The translations under genes were made by a program, and so were the position numbers. 49,743 bases of DNA. Source: a virus. The notes under the pieces are model-generated. The model made no database searches. It worked only from the letters and a program-made list of their open reading frames with translations, and had not been told where the DNA came from. The DNA is taken from IMG/VR virus record IMGVR_UViG_3300045988_138037. One strand, written 5' to 3'. This document shows positions 1 through 49,743 of this stretch, one piece after another; position 1 is the stretch's first letter; the number at the start of each line of letters is the position of its first letter.

Positions 1-55
1 AAAAAGAATTAAAAGAATTAAAACTTACTAAAAACATCATCATACCTTTTCCTAA
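1..55. repeat. 55-bp terminal direct repeat identical to 49689..49743 (assembly overlap of a circular or circularly permuted genome)
   Basis: The string aaaaagaattaaaagaattaaaacttactaaaaacatcatcataccttttcctaa occurs at both window ends. Confidence 0.95.
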
Positions 56-89
56 CTTCCAACAAAACACTATAATATCTCCTACACAA

Positions 90-2405
90 ATGAATGATAA
101 CTTTGAGGAGATAGAACACGCTTATAATACCCTTATAGATAATCATAATGGTGCGATAAAGCGTTTAGAAGAAGCTATAAACTCTATCCCAGAAATTGAA
201 GATTTAGTAGGTGTAAAAGGAGATAAAGGGGACAAAGGAGAACAAGGCGAACGTGGTGAGAAAGGTGAGAAGGGCGACAAAGGAGATAAGGGTGATAAAG
301 GAGATAGAGGTGAACCAGGTATACAAGGTATACAGGGTGTAAAAGGAGACAAGGGAGATAAAGGCGATAAGGGTGAAGATGGTGTTATCATATTTGAAGA
401 ATTAACACCAGAACAAAAAGCTACTCTTAAAGGTGATAAGGGGGATAGAGGAGAACAAGGTTTACCAGGTGAAAAAGGCGAGAAGGGTGATAATGGTATA
501 ACTCCAAACATTAAGGTTGGTAAAGTTGTAACTCTTGAGCCAACTGAACAAGCAAATGTTGAGAGAGTTGGCACGTTAGAAAACCCAACATTCAATTTCT
601 ATATTCCAAGAGGTCTTGATGGAAGTGGTGAAGGCTCTGGCGATGGGCACACTCACTCTAATTTAAGTGCATTAAACTCTATAACTCAATCTAAAATAAA
701 TGCGTGGGACGATAAAGCTCCTTCAAATCACTCACATACAGAATATGCAAGTAGTTCACATACACACAGTAATTATGCAAATACATCACATACACATACT
801 GAATACGCTTCAACTAATCATACACATAATTATGCAAGTGCATCACATACTCACTCTGATTACGCTAACAAAACGCATACACATACTGATTATGCTAATA
901 AAACACATACTCATAGTACAAGTGATATAAGTAATTTAAGTAGTTATGTTTCTAGTTTGATTACTAATGATACTTATATAAACTCATTAAAAAGCACTAT
1001 TGATACACTTTCTTCTGAACTTACAAAAGTAAAGACAGATATTGAAGCGTTAAAAAATAACTCTGGTAGTGCTAACATTCCTGTAACAGGCATTAACTGT
1101 TCTGAATGGGAAGTTAATTTACAAGTTGGACAAACAAGACAAATAATTGCAAGTGTTATTCCTTCAAGCGCCACAAACAAATTGATACATTGGTACTCTG
1201 ATAATACTCTTGCTGTTGATGTTAGTTCAAATGGTTTAATAACGGCAAAAGGTGTTGGTTATTCAAAGGTTACTGCTACAACAGATGATGGTGGACACAA
1301 ATATGATATTCGTGTTACCGTAACTGCAAGTAGTGGTGGAGGAAGTGGAAGTACAACTACCTCTGGAATAAAAGTAGCACCTGAAAGTGTTTCAATAGAA
1401 CGTGGTAAAACTGTTGACGTAACAATATCATTTGGAAGTGATGTTATAAACAAAAATATTGAGTGTATGAGTAGTAGTGGAGCTATTGCTAGTGTATCTG
1501 ATTTAGGAAGTCATAGATACAGAATAACAGGAGTAGGTCAAGGACAAACTTCAATAAGATTTAGAACTTCTGATGGGAAATTTGAGGTTTCTTGTTCTGT
1601 AACAGTTACTGCACCCTCAAGTGGTGGTGGAGGTGAAATGACTTCAAATGAGTACGAAGAGTCTTGTAAAAGTGAGTATATACTTGACAAAATGTACCCA
1701 ATGGGTCAAGCACACGAAGCCATACCTAACGGTAATATAACAGGTTGGAAACACAATAGTAGATGGGAAAACCAATATAGACCTACTGCTATGGCTCACA
1801 GTTGTGGTCAAAGTGGATGTCCAGGAACAGGTGCGTTTCAAGCACTAGGTTGTTGGTCTAATATATATAGAGTTGAAGGAACACCTTTTACTCAAAATAC
1901 AGGTGTTGAGATGAAGGATATAAAAGTTTATGGTTGGTATAATGGAGCTTGGGAATTAGTTCAACATCTACCTGTACCAAATGGTAACTTTTACGCAGAG
2001 TCATTTAGTGGAGACAGTAATAGATATTTTGGAGATAGCGTTAAACAATCTAGCACATCAAAAACTATAATACTTAGAGAGGCAAACAAGATTAATTCAG
2101 AAAACTGTATGTATCACCCATTTTCAAATATAAAGGCTTTTGATACTAAATACCAATACATTTATACTTGTATAGACTTACGTAAAGTTAAGTGGAATGA
2201 AAATGGTGTAGATGATAGAGACCAAACTCATTATTGCAGTAATTGTGGTGGAGATTGGTGGTTAAAAGAAGGGTTAATGTTCCACGATAGTTGGCAACAC
2301 AACAAAGGTGTATGTCAACCTAAGATGATTGAAATTACAAATGAATGGAGAAGGTTTAGTATGACTACTGTTCCGCAAGGTTGGTCAAACGGCTTCCCTC
2401 AATAA
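90..2405 (+). CDS. Collagen-like tail fibre / receptor-binding protein. The true start is probably 49682, across the junction.
   Basis: G-X-Y repeats ([18 protein letters not shown]...), eight HxH repeats (SHTHSNYA-type), a coiled coil, two Big_2-like Ig domains and a C-terminal Cys/Trp-rich domain. The frame is open from position 3 and no SD precedes the ATG at 90. Confidence 0.8.
210..383 (+). repeat. Collagen-like G-X-Y triplet tract (19 triplets); a second tract of 7 triplets lies at 432..497
   Basis: [58 protein letters not shown] read from the translation. Confidence 0.9.
648..914 (+). repeat. Array of eight His-x-His motifs with roughly 10-aa periodicity (xxHTHxxYA)
   Basis: GHTHS, NHSHT, SHTHS, SHTHT, NHTHN, SHTHS, THTHT and THTHS in the translation. 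Confidence 0.9.
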
Positions 2406-2474
2406 ACATTGGGTGGCGTTAATTCGCCACTCGTGATAAAATAAATATATATAATTAACAAGAAAGGAAAAGTT

Positions 2475-4601
2475 ATGCAAAATCAATATAACAATTATTT
2501 AAAGAGACAAAAACAACAACCTATAAATAATTTTAAAGAAAAAGTTAGAAACTCGTTAAATGGTAAAACTGTAAATAATACAACAATGCCTAACACGACT
2601 CAAGCTACAATACAAAATAAAGTAAAAGCTATGACTCCTACAACTGGTACGAGTACAAATACAACAGGCTCTGGGGGTGCTAGTGGCGTTTCTACACCTG
2701 TACAAACACCTAATAATATAAATAGTAGAGCAATTATTCCAAACACCTCACAAACCCCTTTAAATGCGTCAGAAGGCACTCCTGTAATAACTACACCTGT
2801 TGAAACAAATCAAGCACAACCTGTTAATGCCGAAGGAGTTGGTGGAGCAGGATTAATGAGTTTATCTGATGTGAATAGTGCGTTAGCAGTAACACCAGAA
2901 ACTACAAGTGGATATAATGTTAATTCAAATGCTAGAACTGCAAGTGCAAATCAAAGAGGTTTAGTATATAACCCACTTGACCCTAACGCAATAGTGCCAG
3001 GAACAGGTGGTATGACACAAGCAGAATACGAAGCAGAAGCAAAAAGAAAACTAGACGCAGGTATAGCACTTGATAATCCAGAGTTATATAATAAATATAC
3101 AAACCAATCTACACCTTACAAATTAGCAGACCAAATACTTCAATCTCAAAAAGAACAAGCAAATAAAGGTTGGCAACTTCAAGAGCAAATGTTCCAACAA
3201 CAACAAGAAGCATTAAAAAAACAACACGAACAATCTAAACTAGAAGCAGAGAACGCTTATAAACAATCTGTTGATACACTAAACGAACAGAAGTATAACC
3301 AAATGGAAGAATTAAACGTATCTGGTACAAATCGTGGTATACAATACTCACCTCAACAATTAGGTTTAGAAAACGTAGCAAATATAAATCACAACAAGAA
3401 TTTAGTAGAAACTTCTAATAAACGTAATGAACTTCTTAATAAATTACAAATCGAAATGAACAACTCTTTAGCTCAATTAAATATGGGGCACTTACAAAAC
3501 TACAATGATTACCAAAATAAATTAAATGGATACCAAACAGATTACTTTGAAAAGTTAATGAATTGGAACAGAGAAGATAATAAAACACAAGATAATCGTG
3601 ATTGGGAACAAAAACTACTTGAAGAAAAACGTGCGTGGGAAGAAGCACAAGCACAAAAAGATAAAGAATTCCAACAAATGATGCAAGAGCTTCAAAACAA
3701 GTTTGATAAAGAACAACAAGATAGTCAAAACAATTGGCAATCTGGTGAAAACAAATTAGATAGAGACCATGATAAAGAAATGGCAGATAACTCAAGAAGC
3801 GGTGGTGGTGGATATTCAAGACGTGGATATTCTGGTTATTCAAGAAGTTATAACCCTTATTCAAGAGGTTATTATGGTGGTTATCAAAACTATGACGGTG
3901 GAGAAATAAGTGCAGATACACTTAATGACGAGATAACACAACAAGCAGTAGATAACAAATTTAAACAACTTTCAACTGATGTGTATAACGCAGTAGATAC
4001 AGGTGGGGTTTATGATTTAATGGAAAGAGCAAGTATATATAACGACTCTGTTTCACCTATGTATAACAGTTATTACGGACTTAATAAAACAGTTGATGAG
4101 AGATTAAACAATACTAGAGAAACTGCATTAAAACACCTTATAAACAAATCAGTAGCAAGAAGTACGAATGGTGCTTATAACATAGGAGATACTGTGTATC
4201 AACATAAATCGCCATTAAGAAAAGATTATATAGATAAAGTAAAGAAAACTCAAGAAGGAACTAAAGCTAAAGTTATGAATAGATTTTCTAATGATAATTT
4301 CGCTAAAATGAAACAAAACCATAAAGCAAATGTAGAAAGCATACATAACGATATTATGAAAGGTTCTAAGAATAAAAATTCCAAAAATAAAACTTCTAAA
4401 CAAAAAGAGAAAAATACTAAAAAACAAGAAAAAGCTAAAGCACAACAAAAGAAACGTGTTGAAATTAATAAAAGTTTTGGTGCTAAAAACCAAGCGTACA
4501 TCAAAAAGCAAATGGCAGAAAAGAAAAAACAACAAGAGAAAACTAAGAAGTTTAAAGATAAAGTTAAAAAGACAGTAAAGAAAATATTTAAGAAAAAATA
4601 A
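2475..4601 (+). CDS. Low-complexity virion protein; candidate internal/ejection protein (positional analogue of T7 gp15)
   Basis: SD gaaaggaaaag upstream. T/S/P/N-rich N-terminus, Q-rich coiled coil, an RGG/SY-rich patch (SRSGGGGYSRRGYSGYSRSYNPYSRGYYGGY) and a poly-Lys C-terminal tail. The call rests on position in the structural module. Confidence 0.35.
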   Translation: MQNQYNNYLKRQKQQPINNFKEKVRNSLNGKTVNNTTMPNTTQATIQNKVKAMTPTTGTSTNTTGSGGASGVSTPVQTPNNINSRAIIPNTSQTPLNASEGTPVITTPVETNQAQPVNAEGVGGAGLMSLSDVNSALAVTPETTSGYNVNSNARTASANQRGLVYNPLDPNAIVPGTGGMTQAEYEAEAKRKLDAGIALDNPELYNKYTNQSTPYKLADQILQSQKEQANKGWQLQEQMFQQQQEALKKQHEQSKLEAENAYKQSVDTLNEQKYNQMEELNVSGTNRGIQYSPQQLGLENVANINHNKNLVETSNKRNELLNKLQIEMNNSLAQLNMGHLQNYNDYQNKLNGYQTDYFEKLMNWNREDNKTQDNRDWEQKLLEEKRAWEEAQAQKDKEFQQMMQELQNKFDKEQQDSQNNWQSGENKLDRDHDKEMADNSRSGGGGYSRRGYSGYSRSYNPYSRGYYGGYQNYDGGEISADTLNDEITQQAVDNKFKQLSTDVYNAVDTGGVYDLMERASIYNDSVSPMYNSYYGLNKTVDERLNNTRETALKHLINKSVARSTNGAYNIGDTVYQHKSPLRKDYIDKVKKTQEGTKAKVMNRFSNDNFAKMKQNHKANVESIHNDIMKGSKNKNSKNKTSKQKEKNTKKQEKAKAQQKKRVEINKSFGAKNQAYIKKQMAEKKKQQEKTKKFKDKVKKTVKKIFKKK

Positions 4602-4617
4602 TTGAAAGGAGGATTTT

Positions 4618-7600
4618 ATGAGTTCTAAAAAGAAAAAGTTTGAACAACAAATTCAACAAAACAAGATAAATAGAGTTACTAATAAAAACGCAAAGTACAA
4701 TAAAAAAATGTCCAAATCAGATGAGAACTACATAAAAGGTAACTATACTAAATCAGTTAATCAAACAGTTTATGGTGTTAAGAAAAACTTAGCAGAAGGT
4801 CAAAAAGTACACGGTTATGGCGATGATTATATAGATACTAAGGGGATGAAAAGAAGTAGATATGTAAAGAAACAAAACGGTGAAAACCCATATGAAGCAA
4901 AATATGCCTACCAAACAGGAAAGCCTAAATACGTAAAAGGTGGTACAAAAGCAGACGGAACTAAATATGATGGGTTTTACAGTAATAAAAGACTTCTTAA
5001 AGGCTATGAAAAAGAGAGTTATAAAAACACAGGTACATTAAATAATAAAGAATATATGCCTAAACAAAAGTACGCATTGATGAGTTCTCACAAATGGGAT
5101 AATGCAGAAAAGTTTAGCGACCACTTAAACACTAAAGTTTGGGACGGTATTGAAACTGCCAAAGCAAATCAACGTAAAGGAAAACACATAAGTAATGCTT
5201 TGGAATATGTAAAAGGTGGAGCAAAAGACGTTATATTTGACCCTGCTATGGACTTTATGAAAAGTATAGGTGCTATTGGAAGTTACGGTCTTGCAGGTAT
5301 TGCAGGTGTAGCAGAAGATAGTGGTAATTTAGCCAAAGCGATAGCAGACCCTAAACGTGATTATAAATATTATAGTCAAGGTAGAAACAACCTTAAAGAA
5401 AATTTAAAGGCGAATAAAGAGGAGCTTGATAAAACAGGTTTTGGTAAGTATATGGGGTCGTTTCTTAGTGAAGCTAAAACACGTGCGGATGAAGGTCAAA
5501 TAAGATTTTTAAAGGACACTGGTAGACATAGCGATGCTATAGAGTATAAAAAACAAATCGAAGAGAATAAGAAAAGAGACACTAACTTACTTAACGTAAC
5601 AGGTTTTGTTATGGATTTACTTGCACCTACTATTGTTGAAGATAAAGTTATTGATGTGGTAAAAGGACTTGGTAAGAATACTGCCAAATCATTTAAAGAA
5701 CTTAAAAATGGTACTGCAAACTTAGCAACAGGTATCATACCAGAAGAAACTGCTAAACTTATGGCTAACTCTAAGAAGTACGCAGGTAAAGGTAGCAAAA
5801 TAACAGGAGCTTCTGATGATGTATTTTACTCTGGTAAAAAAGGTAAAACTGCTACTGACAAATTATTAGATAATCAATTTGAAAAAACAATGGACAATAT
5901 TAAAGACGTTGTTAAGAAAAACCCTAACACATCTAATCTAGGTAAGTTCCTTGATACACTTGATAGTAAACCACTTAAAGGAACGCAACGTAGCATAGAC
6001 GGTAGAACACTTAATAAAAAATATACTCAAACTAAAGATGGTTACATACCTAATCTAATGAATAGTGTTGATGAGGTAGATAATATTGTAAAAGGTAAGG
6101 CAAATGGACAATACTCTATGTTTGGTAAAGACGGAAGTATGAATGCATATATAGATAACATACAAAACCCTTATGCAAGATATGAAAAAGTTATAAACAA
6201 ATATGGAGATGATATAGACGGTCTTGTAAATAAGATAGACTCTATGAGTTCTCATAACGCAGATGCAACACTTGATTACCTTAGAAAAACTAAACCAGAA
6301 GTGTATGAACAAGTAGTAAAAGGTAGTGATGAGATAACTGATATGATAGAAAGTACTACTAGACGTAGAGGTTATGAAACACAACAAAAGATAAAAGATG
6401 ATAACAGATATTTTAATACTAAAGATGTAAACACACCTAAATTTAGTGCAGAAGAACTTGCTAAACAAAAATATATAAAAGAGAATAATTATAAACTTCT
6501 TAAAGATGTTTTTAATCCTAAATTTGTAGATAACGTAGGTAACATAAAAGAAAGAGAAGGACTACTTAGAACAGGTGTTAAAAACTTTGCACAAAAAGTT
6601 AGTACACTTTCAGAAGGTACTCTTGAAGAAGCTAGTGTTCAAATTAAAAACGCAAAATATTTAGTTGATAAAGGTGAGATAGGTGCTCACGAAGTATCTA
6701 AGATGTTGAATGATTTATTCTTTGATGGTAAAGATGTTGTTAGAAGAAATGTAACACCTAGACACGCAAATCAATTACTAGATTATGTAGATGATATGAT
6801 AGTTAAACAAGCTAACGGTGTTTTAGAAGAGCTTGACTCTTTAGGTAATAAAATACCTGTTGGAGAAGGTGCTAGAAAAATATCTGCTTCACTTACTGAT
6901 TATAGATACGATGAGAAGATGTCTAATCTAGCTTCACACTTTGGTGTTAAAAACAAAGCAGAACTTACTGACAGATATAAGGAATTACAAACTAAGAAAA
7001 GAGTACAACCACTTAATACAGAAGAATTCTACGAATATAAAGAACTTGGTGAAAAGATAGCGAAGTGGGATGATGAATATAAAAATGTAAAATATATGTC
7101 TGATGAATATGATGATTACGCTAAAAAAGCATATGGTAAAAAAGACGGTACAGAAGGTTATAAAGAAGCACTTGATGAATTAGCAGAAAAACAAGCTAGA
7201 ATAGATGCTACAAAAGGTAAGGAAAATCAAATCAGAGAAGCTAGACATAAATCTGAACTTGGTTCTGACCCAGATGTAACTGCATCTCCTAGAGCACAAG
7301 GTTTATTCCATAAAAATGTTGATGAATATAATCACGTAAGTCAAAATAATGTCGGTGGTAATATTAAAAACCAAATAAAACCTAAAGACAAGATAGAGTA
7401 CAGTAAGAGCATAGGTCTTAAATACGTAAACTCTAAATATGGGGTTCAAATACCTAAAGATAAGCAAACTTTTAAAAACGTATATGCAAATAAAAATGTA
7501 AAATCTGCCGTAGATAACTTATTAACTCTTATGAATAAAGAAGTTAAACTTACTCAAGGCGGTAAGTATGGTGATGAGTATGCAAAAATAAGATTACTTG

Positions 7601-9960
7601 TAGAGGATAATATTAAATATCTTGATAATCTTGGTGTTGATAGAAAAGTGTATTTTAACGAACTTAAAAACCAAAAACTTAAATTAATCCAATCTATACA
7701 ACAAGATATGCAAGTAGGTAAAAATTTAAACGGAACAAACCCTTTAAATGGTATTATCAAGAACACTACAAAAGGTATTAACCCACTTGAAATGGCTCAC
7801 ATCAAAATAAATGGTAAAGCACTTAATAATATAGATGAACTTACACCAGACCAATTACAATGGAAGTATTTAATGACAGAAGGTGCTAAAACTATTGATG
7901 AGTTGTTTGATATACCAAGCCCTAAAATGTTACAACGTGGAGATAACTTAGGTAGCGAAATAAGTAATATGTTAGGAAATAAGAACAACACACAAACTCT
8001 TGGTGATGTGAATACAAATCTTAACAAAGCTAATAATCCATTTGATGAGTTTTTAGAGAATAAACCTAATCTTAATAATCTACCTACACCTGCTATAAAT
8101 GAATTACCTAATACACCACACTTTAATAATTTTATAAGTAAATTGACAGGTAAAGTTGATGGTGGTGTTCAAGAAGTTATGGATATAGCAGATAATCATA
8201 TCAAGGTTAATGAAGATTATGTTCATCTACCAGATTTATTAAAAGAGCAAAACAACTTCCCTGTTGATGGAGATTTTGATGTACTTGATTTATTAAAACC
8301 TAATGTTGACAACGATAGCCAAGTTAATATGCTTGGATATATAACAGGGCAAAAACTAGATGTTGATAAGAGTTCGCTTTATAAAAACAAAAACAAATCA
8401 CAAATAAAATTACCTAAAATACCTAATGAACTTGATAGTGGAAGTTTCAAGCAATACGCAGATAAACTTTATGAGCTTGGTATTAATCCATATCAAAAAC
8501 CTCCTAAAACAAAACCTAATAATATGCCAAATGAAGTTTATGAATATTGGAATGAGTTTTCAAATAAAGTTTTATCAGATGATGTGTCTAAAAAAGGTAT
8601 TAATGAATTGAAAAAAATAGATGAACACATCGCTAAAAATAGTAAAGAACTTGTAAAGCCTACAAAAACTACACCAGACAAATCTCTTGAAAACTTAAAT
8701 GTATATGAAGATAGTATGAAAAATTCTACAAAAACAATTCATAAAAACATTTATGAGTATAACAAACTTAACAAACACATTGATGATGTTAATATAGATG
8801 ATTATATGGGGTCTACTAATAAAATGTCTAAACATAAAGATAACGAACTTTATGATATGTATAAACGTTGGTTAAACTCTTGGAAAAAAGGACTTACAGT
8901 ATATAACCCAGGTTGGCACGTACAAAACTTCTTCCAAAACAAAGGGCAAAACTACCTTGCACTTGGAGCAGACGCTTTACTACCTCAAACAGAAGCTAGA
9001 AACGTACTTAAACAAATCAATGGTAAAGGTGGTAAAAATGGCTTTATAAAAAGTGCAAAAACTAACCAAGTATATAGTTATGATGAGATAGGAAAACTTG
9101 CACAAGAACTAGGTGTAGTTGACGGTCTTGGAGAAGATGTAAGAAATGCTAGGGGTATATTCCCTAGACTTGAAAATCAAATAGATAACTCGTCTATAAT
9201 GAAATGGTTAGGAACTAACGAACAAACTGCACGTTTAAATCACTTCGTAAAACAAATCGAAAGAGGTATGTCTCCAGAGGATGCTTCTAAATCTGTAAAC
9301 AAATACTTATTTGATTATAGCAAGAAAAATAAAGTTGATGATTTTATGGGAGATTTTGTAGACCCATTCTGGACATTCCATAAAAACAATGCAAGACTTA
9401 TGTATGGTTCAATGTTTGAGCACCCAGGTAAGATAAACTCTATAATAAGAGGTACTAAAGGTTTAGAAAATGGTATACCAGAAGAACAACGCCAAAACGA
9501 AGAGTTTAAATATGGAAAAATACAAAAACCTTATGCAAATCTTACTGATAGTGTAAATGGAGACCAATACAATTATTTATATAAACAAAATATGTTCCCA
9601 AATGTTGAGGACGCTATACCATTTGAAAGAGATGATATAGAAAACAAAATGAACCCTCTTGTACGCATGTTAATACAACAATCACGTGGAGAAGGTAATT
9701 TTGGTAACAAGATAGTTGAAGAAGGTGAAGAACCAGGGTGGAATGAAATAACTATGGAACAAAGATTGAAAGAAGTTCTTATGGATTTAAACCCATTTAT
9801 GCCAAACTTAGTTAAAACATTAGATAGTGAAAAGAATAGACAACAAAAATCAGATGAAGGTAAACAAAGTCAAGAAATTACAGATAAACAAATACTTATG
9901 GATTGGATAAATTATATAACAGGTAATAAGGGGAATTGGTACAGAAATTTAGACTTATAA
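4618..9960 (+). CDS. Giant (1780 aa) virion-associated protein; candidate internal core/ejection protein (positional analogue of T7 gp16)
   Basis: Strong SD gaaaggagg. Basic N-terminus, a Gly/Ala hydrophobic segment (IGAIGSYGLAGIAGVAEDSG), and position between the fibres. No catalytic motif recognised. Confidence 0.35.
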   Translation: MSSKKKKFEQQIQQNKINRVTNKNAKYNKKMSKSDENYIKGNYTKSVNQTVYGVKKNLAEGQKVHGYGDDYIDTKGMKRSRYVKKQNGENPYEAKYAYQTGKPKYVKGGTKADGTKYDGFYSNKRLLKGYEKESYKNTGTLNNKEYMPKQKYALMSSHKWDNAEKFSDHLNTKVWDGIETAKANQRKGKHISNALEYVKGGAKDVIFDPAMDFMKSIGAIGSYGLAGIAGVAEDSGNLAKAIADPKRDYKYYSQGRNNLKENLKANKEELDKTGFGKYMGSFLSEAKTRADEGQIRFLKDTGRHSDAIEYKKQIEENKKRDTNLLNVTGFVMDLLAPTIVEDKVIDVVKGLGKNTAKSFKELKNGTANLATGIIPEETAKLMANSKKYAGKGSKITGASDDVFYSGKKGKTATDKLLDNQFEKTMDNIKDVVKKNPNTSNLGKFLDTLDSKPLKGTQRSIDGRTLNKKYTQTKDGYIPNLMNSVDEVDNIVKGKANGQYSMFGKDGSMNAYIDNIQNPYARYEKVINKYGDDIDGLVNKIDSMSSHNADATLDYLRKTKPEVYEQVVKGSDEITDMIESTTRRRGYETQQKIKDDNRYFNTKDVNTPKFSAEELAKQKYIKENNYKLLKDVFNPKFVDNVGNIKEREGLLRTGVKNFAQKVSTLSEGTLEEASVQIKNAKYLVDKGEIGAHEVSKMLNDLFFDGKDVVRRNVTPRHANQLLDYVDDMIVKQANGVLEELDSLGNKIPVGEGARKISASLTDYRYDEKMSNLASHFGVKNKAELTDRYKELQTKKRVQPLNTEEFYEYKELGEKIAKWDDEYKNVKYMSDEYDDYAKKAYGKKDGTEGYKEALDELAEKQARIDATKGKENQIREARHKSELGSDPDVTASPRAQGLFHKNVDEYNHVSQNNVGGNIKNQIKPKDKIEYSKSIGLKYVNSKYGVQIPKDKQTFKNVYANKNVKSAVDNLLTLMNKEVKLTQGGKYGDEYAKIRLLVEDNIKYLDNLGVDRKVYFNELKNQKLKLIQSIQQDMQVGKNLNGTNPLNGIIKNTTKGINPLEMAHIKINGKALNNIDELTPDQLQWKYLMTEGAKTIDELFDIPSPKMLQRGDNLGSEISNMLGNKNNTQTLGDVNTNLNKANNPFDEFLENKPNLNNLPTPAINELPNTPHFNNFISKLTGKVDGGVQEVMDIADNHIKVNEDYVHLPDLLKEQNNFPVDGDFDVLDLLKPNVDNDSQVNMLGYITGQKLDVDKSSLYKNKNKSQIKLPKIPNELDSGSFKQYADKLYELGINPYQKPPKTKPNNMPNEVYEYWNEFSNKVLSDDVSKKGINELKKIDEHIAKNSKELVKPTKTTPDKSLENLNVYEDSMKNSTKTIHKNIYEYNKLNKHIDDVNIDDYMGSTNKMSKHKDNELYDMYKRWLNSWKKGLTVYNPGWHVQNFFQNKGQNYLALGADALLPQTEARNVLKQINGKGGKNGFIKSAKTNQVYSYDEIGKLAQELGVVDGLGEDVRNARGIFPRLENQIDNSSIMKWLGTNEQTARLNHFVKQIERGMSPEDASKSVNKYLFDYSKKNKVDDFMGDFVDPFWTFHKNNARLMYGSMFEHPGKINSIIRGTKGLENGIPEEQRQNEEFKYGKIQKPYANLTDSVNGDQYNYLYKQNMFPNVEDAIPFERDDIENKMNPLVRMLIQQSRGEGNFGNKIVEEGEEPGWNEITMEQRLKEVLMDLNPFMPNLVKTLDSEKNRQQKSDEGKQSQEITDKQILMDWINYITGNKGNWYRNLDL

Positions 9961-9972
9961 AGGGGTGAGAAA

Positions 9973-10176
9973 GTGGAGCTTAATATGCAACTTATAAATG
10001 AAATAGTAAATAGCCCTAGTGCTTATTTATCACTGTTTATATTGTTATTAGGGTATGTATTATACTCTTCTCAAACAAGAGAAAAAGAGATGAGAGAACA
10101 ATTAGATAAAACCGTACCTGTTCTTGAAAAAATATTAATACGTTTAGATGTAATCGAAGATAAATTAGAAAGGTAA
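9973..10176 (+). CDS. BhlA/UviB-type holin-like small membrane protein
   Basis: One N-terminal TM (AYLSLFILLLGYVLY) followed by a charged coiled tail (REKEMREQLDK...), as in the BhlA family. An alternative ATG start lies at 9985. Confidence 0.55.
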   Translation: MELNMQLINEIVNSPSAYLSLFILLLGYVLYSSQTREKEMREQLDKTVPVLEKILIRLDVIEDKLER

Positions 10177-13100
10177 TGATGTGTATGGATAAAATTATAA
10201 AACACAAAAACGCATATATTGATGCCTTTAAAAAAGGGGTAACAGGGGTTGAGAACAATGTTCTTTACCCTAATGTTGACTCTACTTCTCCATATTATAC
10301 AGAACTTAATGAAGAACAAGAAGTTAGTTCGTTTGCATATGAAGTAGGGAAAACTTTAAAAGGTAATATTGGTGGTTCTGGTGGTGGAGATAATAGTGGT
10401 ACAACTATACCAAATCATAACCACGATGATAGGTATGCAAAAATAGTTCACGACCACGATGGTAGATATTATACTAAAATTCAAATTGATGAGTGGAGAG
10501 ATAGACTTATAAATGGTGATTTGTTATTCAACAAGATAAATTCAAATCATATACAAGCAGGTACTATCGTAGCAGGTAGTACAATAATAGCAAATGGTGC
10601 AATAGGTGATGCTCAAATCAACAAAGTAAGTGCAGATAAACTTGATGCAGGAGTTGTTGACACATCAAAAGTAACAATATCGGGTGCTAATGGTAATTTA
10701 AAACTTAGAGGTAATAGACTTCAAGTATTTGAAGGCATAGGGTCTAAACAATTTGAAAGAGTATCTTTGGGTGATGTGAATGATGACGGTACTGTATATG
10801 GTCTTAGAGTACGTGGTGCAGACGGTCAAACTATATTGTATGATGAGAATGGAGTATATCGTGAAGGTATAACTGACGGTTCTATAAACAATGATAAAAT
10901 AGCAGGAGATGCTAATATAGACGGTGGTAAACTTAATATACACTCTGTTATAGATAATATAAATAAAGATGGTACAGGTACAATACACGGTACTAAAATA
11001 GATATAGACGGAGAGAGTGTAACATCTAAAATATTTAATATCGAACTTAACCAAGATGAACAATCTGAAACAATAGAAAGACAACAATCAGAAATAGACC
11101 AAAATAAAGAACAAATAAAACTTAAAGTAAGTAACCAAAAGTACACGGAAGATATGGCATCTATGACAAGCAAGTTAGAAAAAGCCGAGTCTGACATAGA
11201 GATTTTAAACGAAGGTATAAAACTTACTGCAAGTAAAACAGAAGTACAAAATCAAATCAACAATCTTAAAGATTTCGTATCAGGAGAATTAGGTGATATA
11301 AGTGTTGGTGGAACTAACTACTTAAATAACTCTGCACCTCGTAAAGCTACTGTTGATGAGTTAATAACTTGGGATAGAACGTTAAACGGTACTCGTAAAT
11401 TAACTTATTGGCAAGATTATAATGATAGTGTAGAAAACCCACAGATAGGTTATCATCCACATATAGACCTAGAAACCTTTCATTTCCCTTGTATAGCTCT
11501 TATAAACCGTAATGCGAAGTTTAGTATGGCTAACAGAGAACTAAGTCTTAGGCAGGAAATAAACAATGAAGAAGATATTATAATACCTAATGAACAATAC
11601 GTAATATCTTTTGACGCATATTCTGATACGAGTTTATTTAGTTTCCACGGAGGACTTTATCATAAAAATGTCGAAAGTAATAATTATAACTACCATAGCG
11701 GAAGAATGGATATAACTATCTCACAAGATAATGTAGGTACTTGGAAAAGGTATAGTTATTCGTTTACAATTCACAAAGGAATAGACACATCAGAACCTAT
11801 CTACTTTGTTATTAATGGTCATAACAATCCAGAGGGTAGTGGTTATATAAAAAATATAAAATTAGAAAAAGGTCATATCGTATCTCAATGGACTCCTTCA
11901 CAAACTGACTCTAATGATAGTTTAAATGATGTTGTAAATGATATGAAAGATTTTGTAAACAAATCTATATCTGAATACAATACAAGTATAGATGTTAGAT
12001 TTGATGGTATAACTCAAAGCGTATCTAAAATAGATAAAACTGTCAATGGTGTTAAAAATGATTTAAGTAACTTAGAGATAGGTGCTAGAAACTTAGTTAA
12101 AAACTCTGCATTTATTGACGGTAAAAATAATTGGATATTAGGTGCTAATGTAATTATTGATACAACTAAAACTTTTAATGGGCATCCTTCTTGTAAAAGT
12201 GCACAAAAAGGACTTGCAAGTAATGGTTACAGAGGGTGTGAAAACTATAACCTACCTAATAAAAACTGCTTGTCTATGAAAAAAGGAGAGATTTATACTG
12301 TAAGTTGTTGGTATTATGTTGAAGATAAAAATACTTTTAATGGAATTCTTGCCCTAGAATGTAAAGGTAAGTTAGACAACAATACTTCTAATTCAGTTAT
12401 AATGCGTGTTAGTGTCGATAAAACTGCTATGGTTGAAAGTCAATGGACTAAGATATTTAAAACAATTACTGTTGATAAAGACTATAGTGATGTGTGTGTC
12501 AGAGCGTGGGTAGGTAGAGATGGTATTGCTTGGTTTACTGATTTCAAACTTGAAAAAGGTAATAAATCTACTGATTGGTCTCCTGCACCAGATGATATGA
12601 AAGATTATGTAGATGAAGCTATAACTAATCAAAGTGCAAGTATAGATATTAAATTTGATAGTATAACAAATAGAGTAGAGTCTACTGAACAAACTGTTGA
12701 TGGTGTCAATCAAAAATATACAGAACTTAAACAAACTGTTGATAGCTTTAATTTTACAGGTTTAGTTAAGTTTGAAGATTTATCTAAACTTGGTGGCACT
12801 ATTATAAATGGTGGTAATATAGACACAACTAATCTTCGTGTAAAAGGTGAGTTGATAAGTGGTCAGATAAATGGTGTAGGTGGTATAAAATTTGCTCAAG
12901 GTGCAATTATATCTTCTTATGACTCTCATGTTGGAGGATATAAAGGCATACAAATATCTGCTCCTAGCATCAAACTTGGTGATAAAGTAGACATACATAG
13001 TGCTATAATGTATGGTGATGTTATTGGTAAAAATAATACTAGCTCTGGTACTACAACTTGGACTATGAGTAGTACAGGTGCTTTGAGTTGTGCTAGTGCT

Positions 13101-13751
13101 AAATTAAGTGGAACTTTGAGTGTAAGTGGTGCTATTTATGGTATGAATAATCTTTCACTAGCAAGAGGTTCACTATATGTACCTATCTTTGAAACAAATA
13201 TTACTTGTGATTATATAAGAGGTGGAAACTCTTCTATAGCATTTACAGATACAGGTCCAATACACTTTATATATAATGGATTGAGAAGTTCATTTATTGC
13301 AGGAGGAGTAATATTTTTACCGCATGGTGGGAATGTAAATTGCGACCACTTTAGATTGGGAGCAGGAATTATGGCATCTCCTTCTAGTGGTAGTTTTCAC
13401 TTTTTAACTGCCAATGGAACTACTTCACCACTATATGCAGGAATATTATATTCGGCAACTAGAATGTCTTTAAATGAACCTATGGTTATATCAAACAATT
13501 CTGTTTTTGATAAGATAAATAGTATAGATGTAATAGAAACTAAAGATGGATTAAGGTTATATAACCCTATACCAACCACAAAAGCCATAGACAAATCAAC
13601 CGAAGTTGTAAAGACTGAATATGATGAGGATAAAAACGAAATAAATACGAGTGTAGATTATACATCTGCAATTTCTACACTATGGAAAGCAGTACAAGAA
13701 TTAAAGCAAGAAAATGAAGAACTTAAAAAACTTATAAAAGGAGAGATTTAA
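10176..13751 (+). CDS. Tail fibre/spike protein with duplicated carbohydrate-binding-like modules and a C-terminal intramolecular-chaperone-like domain
   Basis: NHNHDDRY/HDHDGRY His motifs. Two modules end in KLEKGHIVSQWTPS and KLEKGNKSTDWSPAPDD. The C-terminus VDYTSAISTLWKAVQELKQENEELKKL resembles S74-type chaperone domains. Confidence 0.65.
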   Translation: MMCMDKIIKHKNAYIDAFKKGVTGVENNVLYPNVDSTSPYYTELNEEQEVSSFAYEVGKTLKGNIGGSGGGDNSGTTIPNHNHDDRYAKIVHDHDGRYYTKIQIDEWRDRLINGDLLFNKINSNHIQAGTIVAGSTIIANGAIGDAQINKVSADKLDAGVVDTSKVTISGANGNLKLRGNRLQVFEGIGSKQFERVSLGDVNDDGTVYGLRVRGADGQTILYDENGVYREGITDGSINNDKIAGDANIDGGKLNIHSVIDNINKDGTGTIHGTKIDIDGESVTSKIFNIELNQDEQSETIERQQSEIDQNKEQIKLKVSNQKYTEDMASMTSKLEKAESDIEILNEGIKLTASKTEVQNQINNLKDFVSGELGDISVGGTNYLNNSAPRKATVDELITWDRTLNGTRKLTYWQDYNDSVENPQIGYHPHIDLETFHFPCIALINRNAKFSMANRELSLRQEINNEEDIIIPNEQYVISFDAYSDTSLFSFHGGLYHKNVESNNYNYHSGRMDITISQDNVGTWKRYSYSFTIHKGIDTSEPIYFVINGHNNPEGSGYIKNIKLEKGHIVSQWTPSQTDSNDSLNDVVNDMKDFVNKSISEYNTSIDVRFDGITQSVSKIDKTVNGVKNDLSNLEIGARNLVKNSAFIDGKNNWILGANVIIDTTKTFNGHPSCKSAQKGLASNGYRGCENYNLPNKNCLSMKKGEIYTVSCWYYVEDKNTFNGILALECKGKLDNNTSNSVIMRVSVDKTAMVESQWTKIFKTITVDKDYSDVCVRAWVGRDGIAWFTDFKLEKGNKSTDWSPAPDDMKDYVDEAITNQSASIDIKFDSITNRVESTEQTVDGVNQKYTELKQTVDSFNFTGLVKFEDLSKLGGTIINGGNIDTTNLRVKGELISGQINGVGGIKFAQGAIISSYDSHVGGYKGIQISAPSIKLGDKVDIHSAIMYGDVIGKNNTSSGTTTWTMSSTGALSCASAKLSGTLSVSGAIYGMNNLSLARGSLYVPIFETNITCDYIRGGNSSIAFTDTGPIHFIYNGLRSSFIAGGVIFLPHGGNVNCDHFRLGAGIMASPSSGSFHFLTANGTTSPLYAGILYSATRMSLNEPMVISNNSVFDKINSIDVIETKDGLRLYNPIPTTKAIDKSTEVVKTEYDEDKNEINTSVDYTSAISTLWKAVQELKQENEELKKLIKGEI

Positions 13752-13752
13752 T

Positions 13753-14439
13753 ATGAAAATAGGAATAGATATGGGTCATACATTAAGTGGAGAAGGAACG
13801 GGTTCTCAAGGTTGTGGTTACAAAGAACAAAACTTAACTAGAGAACTTGGTAAAATAGTAATAGAAATGCTTAAAAAAGAAGGTCATACTGTTTATGATT
13901 GTACAGTAGACAAATCAAGTAACAATGCTCAACAACTTATAGATAGAGTTAATAAAGCTAATAAACAACCACTAGATTTATTCGTGTCAATACACTTTAA
14001 CGCTTGTGTTAATGATGTGAAGGGTGATGGTCGTACAACAGGTACAGAAGTACTTTTACACTCTATGTCAAGTAAAGCGAAACCTTACGCAGAAAGAATA
14101 GTAAAGAAAATCGCAAATGTAGGTCTTAAAAATAGAGGAGTTAAAACACATAACGCATATGTACTTAAACATACTAAAGCACCTGCATTATTAATAGAGA
14201 CTTGCTTTATAGATGATAGAGATGATATGAATGTATACTTAAAAAGCCCTAGAAAGGTCGCTAAAGCGATTGTAGAAGGTATATTAGATAAAACTATAAC
14301 TGACGTTGTTGAAACGCCTAAAAATGGCTTCTATCGTGTTTTAGTGGGTAGTTATAAGGATAAAAATAACGCTATTAAAAGACAAGAAGAACTTAAATCA
14401 AAAGGTATAGAAGCATCGTTAATATACTTCCAAGAATAA
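13753..14439 (+). CDS. Endolysin: N-acetylmuramoyl-L-alanine amidase (Amidase_3-like) with a C-terminal SPOR domain
   Basis: GIDMGH..., SIHFNA and ETCFIDD motifs. The C-terminus FYRVLVGSYKDKNNAIKRQEELKSKGIEASLIY is SPOR-like. Confidence 0.85.
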   Translation: MKIGIDMGHTLSGEGTGSQGCGYKEQNLTRELGKIVIEMLKKEGHTVYDCTVDKSSNNAQQLIDRVNKANKQPLDLFVSIHFNACVNDVKGDGRTTGTEVLLHSMSSKAKPYAERIVKKIANVGLKNRGVKTHNAYVLKHTKAPALLIETCFIDDRDDMNVYLKSPRKVAKAIVEGILDKTITDVVETPKNGFYRVLVGSYKDKNNAIKRQEELKSKGIEASLIYFQE

Positions 14440-14442
14440 GAC

Positions 14443-14479
14443 AAAAAAAAAGACGAGTAGTTGGGTACTCGTCTTTTTG
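14443..14479. terminator. Bidirectional rho-independent terminator between convergent transcription units
   Basis: A-run, then a 9-bp stem agacgagta/tactcgtct with loop gttggg, then a T-run. Confidence 0.8.
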
Positions 14480-14707
14480 TTCTGAACTTATATATAGTTT
14501 TAATTTGTTGATATTATTTGAAAAATTACGTTGATGTCTTGGTAGTTTATACACTTACCGAGGTGTTTATCTACTCTTTCACGATTTACGTTATTCGAGT
14601 TACATCAACGATTTTAAATACTACATTTGATAAAAATTATTTTACAAAATGACTATTAATGATAATAAAATGTTATTTTTAAAAATTATATTTGGTCTTA
14701 CGACCAT

Positions 14708-14781
14708 TGGCAGGAGTGGTAAGAATTGAACTCACGTCTACGGTTTTGGAGACCGTTGTGTTACCATTACACCACACTCCT
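14708..14781 (-). tRNA. trnW: tRNA-Trp (anticodon CCA) with encoded CCA end
   Basis: The reverse complement AGGAGTGTGGTGTAATGGTAACACAACGGTCTCCAAAACCGTAGACGTGAGTTCAATTCTTACCACTCCTGCCA folds as a 74-nt cloverleaf. It has a 7-bp acceptor stem, anticodon loop CTCCAAA and T-loop TTCAATT. Confidence 0.9.
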
Positions 14782-15010
14782 ATATAAAAGAGGTAAAAAC
14801 CTCTGTTGACGTGGAATATAATTTCAAAGTGCGTTGTTTCGACCCAACGCACTTAGCTGAAAGGAGGTAAATGTTTGAATTTTCTCTTTAAATCAGTTAG
14901 AAGTGAATAGATCCATTTAACATTACAGAAACAATAGTTTTACTTTAAAAAAAATATAATCGCTAATAAGGAGGTGCAACAACATACGATTAAATGTTAT
15001 TACAGTATTA

Positions 15011-15039
15011 ATTATATACGTTCTTTTCTCCTATGTCAA
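15011..15039 (-). promoter_or_regulatory. Consensus sigma-70-type promoter (TTGACA-17 nt-TATAAT) driving the leader plus tRNA-Trp transcript
   Basis: The minus strand reads ttgacataggagaaaagaacgtatataat: -35 at 15039..15034 and -10 at 15016..15011. Confidence 0.7.
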
Positions 15040-15062
15040 TATTTTCCAAGTAAAAAGTGCAC

Positions 15063-15094
15063 AAAAAACTCTGTTTTTTATCAAATCAACAGAG
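15063..15094 (-). terminator. Rho-independent terminator after the 15097..15285 gene
   Basis: Stem ctctgtt/aacagag with a 12-nt loop, followed on the minus strand by TTTTTT. Confidence 0.6.
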
Positions 15095-15096
15095 AA

Positions 15097-15285
15097 TTAT
15101 TTATTTCTTCTATAATAATGTATTAAACACATATTTAGGGAGTTTGCTACACTTATTATATCGCACGATATAGAGTGTACTTCTTCGTTTGTATAATCGT
15201 CTTTATTACGTTCTTTTAACTCCTTTACTAACAAATCAATATCATTAACTAAATCCTCATATCTCGTAAAACTAAACCTGTTCAT
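15097..15285 (-). CDS. Hypothetical small protein (62 aa)
   Basis: The ATG at 15285 follows SD aaaaggag. The ORF-track start at 15339 is a TTG that coincides with a TTGACA box. Confidence 0.5.
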   Translation of the reverse strand: MNRFSFTRYEDLVNDIDLLVKELKERNKDDYTNEEVHSISCDIISVANSLNMCLIHYYRRNK

Positions 15286-15346
15286 TACTTTTCTCCTTTT
15301 TATTTTTAAATCTTTGATTTGAAAATGACCCAGTGTCAACGCTCTG

Positions 15347-15360
15347 TGCGTATATACGCA
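15347..15360. promoter_or_regulatory. Perfect 14-bp palindrome TGCGTATATACGCA (candidate operator)
   Basis: Self-complementary. It sits just upstream (minus sense) of TTGACA at 15339..15334 and shares the CGTATATACG core with the ACGT iterons near 40.4 kb. Confidence 0.45.
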
Positions 15361-15509
15361 TAGTTATACTTAAAACCTTTCTAAACAACTTCGTTGTTGT
15401 AAACTCGATAAACTCGTTTACAGGGAAGGAAGTATTGAGTTAAGTTTGTTACACGTTATTAACACGTTTCTTAACCCCCTACCCCCAAATACATTATAGC
15501 ATAGGTTTT

Positions 15510-15678
15510 TTGTCCACATATGTTATCCACAGAGTTATCCACAGATATTAACAACTTATCCACAGGTTTTGGATAACATAAAAAAGTGCTACACACGTTG
15601 CAATTACTTGTGTGTAGCTTTGTCGAAAAAAACTTATCCACAGATTTACTAAAAAGACTTGACAAGTTTTTGTCCACA
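15510..15678 (+). promoter_or_regulatory. Cluster of seven DnaA-box-like 9-mers: four perfect TTATCCACA, two TTGTCCACA, one inverted tttggataa
   Basis: Boxes at 15510-18, 15523-31, 15535-43, 15556-64, 15568-76 (inverted, 1 mismatch), 15634-42 and 15670-78. A 9-bp inverted repeat gctacacac/gtgtgtagc lies between them. Confidence 0.75.
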
Positions 15679-16101
15679 TACCTTTTCTGGGTATAATTTT
15701 ACTTCTATTCTCGGTAGTTCTTTGTCTAAACTTACGTGCATATCACGTACTAAAACCCACCTATCTTCTTTGAACGCTACGTGTTCTAGTGCGTCCATAA
15801 CTATTTTGTGCATATTGTGGCAATCCCTTCTACGTTTATCTGGGAAGTAATACGTTAATTCACATACTAACCACACACCTTCTTCTTCTAATTTGTAATT
15901 TTGTGATTTGACTGCATTATCTACAATCATCATCACCTTTTGCATATAATCTTGACCTTTTTTCGTCATAAACCTTCTACCACGTTTAAACATATAAAGA
16001 TGGTTTATACTCACCCCAAGAGGTATCACTACGTTTAATTCTTGATTTGGGTATTTAGGTTTTAATCTTATTAAGTCGTCCATACTCATTTCATCCCCCA
16101 T
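15649..16101 (-). CDS. rusA: RusA-family Holliday junction resolvase
   Basis: PDKRRRDCHNMHKIVMDALEHVAFKEDRWV aligns with E. coli RusA [31 protein letters not shown]. Confidence 0.85.
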   Translation of the reverse strand: MGDEMSMDDLIRLKPKYPNQELNVVIPLGVSINHLYMFKRGRRFMTKKGQDYMQKVMMIVDNAVKSQNYKLEEEGVWLVCELTYYFPDKRRRDCHNMHKIVMDALEHVAFKEDRWVLVRDMHVSLDKELPRIEVKLYPEKVCGQKLVKSF

Positions 16102-16290
16102 TTATTTGTAATATCTACAGAATTTTGCTTTTAATCTTGGAAAATATATTTTTTTTAATACATTTATTACTTCACAACTTATATATTCATATGTATGTGC
16201 AAATTTACAATTTTTACAACTTCTATGTTTTTTTCTACGTTTTTTATAATCTTCTTTAGCTTCTTCTAATGTCCATTCTTTTTTCTTCAT
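16102..16290 (-). CDS. Hypothetical small basic Cys-containing protein
   Basis: SD ggggggaaag; 62-aa ORF; CKNC...C motif. Confidence 0.45.
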   Translation of the reverse strand: MKKKEWTLEEAKEDYKKRRKKHRSCKNCKFAHTYEYISCEVINVLKKIYFPRLKAKFCRYYK

Positions 16291-16434
16291 CTTTCCCCCC
16301 TATATAATAACCCTTAGACGCTCTAGGAGCAATTCTAAGGGCTTTTAATTTATTATTTGATTAATTATTCAAGCAACACCTTAATGATGCTAGGAACTCC
16401 TTGTACATCTTGGTACACGAGCTATTTTATATTT

Positions 16435-16950
16435 TTAATACTTATTATCTTGTCTTTTGTGATTTTCTTTATTTTTGTCTTTATAGCACTTGTATAAATC
16501 TTCTATATTGTATCCACACTTATTAACTACTACTCCTAATACCAATAATATTTGGTTTAAATCTTCCCAATCTTTCTCGATAAACATATCGCTTATCATA
16601 CAATCTAGCATACCGATTAAATCATTCATATCATATTCATCTGTATTATAATCGCCTGGTTGCTTTTCTTCTACTAATTCAACTCTATTATCTATTGCTA
16701 TACTTAGTATAAAGTGTAGTACATCACATGCTTCTTCTAGTTGATTAGTTTTATTTTTGTTTTTCTTCCAATATTTAAAACTTTCTATCTCGTTTGCTAA
16801 TTCAAATAACTCTGTTTTTAAAGCTAAGAATTTCTCTATATTTAGGTTAGCGTCCGCAGGTATATCATTTTCTTTTTTTACTCTTGTGTCTAATTTTCTT
16901 TGTAAGCGTCTCATTTCGTTTAATTCTTCTTGTGTAAAAACTGTTCTCAT
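16435..16950 (-). CDS. Dimeric (all-alpha) dUTPase / NTP pyrophosphohydrolase family protein
   Basis: KFLALKTELFELANEIESFKYWK, EEACDVLHFILS and a C-terminal YKDKNKENHKRQDNKY resemble dUTPase_2-family motifs. Confidence 0.65.
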   Translation of the reverse strand: MRTVFTQEELNEMRRLQRKLDTRVKKENDIPADANLNIEKFLALKTELFELANEIESFKYWKKNKNKTNQLEEACDVLHFILSIAIDNRVELVEEKQPGDYNTDEYDMNDLIGMLDCMISDMFIEKDWEDLNQILLVLGVVVNKCGYNIEDLYKCYKDKNKENHKRQDNKY

Positions 16951-16972
16951 ATTATTCCTCCAATATTATAAT

Positions 16973-17332
16973 CTACATATCGCAAATATCTTGCTCGTAC
17001 TCTTTAATTATAACATTTTTTCTATTTTCTGCCAATGCTTTAAGCCCTAATTCACACGTTTGTATTATAGCACTTATACCTGCACAAGTTATACTGTCCT
17101 CGTTATGTCCGTGTACTTCTATATTCATATAACCGTCGCCTTTAGTTATGTTTATTTTAGTTATACCTTCTAGTTTTCTCAATTTTATATCACTCCTTTT
17201 TCTTCCACTTATTATACTTGATACGTGTCCTTGTGTTATTCCGTATTTTTTCGCTATATCTATTTGTTTTTCTCCATTAAGATATGCACTCTTTATCTTT
17301 TCTATTTCGTGATTTGTTAATTTAAACTCCAT
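16973..17332 (-). CDS. prp: Fusion of an N-terminal HTH domain with a Prp-like (ribosomal protein L27-processing) cysteine protease domain
   Basis: HTH: QIDIAKKYGITQGHVSSIISG. Prp catalytic His/Cys signature: EVHGHNEDSITCAGISAIIQT (compare S. aureus Prp GHADHGEYGHDIVCAGASAV). Confidence 0.7.
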   Translation of the reverse strand: MEFKLTNHEIEKIKSAYLNGEKQIDIAKKYGITQGHVSSIISGRKRSDIKLRKLEGITKINITKGDGYMNIEVHGHNEDSITCAGISAIIQTCELGLKALAENRKNVIIKEYEQDICDM

Positions 17333-17336
17333 TTTA

Positions 17337-18161
17337 TTACCCCCACATTTTCGCCATTAAAGTGTTGTACATAAGTGATAAAACTGTCATTACTCCTGTA
17401 TGACCCGTTCCAGATGCTACTAACACATCAAGCTCTTCTAAATCTTCAATTTTTACATCTCCACAAAGTTTACCTTCGTACATATTCATAGAACAATCTA
17501 TTATTATTTGTCCGTCTTTAAAATAACTCTTATCGAAGAATTTAGCTTTACCTATACCTGTTATAACTATATCTGCGTTTTGCATCTTCTCTTTTAAGTT
17601 TTTAGTTTTTGAATGACACATTGTAACAGTTGCATTTTCATCTGTAAGCATTATTTGAAGCGGTTTACCTATTAAATTACTTCTATTTACTATTACTACG
17701 TCTTTTCCTTCTAATTCTGTGATGTGAATTAACATATTTAAAACACCAAGAGCAGTACAAGGGTACATTATTTTACCGTTTTGAGTAGTTAATCTACCTA
17801 TTTGTTTAGTACCTAGACCGTCTACGTCTTTCTCCACATCAATAGTATCAAGAGTTTTACGCTCGTCTAAGTGTTTTGGAAGTGGCAATTGAACTATTAT
17901 ACCATTTGTATCACAATCTGTGTTGTAATACTCTATAATCATTTCTAAATCTCTTTGTGGTATATCGTTTTTTAATAACGTATGTTCAACTTCTATACCT
18001 AACTCTTTGCCTAATTTAATTTTGTTCTTAACATAAGAATTTGATGCTTTATCTCCTTCAACTTGTAATATAACTAATTTAGGAGCAATGCCTTTTGTCA
18101 TTGAAGCCTTAAACGCATCCTTTATTTCTTGTGCTATTTCTTTTGTATTTATTATATTCAT
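17337..18161 (-). CDS. folD: Bifunctional 5,10-methylene-tetrahydrofolate dehydrogenase/cyclohydrolase
   Basis: PKLVILQVEGDKASNSYVKNKIK, GIIVQLPLPKHL, KDVDG, PCTALG, VVIVNRSNLIGKPL and ATVTMCHSKT motifs. Confidence 0.85.
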   Translation of the reverse strand: MNIINTKEIAQEIKDAFKASMTKGIAPKLVILQVEGDKASNSYVKNKIKLGKELGIEVEHTLLKNDIPQRDLEMIIEYYNTDCDTNGIIVQLPLPKHLDERKTLDTIDVEKDVDGLGTKQIGRLTTQNGKIMYPCTALGVLNMLIHITELEGKDVVIVNRSNLIGKPLQIMLTDENATVTMCHSKTKNLKEKMQNADIVITGIGKAKFFDKSYFKDGQIIIDCSMNMYEGKLCGDVKIEDLEELDVLVASGTGHTGVMTVLSLMYNTLMAKMWG

Positions 18162-18179
18162 ATTTTCCCCCTAAGTTAT

Positions 18180-18347
18180 TTATCCATTTATTTGTCTTTC
18201 TCTGTACATTACCATTGCATAATACATTTTATTTTCTGCTTCAAATTTTATATCTATAATTTCTATTTTATTATCATTTATAAAATTATTTACTTTACTT
18301 TCTAACCAAAATGTATCTCCATTTTTTAATATTTTTACTTTTACCAT
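18180..18347 (-). CDS. Cse60-like small protein (55 aa; not in the ORF track)
   Basis: MVKVKILKNGDTFWLESKVNNFINDNKIEIIDIKFEAENKMYYAMVMYRE fits the Cse60 pattern. Its ATG overlaps the stop of the upstream nuclease gene. Confidence 0.5.
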   Translation of the reverse strand: MVKVKILKNGDTFWLESKVNNFINDNKIEIIDIKFEAENKMYYAMVMYRERQING

Positions 18348-19321
18348 CCGTATTTCTGCCTTTCCTCATTAATATTTATCCAATTTTGCACATCATTACC
18401 ATTGCATAATCCTTTTGATTTGAAATCACACATTTTACACTTAAAATAATCTGGTTTAGCAGGTATTGAAAACTTACCTTGCTTGATTTGTGCAAATAGT
18501 TTTTGAACTATTTTTATTTGCTCATTTATGTCTTGTATATATTCTTTTTTACCTACTTTACAAACAAACTTATTACCGTCTATTGACTCAAATACACGCT
18601 CTTTGTACTTACCACTTTTATCAACATCACCTACGTAAACCAACCTAAAGCTCTTAGGCGTTTTTCCATATTTATTTTCTACTGCTTTTAAGTATAGAGC
18701 AGGTTGTAGGTCTGTTGTTAGCTTCTTACCACTCATTACTTTACCTGTTTTCCAATCGACTATATGAAGGTCTCCATTTTCATCTTCCTCAAGTCTATCA
18801 TAAGCTATTGTAACTTGTGGTATATCTTTACCTATTGAGAAGTTTATACGTTCCTCATATTGTATAGCTTTGTTAGTAAGTGTTGGTAGTAGGTTTATAA
18901 ACGAGTTATTACACGTTCTAGCCCTTTCCCACACTCTTTGCATATCTTCTTCTGGATAATCTTCTTCGATGTGAGACATAATCCAATCTAATTGACTTTC
19001 CATTTCTTCTATACTCACATCACCACGTTGTATATGTTCATATAAATCGTGTAAATCACTACCTAATCTAGCAAGTACATTTTGTTTAGGTTCATTACCG
19101 TCTATAACGTGTAGTTTAAAATAGTACGGACAAGATTTATAATCTTCTATTGATGAACGTCTTATCACATCTGGTATCTTTATCTTTTGTTTGTCTGCAC
19201 ATTTATCGCATTTAAACTTGTTTTTTGTGGAGCAATCCTCACATATCTCAACCCCACACTTAACGCATAGGGTCTTGTTTTCCCAAGTTAGTTCTGTTTT
19301 ACATATTTTGCAATAACTCAT
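18341..19321 (-). CDS. Cas4/RecB-family PD-(D/E)XK exonuclease with an N-terminal zinc ribbon and Fe-S-type Cys cluster
   Basis: SCPYYFKLH (first Cys), IVDWKTGK (D-x-K), QPALYLKA (QxxxY) and a C-terminal CKMCDFKSKGLC. N-terminus: CKIC...CVKCG...CEDC...CDKC. Confidence 0.7.
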   Translation of the reverse strand: MSYCKICKTELTWENKTLCVKCGVEICEDCSTKNKFKCDKCADKQKIKIPDVIRRSSIEDYKSCPYYFKLHVIDGNEPKQNVLARLGSDLHDLYEHIQRGDVSIEEMESQLDWIMSHIEEDYPEEDMQRVWERARTCNNSFINLLPTLTNKAIQYEERINFSIGKDIPQVTIAYDRLEEDENGDLHIVDWKTGKVMSGKKLTTDLQPALYLKAVENKYGKTPKSFRLVYVGDVDKSGKYKERVFESIDGNKFVCKVGKKEYIQDINEQIKIVQKLFAQIKQGKFSIPAKPDYFKCKMCDFKSKGLCNGNDVQNWININEERQKYGW

Positions 19322-19670
19322 CGAATTCCCTCTCTATCTTTACATTGTATCTATGTTTATTAGCACAATCTGTACTACAATATCTGTTTTTTCTACTAGA
19401 ATACACTTTATATGTCTCACCACAATACTCGCATATTCTTTCTTCGTATTTATGTTTTGTTCTATACTTTGTATAGCATTTTTTAGAGCAAAATCTTTTA
19501 ACTCCTTCTTTAATCAAATATGGTTTTATTTCAAATTCATCTCCACAAGTTGGGCAGTTTATTTTTACATCTTTTACTCTTCTACTTTTTCCCCAACATT
19601 CTCTGGAGCAGAATTTCTCTACTCCTTGTTTTGGTTTAAATTCTTCTCCACAATATTTACATTTACTCAT
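19299..19670 (-). CDS. Triple zinc-ribbon protein (three CxxCG-x(n)-FCSxxC repeats)
   Basis: CKYCGEEF..FCSRECW, CPTCGDEF..FCSKKCY and CEYCGETY..YCSTDCA. The ATG at 19670 has SD gggaga. Confidence 0.55.
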   Translation of the reverse strand: MSKCKYCGEEFKPKQGVEKFCSRECWGKSRRVKDVKINCPTCGDEFEIKPYLIKEGVKRFCSKKCYTKYRTKHKYEERICEYCGETYKVYSSRKNRYCSTDCANKHRYNVKIEREFDELLQNM

Positions 19671-19698
19671 TTTCAATCTCCCATTATCTTATTAATTC

Positions 19699-19863
19699 TT
19701 AAAAACTACCTAATACCAAAATACCTAATATATATGACATTATACATACCATAACTGCTAGAATTGTCATTTCAATACCTATTTTATCTACAATAAATAA
19801 GCAACCAACTCCTATTGCTAGTATAATTATCATTGTTATTAATCCAACTATAAATGTTATCAT
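19699..19863 (-). CDS. Small two-TM membrane protein (54 aa; not in the ORF track)
   Basis: MITFIVGLITMIIILAIGVGCLFIVDKIGIEMTILAVMVCIMSYILGILVLGSF. ATGA overlap with the dnaE stop. Confidence 0.4.
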   Translation of the reverse strand: MITFIVGLITMIIILAIGVGCLFIVDKIGIEMTILAVMVCIMSYILGILVLGSF

Positions 19864-22800
19864 ATTTTCATTAACTCCAAATCATTTACTATTAAGTCAT
19901 TACCACTTCTTTTACCTTTGACAAGTAATATGTTTCCTTCTTTTGCTTTATCTTTTATATCTTGGCACTCCCAAGTGTTTGCAAATATTAAACATTTTAA
20001 AGCTCCGTGTTGATTTGAACCTGTCATAAAGCACATCATCTTGCCATTTTTCTGCATATGCTCACGTATTTCTGTAACCTCTACAACTTGTATAGCAACC
20101 ATATCATCTGTATAATCAACTATACTTCTTACGTTATAGTTTTCAAGTGGATGTTTTGATAAGTACATTCCATATACATCACGTTCCCACTGCATTTTTA
20201 TTTTCTCATCATAAGGTAAGTGTTCACACTCTACTCCATTTTTAACATCTGTTTTCTTACGATTTCTCATATTGTAGACCCACATAAAATGCTCTCTATT
20301 TTCATTTTCAAAATCAAATATACCTGCTTTTATCATAGCCATTACAACATTTTTCTTTATGTACTTCTTAATACCTCTATCTAACATATCTTCAAATGAT
20401 GATATAGGTACAAGTTCTTTTTGTATATATTTAACTACATCTTCTCCTATACCTTTTAGATAGTTTATAGGTATTCTAATACCTTCTTTAGTCCCTTCAA
20501 ATCTATAACTACCTTTATTTATGTCTGGTGGTAGTATTTTTATGTTTTTCTTTTTACACTCTGCAATTAAAGACTCTACTTTAGATTGGTCTCCTATCTC
20601 AGAGTTTAGAAGTGATGCGTACCAATACACAGGATAATGACACTTTAACCACGCAGTTTTGTACGATAATACTCCATATGAAGTAGAATGTGATTTGTTG
20701 AATGAGTATCCTCCACTAACGGCATCCTCTATTTCTTGCCATATTTTCTCAATGAAATCTCTATCATATCCACGAGAAACACTATCATTAATAAACTTAT
20801 CACGTATATCTGTATCATTTTTTATATCCTTATTCTTTCTTATGTTATTATCTGCAAAAGCTATGTCCCACCCTGCAAATGTCTTGCAATCAAGTAAAAA
20901 CTGTTCTTGATATGTCATAAGACCAACAGTATCTTTCATATACCATTCTCTGTCTGGGTGTATTTCAAACTTCTTACCATTACGTCTTGCAACGTATTCA
21001 TTAAAGTCTCCAACTCCAGGTCTTATTAACGCATTTATCGCTATTAAATCCTCGAATTTCTTTGGCTTTTGTTCCATTATCATAGCACCTTGATTTGCTA
21101 GTTGGAATATTCCACTTACATCACCACTACTTATCATATCGTAAACTTCTTTATCTTCAAAATCAATCTCATCTAAATCTATGTCAATACCTTCGTTTTC
21201 CTTTATCATATCAAGAGCATACCTAACAGTAGTTAAGTTCTCAAGACCAAGCACATCCATTTTGTAGAAACCACACGCTTCTATCTCTTTCTTATCAAAT
21301 TGAACAACAGGTATAGTTCTGTTTCCTGCGTGGTCATTTTCATACGCACAAGGTGTAAGTGATGTTAAGTTATTATATACAACAAACCCTCCTGCGTGTT
21401 TAGACTCGTGAGATATAACTCCTTCTAATCTTCTTATACAAGAAGCTATAAACTCGTTATCATCCATAAACTTTTTAAATTGATTTGACTCATTGTATGC
21501 TTGTTCAACAGTTACATCAAGTCTTTTAGGTATAGAACCACTTATTATTGCTATGTCTTTTTGACTAAAATCAAAAGCACTTAACACTTTTCTTACTACG
21601 TTTTTACAAGATAATGTACCATAAGCCCTTATACGTGCTACATTATCCATACCGTGTAAATCTTGTAAATGTTTAAATACGTGTTCTTGGTCTGAAAAGT
21701 CAACATCTAGGTCTGGTACCCTTCCGTGTGCCAAGAAACGTTCAAACAGTAAATTGTGTGGAACAGGGTCAACATTAGTTATATCCATACAATAAACAAC
21801 TTTACTTCCTGCACCAGAACCTCTACCGTCTCCAACTAATACACCATTCTTTCTCGCATCAACAATATAATCAGCAACATTTATAAAATAACCAGAGTAA
21901 CCTGTCTCACTTATAACTTGAAGTTCGTTTAATATATCTCTTCTGATTTGAGCACGATTAGGATAGTCTTTAGGATATTTCTTTTCAAACCCTTCCCAAG
22001 TTTTCTCTGCTAAGTAATCATCTTCACTCATACCATTTAATTTAGGGTAGTGTGGTAAGAAGTTACCTTTTATAACGTGTGCATTACATTTGTTTGCTAT
22101 CTCGGCAGTATTTAAAATAGCCTCCATTATATATACTTTCTCATTAGCGGAATAGCCTACAAATGTTTCTATCATCTCTTCTGTTGATTTGCACCAATAA
22201 TCATTGGTTGGGAATTTAAACCTCTTTTCATTGTTCATCTTTTGACCAACTTGTAGAGCAAGTAATACTTCGTGTATTTTAGCATCCTCTTTAAGTACAT
22301 AATGTATATCGTTAGTTGCCACTAACTTTATACCTAATTCTTTTGCTATTTTTATTACTTCTTTATTCATAATCCATTGGTCTGGTATATCATTTGGTTG
22401 TATCTCTAAATAAAAATCATCACCAAACACATCTTTGTACTTCTTAGCTTCTAATTTCGCTTCTAAGGGGTTATCAAGTGTTAATTGACCAATTACACCA
22501 CCTATACACGCAGAGCTTATTACAAGTCCTTCTTTTAATTCTGATAGCATTTTAAAATTAACGTGAGGTTTACGATAGAAGTTTTCTTTAAACGCTCTAG
22601 CTTGTAACCTATATAAGTTTTGAAGTCCTATTTGGTCTTTAGCAAATACTATGATGTGATAACCTTGATCTTCTTTACACGCAGTATCGCCTTTACTCAT
22701 ATAAAACTCACATCCAAGAATAGGTTTTATACCTTCTTCTTTACATATTTTTTCAAACTCGTAATGTCCACCCATACTTCCGTGGTCTGTAATCGCTATG

Positions 22801-22922
22801 AACTCTTGTCCAAGTTCTTTAGCACGTTTTACTAACTCTTTTACTTTACTCATACCGTCAAGTGTTGAGTATTCTGTGTGCGTATGGAGGTGACCAAAAC
22901 CTCTCACTATTTTATTCTCCAT
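19860..22922 (-). CDS. dnaE: DNA polymerase III alpha subunit (DnaE-type, N-terminal PHP domain)
   Basis: GFGHLHTHTEYSTLDG and AITDHGSMGG PHP motifs; about 1020 aa. The start at 22922 follows SD aaggaggagg. The GTG at 22946 in the track lacks an SD. Confidence 0.9.
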   Translation of the reverse strand: MENKIVRGFGHLHTHTEYSTLDGMSKVKELVKRAKELGQEFIAITDHGSMGGHYEFEKICKEEGIKPILGCEFYMSKGDTACKEDQGYHIIVFAKDQIGLQNLYRLQARAFKENFYRKPHVNFKMLSELKEGLVISSACIGGVIGQLTLDNPLEAKLEAKKYKDVFGDDFYLEIQPNDIPDQWIMNKEVIKIAKELGIKLVATNDIHYVLKEDAKIHEVLLALQVGQKMNNEKRFKFPTNDYWCKSTEEMIETFVGYSANEKVYIMEAILNTAEIANKCNAHVIKGNFLPHYPKLNGMSEDDYLAEKTWEGFEKKYPKDYPNRAQIRRDILNELQVISETGYSGYFINVADYIVDARKNGVLVGDGRGSGAGSKVVYCMDITNVDPVPHNLLFERFLAHGRVPDLDVDFSDQEHVFKHLQDLHGMDNVARIRAYGTLSCKNVVRKVLSAFDFSQKDIAIISGSIPKRLDVTVEQAYNESNQFKKFMDDNEFIASCIRRLEGVISHESKHAGGFVVYNNLTSLTPCAYENDHAGNRTIPVVQFDKKEIEACGFYKMDVLGLENLTTVRYALDMIKENEGIDIDLDEIDFEDKEVYDMISSGDVSGIFQLANQGAMIMEQKPKKFEDLIAINALIRPGVGDFNEYVARRNGKKFEIHPDREWYMKDTVGLMTYQEQFLLDCKTFAGWDIAFADNNIRKNKDIKNDTDIRDKFINDSVSRGYDRDFIEKIWQEIEDAVSGGYSFNKSHSTSYGVLSYKTAWLKCHYPVYWYASLLNSEIGDQSKVESLIAECKKKNIKILPPDINKGSYRFEGTKEGIRIPINYLKGIGEDVVKYIQKELVPISSFEDMLDRGIKKYIKKNVVMAMIKAGIFDFENENREHFMWVYNMRNRKKTDVKNGVECEHLPYDEKIKMQWERDVYGMYLSKHPLENYNVRSIVDYTDDMVAIQVVEVTEIREHMQKNGKMMCFMTGSNQHGALKCLIFANTWECQDIKDKAKEGNILLVKGKRSGNDLIVNDLELMKI

Positions 22923-23079
22923 AAATTTCCTCCTCCTTATATTCACATTGATTGCACGTTACTTCTTGTTTATAACATCCATATCCGCACATATCAAAAT
23001 AATCACACTCGGCACAACATTCTCCACATTCATTTTTCCATAACTTGATTGGAAATCTTTTATATATCTTCTTATACAT
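22912..23079 (-). CDS. Small Cys-rich protein (55 aa; not in the ORF track)
   Basis: MYKKIYKRFPIKLWKNECGECCAECDYFDMCGYGCYKQEVTCNQCEYKEEEIYGE; overlaps the dnaE start. Confidence 0.35.
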   Translation of the reverse strand: MYKKIYKRFPIKLWKNECGECCAECDYFDMCGYGCYKQEVTCNQCEYKEEEIYGE

Positions 23080-23165
23080 ATTGTTACTTCATTAAATTTA
23101 TTATCGTTATACATATTATTCCTACACAAACAACGATTGCTTCACATATGTTCATAATACCACCC

Positions 23166-23402
23166 CTAATCTACATATAAACTTCCATCTGCATTATATC
23201 TAGGACATAATCCAACACCATTAGCATGACTATATTTTATGTAGTGTACTCCAGTTTTTTCATCTTTGTATACATTAAAATATCCATCTTTACCAACTCT
23301 TGAAAAAATTAAAACATCTTCTGCATTTATATTATTATTAACTCCACATCCTGCTAAAAATGATGTTGCTATTATTAATCCTGTTGATATTATTTTTTTC
23401 AT
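23166..23402 (-). CDS. Small secreted lipoprotein
   Basis: Signal peptide plus lipobox: MKKIISTGLIIATSFLAGC. Confidence 0.7.
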   Translation of the reverse strand: MKKIISTGLIIATSFLAGCGVNNNINAEDVLIFSRVGKDGYFNVYKDEKTGVHYIKYSHANGVGLCPRYNADGSLYVD

Positions 23403-23430
23403 AATACTCCTCCTAATAAAAAGAAGTAGA

Positions 23431-23703
23431 TTACTCTACTTCTTCTACTTCTTGATTATTTTGTATATTTATATTTGTTGCGAAATTTCCGTTACCGTCT
23501 GTTATTATTGATGGGAAACCACCCCATATTATGTCTAGTAAGGCTTGTTCAAGATTTATGGCTTCTTGTCCTGTGGCTATTTTTCTTGACCCTCCGTCAA
23601 CTTCTTTAACCCATAGTTCTGTTGTGTTATCTTCTTTTTTTATTCTGTTGAAACCACATATTAGTAAGTTACGTTCTTTTGATAAAAACCATATTGTATT
23701 CAT
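23431..23703 (-). CDS. Hypothetical protein
   Basis: 90-aa ORF in the operon, with an SD-like ggagg upstream. Confidence 0.5.
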   Translation of the reverse strand: MNTIWFLSKERNLLICGFNRIKKEDNTTELWVKEVDGGSRKIATGQEAINLEQALLDIIWGGFPSIITDGNGNFATNINIQNNQEVEEVE

Positions 23704-23743
23704 AAAATTCCTCCAAGTATGTTTTGTTGATTATATTATACTA

Positions 23744-24112
23744 TTATTTGGTATTTTTTTCAAGTCTTTGTATCTCTCTATCTATATACCAACGAGCTTT
23801 TTTCAAATCTTCTAACTCATCATTTTTATAAGGTGCTCTTGCTATGTATTTTATTGCATTACCTAGTGAAAAACCTAAATTCCAAGACTCTATAAAATCT
23901 ATGGCTTCTATTTCACCTACATTGTAATGATTTGGATGATTAATTGTTTCCTTGCTTGTTAATAACGCAGGTTCTATATTTATTGATAACGCAGGGTAAT
24001 AGTTACCACACGTGTCTGTGCCTTCTGTTCTCATATCAATAAACTCACTATCACGGTTTGTGCAAAAATTATTTTTGTGCCAATCACACGTATTACATAT
24101 AAAACAACTCAT
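23744..24112 (-). CDS. DUF3310-family protein with an N-terminal Cys-rich segment
   Basis: NHPNHYNVGEIEAIDFIESW...GNAIKYIARAPYKN..EDLKKARWYIDREI. The ATG at 24112 overlaps the primase stop by 1 nt. Confidence 0.6.
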   Translation of the reverse strand: MSCFICNTCDWHKNNFCTNRDSEFIDMRTEGTDTCGNYYPALSINIEPALLTSKETINHPNHYNVGEIEAIDFIESWNLGFSLGNAIKYIARAPYKNDELEDLKKARWYIDREIQRLEKNTK

Positions 24113-25098
24113 TATAATATCTTCTCCCTCTGTTCGTATAATCGTTTTAATTCTTGTATTTCGCAACTTCCTGGGTCTACACCGTCTGGCATTTTTATAA
24201 CCCATTGATTTGCTTTATAACGCATCATATCTATTGCTTTTTTCGTTGCATTAAGACCTGCTTCATCTCCGTCATAACTCCATATAACGTCTTTTCCACT
24301 TCTTAATAATATTCTGTATTGCTCTTCTGTTAAATGTGCTCCAAATGTACATACTGCGTTTTCATAACCTGCCTCAAACCAACGCCACACATCAAACATA
24401 CCCTCACATATTATTATCTCTCCATAACCCTTACAAGAGTCTATGTTGTATAATATCTGTCCTGTTTCCATTGTGTGTGGTGCGTGAAACCACTTAGGGT
24501 TATCTTTTGCACGTATTTTACGAAGTGAAACACCAATTCTTACATCATCTATAGTTATAGGTATGACAAGTCTTTCGTAGAGTGTGAATATCCCTCCACT
24601 TTTCTTCTCAACCTCGATTTCTTTTGCATATCTCAAATCAAAATGTCTTAAAGTTTCTTCATTAAAGTTTCTGAAACTCTTAACAGAACTCATTTCGGCT
24701 TTAGGTGTGTATTCCTCTATAACCTTCTTTGTTCTTCTCTTTGATTTGATGTACTTCATAAATCTTTCAACTTCTTTTAAATAGTCATTTTTGCGTTCTG
24801 CTATGATGAGGTTATCTATGTCTATTTCAAGTATTTGAGCCACTATTTTTACTGCTTGTGGAAAAGGCACATCTTCCACTTTTTCTACAAATGTAAAAAC
24901 ATCACCAACTCCACATTCAGAATTGGTATGACAAGCCCAAAGAAATTCCTCATTAACAACGAACGCAGTAGGATTATCTCCTTTATGTATAGGACAAGCA
25001 GAACGTATAAATTCTCCATAATACTGAAAATCAACTCCATAGTGATTAAGTATACGCTCTACATTCATATTTTCTTTTATAACACCTACTGCATCCAT
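24112..25098 (-). CDS. dnaG: DnaG-like DNA primase (CHC2 zinc finger plus TOPRIM)
   Basis: CPIHKGDNPTAFVV zinc finger; IIICEGMFDV and SYDGDEAG TOPRIM motifs. Confidence 0.85.
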   Translation of the reverse strand: MDAVGVIKENMNVERILNHYGVDFQYYGEFIRSACPIHKGDNPTAFVVNEEFLWACHTNSECGVGDVFTFVEKVEDVPFPQAVKIVAQILEIDIDNLIIAERKNDYLKEVERFMKYIKSKRRTKKVIEEYTPKAEMSSVKSFRNFNEETLRHFDLRYAKEIEVEKKSGGIFTLYERLVIPITIDDVRIGVSLRKIRAKDNPKWFHAPHTMETGQILYNIDSCKGYGEIIICEGMFDVWRWFEAGYENAVCTFGAHLTEEQYRILLRSGKDVIWSYDGDEAGLNATKKAIDMMRYKANQWVIKMPDGVDPGSCEIQELKRLYEQREKIL

Positions 25099-25109
25099 AT
25101 TAACCCCTC

Positions 25110-25484
25110 CTATTTTAATTCATTTTCTAATTCTTCCATCGCTAGTAACAAAGCATCTTCAAGTGTCTTACAATTATCTAACTTCTTTCTAAATTCATCT
25201 ACTTTCTTTTTATCTCCTTCTGATAAATGTTCATATAATTCATCTTTTGTCTTTTCAAATAAGTCATCTATTCTTTCATCTCTTTCCATTTCTTCATCTA
25301 TCTTTCTTCTTACTGCTTTACCTACTATTTTTGATATCTCCACAGATAATCTTCCTATCTCTTCTCTTTCCTCTTTAGTTAAATCTTTATTTATCTGTTC
25401 TTGTATAGCCATTCCAAAGTTTAAATCTATTTCGTTTCCTTTTATTTCCATTTCCATTTTTATCTTTACTATATCATTCATCAT
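25110..25484 (-). CDS. Hypothetical acidic coiled-coil protein
   Basis: SD aaaggag; 124 aa; E/K-rich. Confidence 0.5.
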   Translation of the reverse strand: MMNDIVKIKMEMEIKGNEIDLNFGMAIQEQINKDLTKEEREEIGRLSVEISKIVGKAVRRKIDEEMERDERIDDLFEKTKDELYEHLSEGDKKKVDEFRKKLDNCKTLEDALLLAMEELENELK

Positions 25485-25511
25485 TTTTATTTTCTCCTTT
25501 TCATTTTTGTT

Positions 25512-26870
25512 TTATACTTCTCTTATTGTAACAATTTGGTTGTCAAACTGCAAGTTTATTGGAGCAACATCACTTTCTCCATTACGTTGATATGCTATTT
25601 TTAACTGTCTGTTGCCAAGTAATACACTATCTCTTGCAATCTGTTCGTCTGTCTTAGCATATAAGAACATTAATTTAGTAGCAAGTTGTAATATTCTATC
25701 TGAACCTGCTACGTTACTAGCACCCTTCTCAATACCTTTCTCATCATTTCTATTCTCTTGAACTGCCGAGTAAACAGGTATTTTTAAAAGTCCTGCAATA
25801 TCTTTTAGTGTTGATGTGAAAAAACCTAATGCTTGGTACTCTTTTATTTGTTGTAGAGAACCACCTTGACTTGCTGGTACTTTTATATAATCAAAAAATA
25901 ACGCTTGTATGTTATATTTAGATTTATATTGTTTAGCAAGAGCAACAACTTTTTCTGCACTAAAGTTAGGCATATATACGTGATAGTATGGTGCGTCCTT
26001 GATTTGTTTAACTGCGTCCTTAATTTTCGCTATTTTTTCTTGGCTCGTCCCATATTCCGTATCAACTGCAAATAGTCCTGTTACTATCTCGTGAACAGGT
26101 ATGCCTGTTATCATTGAAGTAATTCTATCTTCTTGTTCTTCACTTGTCATTTCTGTATCTATATAAAGTACAGGTAAATCATCTCTTATTGCAAAATTCT
26201 TTGCCCAAGTTGAAAGAACTACTGATTTACCCATTTTTGCTCTAGCACAAACTATAATCAAATCTCCTGCTTGACCACCATTTGTAACTCTATCAAAAAC
26301 AGTCCAACCTACTTGAAGTCCTGCAACAAGTGTAGGTCTTTTTGCACGTTCTTCCAATCTTTTTTCCAAATCAGTACCCATTTTATATACTGATGTTTCG
26401 TTTATAGCACTGTTTGCTATTTCAGTTATCTTGTTTTCTATCTTTCCAACTAACTCACCAGGATTTAGTTTTTCACTTTCATCAGATAACATAAAGTTTT
26501 TCGCATTTTCACATACGTCGTATAACTCTTTTCTTGCGTATGTTTGCTTTATTTTATCGCAGAATATTTTTAAGTTACTTCTATCTATACTCATCATAGA
26601 TATATCTTCTAAGTAACCTAACCCACCAAAATTCTCGATATCTTCCTTCGCTTTCTTATCTGTTATAACTTCCATTATAGCGAGAGCAGAAGGTTTCATC
26701 CCCTTAGAATACAAATACATCATAGCCGTGAATATATGTCTGTGAGCAGGTATAGTGAAGTGTTGAGAGAACACCTCATTGTTTTCTACCTCCACTAATA
26801 AATCTGCATCATTTAAACAAAGGCTAAGCAATGAACGTTCACTTGTAGGGTTGTTGATTATGTGTACCAT
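25512..26870 (-). CDS. dnaB: Replicative DNA helicase (DnaB family)
   Basis: N-terminal SERSLLSLCL, Walker A CARAKMGKS, and RecA-like core motifs (LYIDTEM, FFDYIK). Confidence 0.85.
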   Translation of the reverse strand: MVHIINNPTSERSLLSLCLNDADLLVEVENNEVFSQHFTIPAHRHIFTAMMYLYSKGMKPSALAIMEVITDKKAKEDIENFGGLGYLEDISMMSIDRSNLKIFCDKIKQTYARKELYDVCENAKNFMLSDESEKLNPGELVGKIENKITEIANSAINETSVYKMGTDLEKRLEERAKRPTLVAGLQVGWTVFDRVTNGGQAGDLIIVCARAKMGKSVVLSTWAKNFAIRDDLPVLYIDTEMTSEEQEDRITSMITGIPVHEIVTGLFAVDTEYGTSQEKIAKIKDAVKQIKDAPYYHVYMPNFSAEKVVALAKQYKSKYNIQALFFDYIKVPASQGGSLQQIKEYQALGFFTSTLKDIAGLLKIPVYSAVQENRNDEKGIEKGASNVAGSDRILQLATKLMFLYAKTDEQIARDSVLLGNRQLKIAYQRNGESDVAPINLQFDNQIVTIREV

Positions 26871-26888
26871 TTAATCACCCCTTAACTT

Positions 26889-27281
26889 TTAGTCAAATAT
26901 ACTTGTGTCTACTTTTACCTCTCTAGGTTTCATTTTATCTCTGTTACTTACTTGTGATAATCCATAATCAGAGAATTTATTTTTATCTATCGCTTGTGTT
27001 GTTTGTATCTTTTTGTTTTTAGCCTTTAATAAAGCTAATACTTTGTTTATTTCATATACTATAAAACCAAACGAATATATACCTTTTTCTGGTGGATTAG
27101 CCACACAGTATTCTATTGTGTCTTTTATCTCATCATAAGTGTAACCTACATTTAACAAGTTTTTAGCATTTTTAACTGCAATCATTATGTCTTTATTCGT
27201 GAATTTTAGTCCAGTTTTATCATAAAATAAAAGGACAAGCTCTTTTGCACTTGTCCCTATTTTTTTACTATCTTGGCTCAT
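26889..27281 (-). CDS. Hypothetical; possibly a DnaD-like replication/helicase-loading protein
   Basis: Position directly upstream of dnaB; weak DnaD-C-like pattern YDEIKDTIEYCVAN...IYSFGFIVYEI. Confidence 0.3.
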   Translation of the reverse strand: MSQDSKKIGTSAKELVLLFYDKTGLKFTNKDIMIAVKNAKNLLNVGYTYDEIKDTIEYCVANPPEKGIYSFGFIVYEINKVLALLKAKNKKIQTTQAIDKNKFSDYGLSQVSNRDKMKPREVKVDTSIFD

Positions 27282-27284
27282 CTA

Positions 27285-27923
27285 TTATAAACCTATCTCT
27301 TCATCTTCTTCTGATGATTTGTTAGAGAATACTTCTTCTGGACTCTTACCACTCATTAATCCTAAAACTTGTTCTTGTGTAGGTTTTTTAAATATTTCAT
27401 CAAACGCTTTTAAATCTTTACATAATTCTTTTTGTTCATCAGTTAATTCTGATGGTGTACAAGGTAATAATGTATAAGTTACGTCTGTACTTCCTGCATT
27501 TTGAGTTTTTACTTTTATATTATAACTTCTTATATCTCCTATCTCTTCGTGTAGAGCATGTAATTGAGTAAAGAATGTTTTTCCTTGTTCTAATATTTCA
27601 ACATTACCTGTTTTTAAGTTTAATACGTGCATAGCAAATCTTCTGTTACTTGAATATTGAGGTTTTATTCCTGCTTGTTTTGATGCTTTTATTGCATTAC
27701 ATATTGGACATTCTGCTCCTAAACAAGATACATTTCTCTTTGCTTGTGCTATCCAATGTGCCCATCTTACAAATGGTTCTCCATCTAAAAATCTTAATTC
27801 TGTTAATCCATTTGTTAATTTAGTAAATTCAGTCTTTCCTGTGTTTGATTGAGGGTCTCTTAATACTTCATCCCACCCTCCGAACATTTGTAAATTCATA
27901 GCATTGTTTAATTCTTTCATCAC
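27285..27923 (-). CDS. gp32-like single-stranded DNA-binding protein with a zinc finger, an acidic C-tail and an L27-like N-terminal leader
   Basis: ELRFLDGEPF..H..CLGAECPICNAI..YSSNRRFAMHVL parallels T4 gp32 IRFLPS..H..C..CPVCQYI. Acidic tail SSEEDEEIGL. MNLQMFGG at aa 9-16. Confidence 0.55.
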   Translation of the reverse strand: MMKELNNAMNLQMFGGWDEVLRDPQSNTGKTEFTKLTNGLTELRFLDGEPFVRWAHWIAQAKRNVSCLGAECPICNAIKASKQAGIKPQYSSNRRFAMHVLNLKTGNVEILEQGKTFFTQLHALHEEIGDIRSYNIKVKTQNAGSTDVTYTLLPCTPSELTDEQKELCKDLKAFDEIFKKPTQEQVLGLMSGKSPEEVFSNKSSEEDEEIGL

Positions 27924-28435
27924 GTTTTCTCCTTTAATAGTAAATTTATAAAATTATTTATATCAAGCCCCGACACTTCTCTGTTTCTAACAGTATTTAA
28001 CACGTTGGACTTAATTAACTCATTATTTGGATTGGCAAAATAGGTAATTATCTCCAATCCTTCTCCTTCATTATACTTCATTTTTAAAAACTCTTCAACA
28101 CTTTTAAAATGTATTGGTACTGCTTTTTCTTTAACTCTATGAAACATATCTAAGTTATGATTTTTACCTATAAATCCTTTGGAACAGGTCATAGACGCAT
28201 CAAGTACCCTTAAAAAGTGTTCAGAGTTATGAAGTATATACAAAGCACCATATACTCTGTTATATTTGTTTGTCTTTTTTAACTCGTTTTCTTTTAGTGC
28301 ATAATATTTTCCTTTAATATCATACATTATCGCACCTTCTATGTACCCAAAGCATATAAATTCTAGTGGTAGTTTGAGCTTCTTTTGGTAATCCTCATCA
28401 AGAAGCTCGTTATATAAAAAGACTACTCTTCGCAT
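27920..28435 (-). CDS. Hypothetical protein (weak gamma-glutamyl-cyclotransferase/AIG2-like pattern)
   Basis: VVFLYNELLD ... VYGALYIL spacing is reminiscent of the GGCT fold; not decisive. Confidence 0.25.
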   Translation of the reverse strand: MRRVVFLYNELLDEDYQKKLKLPLEFICFGYIEGAIMYDIKGKYYALKENELKKTNKYNRVYGALYILHNSEHFLRVLDASMTCSKGFIGKNHNLDMFHRVKEKAVPIHFKSVEEFLKMKYNEGEGLEIITYFANPNNELIKSNVLNTVRNREVSGLDINNFINLLLKEKT

Positions 28436-28626
28436 TCTATAACTTCATCATCTTCGTGTTTATCATATTTAGATTGAATACGCTCTAAACTATCTAAACC
28501 TTGTTTTATATCACGAAGTTCTTGTTTTTTGTTTTTTAATTCAGTTTCCATTTCCTCTATTTGGTCTGCTAGTTTTTCAAACATATCTGTTAATGATTTT
28601 ATTTGACTTTTAAACATTTTCAACAC
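28423..28626 (-). CDS. Hypothetical coiled-coil protein
   Basis: 67-aa ORF translationally coupled to its neighbours. Confidence 0.45.
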   Translation of the reverse strand: MLKMFKSQIKSLTDMFEKLADQIEEMETELKNKKQELRDIKQGLDSLERIQSKYDKHEDDEVIECEE

Positions 28627-28843
28627 TCTCCTTTGACATATTCTTATCTATTTCTTTTATTAAATCCTCTATTAACTCTTCTATTTTACATATTGTTCTT
28701 GCTAACTCTATTTCTGAATTAGTATCTTCAATCATTCCTTTGAATATTTCAGTACAAACACTTTCTACATTCATTATTTCCTTCTCTGTGTTAAATTTTA
28801 ATTCAATCTTTAATAAATTTGCTTCTTTTATCATTTTACTCAT
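28610..28843 (-). CDS. Hypothetical protein
   Basis: 77-aa ORF with coupled overlaps. Confidence 0.45.
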   Translation of the reverse strand: MSKMIKEANLLKIELKFNTEKEIMNVESVCTEIFKGMIEDTNSEIELARTICKIEELIEDLIKEIDKNMSKESVENV

Positions 28844-29087
28844 TCTCCTTTAATCTTGATTTGATTTCTACTAATTCAAGCAGTTTTTCGTGTGGTAATC
28901 TAACCAATATTCCTGCTTGTTTTAACCAACTATTTACTGTGTGATAGTGTATATTTAGTTTTTCTGCTATCTCACGTATTGATTTGCCTTCTTCAATGTA
29001 TAAGGTGTGTAACAACTCTTCTATGCACACACCTTCAACCATTTCAATATACTTCATAGATAAAGTTTTATTCTTTATCTCTTTCAA
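28836..29087 (-). CDS. Small HTH DNA-binding protein
   Basis: GKSIREIAEKLNIHYHTVNSWLKQAG helix-turn-helix. Confidence 0.6.
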   Translation of the reverse strand: MKEIKNKTLSMKYIEMVEGVCIEELLHTLYIEEGKSIREIAEKLNIHYHTVNSWLKQAGILVRLPHEKLLELVEIKSRLKENE

Positions 29088-29091
29088 TATA

Positions 29092-29769
29092 TCACCCCCA
29101 AGTTTGTGTCATTACTATTTCATTACTGAAATCTAGTATAGTTTCATTATATACTGTTTCACCATTTATGTAATTAAGTAACTTCCATATAGCGTGTGAT
29201 GTTATCGCTAATGCACTTGGTAAAACTGTTTGAGAAACTCCACAAGCACTTACTTCTGCCTCATCATCACTATAAAATGTTTGTTCATACATCTTTGTTT
29301 GTTCTCTGTTTTTCGGGTCAACTACATATATCCTACCTCCACGTAAATCCATACGTGTTTCTATTAACAAATCAATAGAAGGGTTATTTTTTATAGCTCT
29401 GTTATATATATCTTTTCTTGATTTCATAGTATCTGTAAGCATAAATACTATACCTTGCATTGGAACAGAGCCGTCTACCTTCTCATTTCTTGCATTTACA
29501 GTAAAGCCTGTGAATAACTTTATTATATTACGTATTGATAGAGCTTTGTTTCTATCTATATCTCTAACTCCAAACATCTGATTTGGTAAATTGTGCATAC
29601 CAACTTCATCAAAATCGTATATATGTAAGTTACTTAATCCCATTTTTGCAAGTGAGAAAGCAATCCAACTTCCTGTTGCTCCTGCACCTATTATATTTAT
29701 TTTAGTATTAAACTCCTCTGGGTTTAATATGTTGATTTGACGACTAAAATCATCCATTATTCTTGACAT
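29092..29769 (-). CDS. Minimal ThiF/MoeB-type E1-like adenylyltransferase
   Basis: Rossmann GxGxxG INIIGAGATGSWIAFSLAKMG, then IYDFDEVGMHNLPNQMF (D-x-D..NL.RQ-like) and LTDTMKSR. Confidence 0.7.
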   Translation of the reverse strand: MSRIMDDFSRQINILNPEEFNTKINIIGAGATGSWIAFSLAKMGLSNLHIYDFDEVGMHNLPNQMFGVRDIDRNKALSIRNIIKLFTGFTVNARNEKVDGSVPMQGIVFMLTDTMKSRKDIYNRAIKNNPSIDLLIETRMDLRGGRIYVVDPKNREQTKMYEQTFYSDDEAEVSACGVSQTVLPSALAITSHAIWKLLNYINGETVYNETILDFSNEIVMTQTWG

Positions 29770-29796
29770 CTATATCTCTCCTTTAATTCTTTTTTT

Positions 29797-30090
29797 TTAT
29801 TTTCTATATTTTCTAACATTATATATGTTTATACTTATATCACATATACCTAAAACCTTTATTTCTTCTTTCAAACTGTTGTGTATTACATCATTTACAT
29901 ATATATCAGTTTCTGTAATTTTGATAATATCTGTTATGTTTATAGCTGATTTCATTGTGTTATCATAATCATATATAAACAAACTTGGTTCTTCGCCCGA
30001 TTTTTGTAATAACACATAATCACCTTGATATATTTTACCAAATTCTTCTTCTCTATAACTTGCATCAAATTTTATATTTACTTTACTCAT
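29797..30090 (-). CDS. Hypothetical protein upstream of the E1-like gene
   Basis: SD aagagga; 97 aa. Confidence 0.5.
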   Translation of the reverse strand: MSKVNIKFDASYREEEFGKIYQGDYVLLQKSGEEPSLFIYDYDNTMKSAINITDIIKITETDIYVNDVIHNSLKEEIKVLGICDISINIYNVRKYRK

Positions 30091-30147
30091 TGTTATATCC
30101 TCTTAAAAATATTAAATAAACGTTATGCTTCCTTTAAAATTTTGAAT

Positions 30148-30321
30148 TTAATCCATATTCTTGTGTCTATCTAGCAACAAAGCCATATGTTTTATTTGAA
30201 TTGGATTTTTAAAATCTTTAGCATACAAATTTCTATACTCGCCAGTATGTTTATTTACAACCATAATAAAACTATCTGACTCCATTCTAAGTATCCAATC
30301 TCCCCATTTACCTATTTTCAT
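30148..30321 (-). CDS. Hypothetical small protein (57 aa; not in the ORF track)
   Basis: Strong SD aaggagg 6 nt before the ATG; MKIGKWGDWILRMESDSFIMVVNKHTGEYRNLYAKDF... Confidence 0.45.
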   Translation of the reverse strand: MKIGKWGDWILRMESDSFIMVVNKHTGEYRNLYAKDFKNPIQIKHMALLLDRHKNMD

Positions 30322-30337
30322 AATTTCCTCCTTATTT

Positions 30338-30502
30338 TTATTTAATAAAACGTATCTTAAAATACATTAATATCATAAATAAATTTATCAATAATTGACT
30401 TTTGTGTACAGTATTACTCTTAAATAAAAACAAAGTAAATAAGATATATAATATCGCAAATATATCTATTGGTTCTATTTTATTATTTTTTACTATTTTC
30501 AT
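30338..30502 (-). CDS. Hypothetical small membrane protein (54 aa; not in the ORF track)
   Basis: Strong SD aggagga; hydrophobic segment IDIFAILYILFTLFLF. Confidence 0.4.
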   Translation of the reverse strand: MKIVKNNKIEPIDIFAILYILFTLFLFKSNTVHKSQLLINLFMILMYFKIRFIK

Positions 30503-30511
30503 AACTTCCTC

Positions 30512-30736
30512 CTAATTTCTATTTAAAATACTTATTAATTCTTCTTTTTGTTTTAAACTTAAATTATAAACCTTTTCTATTTCTTCCTCCCACTTTTTAG
30601 GAGCACTCCTCTTTCCTGTTTCTATCATTGATAAAAAAGATGGAGTTACATTTAATTTTATAGCCATATCTTTAAGTAGTTCTCCGTTATCTATTCTCAA
30701 TTTTCTTAAGAATTTTCCAAATTCGGTAAGTTTCAC
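30512..30736 (-). CDS. XRE/Cro-type HTH transcriptional regulator
   Basis: FGKFLRKLRIDNGELLKDMAIKLNVTPSFLSMIETGKR. Confidence 0.8.
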   Translation of the reverse strand: MKLTEFGKFLRKLRIDNGELLKDMAIKLNVTPSFLSMIETGKRSAPKKWEEEIEKVYNLSLKQKEELISILNRN

Positions 30737-30766
30737 ACTATCACTTCCTTTAAAATTTTGATATTT

Positions 30767-30937
30767 TTATTCAATAATTTCTGATATTTGATTATATATA
30801 TCAATTAATAATTCATCAATTTCTTCTCTTTTATTGTTTAATTCTCCCAAAAATCCATTATATTCTTCCATTGAAAAATACAATAAGAATTGTTTTAATA
30901 ACTTTGATTTTTCATCTGTTAGAATTATCCTAACCAT
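30767..30937 (-). CDS. Hypothetical small protein (56 aa; not in the ORF track)
   Basis: Strong SD aggagga; MVRIILTDEKSKLLKQFLLYFSMEEYNGFLGEL... Confidence 0.4.
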   Translation of the reverse strand: MVRIILTDEKSKLLKQFLLYFSMEEYNGFLGELNNKREEIDELLIDIYNQISEIIE

Positions 30938-30960
30938 AATTTCCTCCTAAAACTCCTCTT

Positions 30961-31320
30961 TTAAACTAACAATTCTGGATTTTCGTATATATTTCCTATT
31001 ACTTTACACTTATTGTATATTTTACCTACAAAATAATCTCCTGCTCTATATATCCCAAAGTGATATTCTACTTTTTCAGTTATTATTTCATCTTCAACAT
31101 TTGAATAAAATTCAACTATATCGCCTTCGTATATCTCAGTTCCATTACTATCTTTAATGCCTGTGTATTGCATCAATGTATATAAATATAAAGGTCTTAC
31201 ATCATCTTTGGTGTTTACATAGCAATCATCTCCTAGATGTGAGTATGATACTATTAAATTATCTTGGTCATACATAATATTTTCTTCTTTATTCCATGCT
31301 CTAAATTTAATTTTTCTCAT
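30961..31320 (-). CDS. YopX-family protein
   Basis: KFRAWNKEENIMY ... LMQYTGIKDSNGTEIYEGDIV ... VIGNIYENPELL. Confidence 0.85.
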   Translation of the reverse strand: MRKIKFRAWNKEENIMYDQDNLIVSYSHLGDDCYVNTKDDVRPLYLYTLMQYTGIKDSNGTEIYEGDIVEFYSNVEDEIITEKVEYHFGIYRAGDYFVGKIYNKCKVIGNIYENPELLV

Positions 31321-31329
31321 AACTTCCTC

Positions 31330-32265
31330 CTATTGTATGTAACCTAAATAACTTAAATATTGATTTTCGTTATCTTTACAGTAACTTTCTATTAATATCT
31401 CAAGGTCTATCTCTTCATCTTGTGATAAGAATACTCCTAAATAATCTATAACACTAGAACCGTGTTCTATATAATACATACATTCAAATATATCTTCTGG
31501 TTCTAGCGAGTCAAATATCTCAAGCACTTTATTTTCCTCTTCTTTTTCGCTTGTTTTTTCGTTTTTTTTTGAGTAATTACCATATCCACTATAATCTGTG
31601 TAATCACTCCACCAACTATTACAAGTAGTTACGTTGTTTTTATTAACGTTGTAAGTCTTTTTAGTTACTTTATTACCTATTTCTGATTTGATAGAGTTTA
31701 TTAACTCCTCACTTGGGTCTATTCTTGTACAAATCATCTCTTCTATCTCTGCAATTTTTCTATATAAAGACTCTATTATTTCTGTATCTCCACCATAATT
31801 TATTTCATATGGTAGTTTCTCGTATATAACACCTGTTGTAAAGTCGTATAAATCTATTCTAAAATCACCACTTTTGTTTGCTATTATACGTATAAAGAAA
31901 TCTTCTTCATTTTCTGCGAACACTTCGATTTGCTTATCATCTTGACCAGAAGGTGTAGTAGGCATATTAACGTGAGAATGACCCCACACCTTCATATTAT
32001 TCCATATCTCTACACCATTTTCTTCGTATAACAAGTCCATAGCAAATTCATTAAGTCCTTCTGTTGTTATTTCTGTTGTAGTAGCGTGTACTTCTTGTCT
32101 AAATAAAAACACATCATCTATATAAAATACATTACCTACTCTTCTTGAAGTACCCAACCAACCTATTTCTAGGTCTGATTGGCGTACATACTCCTTCATC
32201 TTGTTCATAGCGTTTAAATTTATACTTATCTTTGGTGCAAATCTATCCATTAACTTAACATTCAT
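31330..32265 (-). CDS. JAB/MPN (JAMM) metallopeptidase with a C-terminal extension
   Basis: Complete JAMM signature: EIGWLG ... HSHVNMPTTPSGQD (H-x-H-x7-S-x2-D). Confidence 0.75.
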   Translation of the reverse strand: MNVKLMDRFAPKISINLNAMNKMKEYVRQSDLEIGWLGTSRRVGNVFYIDDVFLFRQEVHATTTEITTEGLNEFAMDLLYEENGVEIWNNMKVWGHSHVNMPTTPSGQDDKQIEVFAENEEDFFIRIIANKSGDFRIDLYDFTTGVIYEKLPYEINYGGDTEIIESLYRKIAEIEEMICTRIDPSEELINSIKSEIGNKVTKKTYNVNKNNVTTCNSWWSDYTDYSGYGNYSKKNEKTSEKEEENKVLEIFDSLEPEDIFECMYYIEHGSSVIDYLGVFLSQDEEIDLEILIESYCKDNENQYLSYLGYIQ

Positions 32266-32266
32266 A

Positions 32267-33706
32267 TTATAATTCCTCTCTTTCTTCTAACTCTTCTTCG
32301 TAACAATCTTCGCACATTCCTTCTTTTTCTTCTTGACAGTCTGTACAGTACGTATATCCACACTCTTTGCATTGAAATGTATCTTCTTTTCTTACTGCAT
32401 CTCCACATTCTGCACAATCTACAAACAGTTCTTCATAGCAATCTTCACAATACCATTTATCATTTGTGAAGTTCATTTCATCCTTTCTACACTCTTCACC
32501 ACACTCACAACAAGTTTCAATTAAGTCTGAATAACAATCATCACAATGCCATTCATTGTCTATTAAGCTCATTTCATCCTTTCTACACTCTTCACCACAC
32601 TCATAACAAGTTGCAATTAATTCACAATAACAATCATCACAGTAAACATCATCTCCATACCAAGTCATATCATTGTTATGTGCTTTTTCATCACAATTAT
32701 CACAACGGCTATAATCATTTTCATAACATCTTTCACATACATACATACTATTATTATCTATCCAATAAGCGTGGTCATCACACATATGGTCTCCACAATC
32801 TTCGCAATAAAATGCACTATCTTCATCTAATTCCTCATCACATATATGGCAAACTTTGCACTCTCTATCATATGGATTTTCTAAATCATTGCCTCCTTCG
32901 TCTATACAATCCCAATTACGTATGTATGCTCCTGCTGCATCATCTGTATTAACTTGTTGTAAGAAGTTTAAAACAACTATAAACGAAGCATATATCTCGT
33001 AGTTGTTCATATTCTCAACAAGCATAGACCCTGCACTACCCCAACACGCTTCTCCATTTTCTCCATTAACGTGTGGGTGTGGGTCTTTATCTGTCCAATA
33101 TGATTTTCTGTTATAATCCTCATCTAAACCATTTATATAACAAGTCATATCGTCAAAATCAAAACTTAAAAGATATTTATTACCTTTAAACTTGTTACCT
33201 TTCTCATCATATATATCTATGTAATCGGTTTTTATTTCAACTACTTTACCTGTTGGTCTCGCTACTGCACTTACTACATATTTATGGCTTAATATAGCTT
33301 CCATATCACTTGTATAATCTCTACCTTCACCTTCACTACTTAATACTTTTACTCTGCTCATCGCATTTTTGTATGAATTCCAAGCAACATCCATATATTC
33401 TTTATATCTTTTTATATCTCTAAGGTATTCTTGTTCTTCATTTTTAGCTCTTTCTAAAGCCTTTTTATTATCTTTCAAAGCTATCTCATTAAACGCTTTG
33501 CTTAACTCTTTAACTCTATCTTCCATTGTCTTTTCTTTCCTTTCAACTAATTCAAATCTTTCCATTAAATGTCTCTCACTTGGATACTCAACTAAATTCA
33601 TCCAACTGTTACTTAATATCTCTTTAACAGTAGCAGTATCTCCTACTACCATTTTCCCAGAATTTCCATATACTCTTCTAACCACATCTCCTACTTCAAA
33701 TATCAT
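32267..33706 (-). CDS. E2 (UBC)-like domain protein fused to a C-terminal array of CxxC zinc ribbons (RING-like)
   Basis: YLLSFDFDD...DPHPHVNGENGEACWGSAG resembles UBC HPN-x(5-7)-C. The C-terminal 200 aa carry about 15 CxxC pairs, including a 96-nt tandem duplication. Confidence 0.5.
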   Translation of the reverse strand: MIFEVGDVVRRVYGNSGKMVVGDTATVKEILSNSWMNLVEYPSERHLMERFELVERKEKTMEDRVKELSKAFNEIALKDNKKALERAKNEEQEYLRDIKRYKEYMDVAWNSYKNAMSRVKVLSSEGEGRDYTSDMEAILSHKYVVSAVARPTGKVVEIKTDYIDIYDEKGNKFKGNKYLLSFDFDDMTCYINGLDEDYNRKSYWTDKDPHPHVNGENGEACWGSAGSMLVENMNNYEIYASFIVVLNFLQQVNTDDAAGAYIRNWDCIDEGGNDLENPYDRECKVCHICDEELDEDSAFYCEDCGDHMCDDHAYWIDNNSMYVCERCYENDYSRCDNCDEKAHNNDMTWYGDDVYCDDCYCELIATCYECGEECRKDEMSLIDNEWHCDDCYSDLIETCCECGEECRKDEMNFTNDKWYCEDCYEELFVDCAECGDAVRKEDTFQCKECGYTYCTDCQEEKEGMCEDCYEEELEEREEL

Positions 33707-33858
33707 TTATACAACCTCCTAATATTGTATGATTTGGTATTGTAAGTGCTTATACACTTTAAAAAGAGCACAACAGGGTAAAAAATAAGTTTGATATGTA
33801 ATTTTGAAATATCCCCAACGGTATGCGTTGTGCTAAAATTAAAATGTATAAACAAGAA

Positions 33859-33876
33859 GGTCTACGTGTGTAGACC
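33859..33876 (-). terminator. Hairpin downstream of the Ubl gene (possible attenuating terminator)
   Basis: ggtctac-gtgt-gtagacc, followed on the minus strand by ttcttgtttat. Confidence 0.35.
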
Positions 33877-33889
33877 CTCTATTTATTTA

Positions 33890-34708
33890 TTAAGCATTTA
33901 TTTCTGCTATTAATCTTTGTAAGAACATTATTTTATTGTTTATAGCGTGAGCTTCTTCTATGTAAAATCTGTAAGACTTTTCTAAATCTTCTAGCTCTTT
34001 ATTTAAAACATCCATAGCTTTACTATCTTTTGACTCAACTTCTATTTCTCTTACATCAACTACTTCTTCTCTAACTTCTCTTATATCAACTACTTCTTCT
34101 CCATTAAACCCATCAACAATCTCGTTATAAACACTTAAAAACATATCTTCTTCAACTACTAATGTTTCATTACCAACTTCTATTTGTAAAAAGTTATCTC
34201 CACACATATTTATACTGTCTGTATTTATTACTTGTGGAAGTTTTACACCTAATAATATCGTTACTTCTTCTTGTGTACAATCTGTTTTTCTAAAACTAGC
34301 ATTACCTTTTATCATCTTCATAGCAACAAGTAAGTTACCATTGTTTATTCTTGTATCAAGTGCTACCTTCTCACCGTCTAATCTTACCTCGTGGTTAGAT
34401 ACACCTATATTAGCTCTTTCAAATATTTCGTAAGCAGTATCTCCTTCTGTGTACTCAACAACTTCTAATCTACCTGGCATCATACCAACCTTTATGTTTG
34501 GCATATTACCTTTTATCATTTTCATAGCAACTAATAAATTTCCATTGTGTATAGTTCTGTCTAAATCTATCTTTTCTCCGTCTAATCTTATTTCGTGATT
34601 AGATAACTCTACATCTGCTATTTCAAATATTTCTCTTGCAGTTGCTCCTTCGTTTGTAACTACCTCTACTAATCTACCTGGCATCATTCCTACTTTAATT
34701 TTTAACAT
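33890..34708 (-). CDS. Tandem ubiquitin-like (beta-grasp, ThiS/MoaD-like) domain protein with a C-terminal coiled-coil extension
   Basis: Two 68-aa repeats: (M)xKIKVGMMPGRL.VV...G.TA.EIFE.A.....NHE(I/V)RLDGEK..LD..I.NGNLLVAMKMIKGN. Confidence 0.6.
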   Translation of the reverse strand: MLKIKVGMMPGRLVEVVTNEGATAREIFEIADVELSNHEIRLDGEKIDLDRTIHNGNLLVAMKMIKGNMPNIKVGMMPGRLEVVEYTEGDTAYEIFERANIGVSNHEVRLDGEKVALDTRINNGNLLVAMKMIKGNASFRKTDCTQEEVTILLGVKLPQVINTDSINMCGDNFLQIEVGNETLVVEEDMFLSVYNEIVDGFNGEEVVDIREVREEVVDVREIEVESKDSKAMDVLNKELEDLEKSYRFYIEEAHAINNKIMFLQRLIAEINA

Positions 34709-34929
34709 TTCAATTTCCTCCTATCGTGAGCACGACGACTCACACCTAATATGATTTGTATTGTGTGGTATTGTTTAAATACCTAATTTCACCTACTTAC
34801 AACTCGTGTAAGTAAGCAATGTAGACACTTAAACGCTTTTGTTTTTATTCACAGGTCTTTCATTTTTATCTAACTCTGGAGCAGTTAGTATAGCGTGTAT
34901 TATAATCCACATACCTACTACCCAAGTTA

Positions 34930-35121
34930 TTAAAATAAACGTCCCAAACATCTGTCAATCACCCTACCTGTCTTATATAATATGTATGCTATAAATAAAT
35001 TAACGAAGTAAATAACCCAAGTAATAAAATTCATACCTAGATTAAATAATCCCATTTTTATAACTGTTATTGATGTGATACCTCCGTATATAAAAGGTAG
35101 TATAAACTCAAATCTCAACAT
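34930..35121 (-). CDS. Small two-TM membrane protein
   Basis: SD ggaggga; hydrophobic 63-aa ORF. Confidence 0.5.
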   Translation of the reverse strand: MLRFEFILPFIYGGITSITVIKMGLFNLGMNFITWVIYFVNLFIAYILYKTGRVIDRCLGRLF

Positions 35122-35179
35122 AGTTGTCTCCCTCCTGTATTCATAACTTAATATTTCTAAATTAATTTAATTAGAATTA

Positions 35180-35371
35180 TTAAATATATTCTAAAGTACA
35201 TTTCACTTTAACAATCTTAAATCCTCTATCTTTTCTTAAATCTTCAAAATAGCATTTTGCACTTTCTAAAGTGTTAAATCTAATTGCTTCACTTATATTT
35301 TCATTATTATCTCTCATAAAATTACTATTTATAAAATTATTACCTTCCATTATTGTATAAAACTCTTTCAC
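35180..35371 (-). CDS. Hypothetical small protein
   Basis: 63-aa ORF with SD ggagga. Confidence 0.45.
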   Translation of the reverse strand: MKEFYTIMEGNNFINSNFMRDNNENISEAIRFNTLESAKCYFEDLRKDRGFKIVKVKCTLEYI

Positions 35372-35535
35372 AACTATTTTCCTCCGACTTATTTATTTTC
35401 TATTGCACTTTCTTGTTCATTCTTATCACTTTCTTTATATTATAACAAATTCCATACATTTTTTATTATTTTTTTCTTTTTGGAACTTGTTTTTTATAAA
35501 TTATTTACACCCTTAGTCTGTTTTTTTTTATTTTT

Positions 35536-35830
35536 TTATGTTCGTATTAGGGAGCGGTAGCGACCGTCGTAATAAGGTAACAACAAGGCGATAAACTTGG
35601 TTGGAGCAAAGCGACGTGATGAAGTAAGTGAGGGGATTGTATATGATACGAATGAAGTATGTGTAAAAGGTGTGTATAAACGAAGAGAACGCACCGAAGA
35701 ACGTGGAAAGAACGTGAAAAAATACAAATCAAAGTAGCTTTGTTGATGCAATCAACACGTTTTGGTACTTTTGCGTTTCAAAAGTACATTCAGTAAAAGA
35801 AAGGGGAACGAACGTGAGTCTTTCCTCCTT
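35536..35830. ncRNA. GC-rich non-coding island; candidate structured RNA (strand not determined)
   Basis: Composition differs sharply from the flanks, with only overlapping short ORFs on both strands. Hairpins gttgat-gca-atcaac and gtacttttg-cgttt-caaaagtac. Three GAACG(T/C) repeats spaced about 12 nt apart. Confidence 0.3.
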
Positions 35831-35841
35831 TTAAGGGGGTT

Positions 35842-35880
35842 AAAATAAAAAAAGGGAGCAGAACTTAATCCACTCCCTTT
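35842..35880 (-). terminator. Rho-independent terminator after the 463-aa gene
   Basis: 8-bp stem aaagggag/ctcccttt with a 14-nt loop, followed on the minus strand by tttttttatttt. Confidence 0.6.
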
Positions 35881-35886
35881 GAAAAA

Positions 35887-37278
35887 CTATACTAACATAT
35901 CAAGACCTAAAACTTTAAGTATATGCTCTGGTTGACTAACTATAAATGCACCCCATTGGAACGTTGGGTTCACTTCTTTTATAACATCTCTTTGCTCAAA
36001 TACCATTTTTCTAAACTCTGCATAATGTTGCTCTTCTACTAAAGCATATTTAACTTCTCCACCTTGTACAAAGTAAGGTAGTATTCCATTCATCTCTTCT
36101 GGTACATCTTGACCTACACAAGAGTATATTCTGAATACGAAGTTAGTAAGTTCTTTAGCTTGTTGTTGTTCTTCTTTTAATACTAATGAACGAACTTCCC
36201 TACTCTCTCTAGCACTAAACTTAACTAATGTATTATCTTCCATTATAGCTTGTCTAAATCTTTGAGTTGATTTGTTATTAGCAACTTTATTTAATCTAAC
36301 TCTATGCTCTAAATCTCTACATAACATTTCAAAGTTTTGATTAGGTATAGTACAAAGGTAAGTTAATCTAGTACATTCATATTCACCAAGTTGTATGTAT
36401 AAGTTCTTTAAAGTGTTCATTTGAGTGTTATCTAGTTTATTACCTTCATAGTAGTTAGTTATATAATCATATGTTTGTATGAAGTTGAACGCACTCTCTC
36501 TGTTGAACTTAACTTTTATAGTTTCTCTTAATGAACTCCAATTAAATGTATAGTATAACTTATCTTCTGGTCTGTACTCGAAATCTCTAACATCTATATT
36601 GAATTCAGATTTAAGAGTTTCGTGAGTTTCTATATATCTAGCAACATCTGCTATTCTTCTTACTTGTGAGTCTGTTGGTTCTTGTAATTCATAACTCATA
36701 GCCATTAAATCTTTATTGTGCTCGAACCACTCTCTTTTGTGTATATTATTCTTAACTTCTTCAACTATTAGAGCAAAATCACTTCTATGTTTTAATGTCT
36801 CTAATGCTTCTGATAACATTAATCTTTGGTTATAGAATGATATACCGCTTAAAACTTTTATTATTTCTGATGCTTGGTTAGCATTTAAGTTATTTATGAA
36901 CTCTATTTGTTTCGCATCTATGTCCATACCTACTCTATCTCTAAGACCTGCCATTATAGTTTCTGCTTGTCTTGTTGATACTTGTGCAGTAGTAGTGTTG
37001 TAATGTTTCTTACAAAGTTCTTTTAACTTATTACTGAAAGATTTAACTATTATCTTTTGTCTAAATGCTTCTGACTCGTTAAATACAAAATTTACCTCAT
37101 CATCTAACTTAACTTCTTTCATATTGTTTTTAAACTCATCTTCTTTTAAAGTAACTTCTAAGTTAAGTATTTGATTTACTATATTATTTTGTACTCTCTC
37201 GTTACCTCTTTCAAGTGCTTCCATATATTCTGCCTTTAAGTGTTGTAACATTTTTTCTAATTCTCTTCTGTTTCTCAT
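35887..37278 (-). CDS. Hypothetical early protein (463 aa)
   Basis: SD aaaggag; long ORF; no motif recognised. Confidence 0.6.
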   Translation of the reverse strand: MRNRRELEKMLQHLKAEYMEALERGNERVQNNIVNQILNLEVTLKEDEFKNNMKEVKLDDEVNFVFNESEAFRQKIIVKSFSNKLKELCKKHYNTTTAQVSTRQAETIMAGLRDRVGMDIDAKQIEFINNLNANQASEIIKVLSGISFYNQRLMLSEALETLKHRSDFALIVEEVKNNIHKREWFEHNKDLMAMSYELQEPTDSQVRRIADVARYIETHETLKSEFNIDVRDFEYRPEDKLYYTFNWSSLRETIKVKFNRESAFNFIQTYDYITNYYEGNKLDNTQMNTLKNLYIQLGEYECTRLTYLCTIPNQNFEMLCRDLEHRVRLNKVANNKSTQRFRQAIMEDNTLVKFSARESREVRSLVLKEEQQQAKELTNFVFRIYSCVGQDVPEEMNGILPYFVQGGEVKYALVEEQHYAEFRKMVFEQRDVIKEVNPTFQWGAFIVSQPEHILKVLGLDMLV

Positions 37279-37352
37279 TGTCTTTATTCTCCTTTAGTTT
37301 TGATATAGTTTGGTTTTGTAAATTGGAAAAATCTCTACTCCCCAGTAGTCCC

Positions 37353-37544
37353 CTAGTGTCTTTTCTTTAGTGTTTTAAGAATGTTTATAAACACTTGCTT
37401 TATACCACACTCTGGTATAGTTGTATTGTACTTTTCTAAATAGAAAGTTTTAAGCTCGACCCAAGCAGTCTCCTCATCGTGGTTAAGGTTAAAACTAACC
37501 TTTGCTCTTTCGTTTAGGTCTGATATGTTTAGTTGTTTTATCAT
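37353..37544 (-). CDS. Hypothetical small protein
   Basis: SD aaaggag; 63 aa. Confidence 0.5.
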   Translation of the reverse strand: MIKQLNISDLNERAKVSFNLNHDEETAWVELKTFYLEKYNTTIPECGIKQVFINILKTLKKRH

Positions 37545-37632
37545 TACGTCTAACTCCTTTATGTATGTATTATATATTTGTGTTTAATAACACAATGTCG
37601 CCCACATCATTAGATGTGAGCAAGATGTATCA

Positions 37633-37998
37633 TTAAGCAACTAATGTTTTTCTAGCAATGTTAAGTGTATATAATATGTTTGATAACTGCTTAGAGTTTA
37701 AAGTTTTTATGTAATCTTTTTGAGTATCACTCATCTCAACACCTGTTATATCTTTGTATGATTTGAATATACCTATTAATTGTTTAGCAGGTGCGAACTT
37801 AGCAACATCTGTTGCATCTTTACCACTCATTATTGCATATTTTATTCCGTTATCTACCTTATTTTTTAATTCTACCATTTTATTCATCTCTCCTTCTTGT
37901 ACTAATTCTAATTCTTTTACTGATGTGTTTTCCATAACCTCTTCTACCTCGTTTCTTATTTCTACTACTTTCTCCATATTTAATCCTTTTTTAGCCAT
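37633..37998 (-). CDS. Hypothetical early protein
   Basis: SD taggagg; 121 aa. Confidence 0.55.
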   Translation of the reverse strand: MAKKGLNMEKVVEIRNEVEEVMENTSVKELELVQEGEMNKMVELKNKVDNGIKYAIMSGKDATDVAKFAPAKQLIGIFKSYKDITGVEMSDTQKDYIKTLNSKQLSNILYTLNIARKTLVA

Positions 37999-38029
37999 TT
38001 TGACTACCTCCTATAATTTAATTAATAAT

Positions 38030-38081
38030 ATTTATACTTACAACACACACCCTTTAGGGTGTACTTCCCTAAAACGGTTTT
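38030..38081 (-). promoter_or_regulatory. Copy 1 of a conserved ~52-bp element (hairpin acaccc-ttta-gggtgt plus aaaac-g-gtttt) upstream of gene 37633..37998
   Basis: Near-identical to 39084..39134. Confidence 0.6.
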
Positions 38082-38463
38082 AATAAAAAATTCTTAACAC
38101 ATCACTAACTGTGAACTCACTCAAAGAGCTTCTTATATCGTCAAGTGGGTTAGCTCTTACGTAAGGTACATATTTATGACCGTTATCTCTTAGTTGTTGT
38201 ACACCTTCAAGAAGTGTAACTTCTTGGAACGTCTCGCAAACCTCTTGTATATCTACTTCATCAACTTCTTTTATATCAACGATGTTGTACTTATTTTCAA
38301 TGTATTCTCTATACTCTTCAAACTGTAATCTCTTGTTCTCTGCGTATATCTCTGCTTTAATTTTAGATAACTCAACTCTTTTTTTACTAACTTTTCTCTT
38401 TTCTAACTCGAACTTAACTAATTCTCCAACTAATAAAACTAAAACTATTAATAACATATTCAT
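38080..38463 (-). CDS. Hypothetical protein with an N-terminal TM helix
   Basis: MNMLLIVLVLLVGELV...; SD aaaggag. Confidence 0.5.
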   Translation of the reverse strand: MNMLLIVLVLLVGELVKFELEKRKVSKKRVELSKIKAEIYAENKRLQFEEYREYIENKYNIVDIKEVDEVDIQEVCETFQEVTLLEGVQQLRDNGHKYVPYVRANPLDDIRSSLSEFTVSDVLRIFY

Positions 38464-38490
38464 ATTCTCCTTTAAATTTAATATTTTGGT

Positions 38491-38516
38491 ATAAAATAAG
38501 AGGGCTTATAGCCCTC
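38491..38516 (-). terminator. Rho-independent terminator after gene 38522..39034
   Basis: Stem gagggct/agccctc with loop tat, followed by a T-rich run on the minus strand. Confidence 0.6.
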
Positions 38517-38521
38517 GTGTA

Positions 38522-39034
38522 TTACTTAACATCTCCTAAGTAGTAATAATGTCCAAATGAACCACTAGAGTAACTACCTTTACGTTTTAAATTATATTTA
38601 ATTTTAGGTAATAAACTTGAATTAGAGTTCATTAATGTATTTTCAACCTCTGATTTATTTAATTTCATAGCTTTTGAAACTATTTTTGAAAGTGCATCAA
38701 CATTTAGACAGAATTTTGATTCAAACACATAATCTTTACCAACTCTCTTTTTTAAGAATTCGTTTCTAGCACTTTCATTGTTATATATTTTTTTATAGTA
38801 AGTTAATACATTGTGTGCAACCTCATCAACTGTATTTTCTACAAATGTATAAACACCTTCTATAACTTTAACAACACCGTTTTTATTAACTCTAGGCTTT
38901 ATTACACCTGTATTTATAGCTTCTGTAAGTTGAGTTATTATTGATGAGTCATTAACACTATCAACACTAACTTTAACTTTATAATTCATAACTAATCCTA
39001 TAACCATTTCTTCAACTGTAAATAATTCATTCAT
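38522..39034 (-). CDS. Hypothetical early protein (first gene of the leftward unit)
   Basis: The ATG at 39034 follows SD taaggagg. The track start at 39067 has no SD. Confidence 0.55.
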   Translation of the reverse strand: MNELFTVEEMVIGLVMNYKVKVSVDSVNDSSIITQLTEAINTGVIKPRVNKNGVVKVIEGVYTFVENTVDEVAHNVLTYYKKIYNNESARNEFLKKRVGKDYVFESKFCLNVDALSKIVSKAMKLNKSEVENTLMNSNSSLLPKIKYNLKRKGSYSSGSFGHYYYLGDVK

Positions 39035-39083
39035 TTTAATTTCCTCCTTATGTACGTAACAACGCACTACTTAATTAATATAT

Positions 39084-39134
39084 ATTTATACTTGCAACAC
39101 ACACCCTTTAGGGTGTACTCCCCAAAACGGTTTT
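39084..39134 (-). promoter_or_regulatory. Copy 2 of the conserved ~52-bp hairpin element, upstream of gene 38522..39034
   Basis: atttatacttgcaacacacaccctttagggtgtactccccaaaacggtttt versus copy 1: 2 substitutions and a 1-nt indel. Confidence 0.6.
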
Positions 39135-39339
39135 CAAAACAATAAATACATTAGCCGATATACTTGTGATTAGAGTTAGAAAGATTTGATAATGTGTAAA
39201 TGCTTTGCGAAAATTAATTATAATTAATTTTCTAGGTTTGAACGTAGTGAAAACCTATAATAAGATACGTATTATAATGTTATAAAAGAAGTATATAAAA
39301 AGGAGTAGAATAACTCGTAAATTGATGTGAAATTTAACA

Positions 39340-40010
39340 TAATGTGTACGTGTGGTGTGTACTTGTAGTGAATGTGTATGTGAATGTGTAAATTCACTTG
39401 GTGAAGTGTGTTCTTGTGGTAGGTGGGAAATAGGGGGCGTAGCCCCAAACGTACTGCACATATGCGTGGGAGGTAGTTACGTATTACCTAACGTTGTGGA
39501 AGCGTTGTGTGAACTTCCTAGAGCGTGTGAGATACGTTGTGTCTACAAGTTGTGTATGTGCGTGGTGGACGGAGTTCAAAACGAACGAATGTGAGGCTTT
39601 GGGCGAAGTCATAAAGCGAAGCTCAACACGAGGACTACGTTGCTCGAGTGTTTGGGCGGAGCGTAACGGCGAAGCCGTGGACAAATCACTACACTAAATA
39701 CGGTAAATACGTTATTTATACGTGTCTCAAAACTCGATATCGAAAAGCCGAAGGCATACTTGAACAAACACGCCTTATCGTTTGTGAACGCCCTCTGCAA
39801 GAGCACACACACACTTGACCAATGTTATACCACCCCCAGGGTAACGGAAAACGACGCACCATATTTATGTGTGTATGTGTGTGTTGTGTGTGGGTGGTAG
39901 TGTGTCGAACGAAAACATACTCCTTTCCCAACGAGTTCCCAACAAGACCCCCCATACGAGAAAACAGGAGTCCCTCATCAGTATACATAGATAACGTGTA
40001 TATAGGTGTA
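39340..40010. ncRNA. ~670-nt GC-rich non-coding island; candidate large structured RNA (strand and class undetermined)
   Basis: Only short overlapping ORFs on both strands. Local hairpins ggggc-gta-gcccc, acggc-gaa-gccgt and gcc-gaa-ggc. Long-range complementarity taccaccc/gggtggta, and a CA-run against a GT-run. Confidence 0.35.
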
Positions 40011-40221
40011 TAAATGTGAAAAGCCCCCTACAAACGTAGAGAGCTTCTTTTTACTATTTGAAACATTCAAAAATCTAGAATTTATGTGTTGTATAAAAAT
40101 ATCGTATATATATTATAACACAAACGCCGAAAAAGTATGTAACAAAATAGTTACAAAATTGTAACTTTTTAAAAACGTAGTGTTTTCAACACTTTCACAA
40201 ATCAGAAGAAAATACAAGGGC

Positions 40222-40250
40222 TTGACAACAATTTTTTTATAAGTTACTAT
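40222..40250 (+). promoter_or_regulatory. Candidate sigma-70-type promoter for the rightward (late/structural) unit
   Basis: TTGACA, a 17-nt spacer, then TACTAT. Confidence 0.4.
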
Positions 40251-40424
40251 ATACGTATAAATACGTGTAGTAAACGTGTATGAAACGTTCTATAAACCTC
40301 CGTTGGAGGTTTAGTGATTTTCATTACATTCAAATCACACAAATATAAACATATAAATACGTATCTTCCTGTTACTTAAATCTTTGATTTGAGTAACTAA
40401 AACGAGTGAAACGAGTTTTATAGA

Positions 40425-40476
40425 ACGTATTAATAACGTATATAACACGTATATAAACGTGTATATAACGTATAAA
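40425..40476 (+). repeat. Array of five ACGT(G)TAT(ATAA) direct repeats at 10-12 bp spacing, just upstream of the first rightward ORF
   Basis: ACGT cores at 40425, 40436, 40447, 40457 and 40468. A similar array has cores at 40253, 40263, 40274 and 40285. Confidence 0.7.
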
Positions 40477-40487
40477 GGGGTGAAAGA

Positions 40488-40817
40488 GTGATACAATTAT
40501 ACTTAAATATATTTGGTTTAATAGTAGATTTAAACGTAGCAGTTCCTAAACGTAGAAAGCCGAAAAACGATAATATCAATATACAAGAAAAAGCAATTTT
40601 TTATGATGAGATAGAAGAAGAGGAAGTTAATTACGTTAAACCTACTGATATAGAACTTCAAGCTAAACGTTTTGAAGAAGAGTTAAATAATATGGGTATA
40701 TACGATATACCAAACGCATCAGATATACCGCCTACCTATGAAATTCAAGATGATGTCGAGATAATTACAAACGAATTTGAAAAAGAACAACAAGATATGA
40801 TAGAAAGAAGGAGATAG
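40488..40817 (+). CDS. Hypothetical acidic protein
   Basis: GTG start after SD aaagggg; 109 aa. Confidence 0.45.
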   Translation: MIQLYLNIFGLIVDLNVAVPKRRKPKNDNINIQEKAIFYDEIEEEEVNYVKPTDIELQAKRFEEELNNMGIYDIPNASDIPPTYEIQDDVEIITNEFEKEQQDMIERRR

Positions 40818-40818
40818 T

Positions 40819-40914
40819 ATGGAGAAGTTTTTAGACGTATTAATAATAGCTTCTTTACTTGCACCTTTTATAATAACAGATATCATATTAGAAAGGGAGA
40901 ATAAACGTGAGTAA
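40819..40914 (+). CDS. Possible 31-aa membrane peptide (not in the ORF track)
   Basis: SD gaaggag 6 nt upstream; MEKFLDVLIIASLLAPFIITDIILERENKRE. Confidence 0.3.
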   Translation: MEKFLDVLIIASLLAPFIITDIILERENKRE

Positions 40915-41326
40915 TGAAGTACAATTATTAGAACCTAAATTACAACGTTTTGTCCACCTATATTTAACAGGTCAATACAATCAAACTCAATTAGCACAAT
41001 TACTAGAAGTACATAAAAACACTATAAACTCTTGGTTAAAGCGTGAAGATGTAAACATCGCAATCAAAGAGTATCAAGCTATGGAACACGAAATGATCGA
41101 TGTTCAAATCAAAGCTATGCGTATGAAAGCAATAGAGAAGATGAACGAGTTAATGGACTCTCCTATTGATGGTATAGCGTTTCAAGCATGTAAAGATATA
41201 CTTGATAGAACAGGTCATAAAGCTAAGAATGAGATTAAGGTTGATAAAACTGTTAAAACTATCGAAATGCAATTAAGCGACTTAGCAGAAAATCTAATCA
41301 CAGATGTAGAGTTTACTGTTGAATAA
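40907..41326 (+). CDS. terS: Terminase small subunit
   Basis: LQRFVHLYLTG..NQTQLAQLLEVHKNTINSWLK HTH; lies immediately upstream of terL. Confidence 0.7.
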   Translation: MSNEVQLLEPKLQRFVHLYLTGQYNQTQLAQLLEVHKNTINSWLKREDVNIAIKEYQAMEHEMIDVQIKAMRMKAIEKMNELMDSPIDGIAFQACKDILDRTGHKAKNEIKVDKTVKTIEMQLSDLAENLITDVEFTVE

Positions 41327-43007
41327 AACACAGATACTTTTAAAGCGTATCAAAGAAGATAGACCGTTTTATATGGAGAACTTCTTAAAAATACGTAACA
41401 AAGAAGCTAAACTTATACCTTTTAAAATTAATGACGCACAAGAGATGTTTAATAACGAGATTAAAAAGTGTGAAGAAGAAGGTAAGTTAAAGCGATTTAT
41501 AGTCTTAAAAGCACGTCAAATGGGGTTTAGTACGTTTACAGAGGGTTATATATTCCACGATACAACTACTAATACCTTTAAAAACTCAATGATAATAGCA
41601 CACGAAGATAAAGCCACTCAAAACTTATTTAATATGTCAAAACTTTATTACGAAGAATTACCTACTGTAATAAAACCTATGATAAAGTATTCAAACGGTA
41701 AAGAACTTGTTTTTGAGAACCCAACAGGAGACCCTGTTGAGAAGAAGAATAACCCTGGGTTAAGAAGTAAAATAACTGTTGCTACAGCAGGTACAGTAGA
41801 AGTTGGTCGTTCTGCTACTGTGCATAACTTACACGCATCAGAAGTAGCTTTCTTCCCAGACGCAACTACAACAATGCTTGGACTTTTACAATGTGTTCCA
41901 GATACGTTAAATAGTTGTGTAATTCTTGAGTCTACTGCTAATGGTGTCGGAGGTTATTTCTACGATATGTGGCAAAAAGCAACTAGAGGAGAGAATGATT
42001 TTATACCATTATTTTATCCGTGGTTTACAGATAAGACATATACACGTCAATTCACATCAGATAATGAGAAAGAATACTTTGCAAGTACGTTAAATGAGTA
42101 CGAAAGAGTGTTAATGGAGACTAATAATCTAACGTTAGAGCAAATGAATTGGCGTAAATATACAATAGCAAATAAGTGTCAAGGAGACGTAGAGTTATTT
42201 ATGCAAGAATATCCTTCTACACCAGAGGAAGCATTTATAGCAAGTGGTAGACCTGTATTTAATACTGCATCTGTACGTAAATACCTTAATCACGCTAAAG
42301 AAGGAACTAGAGGATACCTTAAAGAGAAGGGTTCTACTGTCGAATTCCTACAAGATGATAAAGGTTACGTTGAAATATGGAAAACACCTATCCCTGGGGA
42401 GTTTTATGTAATAGGAGCAGACGTTGCAGAAGGTAAAATAGAGGGAGACTACTCTGTTGCACAAGTCCTTGATTGTAATTGCGATGTGGTTGCTAAGTGG
42501 TATGGTCATATAGACCCAGACTTATTTGGATTTGAGTTAGTTAAACTTGCAATATACTATAATGAAGCGTATTTAGGAGTAGAGTCAAATAACCACGGTT
42601 TAACAACGCTTAAAGCTATCCAAAGCTACGATTATTGGAATTTATATTTTGCTAAGATTTACGATAGATTTACAGATAGTATAACAAAGAAATTAGGTTG
42701 GCAAACAACGAGTAAAACTAAACCTATGGCGATAGATAAACTAGCAGAGTTTGTTAGAGATTTTCACGTAGGTATAAATGATAAAACAACTATTCAAGAG
42801 TTATTAACGTACATAATTGAAGAAAACGGAAGTACAAACGCTCAACAAGGATGCCACGATGACTGCGTAATGAGTCTTGCTATTGCTCTTCAAGTGTGGC
42901 TTGAGGGTAAGGGAGATAATTATGTACCAGAGGTTGTTGATGAGACTAAAAAAGAGGTCGTAGACCCGTTATTTGAAGATGAAGATGAATTGGAGGTATG
43001 TGAGTGA
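41319..43007 (+). CDS. terL: Terminase large subunit
   Basis: Walker-A-like VLKARQMGFSTF; the ATPase and nuclease halves have typical size; position before the portal gene. Confidence 0.85.
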   Translation: MNKTQILLKRIKEDRPFYMENFLKIRNKEAKLIPFKINDAQEMFNNEIKKCEEEGKLKRFIVLKARQMGFSTFTEGYIFHDTTTNTFKNSMIIAHEDKATQNLFNMSKLYYEELPTVIKPMIKYSNGKELVFENPTGDPVEKKNNPGLRSKITVATAGTVEVGRSATVHNLHASEVAFFPDATTTMLGLLQCVPDTLNSCVILESTANGVGGYFYDMWQKATRGENDFIPLFYPWFTDKTYTRQFTSDNEKEYFASTLNEYERVLMETNNLTLEQMNWRKYTIANKCQGDVELFMQEYPSTPEEAFIASGRPVFNTASVRKYLNHAKEGTRGYLKEKGSTVEFLQDDKGYVEIWKTPIPGEFYVIGADVAEGKIEGDYSVAQVLDCNCDVVAKWYGHIDPDLFGFELVKLAIYYNEAYLGVESNNHGLTTLKAIQSYDYWNLYFAKIYDRFTDSITKKLGWQTTSKTKPMAIDKLAEFVRDFHVGINDKTTIQELLTYIIEENGSTNAQQGCHDDCVMSLAIALQVWLEGKGDNYVPEVVDETKKEVVDPLFEDEDELEVCE

Positions 43008-43231
43008 TAGAACAAAGAAGTATGGCTATTTACAGTTTTAGTGAGGTTTTACAGTATTTAAAAATAGGACACAAGGCTAAAAGACACGATTGGGACGATA
43101 ATGTATCTATATCTTATGACGAATACATGGGAACAATTTATAAGACAGTTGGTAAAACAATTGCACCGTGGGAAGCACCACAAAAAGATTTATTAGCCGA
43201 AGATTGGTTGGTGATAAAGAATGTCGGATAA
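43004..43231 (+). CDS. DUF2829-family protein (the family that includes the Thoeris anti-defence protein Tad2)
   Basis: FSEVLQYLKIGHKAKRHDW ... APWEAPQKDLLAEDWLVI matches the DUF2829 N- and C-terminal signatures. GTG start with SD ggaggt. Confidence 0.55.
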   Translation: MIEQRSMAIYSFSEVLQYLKIGHKAKRHDWDDNVSISYDEYMGTIYKTVGKTIAPWEAPQKDLLAEDWLVIKNVG

Positions 43232-45344
43232 TTCTAAAAAATATATGCCTACTGAAAAGGAAAGAAAACTTGTAGAGTGGGTGTATTCTAAATTTAAACA
43301 AGCATATGTTGCTAAAGCTCCACTTATGGACAAGTGGAAAGAATATATGAGTGCGTATAAAGGTACGTACTTCCAAAATAAGAACTTACCAGATTACAAA
43401 TCAAATGAGATAAGTAATCACGTATTTTCAACAATAGAAACTATAAGACCTATAATGACAGATAATAACCCTAAGTTCTTAGCAGTTCCTTCTACACCAC
43501 AAGGTATGGAATTTTCTGCCGATGTGCAAACTGCACTTGATTATGAATGGGATAGAGAGAAAATGTCTTTAAAACTTCCTGCACAACTTATACCAATGTT
43601 AGTATATGGAAACGCAGTATGGTTTGTTCAATGGGATGGTAAAGACGGTGAATACGGTAATATAAGTATAAAACCTGTTGACCCTTTCAATATATTTCCA
43701 GACCCATTGGCAGAAAGTGTTGACAATTCTGAATTTTTGGTTTATGCTACTTATAGAAACGCAAATCAAATCAAACAACAATTCCCAGAAAAAGCAAGTG
43801 CCATAGAAGGTTCACGTATAACAATGTCTGAATTAGTTGCCGAAAGAGATAATAACGATACACAAGATGCAAACCAAGTTTTAATACTTGAAATGTGGTG
43901 TCGTGATTGGGTAACAATGGACGAGTCGGTAGAAGGTAAAAAACAACTTAAATATCCTAAAGGAAGAGTTATAACGTGTTTACCAGAATTAGGTATCTTG
44001 TTATCTGATAAGAAAAACCCTTATAAAGATGGAAAATTCCCATTTGTACTTATGAAAAACTATGATATACCTTTTGAGTTTTGGGGTGTTGGAGAAATAG
44101 AACAAATAATGTCTCCTCAACACTATGTAAACGAACTTACAAATCAAATCATAGATAATGCTAAAAATACTGCTAATATGCAATGGATAATAGATAAAAA
44201 CTCTGGTATAGGACAAGGTAAACTTACTAACCGTCCAGGACTTGTTATAAGAAAGACTCCTGGTAGTGAAGTTAGAAGAGATACACCACCTGCTATGCCA
44301 AGTTATGTTAGAGAGCAAATAGAAGTTCTTAAAAAAGATATACAAGATATATCTGGAGTGTTTGACTCACTAAAAGGTGAGCAACAAGGTAGTGTAACTG
44401 CGGCGTCTGCAATACTTGCACTTCAAGAAGCATCTCAAGCACGTATACGTTTAAAAATAAAACTTATGGAAGCATCACTTTCTGAACTTGCTCAAATAGT
44501 TTATTCACGTATGCAACAGTTTTGGAAACTAGATAGATGGGTTAGAGTTACTGATGTAGAAGGTAATCCGTCGTTTAGAGAAATTGGTGCACAAGTTCTT
44601 TCAAATGATTATGACTTAAAAGTTATGGCAGGTTCTACAATGCCTGTAAATAGAAACGCTATGTTAGACTTAATGATTAGACTTGCTCAAACAAATGGTG
44701 AGGACGGTTTACCTCTTGTAGATAGAAAAGCCGTATTAGAGTTCTTACCAACAGGAGATAAGAAAGCTATAACAGATAGATTTGCAGAGCTTCAAGCTCA
44801 ACAACAACAAGCTCAACAAGAACAGTTACAACAAGAGCAACAAATGCAAATGCAACAAGCTCAACAACAAAAAGGTGAGTTAGACCAAAGTGTAACTGAA
44901 CAAGTAATGAGTATGTTACAACAAGTTGTTCAAGCGTCTGATTTGACTTCTAAACAAGTTGATGAACTTATAATGGATAAAGAACAAAGAGATAAGAAAG
45001 AGTATGAGTCTCAAATCGAAGAAAAAGGTTATAAGAGAGGATTAAAAGACGGTAAAGTGCAAAGTAAAGAAGAAGAGGAAGAAACGCCTACTGAGGAAAC
45101 TTCTGATGTGAATGAAGAAGAAAAGAAAATGTTAGAAGAACAATTACTTTCTGAAAATGCACAAATGGAAGAAGCACTTAACTCTCAACAAATACCAGAT
45201 GAAGTCTTAGAAGAGTTATTAGCTTTAGCTCAACAAGACCCAGAGATGTTTAGAGAGATATTACAAAACTATCCACAATTAGCAGAAATGCTACAACAAG
45301 ATATGCAAAATATGAATGGGGGAATGATTAATGAAGATATGTAA
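43221..45344 (+). CDS. Portal protein
   Basis: 707 aa, directly after the terminase genes and before the scaffold and capsid genes; Q/E-rich C-terminal tail. Confidence 0.75.
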   Translation: MSDNSKKYMPTEKERKLVEWVYSKFKQAYVAKAPLMDKWKEYMSAYKGTYFQNKNLPDYKSNEISNHVFSTIETIRPIMTDNNPKFLAVPSTPQGMEFSADVQTALDYEWDREKMSLKLPAQLIPMLVYGNAVWFVQWDGKDGEYGNISIKPVDPFNIFPDPLAESVDNSEFLVYATYRNANQIKQQFPEKASAIEGSRITMSELVAERDNNDTQDANQVLILEMWCRDWVTMDESVEGKKQLKYPKGRVITCLPELGILLSDKKNPYKDGKFPFVLMKNYDIPFEFWGVGEIEQIMSPQHYVNELTNQIIDNAKNTANMQWIIDKNSGIGQGKLTNRPGLVIRKTPGSEVRRDTPPAMPSYVREQIEVLKKDIQDISGVFDSLKGEQQGSVTAASAILALQEASQARIRLKIKLMEASLSELAQIVYSRMQQFWKLDRWVRVTDVEGNPSFREIGAQVLSNDYDLKVMAGSTMPVNRNAMLDLMIRLAQTNGEDGLPLVDRKAVLEFLPTGDKKAITDRFAELQAQQQQAQQEQLQQEQQMQMQQAQQQKGELDQSVTEQVMSMLQQVVQASDLTSKQVDELIMDKEQRDKKEYESQIEEKGYKRGLKDGKVQSKEEEEETPTEETSDVNEEEKKMLEEQLLSENAQMEEALNSQQIPDEVLEELLALAQQDPEMFREILQNYPQLAEMLQQDMQNMNGGMINEDM

Positions 45345-46125
45345 AATGAATTTACAAATGTTTGGTATGAACGATGATAGAGACTTCTTTACATCTGCTT
45401 TTAATGAAGCATATAGTATAACTGATAATACAGAAGCACCTTCTGAGCCAATAGAAGAGCCTGTAAGCGACTCTGTTGAGGAAGTTGAAGAAACACCTGT
45501 TGAAACAACTCCAGTGCCTTATAACCCAAATGACGATGAATTAAGAAGGTTGTATGAGGAGCGTTTTGGTAAAGAAGAAGAACCACAACAAGAAGTTAGT
45601 CCTGTGTATGATGAGGAAACTCAATCTGCACTTGATTTATATAAATATTTAGAACAAAACCCACATCTAGTTCAAGCTATGAGAAACGTAGATGTTGAAG
45701 GTTATACAAACTTAAATAACTTTGTTCCAGATGAATTAACTAAGAAGGTTAAAGAGATGGAAGAGTTTATTGAAGAACAAAGATACAACAGTTATGTATC
45801 TGGACTTAAAAACAAGTATTCTGATTTTGATGAAGATAAGGTTTTAGAATATGCAGAAAAACACGATGTTTTAAACTTAGAAGTAGCTTATAAAGCTATG
45901 AAAGCAGATAGTGTTAAAGAGCCAAATGTAGAAGAACTTAGAAAACAAATCAAAGAAGAGTTACTTAATGAACTTAAACAAAACTCCCTTGAGACACAAT
46001 CAATAGTTGGTGGAGTATCCCAAAAGCCTATCAAACAGGATGACAATGTTAATCTGTCAAGTAGAGAGTCAAGGATAGCGAAAGCTATGGGAATGACACC
46101 TAGCGAATATGCCAAGTGGAGATAA
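45331..46125 (+). CDS. Scaffolding protein with an L27-like N-terminal leader
   Basis: Acidic and helical, between portal and capsid. The N-terminus MKICKMNLQMFG resembles the Firmicute L27 leader (MLKLNLQFFA). Confidence 0.65.
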   Translation: MKICKMNLQMFGMNDDRDFFTSAFNEAYSITDNTEAPSEPIEEPVSDSVEEVEETPVETTPVPYNPNDDELRRLYEERFGKEEEPQQEVSPVYDEETQSALDLYKYLEQNPHLVQAMRNVDVEGYTNLNNFVPDELTKKVKEMEEFIEEQRYNSYVSGLKNKYSDFDEDKVLEYAEKHDVLNLEVAYKAMKADSVKEPNVEELRKQIKEELLNELKQNSLETQSIVGGVSQKPIKQDDNVNLSSRESRIAKAMGMTPSEYAKWR

Positions 46126-46163
46126 AATAAATAAAACATAACATAACAAAAGGAGCAAACAAT

Positions 46164-47192
46164 ATGCCAAAATTAAAAATGAACTTACAAATGTTTGGTG
46201 CACAAACACCAGTAGACCCAACAACAACTAACACTCACGTGTCTGAAAACTTTGGTAAATTATTATACCCAGGTTTAAGAAAGATATTCTTCGAGACTTA
46301 TGATGAGATACCAGAGCAATTCCCAAAAATATTCAACGTACAAACTTCTACTTCTGCAACTGAAACAGACCACGGAATGGGAGCATTTGGTGATTGGGAA
46401 GAAAGAACATCAGAAGTTAGCACAGTAGCATACGCTAAAATATCTGATGGTGGAGGTGTTACTTACACTCACAAGGCTTTCACTAAAGGTTTTATGATAG
46501 GTAGAGAATTATACGATGACGAAAAATATGGTCAAATGAAGAAAATGGCTAAAGCACTTGCTAGAGCAGGTAGAGCTAAAGTTGAAAGAGATGCTATAAC
46601 TGTTTTAACTAAAGGTTTCAAAGGAACAAGTGGTGCTTTCAAAGGTAGAGATGAAAAAGAGTTATTCCACGATGCTCATACATTAGTTGACTGTTCAAGT
46701 AAAACTTGTTCAAACTTAGTGAAAGGAGCTTTATCAAGAGAAACATTAAAAGAAGGATTAAAATTAATGAGAACTCAATTAGATGAAGCAGGTAACTTAA
46801 TACAAATGAAAGCTACTAAGTTAATAATACCTCCTGCTTTAGAAGATGAAGCTAGAAGAATATTACATTCTACACAAGTATCTGGAACTGAATTAAATGA
46901 TACAAACGAATACTTAAAGAGTGCAGGTCTTGAAATAGTAGTTCTTGACTACTTAGGAGAAGAAGCAGGTGGTTCTGATACTATGTGGTTCTTACAAGAC
47001 GGTTCAAGACACGAATTAAACTTCTTCTGGAGAGTTAAACCAGAGTTTAAAAATGAAGAAGATTTCGATACTTTCGTTGCTAAGTACAGAGGGTATATGA
47101 GATATTCTTACGGGTTCTCTGATTGGAGAGGTATGGTAGGTTCTAAAGGTGAAGCTGAACTTTCATCAACAGGTAGAGCTTCTAAAAAATAA
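46164..47192 (+). CDS. Major capsid protein with an L27-like N-terminal leader
   Basis: Position, size (342 aa) and a strong terminator downstream; N-terminus MPKLKMNLQMFGA. Confidence 0.75.
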   Translation: MPKLKMNLQMFGAQTPVDPTTTNTHVSENFGKLLYPGLRKIFFETYDEIPEQFPKIFNVQTSTSATETDHGMGAFGDWEERTSEVSTVAYAKISDGGGVTYTHKAFTKGFMIGRELYDDEKYGQMKKMAKALARAGRAKVERDAITVLTKGFKGTSGAFKGRDEKELFHDAHTLVDCSSKTCSNLVKGALSRETLKEGLKLMRTQLDEAGNLIQMKATKLIIPPALEDEARRILHSTQVSGTELNDTNEYLKSAGLEIVVLDYLGEEAGGSDTMWFLQDGSRHELNFFWRVKPEFKNEEDFDTFVAKYRGYMRYSYGFSDWRGMVGSKGEAELSSTGRASKK

Positions 47193-47206
47193 TAAAAATA
47201 TTTAAG

Positions 47207-47236
47207 GGGTAGGGAGTTAATCCCTACTCTTTTTTA
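47207..47236 (+). terminator. Rho-independent terminator after the capsid gene
   Basis: Stem gggtaggga/tccctactc with loop gttaa, followed by tttttt. Confidence 0.8.
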
Positions 47237-47250
47237 AAGGAGTTGATTAT

Positions 47251-47424
47251 ATGATAGAAGATAGATATATGCGTATGTTTGAACTAATCATACAAAGACA
47301 AAACGCTATAATGGATATGTTAAGTTCTTTTATGCAAGTATACGCTAAAGACAATAATCACGCTATCGAAGATGTAAGAGAGGAGTGTGAGTACATAAAT
47401 GACGTTGAAGGATTTGATAACTAG
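47251..47424 (+). CDS. Hypothetical small protein (57 aa; not in the ORF track)
   Basis: SD aaaggag 8 nt upstream; MIEDRYMRMFELIIQRQNAIMDMLSSF... Confidence 0.35.
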   Translation: MIEDRYMRMFELIIQRQNAIMDMLSSFMQVYAKDNNHAIEDVREECEYINDVEGFDN

Positions 47425-47815
47425 AGTTAGGCAATATACTCGAGATATTACAGGTTCACTATTTACACAAGATGATATAATCGCATTTATAAATGAAGGT
47501 GTAGACAGAACTAGACGTTATAAATATTTTAAAGGTATGAAGTATTTAACATCTCTTTCTGATGAGCCAATACTTTTACCTAGCGAGTATCATCATTTAC
47601 TTGCTATATATGGTGCTAGTAGATGTTTTACACAAGATGAACAAAACTACTTAGCTCAACAATTTATGAATGAATATGAGTACAAAACTTCTGAAATGGA
47701 ACAACTTATAAACGACGGAGAGCTTATTATAGAAGGTTATGATGAGAGTAATAATAAGCCATTTGATGCGGTTAAAGATGTGTATTTCACAAAATTTGTA
47801 TTAGGTGGTGAATAG
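47399..47815 (+). CDS. Head-tail adaptor/connector candidate
   Basis: Position after the capsid gene. The N-terminal pattern LKDLITRVRQYTRD...FTQDDIIAFINEGV resembles gp6-like connectors. Confidence 0.4.
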   Translation: MTLKDLITRVRQYTRDITGSLFTQDDIIAFINEGVDRTRRYKYFKGMKYLTSLSDEPILLPSEYHHLLAIYGASRCFTQDEQNYLAQQFMNEYEYKTSEMEQLINDGELIIEGYDESNNKPFDAVKDVYFTKFVLGGE

Positions 47816-49667
47816 TATGTTTAATAGCAAATCATTCATAAACAACTCTTCTGTTCCCTCATCACCTCAAAGAATAACTTTTACTGTTAAGAACTTTACA
47901 GGAGGACTTAATAATACATCTTCTCCTTCGAGACTTAACGACAATGAAAGCCCTAATCTGTTAAATGTACGTTTTAGAAAAGACGGTTTACTTGAAAAAA
48001 GAAGTGGTTTAACTAAATACACATTTCACAACCCTGCACATAACATAGAAGGTAAATTACGTAGATTATGGGTATTAAGACCAGAACCAGGAGTTGAGAC
48101 TTTATTAATGCACGTTGATGAGAATTTTGTGTATGTTAGGTCTGATGGAACTCCAATATTTATACCGTGGGGACAAGATGGTGTATATAAACCTGTTAGT
48201 GGTGTTCAATTTATGGACAAGTTCTTCTTAGTTGATGGGGCAAATCATATAAGATTTTTCAAACTAGAAGATTTAGAAACTATGGATTTACCACGTATAT
48301 ACTTTATATCTACACCCCCTTATGAATATACTCCTAACCCTAAACCTGCCACAAAAGGGGAGTGGAAAGAAGAACAATTTAGAGACCATAGGTGGAGAGC
48401 TTGGTATGAACCTTGCCAATACGAATTAGAGGATGGTTACAAAGGTACTAATATGCAAACTAACAAATGTAATATGCTTATAGTACATAAAGATAGACTT
48501 TATGCCACAGGTAATCCAGACGACCCTAATATGGTTTATATAAGTGATATACTTAATCCGTTTTACTTCCCTGCATCACTTCCTGTACAACTACCTCCTA
48601 ATGGAGATAAGATAAACTGCATGAGAGTATTTGCCGACTCTATAATATTTGGTAGAGATAAAGATGTTTACGCTTTACACGGTAATACAAATAGAGGTAC
48701 AGAAGAAGCATATACGCTTAAAAAGATAAATACTCATACAGGCATAGTAAACGACCATTGTGCAGATGTGATACATAACTTTATGTTCTACGTAGGAACT
48801 GACGGTAACTGTTATAAACTTAAAACAACTAACTCTAGTGAATTAATACTTGCTACACAACAACTTAATACAAAAGTCAATCTATTTGAAAAACCTATAA
48901 GTAAAAACATTTGGGATATACGTAATTGCCACACAGGTTACGATCCATATAATGGTGAATGGTGGATACAGTTAGGTGATTTGAGCCTTATATATAATTA
49001 TCAATTAATGGCTTGGACTGTTTACTCTGGTACTGAAAACGTAATAATGTTTAACTATCACGATAAGTTTTTATTAGGTAGAGATAGAAGTGAAATAATG
49101 TATTTTGACGATAGTGTATGTTATGACTACGATTATGAATATCCAGAGTTAAAACTCCCTATACCTTGTTATTGGACTTCTAAAGACATAGATTTTGGTT
49201 CTCCTATACGTATTAAACAAATCAGAGATACATATGTTGTATCGGAAGTATACGATAATAAGCGTTGTGATGTGAGAGTTAAGTATGATATAGATTATGT
49301 TTCTGTTGAAAATGAAAACAGAATAGAAAGTGAAATAGCACTTTGGGACAAGGCTATTTGGGATAAGAGTAGATTTATAGCATCTAATATATCTCGTTCA
49401 CTACCGATAATGGTTGGTAGACGTGGTAAAACATTTAAGATATGGATAGGTAATGGTTACAAGTTTAAAGACTATGTAACAGAGCTTCCACATCAACAAG
49501 AAACAGATGTTGGTGATTTGTTCTATTGTAACGGTAAATTTTACGTAAGACAACCTAGAAACTATGAAACTAGAGAGTATTATAGAGAACTTGAAGAAGA
49601 AGAACTTTATCAACCAATGAGAATATATGAAATAAGTGGTCTGTACGAATTTAAAGGTTACAGATAA
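47805..49667 (+). CDS. Tail nozzle/tubular protein candidate (beta-propeller-like repeats)
   Basis: Recurrent blade-like segments (DKFFLVDGANHIRFF, DRLYATGNPDDPNMVYISD, SIIFGRDKDVYAL, FMFYVGTDGNCYKL); position as for T7 gp12. An alternative ATG start lies at 47817. Confidence 0.4.
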   Translation: MVNSMFNSKSFINNSSVPSSPQRITFTVKNFTGGLNNTSSPSRLNDNESPNLLNVRFRKDGLLEKRSGLTKYTFHNPAHNIEGKLRRLWVLRPEPGVETLLMHVDENFVYVRSDGTPIFIPWGQDGVYKPVSGVQFMDKFFLVDGANHIRFFKLEDLETMDLPRIYFISTPPYEYTPNPKPATKGEWKEEQFRDHRWRAWYEPCQYELEDGYKGTNMQTNKCNMLIVHKDRLYATGNPDDPNMVYISDILNPFYFPASLPVQLPPNGDKINCMRVFADSIIFGRDKDVYALHGNTNRGTEEAYTLKKINTHTGIVNDHCADVIHNFMFYVGTDGNCYKLKTTNSSELILATQQLNTKVNLFEKPISKNIWDIRNCHTGYDPYNGEWWIQLGDLSLIYNYQLMAWTVYSGTENVIMFNYHDKFLLGRDRSEIMYFDDSVCYDYDYEYPELKLPIPCYWTSKDIDFGSPIRIKQIRDTYVVSEVYDNKRCDVRVKYDIDYVSVENENRIESEIALWDKAIWDKSRFIASNISRSLPIMVGRRGKTFKIWIGNGYKFKDYVTELPHQQETDVGDLFYCNGKFYVRQPRNYETREYYRELEEEELYQPMRIYEISGLYEFKGYR

Positions 49668-49681
49668 CGGAAAGGATAACT

Positions 49682-49743
49682 ATGAAAGAAAAAGAATTAA
49701 AAGAATTAAAACTTACTAAAAACATCATCATACCTTTTCCTAA
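49682..49743 (+). CDS. 5' end of the collagen-like tail fibre gene; continues in frame across the circular junction into 90..2405
   Basis: The ATG at 49682 is preceded by SD gaaagga. [32 protein letters not shown] joins MNDNFEE... in the same frame (32 extra codons). Confidence 0.65.
   Translation, partial: MKEKELKELKLTKNIIIPFP
49689..49743. repeat. 55-bp terminal direct repeat identical to 1..55
   Basis: Exact string identity with the window start. Confidence 0.95.

What the first reader, a model, noticed from the sequence alone, without database searches (positions are those of the whole stretch)
15510..15678. Dense cluster of seven DnaA boxes at the distal end of the replication operon
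Within 169 bp there are four perfect TTATCCACA 9-mers (15523, 15535, 15556, 15634), two TTGTCCACA (15510, 15670) and one inverted 1-mismatch box (tttggataa, 15568). A 9-bp inverted repeat (gctacacac/gtgtgtagc) lies among them. The 68-aa ORF drawn over this region is just the boxes translated (VDK/VDN repeats). The phage encodes a helicase, a primase and DnaE, but I recognised no origin-binding initiator. The cluster could therefore be an origin that recruits host DnaA. Alternatively it could act as a DnaA sink, like datA, that perturbs host initiation.
Basis: partly seen in the sequence, partly recalled or inferred. Interest (0 to 1): 0.7.

Follow-up and report, generated by a model that had tools for sequence, protein, structure and literature searches.

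The report
DnaA-box array in phage origin slot
A gut phage keeps seven binding sites for the bacterial replication-starter protein DnaA at fixed positions in front of a small structured RNA gene. Sister phages carry their own replication-initiator gene in exactly that genome slot, so this phage probably uses the host's initiator to start or time its own DNA copying.

Summary
There are four perfect TTATCCACA boxes, the only four in this complete 49.7-kb genome, plus three one-mismatch boxes within 169 bp. No simulated genome came close to that density.

The boxes are under selection. Across seven diverged sister lineages they sit at the same distances from a conserved extended -10 promoter. Box columns are 89% identical and the spacers 43%.

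That promoter drives a ~165-nt non-coding RNA. Its stems are supported by compensatory changes, and it has no Rfam match.

The unit "boxes + promoter + RNA" lies between rusA and tRNA-Trp. In syntenic relatives the same slot holds RepA_N plus iterons, or a double winged-helix protein plus iterons. No relative has both kinds of module. The slot therefore looks like the replication-origin cassette.

The region is not an oriC-like origin: it has no AT-rich unwinding element and no DnaA-trios. A pure DnaA sink is unlikely, because the box geometry is fixed and box number ranges from 2 to 10.

Best reading (about 0.5): host DnaA gates or assists a transcription- or RNA-dependent phage origin. Such an origin would resemble lactococcal phage c2 ori or ColE1, with DnaA boxes added.

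Main rival: the boxes form a DnaA-responsive promoter for an sRNA that has nothing to do with replication. Nothing has been tested experimentally.

The parts
15510..15678 (+). DnaA-box array. Boxes lie at 15510 (TTGTCCACA), 15523, 15535 and 15556 (TTATCCACA), 15568 (- strand, TTATCCAAA), 15634 (TTATCCACA) and 15670 (TTGTCCACA, inside the last codons of rusA). Read in the sense of rusA and the ncRNA (- strand) they are TGTGGATAA.
   Evidence: Searches give presence and enrichment. One search shows fixed distances to the -10 element across lineages. One search gives 89% identity in box columns against 43% in spacers.
15589..15619 (-). 9-bp inverted repeat (GCTACACAC-N13-GTGTGTAGC) followed by TTTTTT on the - strand. 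It is a terminator-like hairpin after rusA. Its loop carries the motif AGTAATTGCAAC, which recurs in diverged relatives.
   Evidence: fold, -17.1 kcal/mol, z -1.5; relatives.
15621..15627 (+). Consensus Spo0A box TGTCGAA (extended form TTTGTCGAA at 15619-15627), lying inside the array.
   Evidence: the only TTTGTCGAA in the genome; a consensus box is present in 11 of the 13 sequences examined, at -126 to -129 from the -10 element in 9 of them. The 0A-box consensus is taken from PMC2731898.
15658..15666 (-). Conserved motif CTTGTCAAG next to the most upstream box, followed by a T-run. Its function is unknown.
   Evidence: present in every type A and A' relative (CCTGTCAAG in some).
15493..15503 (-). 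Extended -10 promoter TATGcTATAAT (TRTG + TATAAT) with no -35 element. A box overlaps the -35 position in this clade. In other lineages the nearest box is centred near -41.
   Evidence: promoter columns are 86% identical across lineages, and every type A and A' relative has it.
15322..15486 (-). Predicted ~165-nt structured non-coding RNA. Stem-loop 1 spans 15399-15421, stem-loop 2 (GAA loop) 15384-15398, and stem-loop 3 15344-15363. The 3' hairpin plus U-run spans 15322-15338. The RNA also contains AACGTGT x2 and CGAGTTTA x2 repeats.
   Evidence: z -2.4; 11 pairs with compensatory changes against 2.6 in shuffles. L158 ends in a canonical GC-rich terminator; no Rfam match.
15306..15322 (.). 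Near-palindrome TTAAATCTTTGATTTGA. It marks the right-hand border of the swappable module in most slot types examined and is repeated at 40376-40392, upstream of the late operon.
15649..16101 (-). rusA (Holliday-junction resolvase), the last gene of the early/replication operon. In relatives its stop codon is the TAA of a perfect box. Here TAA has become CAA, which adds 7 codons.
   Evidence: Pfam RusA, E 9.9e-13.
15097..15285 (-). 62-aa ORF downstream of the module. It is variable cargo and not part of the module.
   Evidence: no family; replaced by other sequence in L131 and L137, present in L139.
14708..14781 (-). tRNA-Trp with its own consensus promoter (15039 to 15011). It is the conserved downstream neighbour of the slot.

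Best explanation
The seven boxes are functional binding sites for the host initiator DnaA. They form the upstream half of a self-contained ~350-bp module (window ~15322-15678). The module consists of the DnaA-box array, an activator-type extended -10 promoter with no -35 element, and a ~165-nt structured non-coding RNA.

The module occupies the slot that holds the replication-origin cassette in this phage family. The most likely mechanism is as follows. DnaA, bound at fixed positions (centred near -41, -53 and -74, plus a distal pair near -150 and -185), switches on or assists the promoter. The transcript, or the act of transcribing, then opens and/or primes the origin, as in lactococcal phage c2 or ColE1. 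DnaA may also help load the phage DnaB-type helicase. A conserved Spo0A box inside the array would allow shut-off in sporulating hosts.

Shown: the boxes exist, are enriched and are conserved in position. The promoter motif is conserved. The RNA stems covary. The module is mutually exclusive with Rep-plus-iteron cassettes.

Inferred: DnaA binding, promoter activity, any role of the RNA in replication, and helicase loading.
For: (1) Enrichment. The four perfect boxes are the only ones in the genome. Seven boxes fall within 169 bp, against a maximum of 4 in 1000 simulated genomes.

(2) Selection. In seven type A lineages (RusA 66-82% identical to the window), an ungapped alignment anchored on the -10 element gives 89% identity in box columns, 43% in spacers and 86% in the promoter. 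Gaps from box end to the -10 element of 24, 36, 57, ~135 and ~166-171 nt recur across lineages. Many box variants fall at the degenerate positions of TTWTNCACA: TTATTCACA, TTTTCCACA, TTATACACA.

(3) RNA. There are four helices with 91.7% of cells paired. Eleven pairs have changes on both sides, against 2.6 +/- 1.2 in shuffles (0 of 500) and 1-3 in the slid controls. G-U pairs fit the - strand. L158 ends in a canonical terminator.

(4) Slot logic. All relatives share the order DnaE, PD-(D/E)XK, dUTPase, rusA, [slot], (tRNA-Trp where detected), endolysin.
- Boxes + promoter + RNA: window, L131, L137, L139, L141, L156, L158, L162, L163, L164, L166.
- Promoter + RNA without boxes: L157, L159.
- RepA_N: L129, L155, L161, L165 (Pfam E 1.2e-14; PDB RepA N-terminal domains E 7e-19). 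Direct repeats follow it in L129 and in L155/L161 (by eye).
- Double winged-helix protein with direct repeats after it: L143, L160; L005 follows the same gene order but its contig ends first.
The RNA block gave no hit in any of the five Rep-type phages searched (L129 with L152, L143, L155, L160, L161). The exact-motif search also finds none in L165.

(5) The type B phage L129/L152 has homologues of nearly every early gene of the window and no box cluster in 24 kb. The slot is therefore the only replication-related difference found in the 24 kb compared.

(6) No initiator or DnaA-like domain was found in the window's early ORFs.

(7) Precedent. The c2-type origin is a promoter plus a non-coding transcript, with three non-homologous origin types at one locus, and it works without phage proteins (PMC7150918).
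Against: There is no AT-rich unwinding element in or next to the module. There is no run of DnaA-trios.

GC skew gives no independent support, and its polarity at 15 kb is that of a terminus.

Two lineages (L157, L159) keep the promoter and RNA without any DnaA box, so DnaA cannot be indispensable to the core element.

Most of the RNA covariation rests on one divergent lineage (L166) plus a few single pairs.

The slot could simply be a hypervariable cargo site.

A 1.4-kb non-coding region at 39.07-40.49 kb lies at the divergent early/late junction and the skew minimum. It has not been excluded as the real origin.

The 3' end of the RNA is weakly defined in the window's own clade (4-bp stem).

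The host is unknown. The endolysin gives only a weak Clostridium-like hint.
Confidence: 0.5

Rival explanations
1. The boxes form a DnaA-responsive promoter for a regulatory small RNA that has no role in replication. The array makes expression of the ncRNA depend on the host's DnaA (replication or stress) status, as at B. subtilis sda or dnaA. The RNA acts on host or phage gene expression. The rusA to tRNA slot is merely a hot spot for unrelated cargo.
For: Boxes sit at fixed distances from a conserved extended -10 promoter that lacks a -35 element. The nearest box is centred near -41, a position typical of activators. The RNA is structured and has a terminator. Type A' keeps the promoter and RNA but has different upstream repeats, the pattern expected when only the regulator is swapped. 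The ORF downstream of the module varies.
Against: This does not explain why the RNA module never co-occurs with Rep-plus-iteron cassettes at the same site in 20 sampled lineages. It also does not explain where a phage with its own helicase, primase and DnaE, but no initiator, starts replication.
Confidence: 0.25
2. A classical oriC-like origin. DnaA oligomerises on the boxes and melts an adjacent unwinding element directly, and the helicase is loaded there. The promoter and RNA are incidental.
For: The cluster meets the usual criterion of at least three boxes less than 100 bp apart. It contains a head-to-tail pair 3 bp apart (15523 and 15535), like BUS boxes 6/7. No phage initiator was found. 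The slot logic also applies here.
Against: There is no DnaA-trio run of 4 or more triplets on either strand in 15440-15760. By eye the only 3-triplet run (15699-15707) is 20 nt from a box and lies inside rusA coding sequence. Duplex stability of the array and the RNA block is at or above the genome mean; the nearest weak spots are 400-850 bp away. The part conserved best across lineages is the promoter and RNA, not any AT-rich segment.
Confidence: 0.08
3. A DnaA sink, like datA or the B. subtilis DnaA-box clusters. Hundreds of replicating phage copies titrate DnaA and block host re-initiation.
For: There are seven high-affinity boxes on a multicopy genome. B. subtilis DnaA-box clusters outside oriC do restrain initiation (PMC3245932). 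Some titration is an almost unavoidable side effect.
Against: A sink needs box number, not geometry. Here positions relative to the promoter are fixed. Box number ranges from 2 (L166) to 8-10 (L156). Close relatives manage with none (L157, L159, and all Rep-type phages).
Confidence: 0.07
4. The sites are not for DnaA. They are operators for a phage-encoded protein, or an inert relic of captured host oriC DNA, or a T5-like injection-stop or membrane-anchoring signal.
For: Many early ORFs have no assigned function. T5-like phages carry conserved DnaA-box pairs 3 bp apart in a region that is not an origin (10.1101/866236).
Against: The sites match the universal DnaA consensus exactly, and many variants fall at its degenerate positions. 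No Bac_DnaA_C or similar domain is present in the phage. Strong purifying selection rules out a relic. The array is internal to a circularly assembled genome and not in a terminal repeat.
Confidence: 0.05

Closest known systems
Origin of lactococcal prolate phages (Ceduovirus c2, bIL67 and 923 types): promoter PE1 plus the non-coding transcript PE1-T
   Same: A non-coding region in which a promoter drives a structured non-coding transcript thought to start replication through transcription. No phage initiator is needed. Several non-homologous origin types occupy one conserved locus (PMC7150918).
   Different: The c2 origin lies at the divergent early/late junction, whereas this module lies at the convergent junction. 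I know of no DnaA-box array reported for c2 (from memory, not checked). There is no sequence similarity. The window phage encodes its own helicase, primase and DnaE. The alternative cassettes here include protein initiators.
Bacterial oriC basal unwinding system (DnaA-box pair + DnaA-trios + AT-rich element)
   Same: A cluster of consensus DnaA boxes that includes a tandem pair 3 bp apart (PMC8287927 and PMC7561715). A Spo0A box lies among the DnaA boxes; Spo0A~P blocks initiation by binding 0A boxes at replication origins (PMC2731898).
   Different: No DnaA-trios and no unwinding element. Most boxes point away from the promoter and RNA side according to the E. coli R1 geometry.
ColE1/pBR322-type RNA-primed origin with an auxiliary DnaA box (from memory)
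   Same: A promoter-driven structured RNA acts as origin determinant, with DnaA site(s) that can help primosome or helicase assembly.
   Different: RNA II is about 550 nt, has a single DnaA box downstream, needs RNase H and Pol I, and is restricted to enterobacteria. Here an array of 2-10 boxes lies upstream of the promoter. Priming by the RNA is not shown.
Phage lambda: DnaA-dependent transcriptional activation of ori-lambda from pR
   Same: Host DnaA modulates a promoter whose transcription activates a phage origin (PMC3985674; PMC5499656 and PMC8477408).
   Different: Lambda has its own initiator (O and P) and iterons, and its DnaA sites are few and lie downstream of pR.
DnaA-box clusters outside oriC (B. 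subtilis DBCs, E. coli datA) and DnaA-regulated promoters (dnaA, sda)
   Same: Intergenic clusters of consensus boxes next to promoters, which both regulate transcription and titrate DnaA (PMC3245932).
   Different: Those are chromosomal. Here the cluster is on a phage, tied to an ncRNA gene, and interchangeable with Rep cassettes.
T5-like phage injection-stop region
   Same: DnaA boxes conserved across a phage family, arranged in pairs 3 bp apart among inverted repeats (10.1101/866236).
   Different: The T5 boxes lie in the terminal repeat of a linear genome, far from the mapped origins, and their proposed role is membrane arrest of injection. The phage family is unrelated and the host is Gram-negative.
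RepA_N / iteron origins (pSK41, pTZ2162) found in sister phages L129, L155, L161 and L165
   Same: They occupy the identical slot, bounded in most of them by the same palindrome.
   Different: They are protein-initiator based. The window has no RepA_N gene, and no initiator-type iteron array was found.
Host master-regulator sites on phage genomes (Spo0A boxes of phi29/Nf; CtrA sites in alphaproteobacterial phages)
   Same: A phage wires its development to a host cell-cycle or differentiation regulator through consensus binding sites (PMC2731898; PMC9437464, listed).
   Different: The regulator here is DnaA (plus possibly Spo0A), and the target is an ncRNA/origin module.

Membership tests
oriC-type DnaA-dependent origin (BUS) | Cluster of at least three DnaA boxes (TTWTNCACA, up to 1 mismatch) spaced less than 100 bp apart on average | tested here: met
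   Seven boxes within 169 bp. Criterion as quoted in PMC7561715.
oriC-type DnaA-dependent origin (BUS) | Tandem box pair no more than 3 bp apart | tested here: met
   Boxes 15523-15531 and 15535-15543 are separated by GAG.
oriC-type DnaA-dependent origin (BUS) | At least three DnaA-trios (3'-[G/A]A[T/A]-5') within 16 nt of the box pair, preceded by a GC cluster | tested here: not met
   No run of 4 or more triplets on either strand in 15440-15760. By eye the only 3-triplet run (15699-15707) is 20 nt from box 15670 and lies in rusA coding sequence.
oriC-type DnaA-dependent origin (BUS) | Adjacent AT-rich DNA unwinding element | tested here: not met
   The least stable 60-bp windows in the array and the RNA block fall at the 45th and 32nd percentile of the genome. 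The nearest weak spots are at 15077, 14630 and 16132.
oriC-type DnaA-dependent origin (BUS) | DnaA binding and DnaA-dependent melting or autonomous replication | not testable with these tools
   Needs EMSA, P1 nuclease or origin-cloning assays.
Transcription-dependent phage origin (c2 PE1-T type) | Promoter driving a non-coding, structured transcript in a non-coding region | tested here: met
   The extended -10 promoter is conserved in all 13 type A/A' sequences. The stems covary. No ORF or RBS is conserved.
Transcription-dependent phage origin (c2 PE1-T type) | Alternative non-homologous origin cassettes at one conserved locus | tested here: met
   Four slot types lie between rusA and the endolysin gene (tRNA-Trp present where detected), and the RNA and Rep types are mutually exclusive.
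Transcription-dependent phage origin (c2 PE1-T type) | Supports replication in cis without a phage initiator; the transcript is essential | not testable with these tools
   Experimental.
Transcription-dependent phage origin (c2 PE1-T type) | Sequence or structural homology to the c2, bIL67 or 923 origins | not tested
   No comparison with Ceduovirus genomes was run. Megablast of 14400-16200 against GenBank phages found nothing.
DnaA-regulated promoter | DnaA boxes overlapping or at a fixed activator/repressor distance from a promoter | tested here: met
   Gaps from box end to the -10 element of 24, 36 and 57 nt recur in most type A lineages. The window clade adds a box over the -35 position.
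DnaA-regulated promoter | Transcript level depends on DnaA | not testable with these tools
   Needs a reporter or RNA-seq with DnaA depletion or overproduction.
datA / DBC-type DnaA titration locus | Many high-affinity boxes whose number, not exact placement, matters | tested here: not met
   Placement is fixed while number varies from 2 to 10, and the boxes are dispensable in sister phages.
datA / DBC-type DnaA titration locus | Lowers free or ATP-bound DnaA and delays host initiation | not testable with these tools
   Experimental.
Iteron/Rep origin (RepA_N, Rep_3 etc.) | Initiator gene with adjacent iterons | tested here: not met
   No Rep family hit in any early ORF of the window. No iteron array apart from the DnaA boxes and two 2-copy repeats. 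Met in relatives L129, L155, L161, L165, L143 and L160.
T5-type injection-stop DnaA-box region | Box pairs inside inverted repeats within the terminal repeat of a T5-like genome | tested here: not met
   The genome assembles as a circle with only a 55-bp overlap. The array is internal, and the phage is a DnaE-encoding siphovirus-like phage of a low-GC host.
Known RNA families (Rfam 15) | Covariance-model match to the ncRNA | tested here: not met
   Only tRNA-Trp was found in 14300-16200 at E<=1.

The most novel reading that the evidence does not exclude
This may be a previously undescribed type of phage replication origin. It would be a compact cassette in which an array of host-DnaA sites, held at fixed helical positions and carrying an embedded Spo0A site, licenses a promoter. 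The ~165-nt structured transcript from that promoter would open or prime the origin for the phage's own DnaB/DnaG/DnaE replisome. The cassette would be freely exchangeable in evolution with RepA_N-iteron and winged-helix-iteron cassettes. In two lineages it is paired with a 60-aa protein carrying an RNA-DNA-hybrid-binding domain in place of the DnaA boxes.
Probability: 0.35. Interest if true: 0.85.

Novelty: new variant of a known kind. Interest (0 to 1): 0.72.

Why it matters
How virulent phages that carry a replisome but no initiator start replication is mostly unknown. This family offers a natural swap experiment. The same backbone carries a host-DnaA array plus ncRNA, or an ncRNA with a hybrid-binding protein, or RepA_N with iterons, or another DNA-binding protein with iterons.

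If the module is the origin, three things follow:
- Phages can outsource initiation to DnaA, and possibly sense Spo0A, which couples phage replication to the host cell cycle and to sporulation.
- A new structured RNA class would be tied to initiation.
- The result would give a compact, testable element for vectors in gut Clostridia-like hosts.

Consensus DnaA-box pairs also occur in at least 120 IMG/VR contigs, and 69 of these carry clusters. Host-initiator sites on phage genomes may therefore be a widespread feature that has received little study.

Tried and rejected
- Megablast of 14400-16200 against GenBank phages found no match.
- The distant DnaE-phage relatives GBK1, DZ1 and MT835501 have no perfect box and no cluster, so the array is not a feature of the wider group.
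- GC skew was rejected as evidence because it follows the coding strand.
- Searches for an unwinding element and for DnaA-trios were negative.
- RNAalifold on eight close sequences gave no covariation. Signal appeared only after adding diverged relatives.
- The RNA core motif was searched in IMG/VR and in 185,579 GTDB genomes. Only the same phage turned up, and no genome hit.
- The L143/L160 double winged-helix protein could not be identified as a Rep. It gave only generic HTH hits.
- An antisense sigma-70-like site (TTGTCC-16-TATAAT, 15670-15697) and the TTGACA inside CTTGTCAAG were considered as + strand promoters. They were dropped because the spacing and -10 element are not conserved in relatives.
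- A short leader peptide in the RNA 5' region was considered and dropped: RBS spacing is poor, and the apparent similarity comes from the AACGT repeats.
- Two scripts that tried to quantify AT-rich spacers upstream of the array in relatives failed on pattern matching and were abandoned.
- No covariance model was built.
- Host assignment is weak: the endolysin is at most 45% identical to Clostridium proteins.
Full report
**1. The observation**

The window is a complete, circularly assembled phage genome of 49,688 bp with a 55-bp terminal overlap. Its GC content is about 32%.

The four perfect TTATCCACA boxes are the only ones in the genome: 0.52 are expected and no shuffle reaches 4. Seven boxes with at most one mismatch fall within 169 bp. 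In 1000 Markov-simulated genomes the best window held at most 4.

The 9-bp inverted repeat is real. On the - strand a T-run follows it, so it looks like a terminator after rusA. The 68-aa ORF is the boxes read in frame and is not conserved.

**2. Context**

Late genes on the + strand end with an amidase endolysin at 14439, followed by a bidirectional terminator.

The early/replication operon runs on the - strand from about 39.07 kb down to rusA (15649-16101). It contains a DnaB-type helicase, DnaG primase, DnaE, a PD-(D/E)XK nuclease, FolD, a dUTPase and an SSB-like protein, among others.

No ORF in this region matches any initiator family or a DnaA domain.

Reading the - strand downstream of rusA, the order is:
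- one box;
- the hairpin and T-run;
- five boxes;
- an extended -10 promoter, TATGcTATAAT (15503-15493), with no -35 element;
- about 165 nt of non-coding sequence;
- a near-palindrome (15306-15322);
- a 62-aa ORF;
- a consensus promoter and tRNA-Trp.

**3. Relatives show the boxes are under selection**

GenBank phages are only distantly related (DnaE about 34% identical), and three of them have no box clusters.

Metagenomes and IMG/VR hold a family of syntenic phages from human-gut and other samples, with RusA 62-99% identical to the window.

In near-identical genomes, several of the box positions that vary stay inside TTWTNCACA. One box reads TTATCCACA, TTATTCACA or TTTTCCACA. Box 15510 is a perfect box in L131.

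In L137 and L139 the rusA stop codon is the TAA of a perfect box. In the window TAA has become CAA, which lengthens RusA by 7 residues. This explains the one-mismatch box at 15670.

Diverged lineages L163, L156, L158, L164, L141, L162 and L166 (82% down to 62%) keep arrays of 2-10 boxes. The distance from box end to the -10 hexamer is almost invariant: 24, 36, 57, ~135 and ~166-171 nt.

In an ungapped alignment anchored on the -10 element, box columns are 89% identical, spacers 43% and the promoter 86%. This is a clear phylogenetic footprint of sites with constrained geometry.

**4. The boxes belong to a larger module that encodes a structured RNA**

The ~190 nt after the promoter are conserved even where RusA is only 62-69% identical.

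An alignment of 13 distinct sequences supports four helices. Of all cells, 91.7% are paired. Eleven pairs have changes on both sides, against 2.6 +/- 1.2 in shuffles (0 of 500) and 1-3 in the slid controls.
- In L166, helix 1 changes at five of its six pairs (GTAAAC/GTTTAC becomes TGTAGT/ACTACA).
- In L166, helix 2 changes at three pairs (ACAAC-GAA-GTTGT becomes AGTTAC-GAA-GTAACT), and the loops are retained.
- G-U pairs fit the - strand transcript.

The 3' hairpin differs in sequence between lineages but is always followed by a U-run. In L158 it is a canonical GCCCC-aca-GGGGC plus T7 terminator.

The window RNA folds with a z-score of -2.4. Rfam has no match. The core motif is absent from IMG/VR (apart from this phage) and from GTDB genomes.

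I therefore read 15486 to ~15322 (- strand) as a ~165-nt non-coding RNA gene. Caveats: most of the covariation comes from one lineage, and the window's own 3' hairpin is weak.

**5. The slot**

Every relative has the order DnaE, PD-(D/E)XK, dUTPase, rusA, [slot], (tRNA-Trp in the five relatives where it was detected), convergent endolysin.

| Type | Slot content | Lineages |
|---|---|---|
| A | DnaA boxes + promoter + RNA | window, L131, L137, L139, L141, L156, L158, L162, L163, L164, L166 |
| A' | Same promoter and RNA, no DnaA boxes; other inverted repeats upstream; a divergent 59-60-aa ORF with the Cauli_VI (RNase H1-type RNA/DNA-hybrid-binding) domain | L157, L159 |
| B | RepA_N protein, then short direct repeats | L129, L155, L161, L165 |
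| C | 214-218-aa double winged-helix protein, then 23-bp direct repeats | L143, L160; probably L005, whose contig ends first |

For type B, the RepA_N match is Pfam E 1.2e-14, and the match to solved RepA N-terminal domains 4pql, 5kbj and 4pt7 is E 7e-19. Direct repeats follow the gene in L129 (15-bp) and, by eye, in L155 and L161. For type C. L160 additionally has three DnaA boxes at the rusA stop.

Most slot types end at the same palindrome, TTTCAAATCAAAGATTTAAA; it was not found in L165, and L158 carries a variant. The RNA block gave no hit in any of the five Rep-type phages searched by blastn. An exact-motif search also found none in L165.

The type B phage L129/L152 has homologues of nearly every early gene of the window and no box cluster in 24 kb.

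The types are interleaved along the RusA identity scale, so cassettes have been exchanged repeatedly.

The simplest reading is that this slot holds the origin/initiator cassette. On that reading, "DnaA boxes + promoter + RNA" is the initiator-less alternative to "Rep + iterons".

**6. What it is not**

There is no easily melted segment in or beside the module. No DnaA-trio run is present. By the E. coli R1 geometry (from memory), most boxes face away from the RNA. It is therefore not an oriC-like basal unwinding system.

The GC-skew turn at 15 kb coincides with the strand switch and has terminus polarity.

A pure DnaA sink does not explain the fixed geometry, the range of 2-10 boxes, or the box-free sister phages.

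**7. Mechanism proposed** (inferred, not shown)

DnaA bound at about -41, -53 and -74, plus the distal pair, activates or gates the promoter, which lacks a -35 element. In the window clade an extra box over the -35 position may add repression at high DnaA levels.

Transcription, or the structured and purine-rich transcript itself, then opens or primes the origin. DnaA may also help load the phage helicase.

Known parallels:
- the c2-type origin, with the PE1 promoter and PE1-T transcript and three origin types at one locus (PMC7150918);
- ColE1/pBR322 RNA II with a DnaA box (from memory);
- DnaA-dependent transcriptional activation of ori-lambda.

The hybrid-binding-domain ORF of type A' fits a mechanism involving an R-loop, but this is only suggestive.

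A consensus Spo0A box (window + strand TGTCGAA at 15621-15627; the only TTTGTCGAA in the genome) is present in 11 of the 13 sequences. It sits at -126 to -129 in nine of them. This recalls the 0A boxes at replication origins and on phi29 (PMC2731898). The host may be Clostridium-like (endolysin at most 45% identical). If so, sporulation-linked shut-off is plausible.

**8. Alternatives and verdict**

The strongest rival is a DnaA-responsive sRNA promoter with no replication role, sitting in a hypervariable cargo slot. A second uncertainty is the 1.4-kb non-coding region at 39.07-40.49 kb. It shares the palindrome and the AACGTRT and AAACGAG motifs with the module and could be the real origin or the packaging site.

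My estimates:
- The boxes are functional DnaA sites: about 0.85.
- They control or assist the adjacent promoter: about 0.7.
- The module is the replication origin, or part of it: about 0.5.

DnaA boxes on phages are known (T5, lambda, P1). Consensus box pairs occur in at least 120 IMG/VR contigs, and 69 of these carry clusters. The bare cluster is therefore not new in itself. The new elements are its fixed coupling to an ncRNA gene and its interchangeability with Rep cassettes.

Noticed in passing
window 39070-40487: A 1.4-kb non-coding region lies at the divergent early/late junction, which is also the cumulative GC-skew minimum. It has a GT-rich, locally GC-rich stretch (39340-39900) and dense ACGT-containing 11-bp-period repeats (40247-40297 and 40419-40474). 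It shares the palindrome TTAAATCTTTGATTTGA (40376-40392), AAACGAG repeats and AACGTRT repeats with the DnaA/ncRNA module. It could be the packaging site, the late-promoter control region or an alternative origin.
   Followed up: partly
L157:3103-3285 and L159:2321-2500: Sister phages that keep the promoter and ncRNA but lack DnaA boxes encode a 59-60-aa protein just upstream and divergent from the promoter. It has the Cauli_VI (RNase H1 N-terminal, RNA/DNA-hybrid-binding) domain.
   Followed up: partly
window 15619-15627 (and the same relative position in relatives): A consensus Spo0A box (TTTGTCGAA) lies inside the DnaA-box array and is present in 11 of the 13 sequences examined (at -126 to -129 in nine). 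This suggests that sporulation status also feeds into the module.
   Followed up: partly
window 15649-15678; L137 and L139: In relatives the rusA stop codon is the TAA of a perfect DnaA box (TGTGGATAA). In the window TAA has become CAA, which extends RusA by 7 residues into the conserved CTTGTCAAG motif.
   Followed up: yes
L129:4476-4984; L155, L161, L165; L143:4820-5561; L160: Syntenic phages carry a short RepA_N protein (N-terminal domain only, 116-129 aa) or a 214-218-aa double winged-helix protein, followed by direct repeats where examined, between rusA and tRNA-Trp. RepA_N is a plasmid-type initiator, here inside apparently virulent phage genomes.
   Followed up: partly
L006-L125 (IMG/VR contigs): The double box TTATCCACAGAGTTATCCACA occurs in at least 120 viral contigs across all GC ranges. 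Of these, 69 have clusters of 3-10 boxes. A group of nine high-GC phages has them near the large terminase gene. L040 has six tandem TGTGGATAActc units, with a TAGTAGTAGTAATAA trio-like run and an AT-rich stretch about 70 nt upstream.
   Followed up: partly
window 1-55 and 49689-49743: A 55-bp exact terminal overlap shows that the window is a circularly assembled complete genome of 49,688 bp.
   Followed up: yes
window 201-512 and 714-945 (ORF 90-2405): The 771-aa ORF 90-2405 contains long 9-nt-period repeats that look like collagen-like Gly-X-Y repeats, and a 30/57-nt-period repeat that appears His/Thr-rich.
   Followed up: no
window 34301-34708 and 32435-32641: A 204-nt tandem duplication (75-79% identical) lies inside ORF 33890-34708. 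A 96-nt unit repeated 2.2 times lies inside ORF 32267-33706. Both ORFs have no family assignment.
   Followed up: no
window 17337-18161, 29092-29769, 16435-16950: The early operon carries auxiliary metabolic genes: FolD (methylene-THF dehydrogenase/cyclohydrolase), a ThiF-family protein and a dUTPase_2. FolD is absent from relatives L129, L143 and L005.
   Followed up: no
window 16973-17332: A 119-aa protein combines a weak sigma-70 region-4/HTH match with a weak Prp-like match. It sits where GBK1 and DZ1 encode a phage sigma factor, so it may be the late-gene regulator that binds the shared palindrome and AACGT motifs.
   Followed up: no

What the first reader, a model, noticed from the sequence alone, without database searches (positions are those of the whole stretch)
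16973..17332. Phage-encoded Prp-like cysteine protease fused to an HTH domain
The C-terminal half contains the His/Cys dyad context of Prp, the protease that removes the N-terminal extension of ribosomal protein L27 in Firmicutes and relatives: NIEVHGHNEDSITCAGISAIIQTCELG versus S. aureus Prp GHADHGEYGHDIVCAGASAV. The N-terminal 50 aa form a typical HTH (IDIAKKYGITQGHVSSIISG). The host Prp is known to process the capsid and scaffold proteins of staphylococcal phage 80alpha. Here the phage carries its own copy, placed among nucleotide-metabolism genes rather than in the head module. Its fusion to a DNA-binding domain is an unusual architecture.
Basis: partly seen in the sequence, partly recalled or inferred. 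Interest (0 to 1): 0.8.

Follow-up and report, generated by a model that had tools for sequence, protein, structure and literature searches.

The report
Phage HTH fused to half-size Prp protease
A gut-type phage encodes a small protein that joins a DNA-binding domain to a half-length version of the bacterial ribosome-processing protease Prp, and three of the phage's own proteins (scaffold, capsid and a DNA-binding replication protein) start with the matching cleavage signal.

Summary
A 119-aa ORF lies at 16973-17332 on the minus strand. It has an N-terminal three-helix HTH and a C-terminal Prp-like segment with an invariant His76/Cys83.

The interpretation needs one correction. The Prp part is not a full Prp domain. 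It is a 62-68-residue single repeat (β-hairpin, His...Cys, one helix, a terminal strand). It aligns with both halves of canonical Prp (hhalign 99.0% and 96.3%), so I call it a "half-Prp".

The same half-Prp occurs as a stand-alone 60-70-aa gene. It does so at this very locus in sister phages, and in the head modules of other phages, including cultured Streptomyces phage Kromp. The HTH is therefore a lineage-specific addition, found in about 20 protein clusters. Both halves are under purifying selection.

The genome has no conventional prohead protease. Its scaffold, major capsid and SSB-like proteins all begin with the exact leader MNLQMF·G, a close mimic of clostridial L27 leaders.

The most likely function is an oligomeric, phage-encoded Prp-type cysteine protease that removes these leaders, with the HTH adding DNA binding. 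Catalysis, oligomerisation and the role of the HTH are inferred, not shown. I rate it a new variant of a known kind, of moderate to high interest.

The parts
16973..17332 (-). Whole gene: HTH-half-Prp fusion protein, 119 aa plus stop codon
   Evidence: ORF list and sequence. About 20 homologous clusters of 114-124 aa. dN/dS is 0.07-0.21.
17340..17344 (-). Ribosome-binding site (GGGGG on the minus strand), 7 nt upstream of the ATG, inside the 3' end of the FolD gene
   Evidence: Read directly from the sequence. This is a consensus match only.
17201..17332 (-). N-terminal three-helix HTH domain (residues 1-44; helices 7-18, 23-30, 34-42)
   Evidence: AF2 pLDDT 84-89. Sigma70_r4 is hit in 16 of 20 members, best E = 3.4e-8, with KorA, Mor and HTH_3 next. 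PHROG HTH and transcription-regulator families also match.
17168..17200 (-). Basic, poorly conserved linker (residues 45-55), variable in length between homologues
   Evidence: pLDDT below 50 for residues 45-55. Some homologues have 5-residue insertions here.
16976..17167 (-). Half-Prp domain (residues 56-119): β-hairpin 59-64/69-74, Gly75-His76, Cys83, helix 78-101, terminal NVIIKE strand
   Evidence: Pfam Prp positions 2-63 of 90. hhalign to the canonical Prp N-half gives 99.0% and to the C-half 96.3%. The AF2 model has pLDDT 91. PDB hits are Prp only. The BFVD top hit is a 61-aa 'Cysteine protease Prp'.
17105..17107 (-). Codon of His76, the putative catalytic His (SaPrp His22 equivalent)
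   Evidence: Invariant in alignments A1 and A3. Aligned to SaPrp GH.
17084..17086 (-). Codon of Cys83, the putative nucleophile (SaPrp Cys34 equivalent)
   Evidence: Invariant in alignments A1 and A3. Aligned to SaPrp Cys34.
17072..17074 (-). Codon of Ser87 (Cys+4; SaPrp Ser38 equivalent, essential in SaPrp)
   Evidence: Invariant in A1 and at least 90% conserved in A3. The role of Ser38 is taken from PMC9405229.
45331..46125 (+). Putative scaffolding protein with leader MKICK-MNLQMF|G (leader at nt 45331-45363): candidate substrate
   Evidence: Lies between the portal and MCP genes. Leader found. The leader is conserved in relatives.
46164..47192 (+). Major capsid protein with leader MPKLK-MNLQMF|G (leader at nt 46164-46196): candidate substrate
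   Evidence: Mu gpT-like/Phage_capsid_4. Prp-type leaders are present in all 33 IMG/VR homologues.
27285..27920 (-). SSB-like DNA-binding protein with leader MKELNNA-MNLQMF|GG (leader at nt 27882-27920): candidate substrate outside the virion module
   Evidence: phrog_14578 and phrog_1192 ssDNA-binding proteins. The MNLxxFG leader is present in nearly all of about 57 full-length homologues.
16435..16950 (-). Dimeric dUTPase gene, the invariant downstream neighbour of the half-Prp gene
   Evidence: Pfam dUTPase_2, E = 6e-33. The same synteny appears in L001-L009 and L052.
17337..18161 (-). FolD gene, the upstream neighbour, replaced by other genes in some relatives
   Evidence: Pfam THF_DHG_CYH domains. 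The slot holds Bmp or a small ORF in relatives, and FolD again in L052.

Best explanation
The gene encodes a two-domain protein. Its C-terminal 62-68 residues are a single-repeat ("half") member of the Prp cysteine-protease lineage. It has one β-hairpin ending in Gly-His, a short loop, the nucleophile Cys at the start of one helix with Ser at Cys+4, and one terminal strand.

Canonical Prp contains two such repeats in tandem, and only the first keeps His/Cys. The half-Prp must therefore self-associate, at least into a dimer that imitates one Prp subunit and probably into a tetramer that imitates the Prp dimer, to form the substrate groove.

The assembled enzyme would remove the N-terminal leader (x)nMNLxMF|G from the phage scaffold, major capsid and SSB-like proteins. 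This is the same way host Prp removes MxxxNLQ(L/F)F|A from pre-L27 and from the 80alpha capsid and scaffold proteins.

In this lineage an N-terminal sigma-70-region-4/KorA/Mor-like HTH has been added to a pre-existing stand-alone half-Prp gene. The oligomer would then also be a multivalent DNA-binding protein, either an autoregulator or a DNA-tethered protease.

Shown: homology, the half-size architecture, conserved catalytic residues, purifying selection, the leaders and their conservation, and the absence of another prohead protease. Inferred: oligomerisation, catalysis, the identity of the substrates, and any DNA binding.
For: Homology:
- Pfam Prp, E = 7e-5. All 20 family members hit Prp.
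- An exhaustive profile search with the domain recovers bona fide Prp proteins, which score 73-89 bits on Pfam, and matches them in two stretches.
- hhalign to canonical Prp gives 99.0%, E = 4e-18 for the N-half and 96.3%, E = 1.9e-9 for the C-half.
- The only PDB hits are Prp structures.
- The only significant BFVD hit is a 61-aa phage 'Cysteine protease Prp'.

Catalytic residues:
- G75, H76, C83 and S87 are invariant.
- They correspond to SaPrp G21, H22, C34 and S38, all of which are required for activity.

The half-Prp is an autonomous unit:
- Stand-alone 60-70-aa forms occur at the same locus in sister phages.
- They also sit next to portal, scaffold and capsid genes elsewhere, including Kromp gp6, which is annotated as a protease.
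- No second Prp-like piece is encoded in the window.
- The half-domain AF2 model is confident, with pLDDT 91.

Substrates:
- An exact MNLQMFG leader is carried by three unrelated proteins, against an expectation of 6e-6 occurrences.
- The leader is conserved in homologues, and the cleavage point sits just before the conserved mature N-terminus TPV(D/Q)P.
- It mimics the published L27 leaders.
- No conventional prohead protease was found.
- P3 varies among Q, K, R, E and C. In one lineage it switches to K in scaffold and capsid together. This fits the shortened His-Cys loop, which in SaPrp reads the P3 Gln.

Selection: dN/dS is 0.07-0.13 for the half-Prp and 0.16-0.21 for the HTH.
Against: - The window protein scores below Pfam's curated cut-off.
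- Foldseek of the confident half-domain model found no PDB Prp structure; the best E-value was 1.7.
- The L2 loop is 5 residues shorter than in L27-cleaving Prps. It lacks the Gly29 equivalent, and the Asp is out of register. Mutating Asp31 to Ala (D31A) inactivates SaPrp.
- The likely hosts are Clostridia (MAG bins). These have their own Prp, and the leader resembles host L27 leaders closely, so the host enzyme could do the job as it does for 80alpha.
- Oligomerisation could not be modelled.
- No DNA target was identified.
- The gene sits in the replication and nucleotide-metabolism operon, which does not by itself point to head maturation.
Confidence: 0.55

Rival explanations
1. The host Prp removes the leaders, as in staphylococcal phage 80alpha. 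The phage protein is mainly a transcription factor. In this reading the half-Prp serves as a dimerisation and leader-peptide-binding (sensor) module and is not the processing enzyme.
For: The leader is a close mimic of clostridial L27 leaders. The probable hosts are Clostridia. There is precedent for host processing. The HTH resembles the Sigma70_r4, KorA and Mor regulators. The gene lies among early and middle genes. The catalytic loop is shortened.
Against: Sister phages have the half-Prp without any HTH at the same locus. The catalytic G-H, C and S are invariant over very divergent half-Prps, which a pure dimerisation module would not need. P3 variants (K, R, E) and Gly, Ser or Pro at P1' depart from the canonical host motif. 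Kromp infects Streptomyces, an actinobacterium; actinobacteria are not among the phyla the review lists as encoding Prp, yet Kromp carries a half-Prp between its scaffold and MCP genes.
Confidence: 0.22
2. It is an anti-host or takeover factor. The half-Prp pairs with or competes against host Prp, or cuts or sequesters host pre-L27. This would modulate ribosome assembly during infection.
For: It is homologous to the enzyme that handles pre-L27. A half-unit could in principle heterodimerise with a homologous fold. It is expressed from the early/middle operon. An inactive Prp that binds L27 is toxic in S. pneumoniae.
Against: Three phage proteins carry the matching leader, which gives a sufficient phage-internal role. 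Half-Prps sit in head modules in other phages. No evidence of any host interaction was obtained.
Confidence: 0.08
3. It is a truncated, non-functional remnant of a captured host prp gene, fused by accident to a neighbouring HTH ORF.
For: Only about 60% of the Pfam profile is covered and the score is below the cut-off.
Against: The same length and layout recur in dozens of divergent stand-alone proteins. There is strong purifying selection on both halves. The C-terminal 'LGLKxLA...V.I.E' ending corresponds to the true C-terminus of canonical Prp and not to a random break. The AF2 model is confident.
Confidence: 0.03
4. The conserved His/Cys (with Cys93) bind a metal or act in redox sensing, making the protein a metal- or redox-responsive HTH regulator that has nothing to do with proteolysis.
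For: There are three conserved His/Cys residues in the window family (H76, C83, C93). The protein has an HTH.
Against: Cys93 is not conserved outside the close family; it is Ala or Thr in other half-Prps. H, C and S align exactly with the Prp catalytic residues. The matching leaders in the same genome would be left unexplained.
Confidence: 0.03

Closest known systems
Prp, the phage-related ribosomal protease (YsxB/DUF464; Pfam PF04327; MEROPS C108, clan CR), e.g. S. aureus Prp (PDB 4PEO, 7KLD)
   Same: Homologous sequence. Shares Gly-His, the Cys nucleophile and Ser at Cys+4. Candidate substrates carry an N-terminal ...NLQxF|small-residue leader. There is precedent for processing phage capsid and scaffold proteins (80alpha).
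   Different: Only one of the two tandem repeats is present (62-68 aa against about 105-113 aa). The His-Cys loop has 6 residues against about 11 (though TM1457 also has 6). It is phage-encoded rather than sitting between rplU and rpmA. It is fused to an HTH. P1' is Gly and P2 is Met in the leaders, and P3 is not fixed.
Stand-alone short phage Prp-like proteins (e.g. Streptomyces phage Kromp gp6 'protease', 62 aa; UniProt A0A6J5LQL6 'Cysteine protease Prp', 61 aa; metagenomic P0025-P0036)
   Same: Same half-size domain and catalytic residues. Some occupy exactly the same locus upstream of the dUTPase gene in sister phages.
   Different: They lack the HTH. Many sit in head modules next to portal, scaffold or capsid genes. 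None has been characterised, and they are only auto-annotated or annotated by similarity.
LexA / lambda CI-type repressors (N-terminal HTH plus C-terminal S24 peptidase that is also the dimerisation domain)
   Same: Same logic of architecture: a DNA-binding HTH followed by a small protease domain that would also provide oligomerisation.
   Different: An unrelated protease fold and mechanism (Ser/Lys S24 against Cys/His Prp). There is no sign of a self-cleavage site in the linker and no Pfam S24 match. The resemblance is by analogy only.
Streptococcus phage Cp-1 capsid-processing cysteine protease (the other member of MEROPS clan CR, as stated in PMC9405229)
   Same: A phage-encoded cysteine protease of the same clan that removes an N-terminal extension from a capsid protein.
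   Different: No detectable sequence match in my searches. Cp-1 was not among the tblastn hits. It has a different size, and its leader is about 40 residues long.

Membership tests
Prp (Pfam PF04327 Peptidase_Prp / MEROPS C108) | Score at or above the curated family threshold (27 bits) | tested here: not met
   23.4 bits, E = 7.2e-5, covering profile positions 2-63 of 90. NCBIfam Prp equivalog models score 17 bits against cut-offs of 122-225. All 20 homologues hit at E <= 0.01, with a best E of 2.4e-6.
Prp (Pfam PF04327 Peptidase_Prp / MEROPS C108) | Demonstrable homology to bona fide Prp by profile methods | tested here: met
   hhalign 99.0%, E = 4e-18. The exhaustive reverse search recovers full-length Prp proteins. 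The only PDB hits are 4PEO/7KLD, 1S12, 2G0I, 7JVS and 2IDL.
Prp (Pfam PF04327 Peptidase_Prp / MEROPS C108) | Catalytic His/Cys dyad with the flanking Gly and with Ser at Cys+4 | tested here: met
   G75, H76, C83 and S87 are invariant. They align to SaPrp G21, H22, C34 and S38.
Prp (Pfam PF04327 Peptidase_Prp / MEROPS C108) | Flexible L2 loop of about 11 residues with Gly29 and Asp31, which read the P3 Gln | tested here: not met
   The loop is NEDSIT (6 residues), with no Gly29 equivalent and with Asp at Cys-4 instead of Cys-3. TM1457, a Prp that does not cleave L27, has the same short spacing.
Prp (Pfam PF04327 Peptidase_Prp / MEROPS C108) | Complete two-repeat ββαβαβ fold of about 95-115 residues | tested here: not met
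   Only a hairpin, one helix and a tail were found. The domain aligns separately to each half of Prp. No second half is encoded anywhere in the window. Foldseek against PDB gave no hit.
Prp (Pfam PF04327 Peptidase_Prp / MEROPS C108) | Homodimeric enzyme with the substrate groove at the subunit interface | not testable with these tools
   No multimer prediction was available. Oligomerisation is inferred from the half-size unit.
Prp (Pfam PF04327 Peptidase_Prp / MEROPS C108) | Substrates with an N-terminal (D/N)LQ(F/L)F|A-type leader, and actual cleavage | tested here: inconclusive
   Three phage proteins carry MNLQMF|G, and the leaders are conserved in homologues. Cleavage itself cannot be tested in silico.
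Prp (Pfam PF04327 Peptidase_Prp / MEROPS C108) | Gene located between rplU (L21) and rpmA (L27) | tested here: not met
   It is a phage gene lying between the FolD and dUTPase genes. This feature defines the cellular orthologue, not the fold family.
Sigma-70 region 4-like / KorA / Mor-type HTH | Three-helix HTH matching the family profile | tested here: inconclusive
   The window protein scores 19.4 bits against a cut-off of 24.1. 16 of 20 homologues hit Sigma70_r4, best E = 3.4e-8, 8 hit KorA and 7 hit Mor. AF2 models three helices at pLDDT 84-89. DNA binding was not tested.
LexA/CI-type HTH-S24 peptidase repressors | S24 Ser/Lys peptidase domain and a self-cleavage site in the linker | tested here: not met
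   No S24 match in Pfam, PHROGs or NCBIfam. The linker RKRSDIKLRKLEG has no Ala-Gly/Cys-Gly site and no Prp-type site.

The most novel reading that the evidence does not exclude
The half-Prp is the unduplicated (or minimal, deletion-derived) unit of the Prp fold. It works only as a symmetric oligomer and has an active site on every chain.

In this phage it has been turned into a LexA-like switch. The HTH-half-Prp oligomer binds phage DNA, and its DNA binding or oligomeric state responds to occupancy by the leader peptides of the scaffold, capsid and SSB proteins. Gene expression or replication would then be coupled to the supply and processing of these assembly proteins.

The leader would in that case be a portable, phage-private processing and regulation tag that has spread from the capsid to the scaffold and to a replication protein.
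Probability: 0.12. Interest if true: 0.85.

Novelty: new variant of a known kind. Interest (0 to 1): 0.62.

Why it matters
Prp is an essential protease and an antibiotic target. It has so far been treated as a roughly 105-115-residue two-layer fold that works as a dimer.

This locus and its relatives show that a 60-70-residue single repeat keeps every catalytic residue, is widespread in phages, and is under strong purifying selection. Two things follow. First, the canonical enzyme looks like an internal duplication; I found no mention of this in the Prp papers I could read. Second, a minimal and experimentally tractable version of the enzyme exists.

It also extends the 80alpha paradigm of phage proteins carrying the L27 leader in two ways. 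Some phages bring their own Prp-type enzyme. And the leader can tag a replication (SSB-like) protein as well as virion proteins.

The HTH fusion would be the first Prp-family protein coupled to a DNA-binding domain. That opens the possibility of a link between leader processing and gene regulation. All functional steps still need experiments.

Tried and rejected
1. Near-identity search of the 5-kb neighbourhood in 50,697 phage records found no match. The phage group is known only from metagenomes.
2. A sequence search of PDB with the full-length family profile gave only marginal hits, with TM1457 at E = 0.13. It needed the broader half-Prp profile.
3. Foldseek of the full-length model (pLDDT 65) gave only weak HTH and MarR hits, which I consider meaningless.
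4. Foldseek of the confident half-domain model against PDB gave nothing. The fold-level test is therefore inconclusive. Only BFVD gave one significant hit.
5. I tested whether the HTH is a separate upstream gene in phages with a stand-alone half-Prp. It is not: the 67-aa upstream ORF in L009 is not an HTH.
6. I tested whether a second Prp half is encoded elsewhere in the genome. HMM searches of all six frames reject this.
7. The co-variation test by scanning IMG/VR for the MNLKMFG variant returned only single, mostly chance matches per contig, so it was uninformative. Partial evidence came from scaffold/MCP pairs on short contigs.
8. Host identification through genome contigs gave only MAG bins (Ruminococcus, Oscillospiraceae, Ca. 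Fimicola, and one Bacteroidales). These are unreliable for phage contigs.
10. Literature searches for short or HTH-fused phage Prp found nothing relevant. The two original Wall et al. papers are not held in the library, so any statements they make about phage-encoded homologues could not be checked.
11. The promoter scan around the gene gave fewer sites than the shuffled controls (26 against 31.5), so no promoter claim is made.
Full report
**1. What is there**

The window is a complete, circularly assembled phage genome of about 49.7 kb with 31.7% G+C. Bases 1-55 are identical to 49689-49743. It has no near relative among 50,697 deposited phage records.

At 16973-17332 on the minus strand lies a 119-aa ORF with an ATG start. 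A GGGGG ribosome-binding site sits 7 nt upstream, inside the end of the preceding FolD gene.

The gene belongs to a long minus-strand operon of replication and nucleotide-metabolism genes. Reading along that strand these are the DNA Pol III alpha subunit, a PD-(D/E)XK nuclease, FolD, this gene, a dimeric dUTPase and RusA.

**2. Two domains**

Residues 1-44 form a three-helix HTH. AF2 models it at pLDDT 84-89. Across 20 homologues it hits Sigma70_r4 in 16 (best E = 3.4e-8), KorA in 8 and Mor in 7. In tblastn it resembles the HTH modules at the N-termini of phage HNH endonucleases and "HTH DNA-binding proteins".

Residues 45-55 are a basic linker of variable length.

Residues 56-119 match Pfam Peptidase_Prp at E = 7.2e-5 and 23.4 bits. 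That is below the 27-bit cut-off and covers only profile positions 2-63 of 90.

**3. The family**

The large protein database holds about 20 clusters with the same 114-124-aa architecture at 65-99% identity. The Prp half is almost invariant. His76, Cys83, Gly75, Ser87 and the whole helix CAGISAIIQTCELGLKALAE are conserved. The HTH half varies more but is clearly conserved.

Nei-Gojobori estimates give dN/dS of 0.16-0.21 for the HTH and linker and 0.07-0.13 for the Prp half. Both parts are therefore maintained by selection.

**4. It is half a Prp**

I ran an exhaustive HMMER search of 1.84 billion representative proteins with the 68-residue domain profile. It found 79 proteins at E <= 1e-3. They fall into two groups:
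- Many stand-alone proteins of 57-75 aa with the same layout.
- Proteins of about 103-117 aa that the profile matches in two separate stretches.

Proteins sampled from the second group are bona fide Prp, scoring 73-89 bits over the full Pfam profile. Sampled short proteins match only profile positions about 1-55, and two of them exceed the cut-off.

Alignments make the relationship explicit. Canonical Prp reads β-β-GH-loop-C-helix(...QTAxLGL...), followed by β-β(DGYL...)-helix(...ETMLLGLKD...YPxYVKVE). The short forms and the window domain run from the first helix straight into the "LGLKxLA...V.I.E" ending.

The window-family profile aligns with both halves of canonical Prp by hhalign:
- To the N-half at 99.0%, E = 4e-18, including the His/Cys.
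- To the C-half at 96.3%, E = 1.9e-9, over 62 columns that include the DGY hairpin and the terminal strand.

A profile of 32 half-size proteins hits only the five solved Prp sequences in PDB. SaPrp 4PEO/7KLD scores E = 4e-7 and is again matched in two stretches, residues 1-41 and 59-106.

With this deeper alignment AF2 gives a confident model (pLDDT 91, pTM 0.72). It shows a β-hairpin, one long helix and an extended tail.

Foldseek against PDB found nothing significant, so the fold-level test is inconclusive. Against BFVD the single significant match is a 61-aa phage protein that UniProt names "Cysteine protease Prp" (prob 1.00, TM 0.64/0.70).

No second Prp-like piece is encoded anywhere in the six frames of the window.

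The published Prp fold is ββαβαβ, and the enzyme is a homodimer whose interface holds substrate residues P4 and P6. A ββα(β) unit cannot form that alone. I infer self-association.

The half-Prp could be the ancestral single repeat. It could equally be a deletion derivative, produced by recombination between the two similar helix segments. My data do not decide between these.

**5. Catalytic residues**

In SaPrp, G21, H22, C34 and S38 are required for activity. Asp31 and Gly29 of the flexible L2 loop read the P3 Gln (PMC9405229). The window protein keeps G75, H76, C83 and S87. Its His-Cys loop, however, has 6 residues instead of about 11. It has no Gly29 equivalent, and the Asp is one position out of register. 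TM1457, a Prp from an organism without the long L27, has the same short spacing.

**6. The HTH is an add-on**

Stand-alone half-Prps occupy exactly the same slot, upstream of the dimeric dUTPase and RusA genes, in sister phages:
- P0025 in L007-L009, where the preceding 67-aa ORF is not an HTH.
- A 46.5-kb IMG/VR genome whose polymerase is 89% identical (L016).
- A MAG contig with PD-(D/E)XK nuclease, FolD, a 61-aa half-Prp, dUTPase and RusA in that order (L052).

In other phages, half-Prps sit in virion modules:
- Directly after a P22/SU10-type portal gene (P0034).
- Near Gp80-family and large tail genes.
- In cultured Streptomyces phage Kromp, as the 62-aa gp6 "protease" between the scaffold and major capsid genes. 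Kromp's scaffold and capsid also share an N-terminal WF(Q/R)L(T/D)RHD string.

Among deposited phage genomes such genes are rare. Only Kromp was found for the half form, and seven mostly unannotated records for the full-length form.

**7. Candidate substrates**

Three ORFs begin with the exact heptapeptide MNLQMFG:
- The scaffold protein (45331-46125), MKICK-MNLQMF|G.
- The major capsid protein (46164-47192), MPKLK-MNLQMF|G.
- A 212-aa protein in the replication module (27285-27923), MKELNNA-MNLQMF|GG. It matches PHROG ssDNA-binding protein families.

The expected number of occurrences of this heptapeptide in the 14,983-aa proteome is 6e-6. No 7-mer was shared by three ORFs in any of 300 shuffles.

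Published L27 leaders of Clostridia and relatives are M(L/M)xMNLQ(L/F)F|A, and those of 80alpha are KLKFNLQFF|A and KLKLNLQHF|A. The phage leader is a close mimic of both.

All 33 IMG/VR homologues of the capsid protein (51-99% identity) carry a Prp-type leader that ends immediately before the conserved mature N-terminus TPV(D/Q)P. Distant members have the textbook DLQLF|A, and their scaffold proteins have no leader.

Nearly all of about 57 full-length homologues of the SSB-like protein have MNLxxFG after a variable pre-sequence. P3 is Gln in 31 and Lys, Arg, Glu, Gly, Asn or Ser in the others.

Within contigs, scaffold and capsid leaders are similar but not always identical. In one lineage both have switched P3 from Gln to Lys. 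P6, P5, P4 and P1 ([MI]-[ND]-L-x-x-F) are constant.

No HK97-, U35-, S49- or ClpP-type prohead protease was found in the genome.

The 80alpha literature notes the same leader on non-homologous virion proteins, a capsid and a tail protein. I found no report of it on a replication protein.

**8. Mechanism proposed**

The half-Prp self-associates to rebuild a Prp-like active site and removes the leader from the three phage proteins. The HTH makes the oligomer a DNA-binding protein, either an autoregulator or a DNA-tethered enzyme. In overall logic this is analogous to LexA and CI, where the protease domain is also the dimerisation domain.

The shortened P3-reading loop, together with the variable P3 and the non-Ala P1' of the leaders, fits a phage-private enzyme-leader pair. 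That is an inference.

The main rival is that host Prp does the cutting, as in 80alpha. The likely hosts are Clostridia, on the weak evidence of MAG bins, and these have Prp. In that case the phage protein would be mainly a regulator.

Arguments against the rival:
- HTH-less versions occupy the same locus.
- The catalytic residues are strictly conserved.
- Kromp carries a half-Prp although its host, Streptomyces, is an actinobacterium, and actinobacteria are not among the phyla the review lists as encoding Prp.

**9. Comparison and novelty**

The protein works like Prp and is homologous to it. It nevertheless fails three membership criteria for the canonical family: the curated score, the full two-repeat fold and the long L2 loop. 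I therefore file it as a new variant, an HTH-fused single-repeat Prp, and not as a member of C108 in the strict sense.

Short phage "Prp" proteins already exist in databases with automatic or similarity-based names. I found no description of their half-size nature, of the internal duplication of Prp, or of an HTH fusion. The review PMC9405229 contains no occurrence of "duplication" or "pseudo". The two original Wall et al. papers were not available to me.

**10. Verdict**

All functional steps remain to be shown experimentally. Interest is 0.62.

Noticed in passing
window 27285-27923 (-): An SSB-like replication protein (phrog_14578/1192) carries the same N-terminal MNLQMF|G leader as the scaffold and capsid proteins. 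The leader (MNLxxFG) is conserved in nearly all of about 57 full-length homologues. A Prp-type leader on a non-virion protein appears not to have been reported.
   Followed up: partly
window 1-55 and 49689-49743: An identical 55-nt overlap at both ends. The window is a complete, circularly assembled genome of about 49,688 bp.
   Followed up: no
window 40248-40300 / 40413-40465: A 53-nt imperfect inverted repeat built of AAACGT(G/A)TAT-like iterons. It lies in the divergent intergenic region between the minus-strand replication genes and the plus-strand terminase genes. It is a candidate origin or operator, and a possible target of the HTH.
   Followed up: no
window 38028-38088 and 39082-39142: A 61-nt direct repeat (85% identical) containing the hairpin ACACACCCTTTAGGGTGT. 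It could be a regulatory or terminator element, and it is repeated 1 kb apart.
   Followed up: no
window 17337-18161 (-): A phage-encoded FolD (bifunctional methylene-THF dehydrogenase/cyclohydrolase) lies immediately upstream. In relatives the same slot holds a Bmp-family lipoprotein gene or a small ORF, so it is a variable auxiliary-gene slot.
   Followed up: partly
window 90-2405 (+): A 771-aa tail-fibre-like or Ig-domain protein with collagen-like GXY repeats (nt 201-512) and a run of His-rich 30-nt repeats (nt 714-945).
   Followed up: no
window 34301-34708: A 204-nt tandem duplication (75% identical) inside the ORF 33890-34708, which has no family match.
   Followed up: no
window 14708-14781 (-): A single tRNA-Trp (CCA) gene between the lysis and replication modules.
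   Followed up: no
L056 (Streptomyces phage Kromp, MH744420.1 4952-7213): Kromp gp6, annotated 'protease', is a 62-aa half-Prp between the scaffold gp5 and the MCP gp7. gp5 and gp7 share an N-terminal WF(Q/R)L(T/D)RHD string about 15-25 residues in. This is possibly the cleavage signal of that system, in a host phylum without Prp.
   Followed up: partly
proteins P0032 (139 aa) and P0033 (117 aa): These show another architecture: an N-terminal half-Prp followed by a helical C-terminal extension of unknown nature.
   Followed up: no
window 16976-17167 versus 17168-17332: Synonymous divergence between relatives is about half as large in the half-Prp part (dS about 0.9-1.1) as in the HTH part (about 1.7-2.1). 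This could reflect saturation noise, nucleotide-level constraint or recombination.
   Followed up: no
L023-L043 (IMG/VR contigs with capsid homologues of 57-66% identity): In the distant relatives only the capsid protein carries a leader (the canonical DLQLF|A type), and the scaffold starts directly with MNI(D/E)EYRA. The leader seems to have spread to the scaffold and SSB proteins only in the clade that has the half-Prp. Whether the distant relatives lack a half-Prp could not be checked on these short contigs.
   Followed up: partly

What the first reader, a model, noticed from the sequence alone, without database searches (positions are those of the whole stretch)
27876..27899. The same L27-like leader (MNLQMFG) on a non-structural gp32-like SSB
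The 212-aa protein at 27285..27923 sits in the replication module. It has a T4 gp32-like pattern (RFL..., an H/C3 zinc site CLGAECPICNAI, an acidic tail EEDEEIGL). Its N-terminus MMKELNNAMNLQMFGGWDE.. contains the identical heptapeptide found on the scaffold and capsid proteins. I know of Prp-type leaders only on L27 and phage head proteins. A replication protein carrying one would extend Prp-dependent processing to DNA metabolism. In gp32 the N-terminal segment controls cooperative binding, so cleavage could be regulatory.
Basis: partly seen in the sequence, partly recalled or inferred. Interest (0 to 1): 0.75.

Follow-up and report, generated by a model that had tools for sequence, protein, structure and literature searches.

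The report
Ribosomal-protein-like cleavable leader on phage SSB
A gut phage puts the same short, ribosomal-protein-L27-like removable leader on its DNA-replication single-strand-binding protein as on its capsid and scaffold proteins, and it also encodes a truncated copy of the protease family (Prp) that cuts such leaders, so this kind of processing probably reaches beyond virus shells into DNA replication.

Summary
MNLQMFG occurs exactly three times in the six-frame translation. All three lie at N-termini: the scaffold-position ORF, the major capsid protein, and a 211-aa Zn-finger SSB-like protein in the replication module beside DnaB. Codons differ between copies, so conservation is at the peptide level.

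In 57 of 60 orthologue clusters the SSB keeps M-N-L-x-x-F-G behind a variable leader. 117 capsid homologues show the same pattern, including Q/K/R at P3.

The strongest evidence is comparative. Most distant relatives of the SSB start at M-[S/G/A]-W-D-[DE]-V, exactly the predicted cleavage product. Five other lineages carry L27-like leaders (for example MLKLNLQLF|GW) abutting the same Trp. This mirrors long versus short L27.

New here: ORF 16973..17332 encodes an HTH fused to a truncated Prp homologue (hhalign 97%). It keeps the catalytic GH…CAGxSA motif and has a shortened His–Cys loop. It is conserved at the same position in divergent relatives.

The gp32 link is remote: PHROG SSB families, and Pfam gp32 hits only in distant members. 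Cleavage itself is untested.

Verdict: a new substrate class for a known processing system. Interest 0.72.

The parts
27285..27920 (-). Gene for the 211-aa Zn-finger SSB-like protein (gp32-related superfamily), including its stop codon. The ORF listing start GTG 27923 gives 212 aa.
   Evidence: ORF. RBS and overlap with the upstream stop codon. PHROG 14578 and 1192 'SSB'. 70 orthologues. Distant family of 389 representatives, 10 of 78 with Pfam gp32 hits. BFVD fold matches to phage proteins annotated SSB or D11.
27882..27920 (-). Predicted 13-residue propeptide MKELNNAMNLQMF. Predicted scissile bond F13|G14, between 27882 and 27881.
   Evidence: Identical heptapeptide on scaffold and capsid. 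M-N-L-x-x-F-G conserved in 57 of 60 orthologue clusters. Leaderless relatives start at [S/G/A]-W. Residues 1-26 are disordered in the AF2 model.
27867..27881 (-). GGWDE, start of the predicted mature N-terminus (GGWDEV). W16 is the family-wide conserved Trp.
   Evidence: W16 is invariant in 46 orthologues and at least 90% conserved in 78 distant relatives.
27699..27758 (-). His55-x10-Cys66-x4-Cys71-x2-Cys74, the putative zinc site.
   Evidence: Invariant in alignment A1, at least 90% conserved in A2.
27288..27317 (-). Acidic C-terminal tail NKSSEEDEEIGL-type.
   Evidence: D206 and E207 are invariant. Distant members end in SSB-like tips such as ...EDIPF (phi8074-B1) and ...EELPF.
45331..46125 (+). 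Scaffold-position gene between portal and capsid. Leader MKICKMNLQMF occupies 45331..45363.
   Evidence: Motif. Position between P22/SU10-type portal and capsid. Relatives carry [MI]NLxxF|[GT] at the same place.
46164..47192 (+). Major capsid protein (Mu gpT-like / HK97 fold). Leader MPKLKMNLQMF occupies 46164..46196.
   Evidence: Pfam PF10124 and PF25209. 117 of 120 homologue clusters have K-M-N-L-[K/Q/R/T]-M-F-G.
16973..17332 (-). 119-aa protein. Residues 1-52 are an HTH (17177..17332). Residues 53-119 are the truncated Prp-family cysteine-protease domain ('mini-Prp', 16976..17176), with G75-H76-x6-C83-A-G-I-S87-A.
   Evidence: Pfam PF04327 gives E 7e-5 for the whole protein and 1.9e-5 for the domain alone, both below the gathering score. 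NCBIfam Prp equivalogs. Orthologues of 64-68 aa sit at the same position in L054 and L055. In a search with my own Prp HMM these three are the only hits below the inclusion threshold among 1,695 ORFs. hhalign gives 96.7-97.6% probability.

Best explanation
The phage's gp32-related Zn-finger SSB is synthesised as a precursor with a 13-residue L27-like propeptide (MKELNNA-MNLQMF). A Prp-family cysteine protease cuts after Phe13, as it does on the capsid and scaffold proteins of the same phage. The protease could be the host's ribosomal Prp, the phage's own truncated Prp homologue, or both. Cleavage exposes G-G-W-D-E-V, the conserved N-terminus that leaderless family members obtain simply by removal of the initiator Met. 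Shown here: the shared motif, its conservation, the exact junction with leaderless relatives, the replication context, and the phage-encoded Prp homologue with its catalytic residues. Inferred: that cleavage happens, which protease does it, and that the leader holds the flexible N-terminal arm inactive until removal. By analogy with L27 and other self-assembling Prp substrates, this would delay SSB self-association or partner binding.
For: Three identical heptapeptides, all N-terminal, with synonymous DNA differences. The SSB motif M-N-L-x-x-F-G is conserved behind a leader of variable length and sequence in 57 of 60 clusters. P6, P5, P4, P1 and P1' are near-invariant, and P3 is Q32/K15/R5. 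Capsids follow the same pattern: K-M-N-L-[K76/Q36/R4]-M-F-G. Scaffolds do as well, and mixed P3 residues occur within single genomes. A profile search of 1.84 billion representatives was classified for 116 full-length relatives. Of these, 78 place Trp within 8 residues of Met (37 are M-[S/G/A]-W), and 5 separate clusters carry L27-like leaders fused directly to [G/A/S]-W: MLKLNLQLF|GW, FDLQFF|GW, LKLQLF|GW, LNLQHF|AW, MNLQRF|SW. Three of those lineages are also adjacent to DnaB. 120 Bacillota L27 genes read M-x-x-MNLQ[LFIY]F|A, and the phage motif mimics them. The L27 motif, the 80alpha capsid/scaffold substrates and the proposed FlhB and phi13 tail-protein substrates are documented in PMC9405229 and PMC5744158. 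The N-terminal 26 residues are disordered in the AF2 model. A phage mini-Prp with a conserved His/Cys/Ser signature is present in three divergent lineages.
Against: There is no experimental N-terminus, and the host is unknown. P3 Gln, described as structurally crucial for S. aureus Prp (PMC9405229), is replaced by K/R/E/T in many orthologues. P2 is Met and P1' is Gly, rather than F/L and Ala. The mini-Prp lacks roughly the C-terminal 40% of Prp and scores below Pfam's gathering threshold, so it may be inactive. Some Bacillota phages in the same SSB family (Bacillus phage G gp377, Clostridium phage phi8074-B1 gp26) have no leader. In phage 80alpha, cleavage of the capsid protein is dispensable (PMC5744158), so cleavage need not be functionally important. 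The SSB assignment rests on remote homology only; the Foldseek PDB search gave no significant hit.
Confidence: 0.65

Rival explanations
1. The same cleavage occurs, but the phage's own truncated Prp homologue (mini-Prp) performs it rather than the host Prp. In this reading the phage carries a self-contained protease/propeptide system. The shortened His-Cys loop has lost P3-Gln recognition, which would explain the free Q/K/R/T/E variation at P3.
For: The mini-Prp is conserved at the same position in the window clade, L054 and L055, with invariant G-H-x6-C-A-G-I-S-A. hhalign to 81 host Prps gives 97% probability. 71 of 81 host Prps have H-x11-C, so the phage loop is 5 residues shorter. In S. aureus Prp that loop binds the P3 Gln (PMC9405229). 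T. maritima TM1457 has the same short loop, and its proposed FlhB site has no P3 Gln (PMC9405229, Table 3). Streptomyces phage Kromp has a 62-aa mini-Prp between scaffold and capsid, in a host phylum without Prp.
Against: Only about 60% of the Prp fold is present, and activity is unknown. The single-sequence AF2 model is of low confidence. No mini-Prp was visible in the 14.5-kb contig of the distant leader-bearing lineage P0273, although that contig ends just where the gene would lie. The phage motif still closely mimics clostridial L27.
Confidence: 0.3
2. The leader is not mainly a maturation signal. It acts as a decoy: abundant phage proteins bearing L27-like N-termini bind or occupy host Prp, or the released peptides inhibit it. 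This would interfere with host L27 maturation and ribosome assembly.
For: The leader sits on three proteins expected to be made in very large amounts. The cleaved peptide is reported to inhibit S. aureus Prp competitively (PMC9405229). Catalytically dead Prp traps L27 and is toxic (PMC12324487).
Against: The exact register between the leader's Phe and the family's [S/G/A]-W start argues that producing a precise mature N-terminus is what is selected. A phage needs ribosomes throughout infection.
Confidence: 0.08
3. The SSB-like protein is a head-internal or ejected DNA-binding protein. The shared leader would be a head-targeting and cleavage signal, as with T4 internal proteins processed by the prohead protease.
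For: The leader is shared only with the two head-assembly proteins. Relatives encode an additional canonical PF00436 SSB that could serve replication.
Against: The gene lies in the replication module, on the opposite strand from the head genes, directly upstream of DnaB, in every lineage examined. This window has no other recognisable SSB. Most family members have no leader at all. In 80alpha, procapsids isolated from infection already contain cleaved proteins, and the authors consider Prp access inside procapsids unlikely (PMC5744158).
Confidence: 0.05
4. The leader is cleaved but has no regulatory meaning. It would be an expression or folding aid for very abundant proteins, or a neutral hitch-hiker, as seems true for the 80alpha capsid protein.
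For: [quoted passage not shown] The part of the leader upstream of the motif is variable.
Against: The leader has been acquired or retained on the SSB in at least six clusters at 50% identity with different leader sequences. It is conserved across about 60 orthologue clusters. The 80alpha scaffold does need its leader (PMC5744158).
Confidence: 0.2

Closest known systems
Prp-processed capsid (gp47) and scaffold (gp46) of Staphylococcus phage 80alpha, and ribosomal protein L27 of Bacillota
   Same: A short N-terminal extension ends in (D/N)-L-Q-x-F, followed by a small residue. The extension is shared between capsid, scaffold and the host-like L27 sequence. Short relatives begin at the cleavage product (PMC9405229, PMC5744158).
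   Different: Here a third carrier is a DNA-replication protein. P1' is Gly and P2 is Met. P3 Gln is replaceable by K/R/T/E on all three carriers. The phage encodes its own truncated Prp homologue, whereas 80alpha relies on the host enzyme.
Other proposed non-L27 Prp substrates: FlhB N-terminus, and the major tail protein of phage phi13
   Same: An L27-like motif on unrelated proteins, inferred from sequence. The authors note an association with large self-assembling complexes (PMC9405229, PMC5744158).
   Different: None of these is a nucleic-acid-metabolism protein. The SSB case has additional comparative support from leaderless relatives that start exactly at the junction.
T4 gp32 (Pfam PF08804) single-stranded DNA-binding protein
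   Same: A His/Cys3 zinc site, an acidic C-terminal tail, and a flexible N-terminal arm. Ten of 78 distant family members hit PF08804.
   Different: The window protein itself has no Pfam gp32 hit, and its model has no significant match in the PDB. Its N-terminal arm is acidic/aromatic (GWDEV), not the basic cooperativity motif of gp32. gp32 is not known to be made with a cleaved propeptide (my own knowledge).
Prp cysteine protease (MEROPS C108, Pfam PF04327; e.g. S. aureus Prp 4PEO/7KLD, T. maritima TM1457 1S12)
   Same: The mini-Prp aligns to Prp columns 3-66 and has G-H, C-A-G-x-S-A at the catalytic positions.
   Different: It is 64-68 aa (119 aa with the HTH in this phage) against 105-127 aa for host Prps. 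The His-Cys loop has 6 residues against 11. The gene lies in a phage nucleotide-metabolism/replication region rather than between rplU and rpmA.
T4 prohead protease gp21 and its N-terminally tagged substrates (internal proteins, scaffold, capsid)
   Same: One protease and one short N-terminal motif are shared by several phage proteins (my own knowledge).
   Different: In T4 all substrates are head components and the protease acts inside the prohead. Here one substrate is a replication protein and the protease family is cytoplasmic.

Membership tests
Prp-type (L27-like) N-terminal propeptide | Motif lies within the first ~10-20 residues of the protein. | tested here: met
   Residues 8-14 of 211, with the start supported by an RBS and by orthologues.
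Prp-type (L27-like) N-terminal propeptide | Consensus (D/N)-L-Q-(F/L)-F | A-(S/H) (PMC9405229). | tested here: met
   N-L-Q-M-F|G-G. P5, P4, P3 and P1 match. P2 is Met and P1' is Gly (small). The sequence is the same as on this phage's capsid and scaffold, and resembles clostridial L27 (K)MNLQ[LF]F|A.
Prp-type (L27-like) N-terminal propeptide | Motif conserved in orthologues, including the P3 Gln said to be critical for S. aureus Prp. | tested here: inconclusive
   P6 M 55/57, P5 N 55/57, P4 L 57/57, P1 F 57/57, P1' G 52/57. P3 is Q in only 32/57 (K 15, R 5). Capsids show the same relaxation: K 76, Q 36, R 4.
Prp-type (L27-like) N-terminal propeptide | Short relatives lacking the extension begin at the cleavage product, as short L27 does. 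| tested here: met
   Of 116 full-length distant relatives, 78 place Trp within 8 residues of Met (37 are M-[S/G/A]-W). All 5 clusters with an L27-like leader join it directly to [G/A/S]-W.
Prp-type (L27-like) N-terminal propeptide | Cleavage after P1 Phe by Prp demonstrated. | not testable with these tools
   Needs N-terminal sequencing or mass spectrometry, or an in vitro assay.
Prp-type (L27-like) N-terminal propeptide | Host encodes Prp and a long L27. | not tested
   The host is unknown. 31.7% G+C and the MNLQ-type motif suggest a clostridial or other Bacillota host, but no host link was established.
T4 gp32-like SSB (PF08804) | Significant match to the family profile. | tested here: not met
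   The window protein has no Pfam hit at E <= 0.01. Only 10 of 78 distant relatives hit PF08804, best 1.8e-7. Membership is therefore at superfamily level, via intermediates.
T4 gp32-like SSB (PF08804) | His + 3 Cys zinc site. | tested here: met
   H55, C66, C71 and C74 are invariant or at least 90% conserved. Metal binding itself was not tested.
T4 gp32-like SSB (PF08804) | Structural similarity to solved gp32 or other OB-fold SSBs. | tested here: inconclusive
   AF2 model has pLDDT 81. Best Foldseek PDB matches are E 0.013 (phiC31 integrase-RDF entry) and 0.09 (PRD1 P12 SSB), with gp32 not listed among the matches shown. BFVD matches range from 1e-11 to 1e-4 and include phage proteins annotated SSB or D11.
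T4 gp32-like SSB (PF08804) | Acidic C-terminal tail and replication-module context. | tested here: met
   The tail ...SSEEDEEIGL is conserved. The gene is next to DnaB, primase and PolIII-alpha.
T4 gp32-like SSB (PF08804) | Basic N-terminal cooperativity motif. | tested here: not met
   The mature N-terminus is GGWDEVLRDP, acidic/aromatic.
Prp cysteine protease (PF04327 / C108), for ORF 16973..17332 | Profile match above the curated threshold. | tested here: not met
   23.4 bits for the whole protein and 25.2 bits for the domain alone, against a gathering score of 27. Orthologues score 17.5 and 20.6 bits. In each case Prp is the only family matching that domain.
Prp cysteine protease (PF04327 / C108), for ORF 16973..17332 | Homology by profile-profile comparison. 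| tested here: met
   hhalign against 81 host Prps gives probability 96.7% (E 4.6e-10), or 97.6% with Kromp gp6 added. With my own HMM the three orthologues are the only hits below the inclusion threshold among 1,695 ORFs.
Prp cysteine protease (PF04327 / C108), for ORF 16973..17332 | Catalytic Gly-His ... Cys-Ala-Gly-x-Ser-Ala signature. | tested here: met
   G75, H76, C83, A84, G85, S87 and A88 are invariant in 4 sequences spanning about 50% identity.
Prp cysteine protease (PF04327 / C108), for ORF 16973..17332 | Complete Prp fold (~105-127 aa) and an 11-residue His-Cys loop. | tested here: not met
   The domain covers only Prp columns 3-66 of 115. The loop has 6 residues against 11 in 71 of 81 host Prps.
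Prp cysteine protease (PF04327 / C108), for ORF 16973..17332 | Proteolytic activity on L27-like leaders. | not testable with these tools
   Requires biochemistry.

The most novel reading that the evidence does not exclude
These phages may carry a self-contained proteolytic maturation system: a miniaturised Prp-family protease plus cognate L27-like propeptides. The system would have been extended from head assembly to DNA replication. Removing the propeptide from the SSB would unmask its conserved G-W-D-E-V N-terminus, switching on or timing its self-association or partner binding. The shortened catalytic loop of the mini-Prp would explain why P3 Gln is no longer required. Similar mini-Prps in actinophages (Kromp gp6) would then define a widespread, unrecognised class of about 60-residue phage proteases.
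Probability: 0.25. Interest if true: 0.85.

Novelty: new variant of a known kind. Interest (0 to 1): 0.72.

Why it matters
In the papers I could search, Prp-type processing is documented for L27 and for head proteins, and proposed for a tail protein and FlhB. All of these belong to large self-assembling structures. A replication SSB that carries the same leader, with the cut predicted to regenerate the family's native N-terminus, would be the first nucleic-acid-metabolism substrate. The idea is directly testable with one N-terminal sequencing experiment. If cleavage proves regulatory, it would link SSB activation to a ribosome-maturation protease. The phage-encoded truncated Prp raises a further question: can about 60 residues of this fold form an active protease with altered specificity? 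That bears on Prp as an antibiotic target and on the annotation of small 'hypothetical' phage genes.

Tried and rejected
- DNA-level repeat or recent recombination as the source of the identical peptides: rejected, because the three copies differ at synonymous sites and the motif is conserved across about 60 orthologue clusters.
- P3 covariation among capsid, scaffold and SSB within genomes, as proof of a shared protease: not found. P3 varies independently, for example capsid T / scaffold E / SSB Q in L044 and R / Q / R in L041. Only the shared pattern counts as evidence.
- Foldseek of the SSB model against PDB gave no significant hit. Sequence and profile searches of PDB found nothing.
- The single-sequence AF2 model of the mini-Prp had low confidence (pLDDT 61). 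Its Foldseek matches were dominated by the HTH domain and are uninformative.
- No close relative exists in the GenBank phage collection. IMG/VR yielded only near-identical copies of the SSB, FolD and mini-Prp genes.
Scans with P0273 (genomes) and P0200 (viral contigs) found nothing. Cluster look-up of the distant leader-bearing proteins returned no names or hosts.
- Wall et al. 2015 (PMC4418427) is not held. The original substrate-specificity data were therefore not read.
- A canonical SSB hidden in the window: none found by tblastn or Pfam.

Full report
**1. The observation**

The window is a closed phage genome. It has a 55-bp exact terminal overlap and 31.7% G+C. A six-frame scan finds MNLQMFG exactly three times:
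- residues 6-12 of ORF 45331..46125, which lies between the portal and capsid genes (scaffold position);
- residues 6-12 of the major capsid protein 46164..47192 (Pfam Mu gpT-like / Phage_capsid_4);
- on the minus strand at 27899..27879, inside ORF 27285..27923.

The likely start of the third gene is ATG 27920. An AGGAG lies 8 nt upstream, and the ATG overlaps the TGA of the upstream gene. Orthologues begin MKELNNAM. The protein is therefore 211 aa, with MKELNNAMNLQMF preceding GGWDEV.

No other real ORF carries an N-terminal NLxxF. Base shuffles give 0 heptapeptides and 0.1 MNL..F[GAS], against 3 observed. The three DNA copies differ at synonymous positions, so selection acts on the peptide.

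**2. What the protein is**

It has no Pfam or NCBIfam hit. It does match PHROG families 14578 and 1192, both annotated 'single strand DNA binding protein'.

The gene lies on the early/replication strand, in this order: ThiF-like, HTH, small ORFs, a 171-aa ORF, this gene, a 130-aa ORF, DnaB, primase, DUF3310, PolIII-alpha, PD-(D/E)XK nuclease. The same order holds in relatives with 67-82% identical SSBs. DnaB adjacency also holds in three lineages at about 27-30% identity.

Conserved features:
- H55, C66, C71 and C74 are invariant in 46 orthologues and at least 90% conserved in 78 distant relatives.
- The acidic tail is conserved.
- Ten of the 78 distant relatives hit Pfam gp32 (PF08804, best 1.8e-7).

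An AlphaFold model built with 46 sequences has pLDDT 81. Residues 1-26 and 201-211 are disordered. The model matches many BFVD phage proteins (E down to 8e-11), some annotated SSB or T5-type D11. It has no significant match in the PDB.

'gp32-like SSB' is therefore a reasonable call at superfamily level, but it is not a demonstrated membership or function. Relatives also carry a canonical PF00436 SSB elsewhere; this window does not.

**3. The leader is conserved and shares one pattern with the head proteins**

Among 60 full-length orthologue clusters, 57 have the motif behind a leader that varies in length and sequence:

| Position | SSB orthologues (n=57) | Capsid homologues (n=117 of 120) |
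|---|---|---|
| P7 | K 28, variable | K 117 |
| P6 | M 55 | M 117 |
| P5 | N 55 | N 116 |
| P4 | L 57 | L 117 |
| P3 | Q 32, K 15, R 5, E 2 | K 76, Q 36, R 4, T 1 |
| P2 | M 37, L 7, I 6 | M 117 |
| P1 | F 57 | F 117 |
| P1' | G 52 | G 117 |

Using a mid-genome ORF as an anchor, I recovered loci that hold two or all three of these genes from divergent genomes:

| Genome | Capsid | Scaffold | SSB |
|---|---|---|---|
| window | KMNLQMF\|G | KMNLQMF\|G | AMNLQMF\|G |
| L044 | KMNLTLF\|G | RMNLEIF\|G | KMNLQIF\|N |
| L045 | KMNLQVF\|G | SMNLQIF\|G | EMNLRVF\|G |
| L041 (+P0055) | KMNLRMF\|P | KINLQYF\|T | NMNLRTF\|G |
| L040 | not recovered | TMNLKIF\|G | GMNLRLF\|G |
| L034/L036 | KMNLKMF\|G | KINLKMF\|G | not recovered |

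P3 and P2 do not covary. The same positions are fixed and the same positions are free on all three proteins. That is what one shared recognition factor would produce.

**4. The decisive comparative evidence**

A profile of the orthologues was searched against 1.84 billion representative proteins and found 389 relatives. I classified 116 full-length ones:
- 78 place the conserved Trp within eight residues of the start, and 37 of those begin M-[S/G/A]-W. Ser, Gly and Ala at position 2 are the residues that allow removal of the initiator Met (established knowledge).
- Five separate 50%-identity clusters have longer N-termini, and each is an L27-like leader fused directly to that Trp: MLKLNLQLF|GW, MNKIKFDLQFF|GW, MIDLKLQLF|GW, ...LPLNLQHF|AW, MMNLQRF|SW.
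- The remaining 33 are more distant and lack the conserved Trp.

Cutting after Phe would therefore recreate the family's native N-terminus. This is the relationship between long L27 (cleaved to ASKK/AHKK) and short L27 of E. coli (PMC9405229). L27 genes from 120 Bacillota genomes read M-x-x-MNLQ[L/F/I/Y]F|A, and the phage motif copies that sequence.

**5. A phage-encoded Prp homologue**

Annotating the rest of the window showed that ORF 16973..17332, between FolD and dUTPase, is an HTH fused to a domain whose only family match is Peptidase_Prp. The score is 23-25 bits, below the gathering score of 27.

Stand-alone 64-68-aa orthologues sit at the same position, between the PD-(D/E)XK nuclease and dUTPase, in L054 and L055. 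They are 52-56% identical (tblastn). G-H-x6-C-A-G-I-S-A is invariant across them.

I built a Prp HMM from 81 prp genes taken from upstream of rpmA. Among 1,695 six-frame ORFs of the window and nine related loci, the only three hits below the inclusion threshold were these three ORFs. hhalign gives 96.7% probability (E 4.6e-10) over Prp columns 3-66 of 115, and 97.6% when Streptomyces phage Kromp gp6 is added.

How the phage domain differs from host Prps:
- Host Prps are 105-127 aa, and 71 of 81 have 11 residues between the catalytic His and Cys. The phage domain has 6.
- In S. aureus Prp that loop contacts the P3 Gln (PMC9405229).
- T. maritima TM1457 has the same short loop. Its proposed FlhB site has no P3 Gln (PMC9405229).

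This suggests, but does not show, that the mini-Prp is a protease with relaxed P3 specificity.

**6. Mechanism**

Most likely (0.65), the SSB is made with a propeptide that a Prp-family protease removes, exposing GGWDEV. The protease could be the host enzyme, the phage enzyme, or both.

Why an SSB should carry such a leader is inference only. Dokland and colleagues note that Prp substrates belong to large self-assembling complexes (PMC5744158). A cooperative SSB fits that theme, and the leader may mask the N-terminal arm until it is processed.

Rival readings are scored in the rival-explanation entries: mini-Prp as the sole protease, a Prp decoy, a head-internal protein, and a leader with no regulatory role.

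**7. Novelty**

In the searchable literature I found Prp-type leaders reported on L27, on the 80alpha capsid and scaffold proteins, on the capsid of phage 80 and on the phi13 tail protein, and proposed on FlhB (PMC9405229, PMC5744158). I found no replication protein among them, and no description of truncated phage Prp homologues.

SEA-PHAGES annotators label Kromp gp6 simply 'protease'. The finding is a new variant of a known kind.

Noticed in passing
window 16973..17332 (-); L055 19237..19443; L054 15641..15835: A truncated Prp-family cysteine-protease homologue ('mini-Prp'). It has a 64-68 aa core, fused to an N-terminal HTH in this phage. The catalytic GH...CAGISA signature is conserved, and the His-Cys loop is 5 residues shorter than in host Prps.
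   Followed up: yes
L178 (Streptomyces phage Kromp, MH744420.1) 2249..4510: Kromp gp6, a 62-aa 'protease' between the scaffold and major capsid genes, is another mini-Prp (27 bits against my host-Prp HMM). Kromp scaffold and capsid share an N-terminal W-F-[QR]-L-[TD]-R-H-D motif. This could be the cognate cleavage site, in a host phylum that lacks Prp.
   Followed up: partly
window 37279..37632 compared with L040 9330..9773, L042-L045, L055: Relatives encode a canonical PF00436 SSB just upstream of the conserved 463-aa ORF. This window has only an unrelated 63-aa ORF there, so the gp32-related protein is its only recognisable SSB.
   Followed up: partly
window 1..55 and 49689..49743: An exact 55-bp direct repeat at the two ends, typical of an assembler overlap on a circular or circularly permuted genome. 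The window is a complete genome of about 49.7 kb.
   Followed up: partly
window 17337..18161 (-), 29092..29769 (-), 16435..16950 (-): Phage-encoded FolD (methylene-THF dehydrogenase/cyclohydrolase), a ThiF-family protein conserved across the clade, and a dUTPase_2. FolD is absent from the divergent relatives L054 and L055.
   Followed up: no
window 14708..14781 (-): A single tRNA-Trp (anticodon CCA), between the endolysin (Amidase_3 + SPOR, 13753..14439) and the early region.
   Followed up: no
window 90..13751 (+): Very large tail or host-recognition proteins (771, 708, 1780 and 1191 aa). They carry collagen repeats, Big_2 and CBM_4_9 domains, alongside an SU10/P22-type portal and adaptor, which suggests a podovirus-like virion.
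   Followed up: no
SSB model mfbeec3358c73 against PDB: The best, non-significant solved-structure match (E 0.013) is chain I of entry 9teh, a phiC31 integrase-RDF fusion. This raises the question of whether phiC31 gp3-type RDFs are related to this Zn-finger SSB-like family.
   Followed up: no

What the first reader, a model, noticed from the sequence alone, without database searches (positions are those of the whole stretch)
29092..34708. Phage-encoded ubiquitin-like conjugation toolkit: tandem Ubl, E2-like/RING-like protein, JAMM peptidase and minimal E1
Four genes within 5.6 kb of the early/middle leftward operon together encode the parts of a Ubl conjugation pathway.
- **Ubl:** 33890..34708 carries two tandem 68-aa beta-grasp-like repeats, each ending in MIKGN.
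- **E2-like:** 32267..33706 has a UBC-like HPH-x7-C motif (DPHPHVNGENGEACWG) after a beta-meander-like segment, followed by a long array of CxxC zinc ribbons.
- **Peptidase:** 31330..32265 has a complete JAMM signature, E...HSHVNMPTTPSGQD.
- **E1:** 29092..29769 is a 225-aa ThiF-type adenylyltransferase (GAGATGS, DFDEV..NLPNQ).

Ubl/E1/E2/JAB sets are known in bacteria as defence systems (Bil, and CBASS Cap2/Cap3) and in mobile-element cassettes. A full set inside an apparently virulent phage, with a poly-Ubl precursor and a RING-like array, is not something I can tie to a described function. It could modify host or virion proteins, or counter host Ubl-based defence.
Basis: partly seen in the sequence, partly recalled or inferred. 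Interest (0 to 1): 0.92.

Follow-up and report, generated by a model that had tools for sequence, protein, structure and literature searches.

The report
Phage-encoded ubiquitin-like conjugation gene module
An uncultured ~50-kb phage carries a conserved four-gene set (a tandem ubiquitin-like precursor, a new cysteine enzyme that looks E2-like, a JAMM peptidase and a minimal E1) that most likely tags proteins during infection, turning up in viruses machinery so far described in bacteria only as anti-phage defence.

Summary
In detail: all four ORFs and the quoted motifs are at the stated coordinates.

- **E1 (solid):** Pfam ThiF E=3.9e-21. The adenylation residues and crossover-loop Cys176 are invariant in 8 phage lineages.
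- **JAMM peptidase (solid):** E33…H96xH98x7S106x2D109 is invariant, with repeated weak JAB profile hits.
- **Ubl repeats (good support):** they match the ThiS/SAMP2 beta-grasp family. An orthologue scores above the Pfam ThiS cutoff, and the repeat profile hits SAMP2 structures at E=4e-4.
- **E2 (plausible, not proven):** there is no Pfam, PADLOC or PDB sequence hit and no significant fold hit. UBC E2s are the only near-full-length structural matches (TM about 0.4). hhalign places HPH and Cys221 on the E2 HPN and catalytic Cys. HPH…CxG is present in all 85 aligned homologues and in 131 of 134 distant representatives.
- **"RING-like" (unresolved):** ligand spacing looks PHD/RING-like, but Foldseek's nearest matches are LIM domains.

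Ubl, E2-like, JAB and E1 occur in that order in all 11 distinct loci with sufficient flanks. The E2-like core family has 2,803 metagenomic cluster representatives. Analogous modules sit unrecognised in cultured phages, where only "ThiF, thiamine biosynthesis" is annotated. I found no prior description.

Verdict: a new, phage-borne variant of Ubl conjugation systems. Its target and biological role are unknown.

The parts
35851..35880 (-). Strong terminator-like hairpin (12-bp stem plus T-run) directly after the upstream 463-aa gene. It marks the upstream boundary of the transcription unit that holds the module.
   Evidence: sequence read
35439..35447 (-). Extended -10-like element tgtTATAAT in the ~480-nt non-coding stretch, preceded by an A-rich tract. 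It is a putative promoter for the unit made of two small ORFs, the Ubl gene and the enzyme genes (inference).
   Evidence: sequence read; not listed by the consensus scan because no -35 hexamer matches
34505..34708 (-). Ubl repeat 1 (residues 1-68), a ThiS/SAMP2-type beta-grasp ending MIKGN.
   Evidence: SAMP2 5lda_B E=3.9e-4; NCBIfam SAMP2 0.0025; Ubl HMM 3e-34
34301..34504 (-). Ubl repeat 2 (residues 69-136), also ending MIKGN.
   Evidence: Ubl HMM 1.1e-32
33890..34300 (-). C-terminal extension of the Ubl precursor (residues 137-272, then the stop codon). It is acidic with a C-terminal amphipathic helix. It is present in window-like phages, L001, L002 and L017, and absent in L003, L004, L008 and L013, so it is dispensable for the core mechanism. 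It is presumably removed by the JAB peptidase.
   Evidence: no family hit
33855..33880 (-). Hairpin (11-bp stem, weak T tail) 10 nt after the Ubl stop codon, in the 183-nt gap before the E2-like gene. It is a possible partial terminator that would give more Ubl transcript than enzyme transcript (inference).
33542..33706 (-). E2-like protein, N-terminal small beta-barrel (residues 1-55, SH3/KOW-like). It is absent or replaced in other lineages, and is a candidate target-recognition module.
   Evidence: OapB, L14e/KOW and SH3 matches; variable in the alignment
33335..33526 (-). E2-like protein, single long helix (residues 61-124).
32855..33334 (-). E2-like catalytic core (residues 125-284): helix, beta-meander, loop with invariant W204, H210-P211-H212, C221 and G223, then three helices with invariant L249, D256, A258 and G259. 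It is the proposed acceptor of the Ubl thioester.
   Evidence: (pLDDT 93.9, pTM 0.89)
32312..32854 (-). Zinc-finger array of the E2-like protein (residues 285-465). The first module is a conserved 8-ligand site, C286-x2-C289-x11-C301-x2-C304-x4-C309-x2-(H/C)312-x11-C324-x2-C327. Variable zinc-ribbon repeats of about 32 aa follow, and one repeat (356-387) is present in only about 5% of homologues.
   Evidence: (LIM-like, 2xjy_A E=8.8e-5)
31756..32265 (-). JAMM/MPN+ metallopeptidase domain (residues 1-170) with E33, H96, H98, S106 and D109.
   Evidence: (PADLOC JAB 5.3e-4)
31330..31755 (-). C-terminal half of the JAB protein (residues 171-311): a Y/G/N-rich linker and a conserved C-terminal domain of about 60 aa with unknown role.
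29797..31320 (-). Six small ORFs inserted between the JAB and E1 genes: YopX 30961-31320, 56 aa, XRE-HTH 30512-30736, 54 aa, 57 aa and 97 aa. They are not part of the conserved module.
   Evidence: (YopX 2.8e-24)
29092..29769 (-). Minimal E1 (ThiF/MoeB-type adenylyltransferase, 225 aa). It has the GxGxxG loop, D52/D54, N60, Q64, K75, D113 (the 'TDT' aligned with ThiF 'TDN'), R118, R139 and crossover-loop C176, all invariant. It has no rhodanese domain and no CxxC zinc site.
   Evidence: (ThiF 1zud E=2.1e-6)

Best explanation
The four genes form a phage-encoded ubiquitin-like protein conjugation module, expressed with the early/middle replication genes.

Proposed mechanism:
1. The Ubl gene makes a precursor: two head-to-tail beta-grasp domains, each ending ...IKGN, plus a 136-aa tail.
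2. The JAMM peptidase cuts at each KGN junction. This releases single Ubl units with a free C-terminus (...KG or ...KGN), as deubiquitinases do with polyubiquitin and as BubCD does with BubAB.
3. The minimal homodimer-type E1 binds the Ubl, adenylates its C-terminal carboxylate with ATP, and takes it onto crossover-loop Cys176 as a thioester.
4. The Ubl passes to Cys221 of the 479-aa protein. Its core is a diverged UBC-like fold in which HPH replaces the E2 HPN motif.
5. That protein acts as an E2/E3 hybrid. Its lineage-variable N-terminal domain and zinc-finger array select the target, and the Ubl ends up on a target lysine.
6. The JAMM enzyme can also reverse the modification.

What is shown: the identity of the E1, JAB and Ubl, the invariance of the catalytic residues, strict synteny and breadth of distribution. 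What is inferred: the E2 fold assignment (moderate), the thioester relay, the cleavage site, the targets (host or phage proteins), and the biological role (host takeover or counter-defence is the most likely).
For: E1:
- Pfam ThiF E=3.9e-21, and best PDB match E. coli ThiF.
- The adenylation residues and C176 are invariant across 8 phage lineages at 26-70% identity.

JAB:
- The exact JAMM motif is invariant in 5 orthologues at 31-47% identity.
- Orthologues hit 7 different JAB models, E=4.5e-6 to 1e-2.

Ubl:
- Pfam ThiS is above the gathering score, and SAMP2 scores 2.2e-5, for the L003 di-Ubl.
- The 10-repeat profile hits SAMP2 structures 5lda and 1rws at E=3.9e-4 and 7.7e-4 over 59 of 68 positions.
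- All 22 Ubl domains examined end KGN, followed by a stop, K or R, another repeat or an extension. That is the signature of a processed precursor.

E2-like:
- The AF2 core model has pLDDT 93.9 and the UBC order of elements.
- 9 of the top 50 PDB fold hits are UBC-fold E2 or E2-like proteins. They have the highest TM among those listed (0.38-0.41 for UbcH5b, UbcH7 and UbcH5c over 135-148 columns). CBASS CdnG-E2 and Atg10 are also listed.
- hhalign against verified UBC sequences gives a co-linear 115-column alignment with HPH on HPN and C221 on Cys85, P=0.007.
- H210, P211, H212, C221 and G223 are invariant in 85 homologues. HPH...CxG is present in 131 of 134 distant representatives.

Module:
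- Ubl, E2-like, JAB and E1 occur in the same order in all 11 distinct loci with flanks, from IMG/VR, Logan and ENA.
- Analogous sets occur in Flavobacterium phage FpV4 (Ubl ...KSGG plus extension, an HSH..C protein, JAMM, ThiF), Xanthomonas jumbo phages and a human-gut phage.
- The published precedent for each step is Bil and Bub (PMC11601596, PMC11601603).
Against: - No single test of the E2 assignment is significant. There is no hit to Pfam UQ_con or Prok-E2_A-E, PADLOC E2 models or PDB sequences. The best PDB fold E-value is 0.68 and TM is below 0.5. The hhalign probability is 5%.
- The core has six strand segments rather than the four of canonical UBC. The Cys lies only 4 residues before the next helix.
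- The HxH...C...D pattern could instead be a metal site.
- The Ubl lacks the canonical Gly-Gly terminus.
- The Ubl's closest relatives (SAMP2, ThiS) are sulfur carriers that can work without any E2.
- No structure was predicted for the Ubl or the JAB, and no complexes were modelled.
- No target, host or expression data exist.
Confidence: 0.6

Rival explanations
1. E2-independent conjugation, as in archaeal sampylation or Urm1/TtuB. The E1 alone activates the Ubl and the JAB processes and removes it. The 479-aa HPH...C protein is not an enzyme of the relay but the principal target, an adaptor or scaffold, or a zinc-binding regulator.
For: The Ubl's only significant relatives are SAMP2 and ThiS. 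Those systems need only an E1 and a JAMM (PMC4443979, PMC2948915). The E2 assignment is not statistically established.
Against: HPH...CxG is conserved in nearly all of a family with 2,803 representative clusters, which indicates an active site rather than a passive target. The motif aligns with the E2 HPN...Cys. The gene always sits between the Ubl and JAB genes, the position of the E2 gene in Bil operons as listed in PMC11601603.
Confidence: 0.14
2. A sulfur-carrier pathway. The Ubl is thiocarboxylated by the E1, as for ThiS/MoaD/SAMP2/TtuB, and delivers sulfur for a phage-directed modification of tRNA, DNA or a cofactor. The JAB only matures the carrier, and the cysteine- and zinc-rich 479-aa protein is the sulfurtransferase or acceptor.
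For: The best E1 matches are ThiF and MoeB. The Ubl matches ThiS and SAMP2. The invariant crossover-loop Cys is also the ThiF acyl-disulfide residue (established knowledge). The phage carries other nucleotide and folate metabolism genes: FolD, MazG and a nucleotide kinase.
Against: There is no rhodanese domain on the E1 and no SGGxDS PP-loop motif in the 479-aa protein (read from the translation). No cysteine desulfurase, ThiG/MoaE-type synthase or PP-loop hit came up among about 28 window ORFs and 12 orthologues scanned, but no window-wide search was run. Tandem carrier repeats and long C-terminal extensions are typical of modifier precursors, not sulfur carriers. The module is embedded among replication genes in many unrelated phages.
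Confidence: 0.12
3. MccB-like chemistry on a C-terminal asparagine. After the JAB exposes ...KGN, the ThiF-like enzyme adenylates the terminal Asn and converts it to a succinimide or N-P-linked nucleotide, as MccB does with MccA. The product is a nucleotidylated protein rather than a lysine conjugate.
For: The Asn is invariant at the end of all 22 Ubl domains. Two genes stop exactly after it (L004, L008) and four have only one further residue. That MccB is a ThiF-family enzyme acting on a C-terminal Asn is recalled knowledge and was not tested here.
Against: The E1 lacks MccB's N-terminal peptide-clamp domain, since it is only 225 aa. Related phage modules end in GG (FpV4, Xanthomonas) or AA (L007), not Asn. 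An invariant E1 Cys and an E2-like Cys are not needed for that chemistry.
Confidence: 0.04

Closest known systems
Bil (bacterial ISG15-like) anti-phage systems, BilA-D (Hor et al., bioRxiv 10.1101/2023.09.04.556158; Chambers et al., PMC10557695)
   Same: The same four parts are encoded as separate genes: Ubl (often with two beta-grasp domains), E2, JAB/JAMM peptidase and E1. Cys-based chemistry is implied. There is no separate E3, and the E2 is thought to recognise the target.
   Different: Bil is a bacterial defence system, whereas this module is carried by phages among replication genes. [quoted passage not shown] The E2-like protein has no sequence match to any E2 model and carries extra N-terminal and zinc-finger domains. 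Both Ubl repeats carry a processing motif (KGN) instead of one terminal Gly.
Bub / '6E' operons (Iyer et al. 2006, PMC1779556; Ye et al., PMC11601596; Gong et al., PMC11601603)
   Same: The Ubls have one to three tandem beta-grasp domains. A JAB peptidase cleaves a precursor to expose the Ubl C-terminus. A zinc-finger protein is associated with the operon. The E2 is highly diverged: BubB superposes on UBE2D2 only at 3.8 A over 104 C-alpha atoms.
   Different: The Bub E1 and E2 lack catalytic cysteines and use Tyr and Ser oxyesters. Here both candidate cysteines are invariant. Bub has a DUF6527 serine protease and JAB-E1 or E2-E1 fusions, and none of these is present here.
Archaeal SAMP / UbaA / HvJAMM1 and Thermus TtuB/TtuC
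   Same: These are the closest sequence relatives of the Ubl (SAMP2). They also use a minimal ThiF/MoeB-type E1, and a JAMM enzyme for maturation and removal.
   Different: Those systems have no E2 and double as sulfur carriers, and their Ubls end in Gly-Gly. Here an extra conserved Cys enzyme is always present and the terminus is KGN.
Eukaryotic polyubiquitin and ubiquitin-fusion precursors (UBI4, UBB, UBC; UBA52, RPS27A)
   Same: Both have head-to-tail modifier repeats, each ending in the processing motif. Both have a blocking residue or extension protein after the last repeat that a peptidase must remove. This comparison rests on established knowledge.
   Different: The peptidase here is a JAMM enzyme encoded in the same module. 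There are two repeats at most in the loci seen. There is no sequence relationship beyond the beta-grasp fold.
Lambda/T1 tail-assembly TAPI (Ubl) with TAPK (JAB + NlpC) (PMC1779556)
   Same: This is the only previously described phage-borne pairing of a Ubl and a JAB. There too, the JAB is predicted to release the Ubl from a C-terminal extension.
   Different: It has no E1 or E2 and lies in the tail-assembly operon. The present module lies in the early/replication region and has activation machinery.
CBASS type II Cap2/Cap3
   Same: The window E1 hits the E1 part of Cap2-type 'E1-E2' models (best 1e-11), and the JAB hits Cap3-type JAB models.
   Different: Cap2 is an E2-E1 fusion whose substrate is the CD-NTase C-terminus. 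Here there is no CD-NTase, no fusion, and a dedicated Ubl.

Membership tests
ThiF/MoeB/E1-like adenylyltransferases (PF00899) | Profile match above the curated cutoff | tested here: met
   75.7 bits against a cutoff of 28.1, E=3.9e-21, covering 21-212 of 225 aa
ThiF/MoeB/E1-like adenylyltransferases (PF00899) | Gly-rich ATP loop and the catalytic Asp of the 'TDN' motif | tested here: met
   G28xG30xxG and D113 are invariant in 8 phage lineages. D113 (TDT) aligns with the ThiF TDN motif.
ThiF/MoeB/E1-like adenylyltransferases (PF00899) | Cysteine in the crossover loop (thioester or acyl-disulfide site) | tested here: met
   C176 is invariant in 8 lineages. Its role as a thioester site cannot be tested in silico.
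ThiF/MoeB/E1-like adenylyltransferases (PF00899) | Structural zinc site (two CxxC pairs) or rhodanese domain, as in MoeB, ThiF and MoeZ | tested here: not met
   The 225-aa sequence has no CxxC pair and no C-terminal domain. These are subfamily features, not features of the superfamily.
JAMM/MPN+ metallopeptidases | E...H-x-H-x7-S-x2-D zinc and catalytic motif | tested here: met
   E33, H96, H98, S106 and D109 are invariant in 5 orthologues. The same motif is present in the L007 and FpV4 homologues.
JAMM/MPN+ metallopeptidases | Profile match above the curated cutoff (Pfam Prok-JAB or JAB) | tested here: not met
   Prok-JAB scores 12.8 bits against a cutoff of 25. PADLOC JAB models score E=5.3e-4 for the window protein and as low as 4.5e-6 for FpV4 gp51. 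A profile search against PDB sequences found nothing.
JAMM/MPN+ metallopeptidases | MPN fold | not tested
ThiS/MoaD/SAMP beta-grasp Ubls | Profile or sequence match to the family | tested here: met
   The L003 orthologue scores 28.1 bits on Pfam ThiS against a cutoff of 22.5, and SAMP2 at 2.2e-5. The repeat profile hits SAMP2 5lda_B at E=3.9e-4 and 1rws at E=7.7e-4. The window protein alone gives only NCBIfam SAMP2 at 0.0025.
ThiS/MoaD/SAMP beta-grasp Ubls | C-terminal Gly-Gly | tested here: not met
   All 22 domains end K-G-N. A C-terminal Gly would be exposed only if the Asn is removed.
ThiS/MoaD/SAMP beta-grasp Ubls | Beta-grasp fold | not tested
The fold is inferred from the near-full-length alignment to SAMP2 structures.
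UBC/E2 superfamily | Profile match (Pfam UQ_con, Prok-E2_A-E; PADLOC E2) | tested here: not met
   No hit at E<=1 for the window protein or for 5 orthologues or analogues. The core profile found no E2 among PDB sequences at E<=10.
UBC/E2 superfamily | UBC fold (N-terminal helix, beta-meander, active-site loop, C-terminal helices) | tested here: inconclusive
   The model has that order of elements but six strand segments. Foldseek's best E-value is 0.68. E2s are the best near-full-length matches at TM 0.38-0.41 and rmsd 5.7 A over 135-148 columns, and make up 9 of the top 50.
UBC/E2 superfamily | HPN-type motif about 10 residues upstream of an invariant catalytic Cys | tested here: met
   H210-P211-H212, then 8 residues, then C221. 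All are invariant in 85 homologues and present in 131 of 134 distant representatives. hhalign aligns them with HPN and Cys85 of UbcH5b (probability 5%, P=0.007).
UBC/E2 superfamily | Forms a Ubl~Cys thioester | not testable with these tools
   This needs biochemistry.
RING/U-box-type E3 fingers (including Prok-RING) | Binuclear cross-brace zinc finger; profile match | tested here: inconclusive
   The spacing C-x2-C-x11-C-x2-C-x4-C-x2-(H/C)-x11-C-x2-C fits the PHD/RING consensus (recalled knowledge) and is 93-100% conserved. However, Foldseek's nearest matches are LIM domains (2xjy_A E=8.8e-5). Prok-RING_2 scored only E=0.58 on one orthologue. Most distant family members have just two CxxC pairs.
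Bil system (BilABCD) | E1 with IAD-AAD-CYS architecture; bacterial defence-island context | tested here: not met
   The E1 is a single 225-aa adenylation domain. The module lies in a phage genome with terminase, portal, capsid, tail and replication genes. The only hit in 185,579 species genomes is one 18-kb MAG contig.
Bub / 6E operons | E1 and E2 without catalytic Cys (Tyr and Ser instead); DUF6527 protease | tested here: not met
   C176 and C221 are invariant. No DUF6527 match was found among the module proteins.

The most novel reading that the evidence does not exclude
Tailed phages from several unrelated lineages carry their own ubiquitin-like conjugation system. This one is a Clostridia-type gut phage clade, and analogous modules occur in Flavobacterium FpV4-like phages, Xanthomonas jumbo phages and a human-gut phage, with structural matches to crAss-like phage proteins. 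The system is built around a previously unrecognised, phage-specific E2/E3-hybrid family (HPH...CxG core plus variable target-binding domains) and a polyubiquitin-like precursor with an unusual ...KGN terminus. The phages use it during infection to tag host proteins, for example defence or replication factors, or their own proteins. That would make it a viral counterpart of the bacterial Bil and CBASS Ubl defences.
Probability: 0.4. Interest if true: 0.92.

Novelty: new variant of a known kind. Interest (0 to 1): 0.8.

Why it matters
Ubl conjugation in bacteria has only recently been shown to be real biochemistry, and so far it appears as an anti-phage weapon (Bil, CBASS type II, probably Bub). 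A conserved, widespread conjugation module on the phage side would show that both parties in this arms race use ubiquitin-like tagging. It would also add a large, unannotated enzyme family to the E2-like world: 2,803 cluster representatives, none of those for which Pfam or source-name data were shown (the ~120 listed homologues) carrying an informative one.

The module offers a compact system of a 225-aa E1, a JAMM peptidase and a di-Ubl precursor for studying how minimal conjugation cascades work.

It also corrects an annotation. The "thiamine biosynthesis protein ThiF" recorded in cultured Flavobacterium and Xanthomonas phages is most likely the E1 of such a module. Those phages give an immediate experimental handle.

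Tried and rejected
**Searches that found nothing**
- Megablast of the 5.8-kb region against 50,697 phage records: no match.
- tblastn of the E2 core against the same set: no match.
- JAB family profile against PDB sequences: nothing relevant.
- E2-core profile against PDB sequences at E<=10: no E2 and nothing significant.
- PADLOC and NCBIfam on the E2-like proteins: no hits.
- Rfam on the whole window: only the tRNA.

**Searches that were uninformative for technical reasons**
- The fold search with the full-length 479-aa model was swamped by the zinc-finger array (LIM hits) and the N-terminal barrel.
- The homologue search with the Ubl returned only relatives of at least 82% identity, which was useless for depth. 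Diverse Ubls were taken from related loci instead.
- The search for related loci with the core profile was throttled by a low-complexity pattern (1 locus in IMG/VR, 1 in GTDB). It was replaced by a degenerate DNA pattern for DPHPHV[ND]G, which gave 12 loci. Two of these (L011, L016) had no module proteins. They may be chance matches or lack enough stored sequence.

**Homology I could not establish**
- Between the window's E2-like core and the middle proteins of FpV4 (gp52) and L007 (491 aa), using a broadened HMM: no hit. The Xanthomonas 892-aa protein matched only marginally (E=0.004 in a tiny database). These are therefore called analogous modules only.

**Ideas considered and rejected**
- The 479-aa protein as a TtuA/Ncs6-like thiolase: rejected because it has no PP-loop motif.
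- The Ubl tandem as an ISG15-like uncleaved di-domain: judged less likely because repeat 1 also carries the invariant KGN, and single-domain versions exist.

**Literature**
- Seven searches found no description of a phage-encoded E1/E2/JAB/Ubl set.

Full report
**1. Observation**

- 33890..34708 encodes 272 aa. Residues 1-68 and 69-136 are 71% identical repeats, each ending MIKGN.
- 32267..33706 encodes 479 aa, with DPHPHVNGENGEACWG at residues 208-223 and many CxxC pairs after residue 285.
- 31330..32265 encodes 311 aa, with E33 and H96-S-H98-x7-S106-x2-D109.
- 29092..29769 encodes a 225-aa ThiF-type protein.

In the window, six small unrelated ORFs separate the JAB and E1 genes. They include YopX (Pfam 2.8e-24) and an XRE-like HTH.

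**2. Genomic context**

The window is a tailed-phage genome or near-genome, about 31% GC. It has the following genes:
- Structural and lysis genes: terminase, portal, major head protein, Ig-domain tail proteins and an endolysin.
- Replication and nucleotide-metabolism genes: DnaB helicase, primase, SSB-like protein, exonuclease, RusA, a MazG-like NTP pyrophosphohydrolase, a nucleotide kinase and a FolD-like enzyme.
- One tRNA-Trp gene.

The replicative polymerase is DnaE-like. Its nearest cultured relatives are Geobacillus and Bacillus siphophages at only about 34% identity. There is no nucleotide-level relative among 50,697 deposited phage records.

Related contigs of 47-53 kb recur in Logan and ENA assemblies. 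The only hit among 185,579 species-representative genomes is an 18-kb contig in a chicken-gut Lachnospiraceae MAG. This points to gut Clostridia as hosts, but it is weak evidence.

No integrase or repressor was found among about 28 ORFs scanned, so "virulent" is plausible but unproven.

**3. E1**

- Pfam ThiF scores 75.7 bits against a cutoff of 28.1.
- NCBIfam's best matches are ThiF and MoeB equivalogs, all far below their equivalog cutoffs, so this is not a true ThiF.
- PADLOC matches the E1 half of CBASS Cap2-type models.
- The best solved relative is E. coli ThiF, E=2.1e-6.

I aligned E1s from eight phage lineages at 26-70% identity. The ATP loop, D52/D54, N60, Q64, K75, D113 (aligned with the ThiF TDN Asp), R118, R139 and crossover-loop C176 are all invariant. 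The protein has no rhodanese domain and no CxxC zinc site. It is a minimal E1 that retains a candidate thioester cysteine.

**4. JAB**

Pfam is sub-threshold (Prok-JAB 12.8 bits), and a family profile finds nothing in PDB by sequence. Against that:
- The JAMM motif is exact and invariant in five orthologues at 31-47% identity.
- Orthologues and analogues hit seven different PADLOC JAB models over most of the domain, from E=4.5e-6 for FpV4 gp51 to about 1e-2.

I regard the assignment as secure. The C-terminal 140 aa have no known relative.

**5. Ubl**

The window protein alone gives only NCBIfam SAMP2 at E=0.0025. Orthologues from distant loci are clearer.
- The L003 di-Ubl scores above Pfam's ThiS cutoff (28.1 against 22.5 bits) and hits SAMP2 at 2.2e-5.
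- A profile of ten repeats hits the SAMP2 structures 5lda_B and 1rws at E=3.9e-4 and 7.7e-4 over 59 of 68 positions.

Across 12 loci, all 22 Ubl domains end (I/V)KGN. What follows is one of these:
- a stop codon (L004, L008);
- one K or R and then a stop (L003, L013, L014, L018);
- a second repeat;
- a 125-180-aa extension (window, L001, L002, L017).

Single-domain and two-domain genes both occur. This is the pattern of a modifier precursor that a peptidase must trim, as in polyubiquitin or BubAB (PMC11601596). It argues against an ISG15-like uncleaved tandem.

Whether the mature end is ...KG or ...KGN cannot be decided here. The invariant Asn remains unexplained.

**6. E2-like protein**

It has 127 homologues, none with an informative Pfam domain or name.

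AF2 on an 85-sequence alignment gives a confident model, pLDDT 88. It contains four parts:
- a small N-terminal beta-barrel (residues 1-55);
- a 64-residue helix;
- a core (residues 125-284);
- a zinc-finger array.

The fold search of the whole model only reported LIM-type fingers (2xjy_A E=8.8e-5) and SH3/KOW-like barrels. The core modelled alone has pLDDT 93.9 and pTM 0.89. Its element order is helix, beta-meander (six strand segments), a long loop carrying HPH and C221, then three helices.

Against PDB it has no significant match (best E=0.68). However, 9 of the top 50 hits are UBC-fold E2 or E2-like proteins: UbcH5b, UbcH7, UbcH5c, Ubc9, UBE2L3, CBASS CdnG-E2 and Atg10. They are the only matches spanning the domain, at TM 0.38-0.41 and rmsd 5.7 A over 135-148 columns. 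For scale, the experimentally validated BubB E2 superposes on UBE2D2 at 3.8 A over 104 C-alpha atoms (PMC11601596).

I ran hhalign between the family and five canonical E2s. The result is probability 5% and P=0.007. It is nevertheless a co-linear 115-column alignment that puts HPH on HPN and C221 on the catalytic Cys85.

Conservation and distribution:
- W204, H210, P211, H212, C221, G223, L249, D256, A258 and G259 are invariant in 85 homologues.
- A profile search of 1.84 billion representatives finds 2,803 clusters at E<=1e-3 and 1,135 at E<=1e-10.
- 131 of 134 sampled representatives have HPH-x(8-11)-C-x-G.
- In the viral structure library the core matches only uncharacterised phage proteins, TMq 0.45-0.60, including proteins from crAss-like phages.

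My reading is that this is a large, phage-centred family with an invariant His/Cys site. It is most probably a very diverged UBC-like fold, but this is not proven.

**7. Zinc array**

The first module after the core has eight ligands, spaced C-x2-C-x11-C-x2-C-x4-C-x2-(H/C)-x11-C-x2-C, each 93-100% conserved. That spacing resembles PHD/RING fingers (recalled consensus). Foldseek's nearest structures are LIM domains, and there is no Prok-RING profile hit.

The later ~32-aa repeats vary in number. Most distant family members have only two CxxC pairs. "RING-like" is therefore unresolved. The array and the N-terminal domain are the variable parts of the protein, as expected for target-binding surfaces.

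**8. The module**

I built HMMs of the four parts and ran them over all fetched loci. Ubl, E2-like, JAB and E1 appear in that order on one strand in all 11 distinct loci with enough flanks: the window, L001-L004, L008 (the same contig as L010), L013, L017, L018, L020 and L021. Truncated loci show the expected subset.

In the window, a strong terminator ends the upstream gene, and an extended -10-like element follows. A hairpin sits 10 nt after the Ubl stop codon, which could give the Ubl transcript an excess over the enzyme transcripts. This last point is inference.

Analogous sets occur elsewhere:
- Flavobacterium phage FpV4: gp53 is Ubl-like with ...KSGG plus an extension, gp52 has HSH...C, gp51 is JAMM (PADLOC 4.5e-6), and gp50 is ThiF annotated "thiamine biosynthesis protein".
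- Xanthomonas jumbo phage PhiXhv-12: a 140-aa protein ending ...SGG, an 892-aa HPH...CLG protein with Cys-rich tails, and ThiF.
- Human-gut phage MT835544: a 78-aa Ubl, a 491-aa protein, JAMM and ThiF.

Sequence homology of the middle protein in these three is not established, apart from a marginal match for the Xanthomonas protein.

**9. Mechanism and rivals**

The best-supported reading is a Ubl conjugation cascade, with these steps:
1. JAB matures the precursor.
2. The E1 adenylates the Ubl and carries it on C176.
3. The Ubl moves to C221 of the E2/E3-hybrid protein.
4. That protein's variable domains choose the target.
5. JAB can reverse the mark.

Confidence is 0.6. The rivals are:
- E2-independent, sampylation-like conjugation with the 479-aa protein as target or adaptor (0.14);
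- a sulfur-carrier pathway (0.12);
- MccB-like chemistry on the terminal Asn (0.04).

The biological role is unknown. Host takeover or counter-defence is suggested only by the early-gene context and by analogy with the Bil/CBASS conflict.

**10. Novelty**

E1/E2/JAB/Ubl operons have been known in bacteria since 2006 (PMC1779556), and some are proven defence systems. The only phage Ubl-JAB pair described before is the lambda TAPI/TAPK tail-assembly pair, which lacks an E1 and an E2.

Seven full-text searches found no report of a phage-encoded activation and conjugation set. I therefore rate this as a new variant of a known kind, with high interest. The main caveat is that the E2 step and all of the biochemistry are inferred.

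Noticed in passing
window 35887-37278 (-): A 463-aa protein with no family hit sits directly upstream of the module and is co-conserved there in L001 and L002 (51-54% identity). L003 and L004 have proteins of 447 and 476 aa in the equivalent position, with similar short '...Q..I...L...AS..I' repeats but no BLAST similarity. It may be functionally linked to the module, or simply a replication-region gene.
   Followed up: partly
window 29797-31320 (-): Six small ORFs are inserted between the JAB and E1 genes: YopX, an XRE-type HTH, a hydrophobic 54-aa ORF and three others. In L001-L004 the JAB and E1 genes abut or are separated by at most one 50-aa ORF. L020 and L021 have a 1.1-1.4 kb insertion at the same place. 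This looks like a hotspot for moron-like insertions inside the module.
   Followed up: partly
window 17337-18161 (-): A FolD-like bifunctional tetrahydrofolate dehydrogenase/cyclohydrolase (phrog_7320, E=3.9e-70), an auxiliary one-carbon metabolism gene. A MazG-like NTP pyrophosphohydrolase (16435-16950) and a nucleotide kinase (23744-24205) lie nearby.
   Followed up: no
window 19860-22946 (-): The replicative polymerase is DnaE-like (Pol III alpha), 1028 aa. It is about 34% identical to those of Geobacillus and Bacillus siphophages. This is the only link to cultured phages that I found.
   Followed up: partly
window 35372-35850: A non-coding stretch of about 480 nt lies between a strong terminator and the next small ORF. 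It has pyrimidine-rich tracts and an extended -10-like tgttataat at 35439-35447 (-). There is no Rfam match.
   Followed up: partly
window 2475-4601 and 4618-9960 (+): Two very large ORFs (708 and 1780 aa) in the tail region have no PHROG match at E<=1e-5.
   Followed up: no
L007 6885-8222 (MT835544.1, human faecal phage): A 445-aa reverse-transcriptase-like ORF (YADD motif) lies immediately downstream of the ThiF gene of that phage's Ubl/JAB/E1 module.
   Followed up: no
L001 12130-13086 and L002 10261-11232: The E1 orthologues in these two lineages carry an extra C-terminal domain of about 95 aa, absent from the window protein and with no family assignment.
   Followed up: no
L005 (FpV4, NC_041872.1) and L006 (PhiXhv-12, PV764601.1): The deposited annotation 'thiamine biosynthesis protein (ThiF)' in cultured Flavobacterium and Xanthomonas phages is probably wrong. 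The gene sits beside a GG-ended Ubl-like gene and, in FpV4, a JAMM gene. No thiamine pathway genes are annotated in the 10.5-kb stretches examined.
   Followed up: partly
window 31330-31755 (-): The C-terminal half of the JAB protein has a Tyr/Gly/Asn-rich low-complexity linker, followed by a conserved domain of about 60 aa with unknown function.
   Followed up: no
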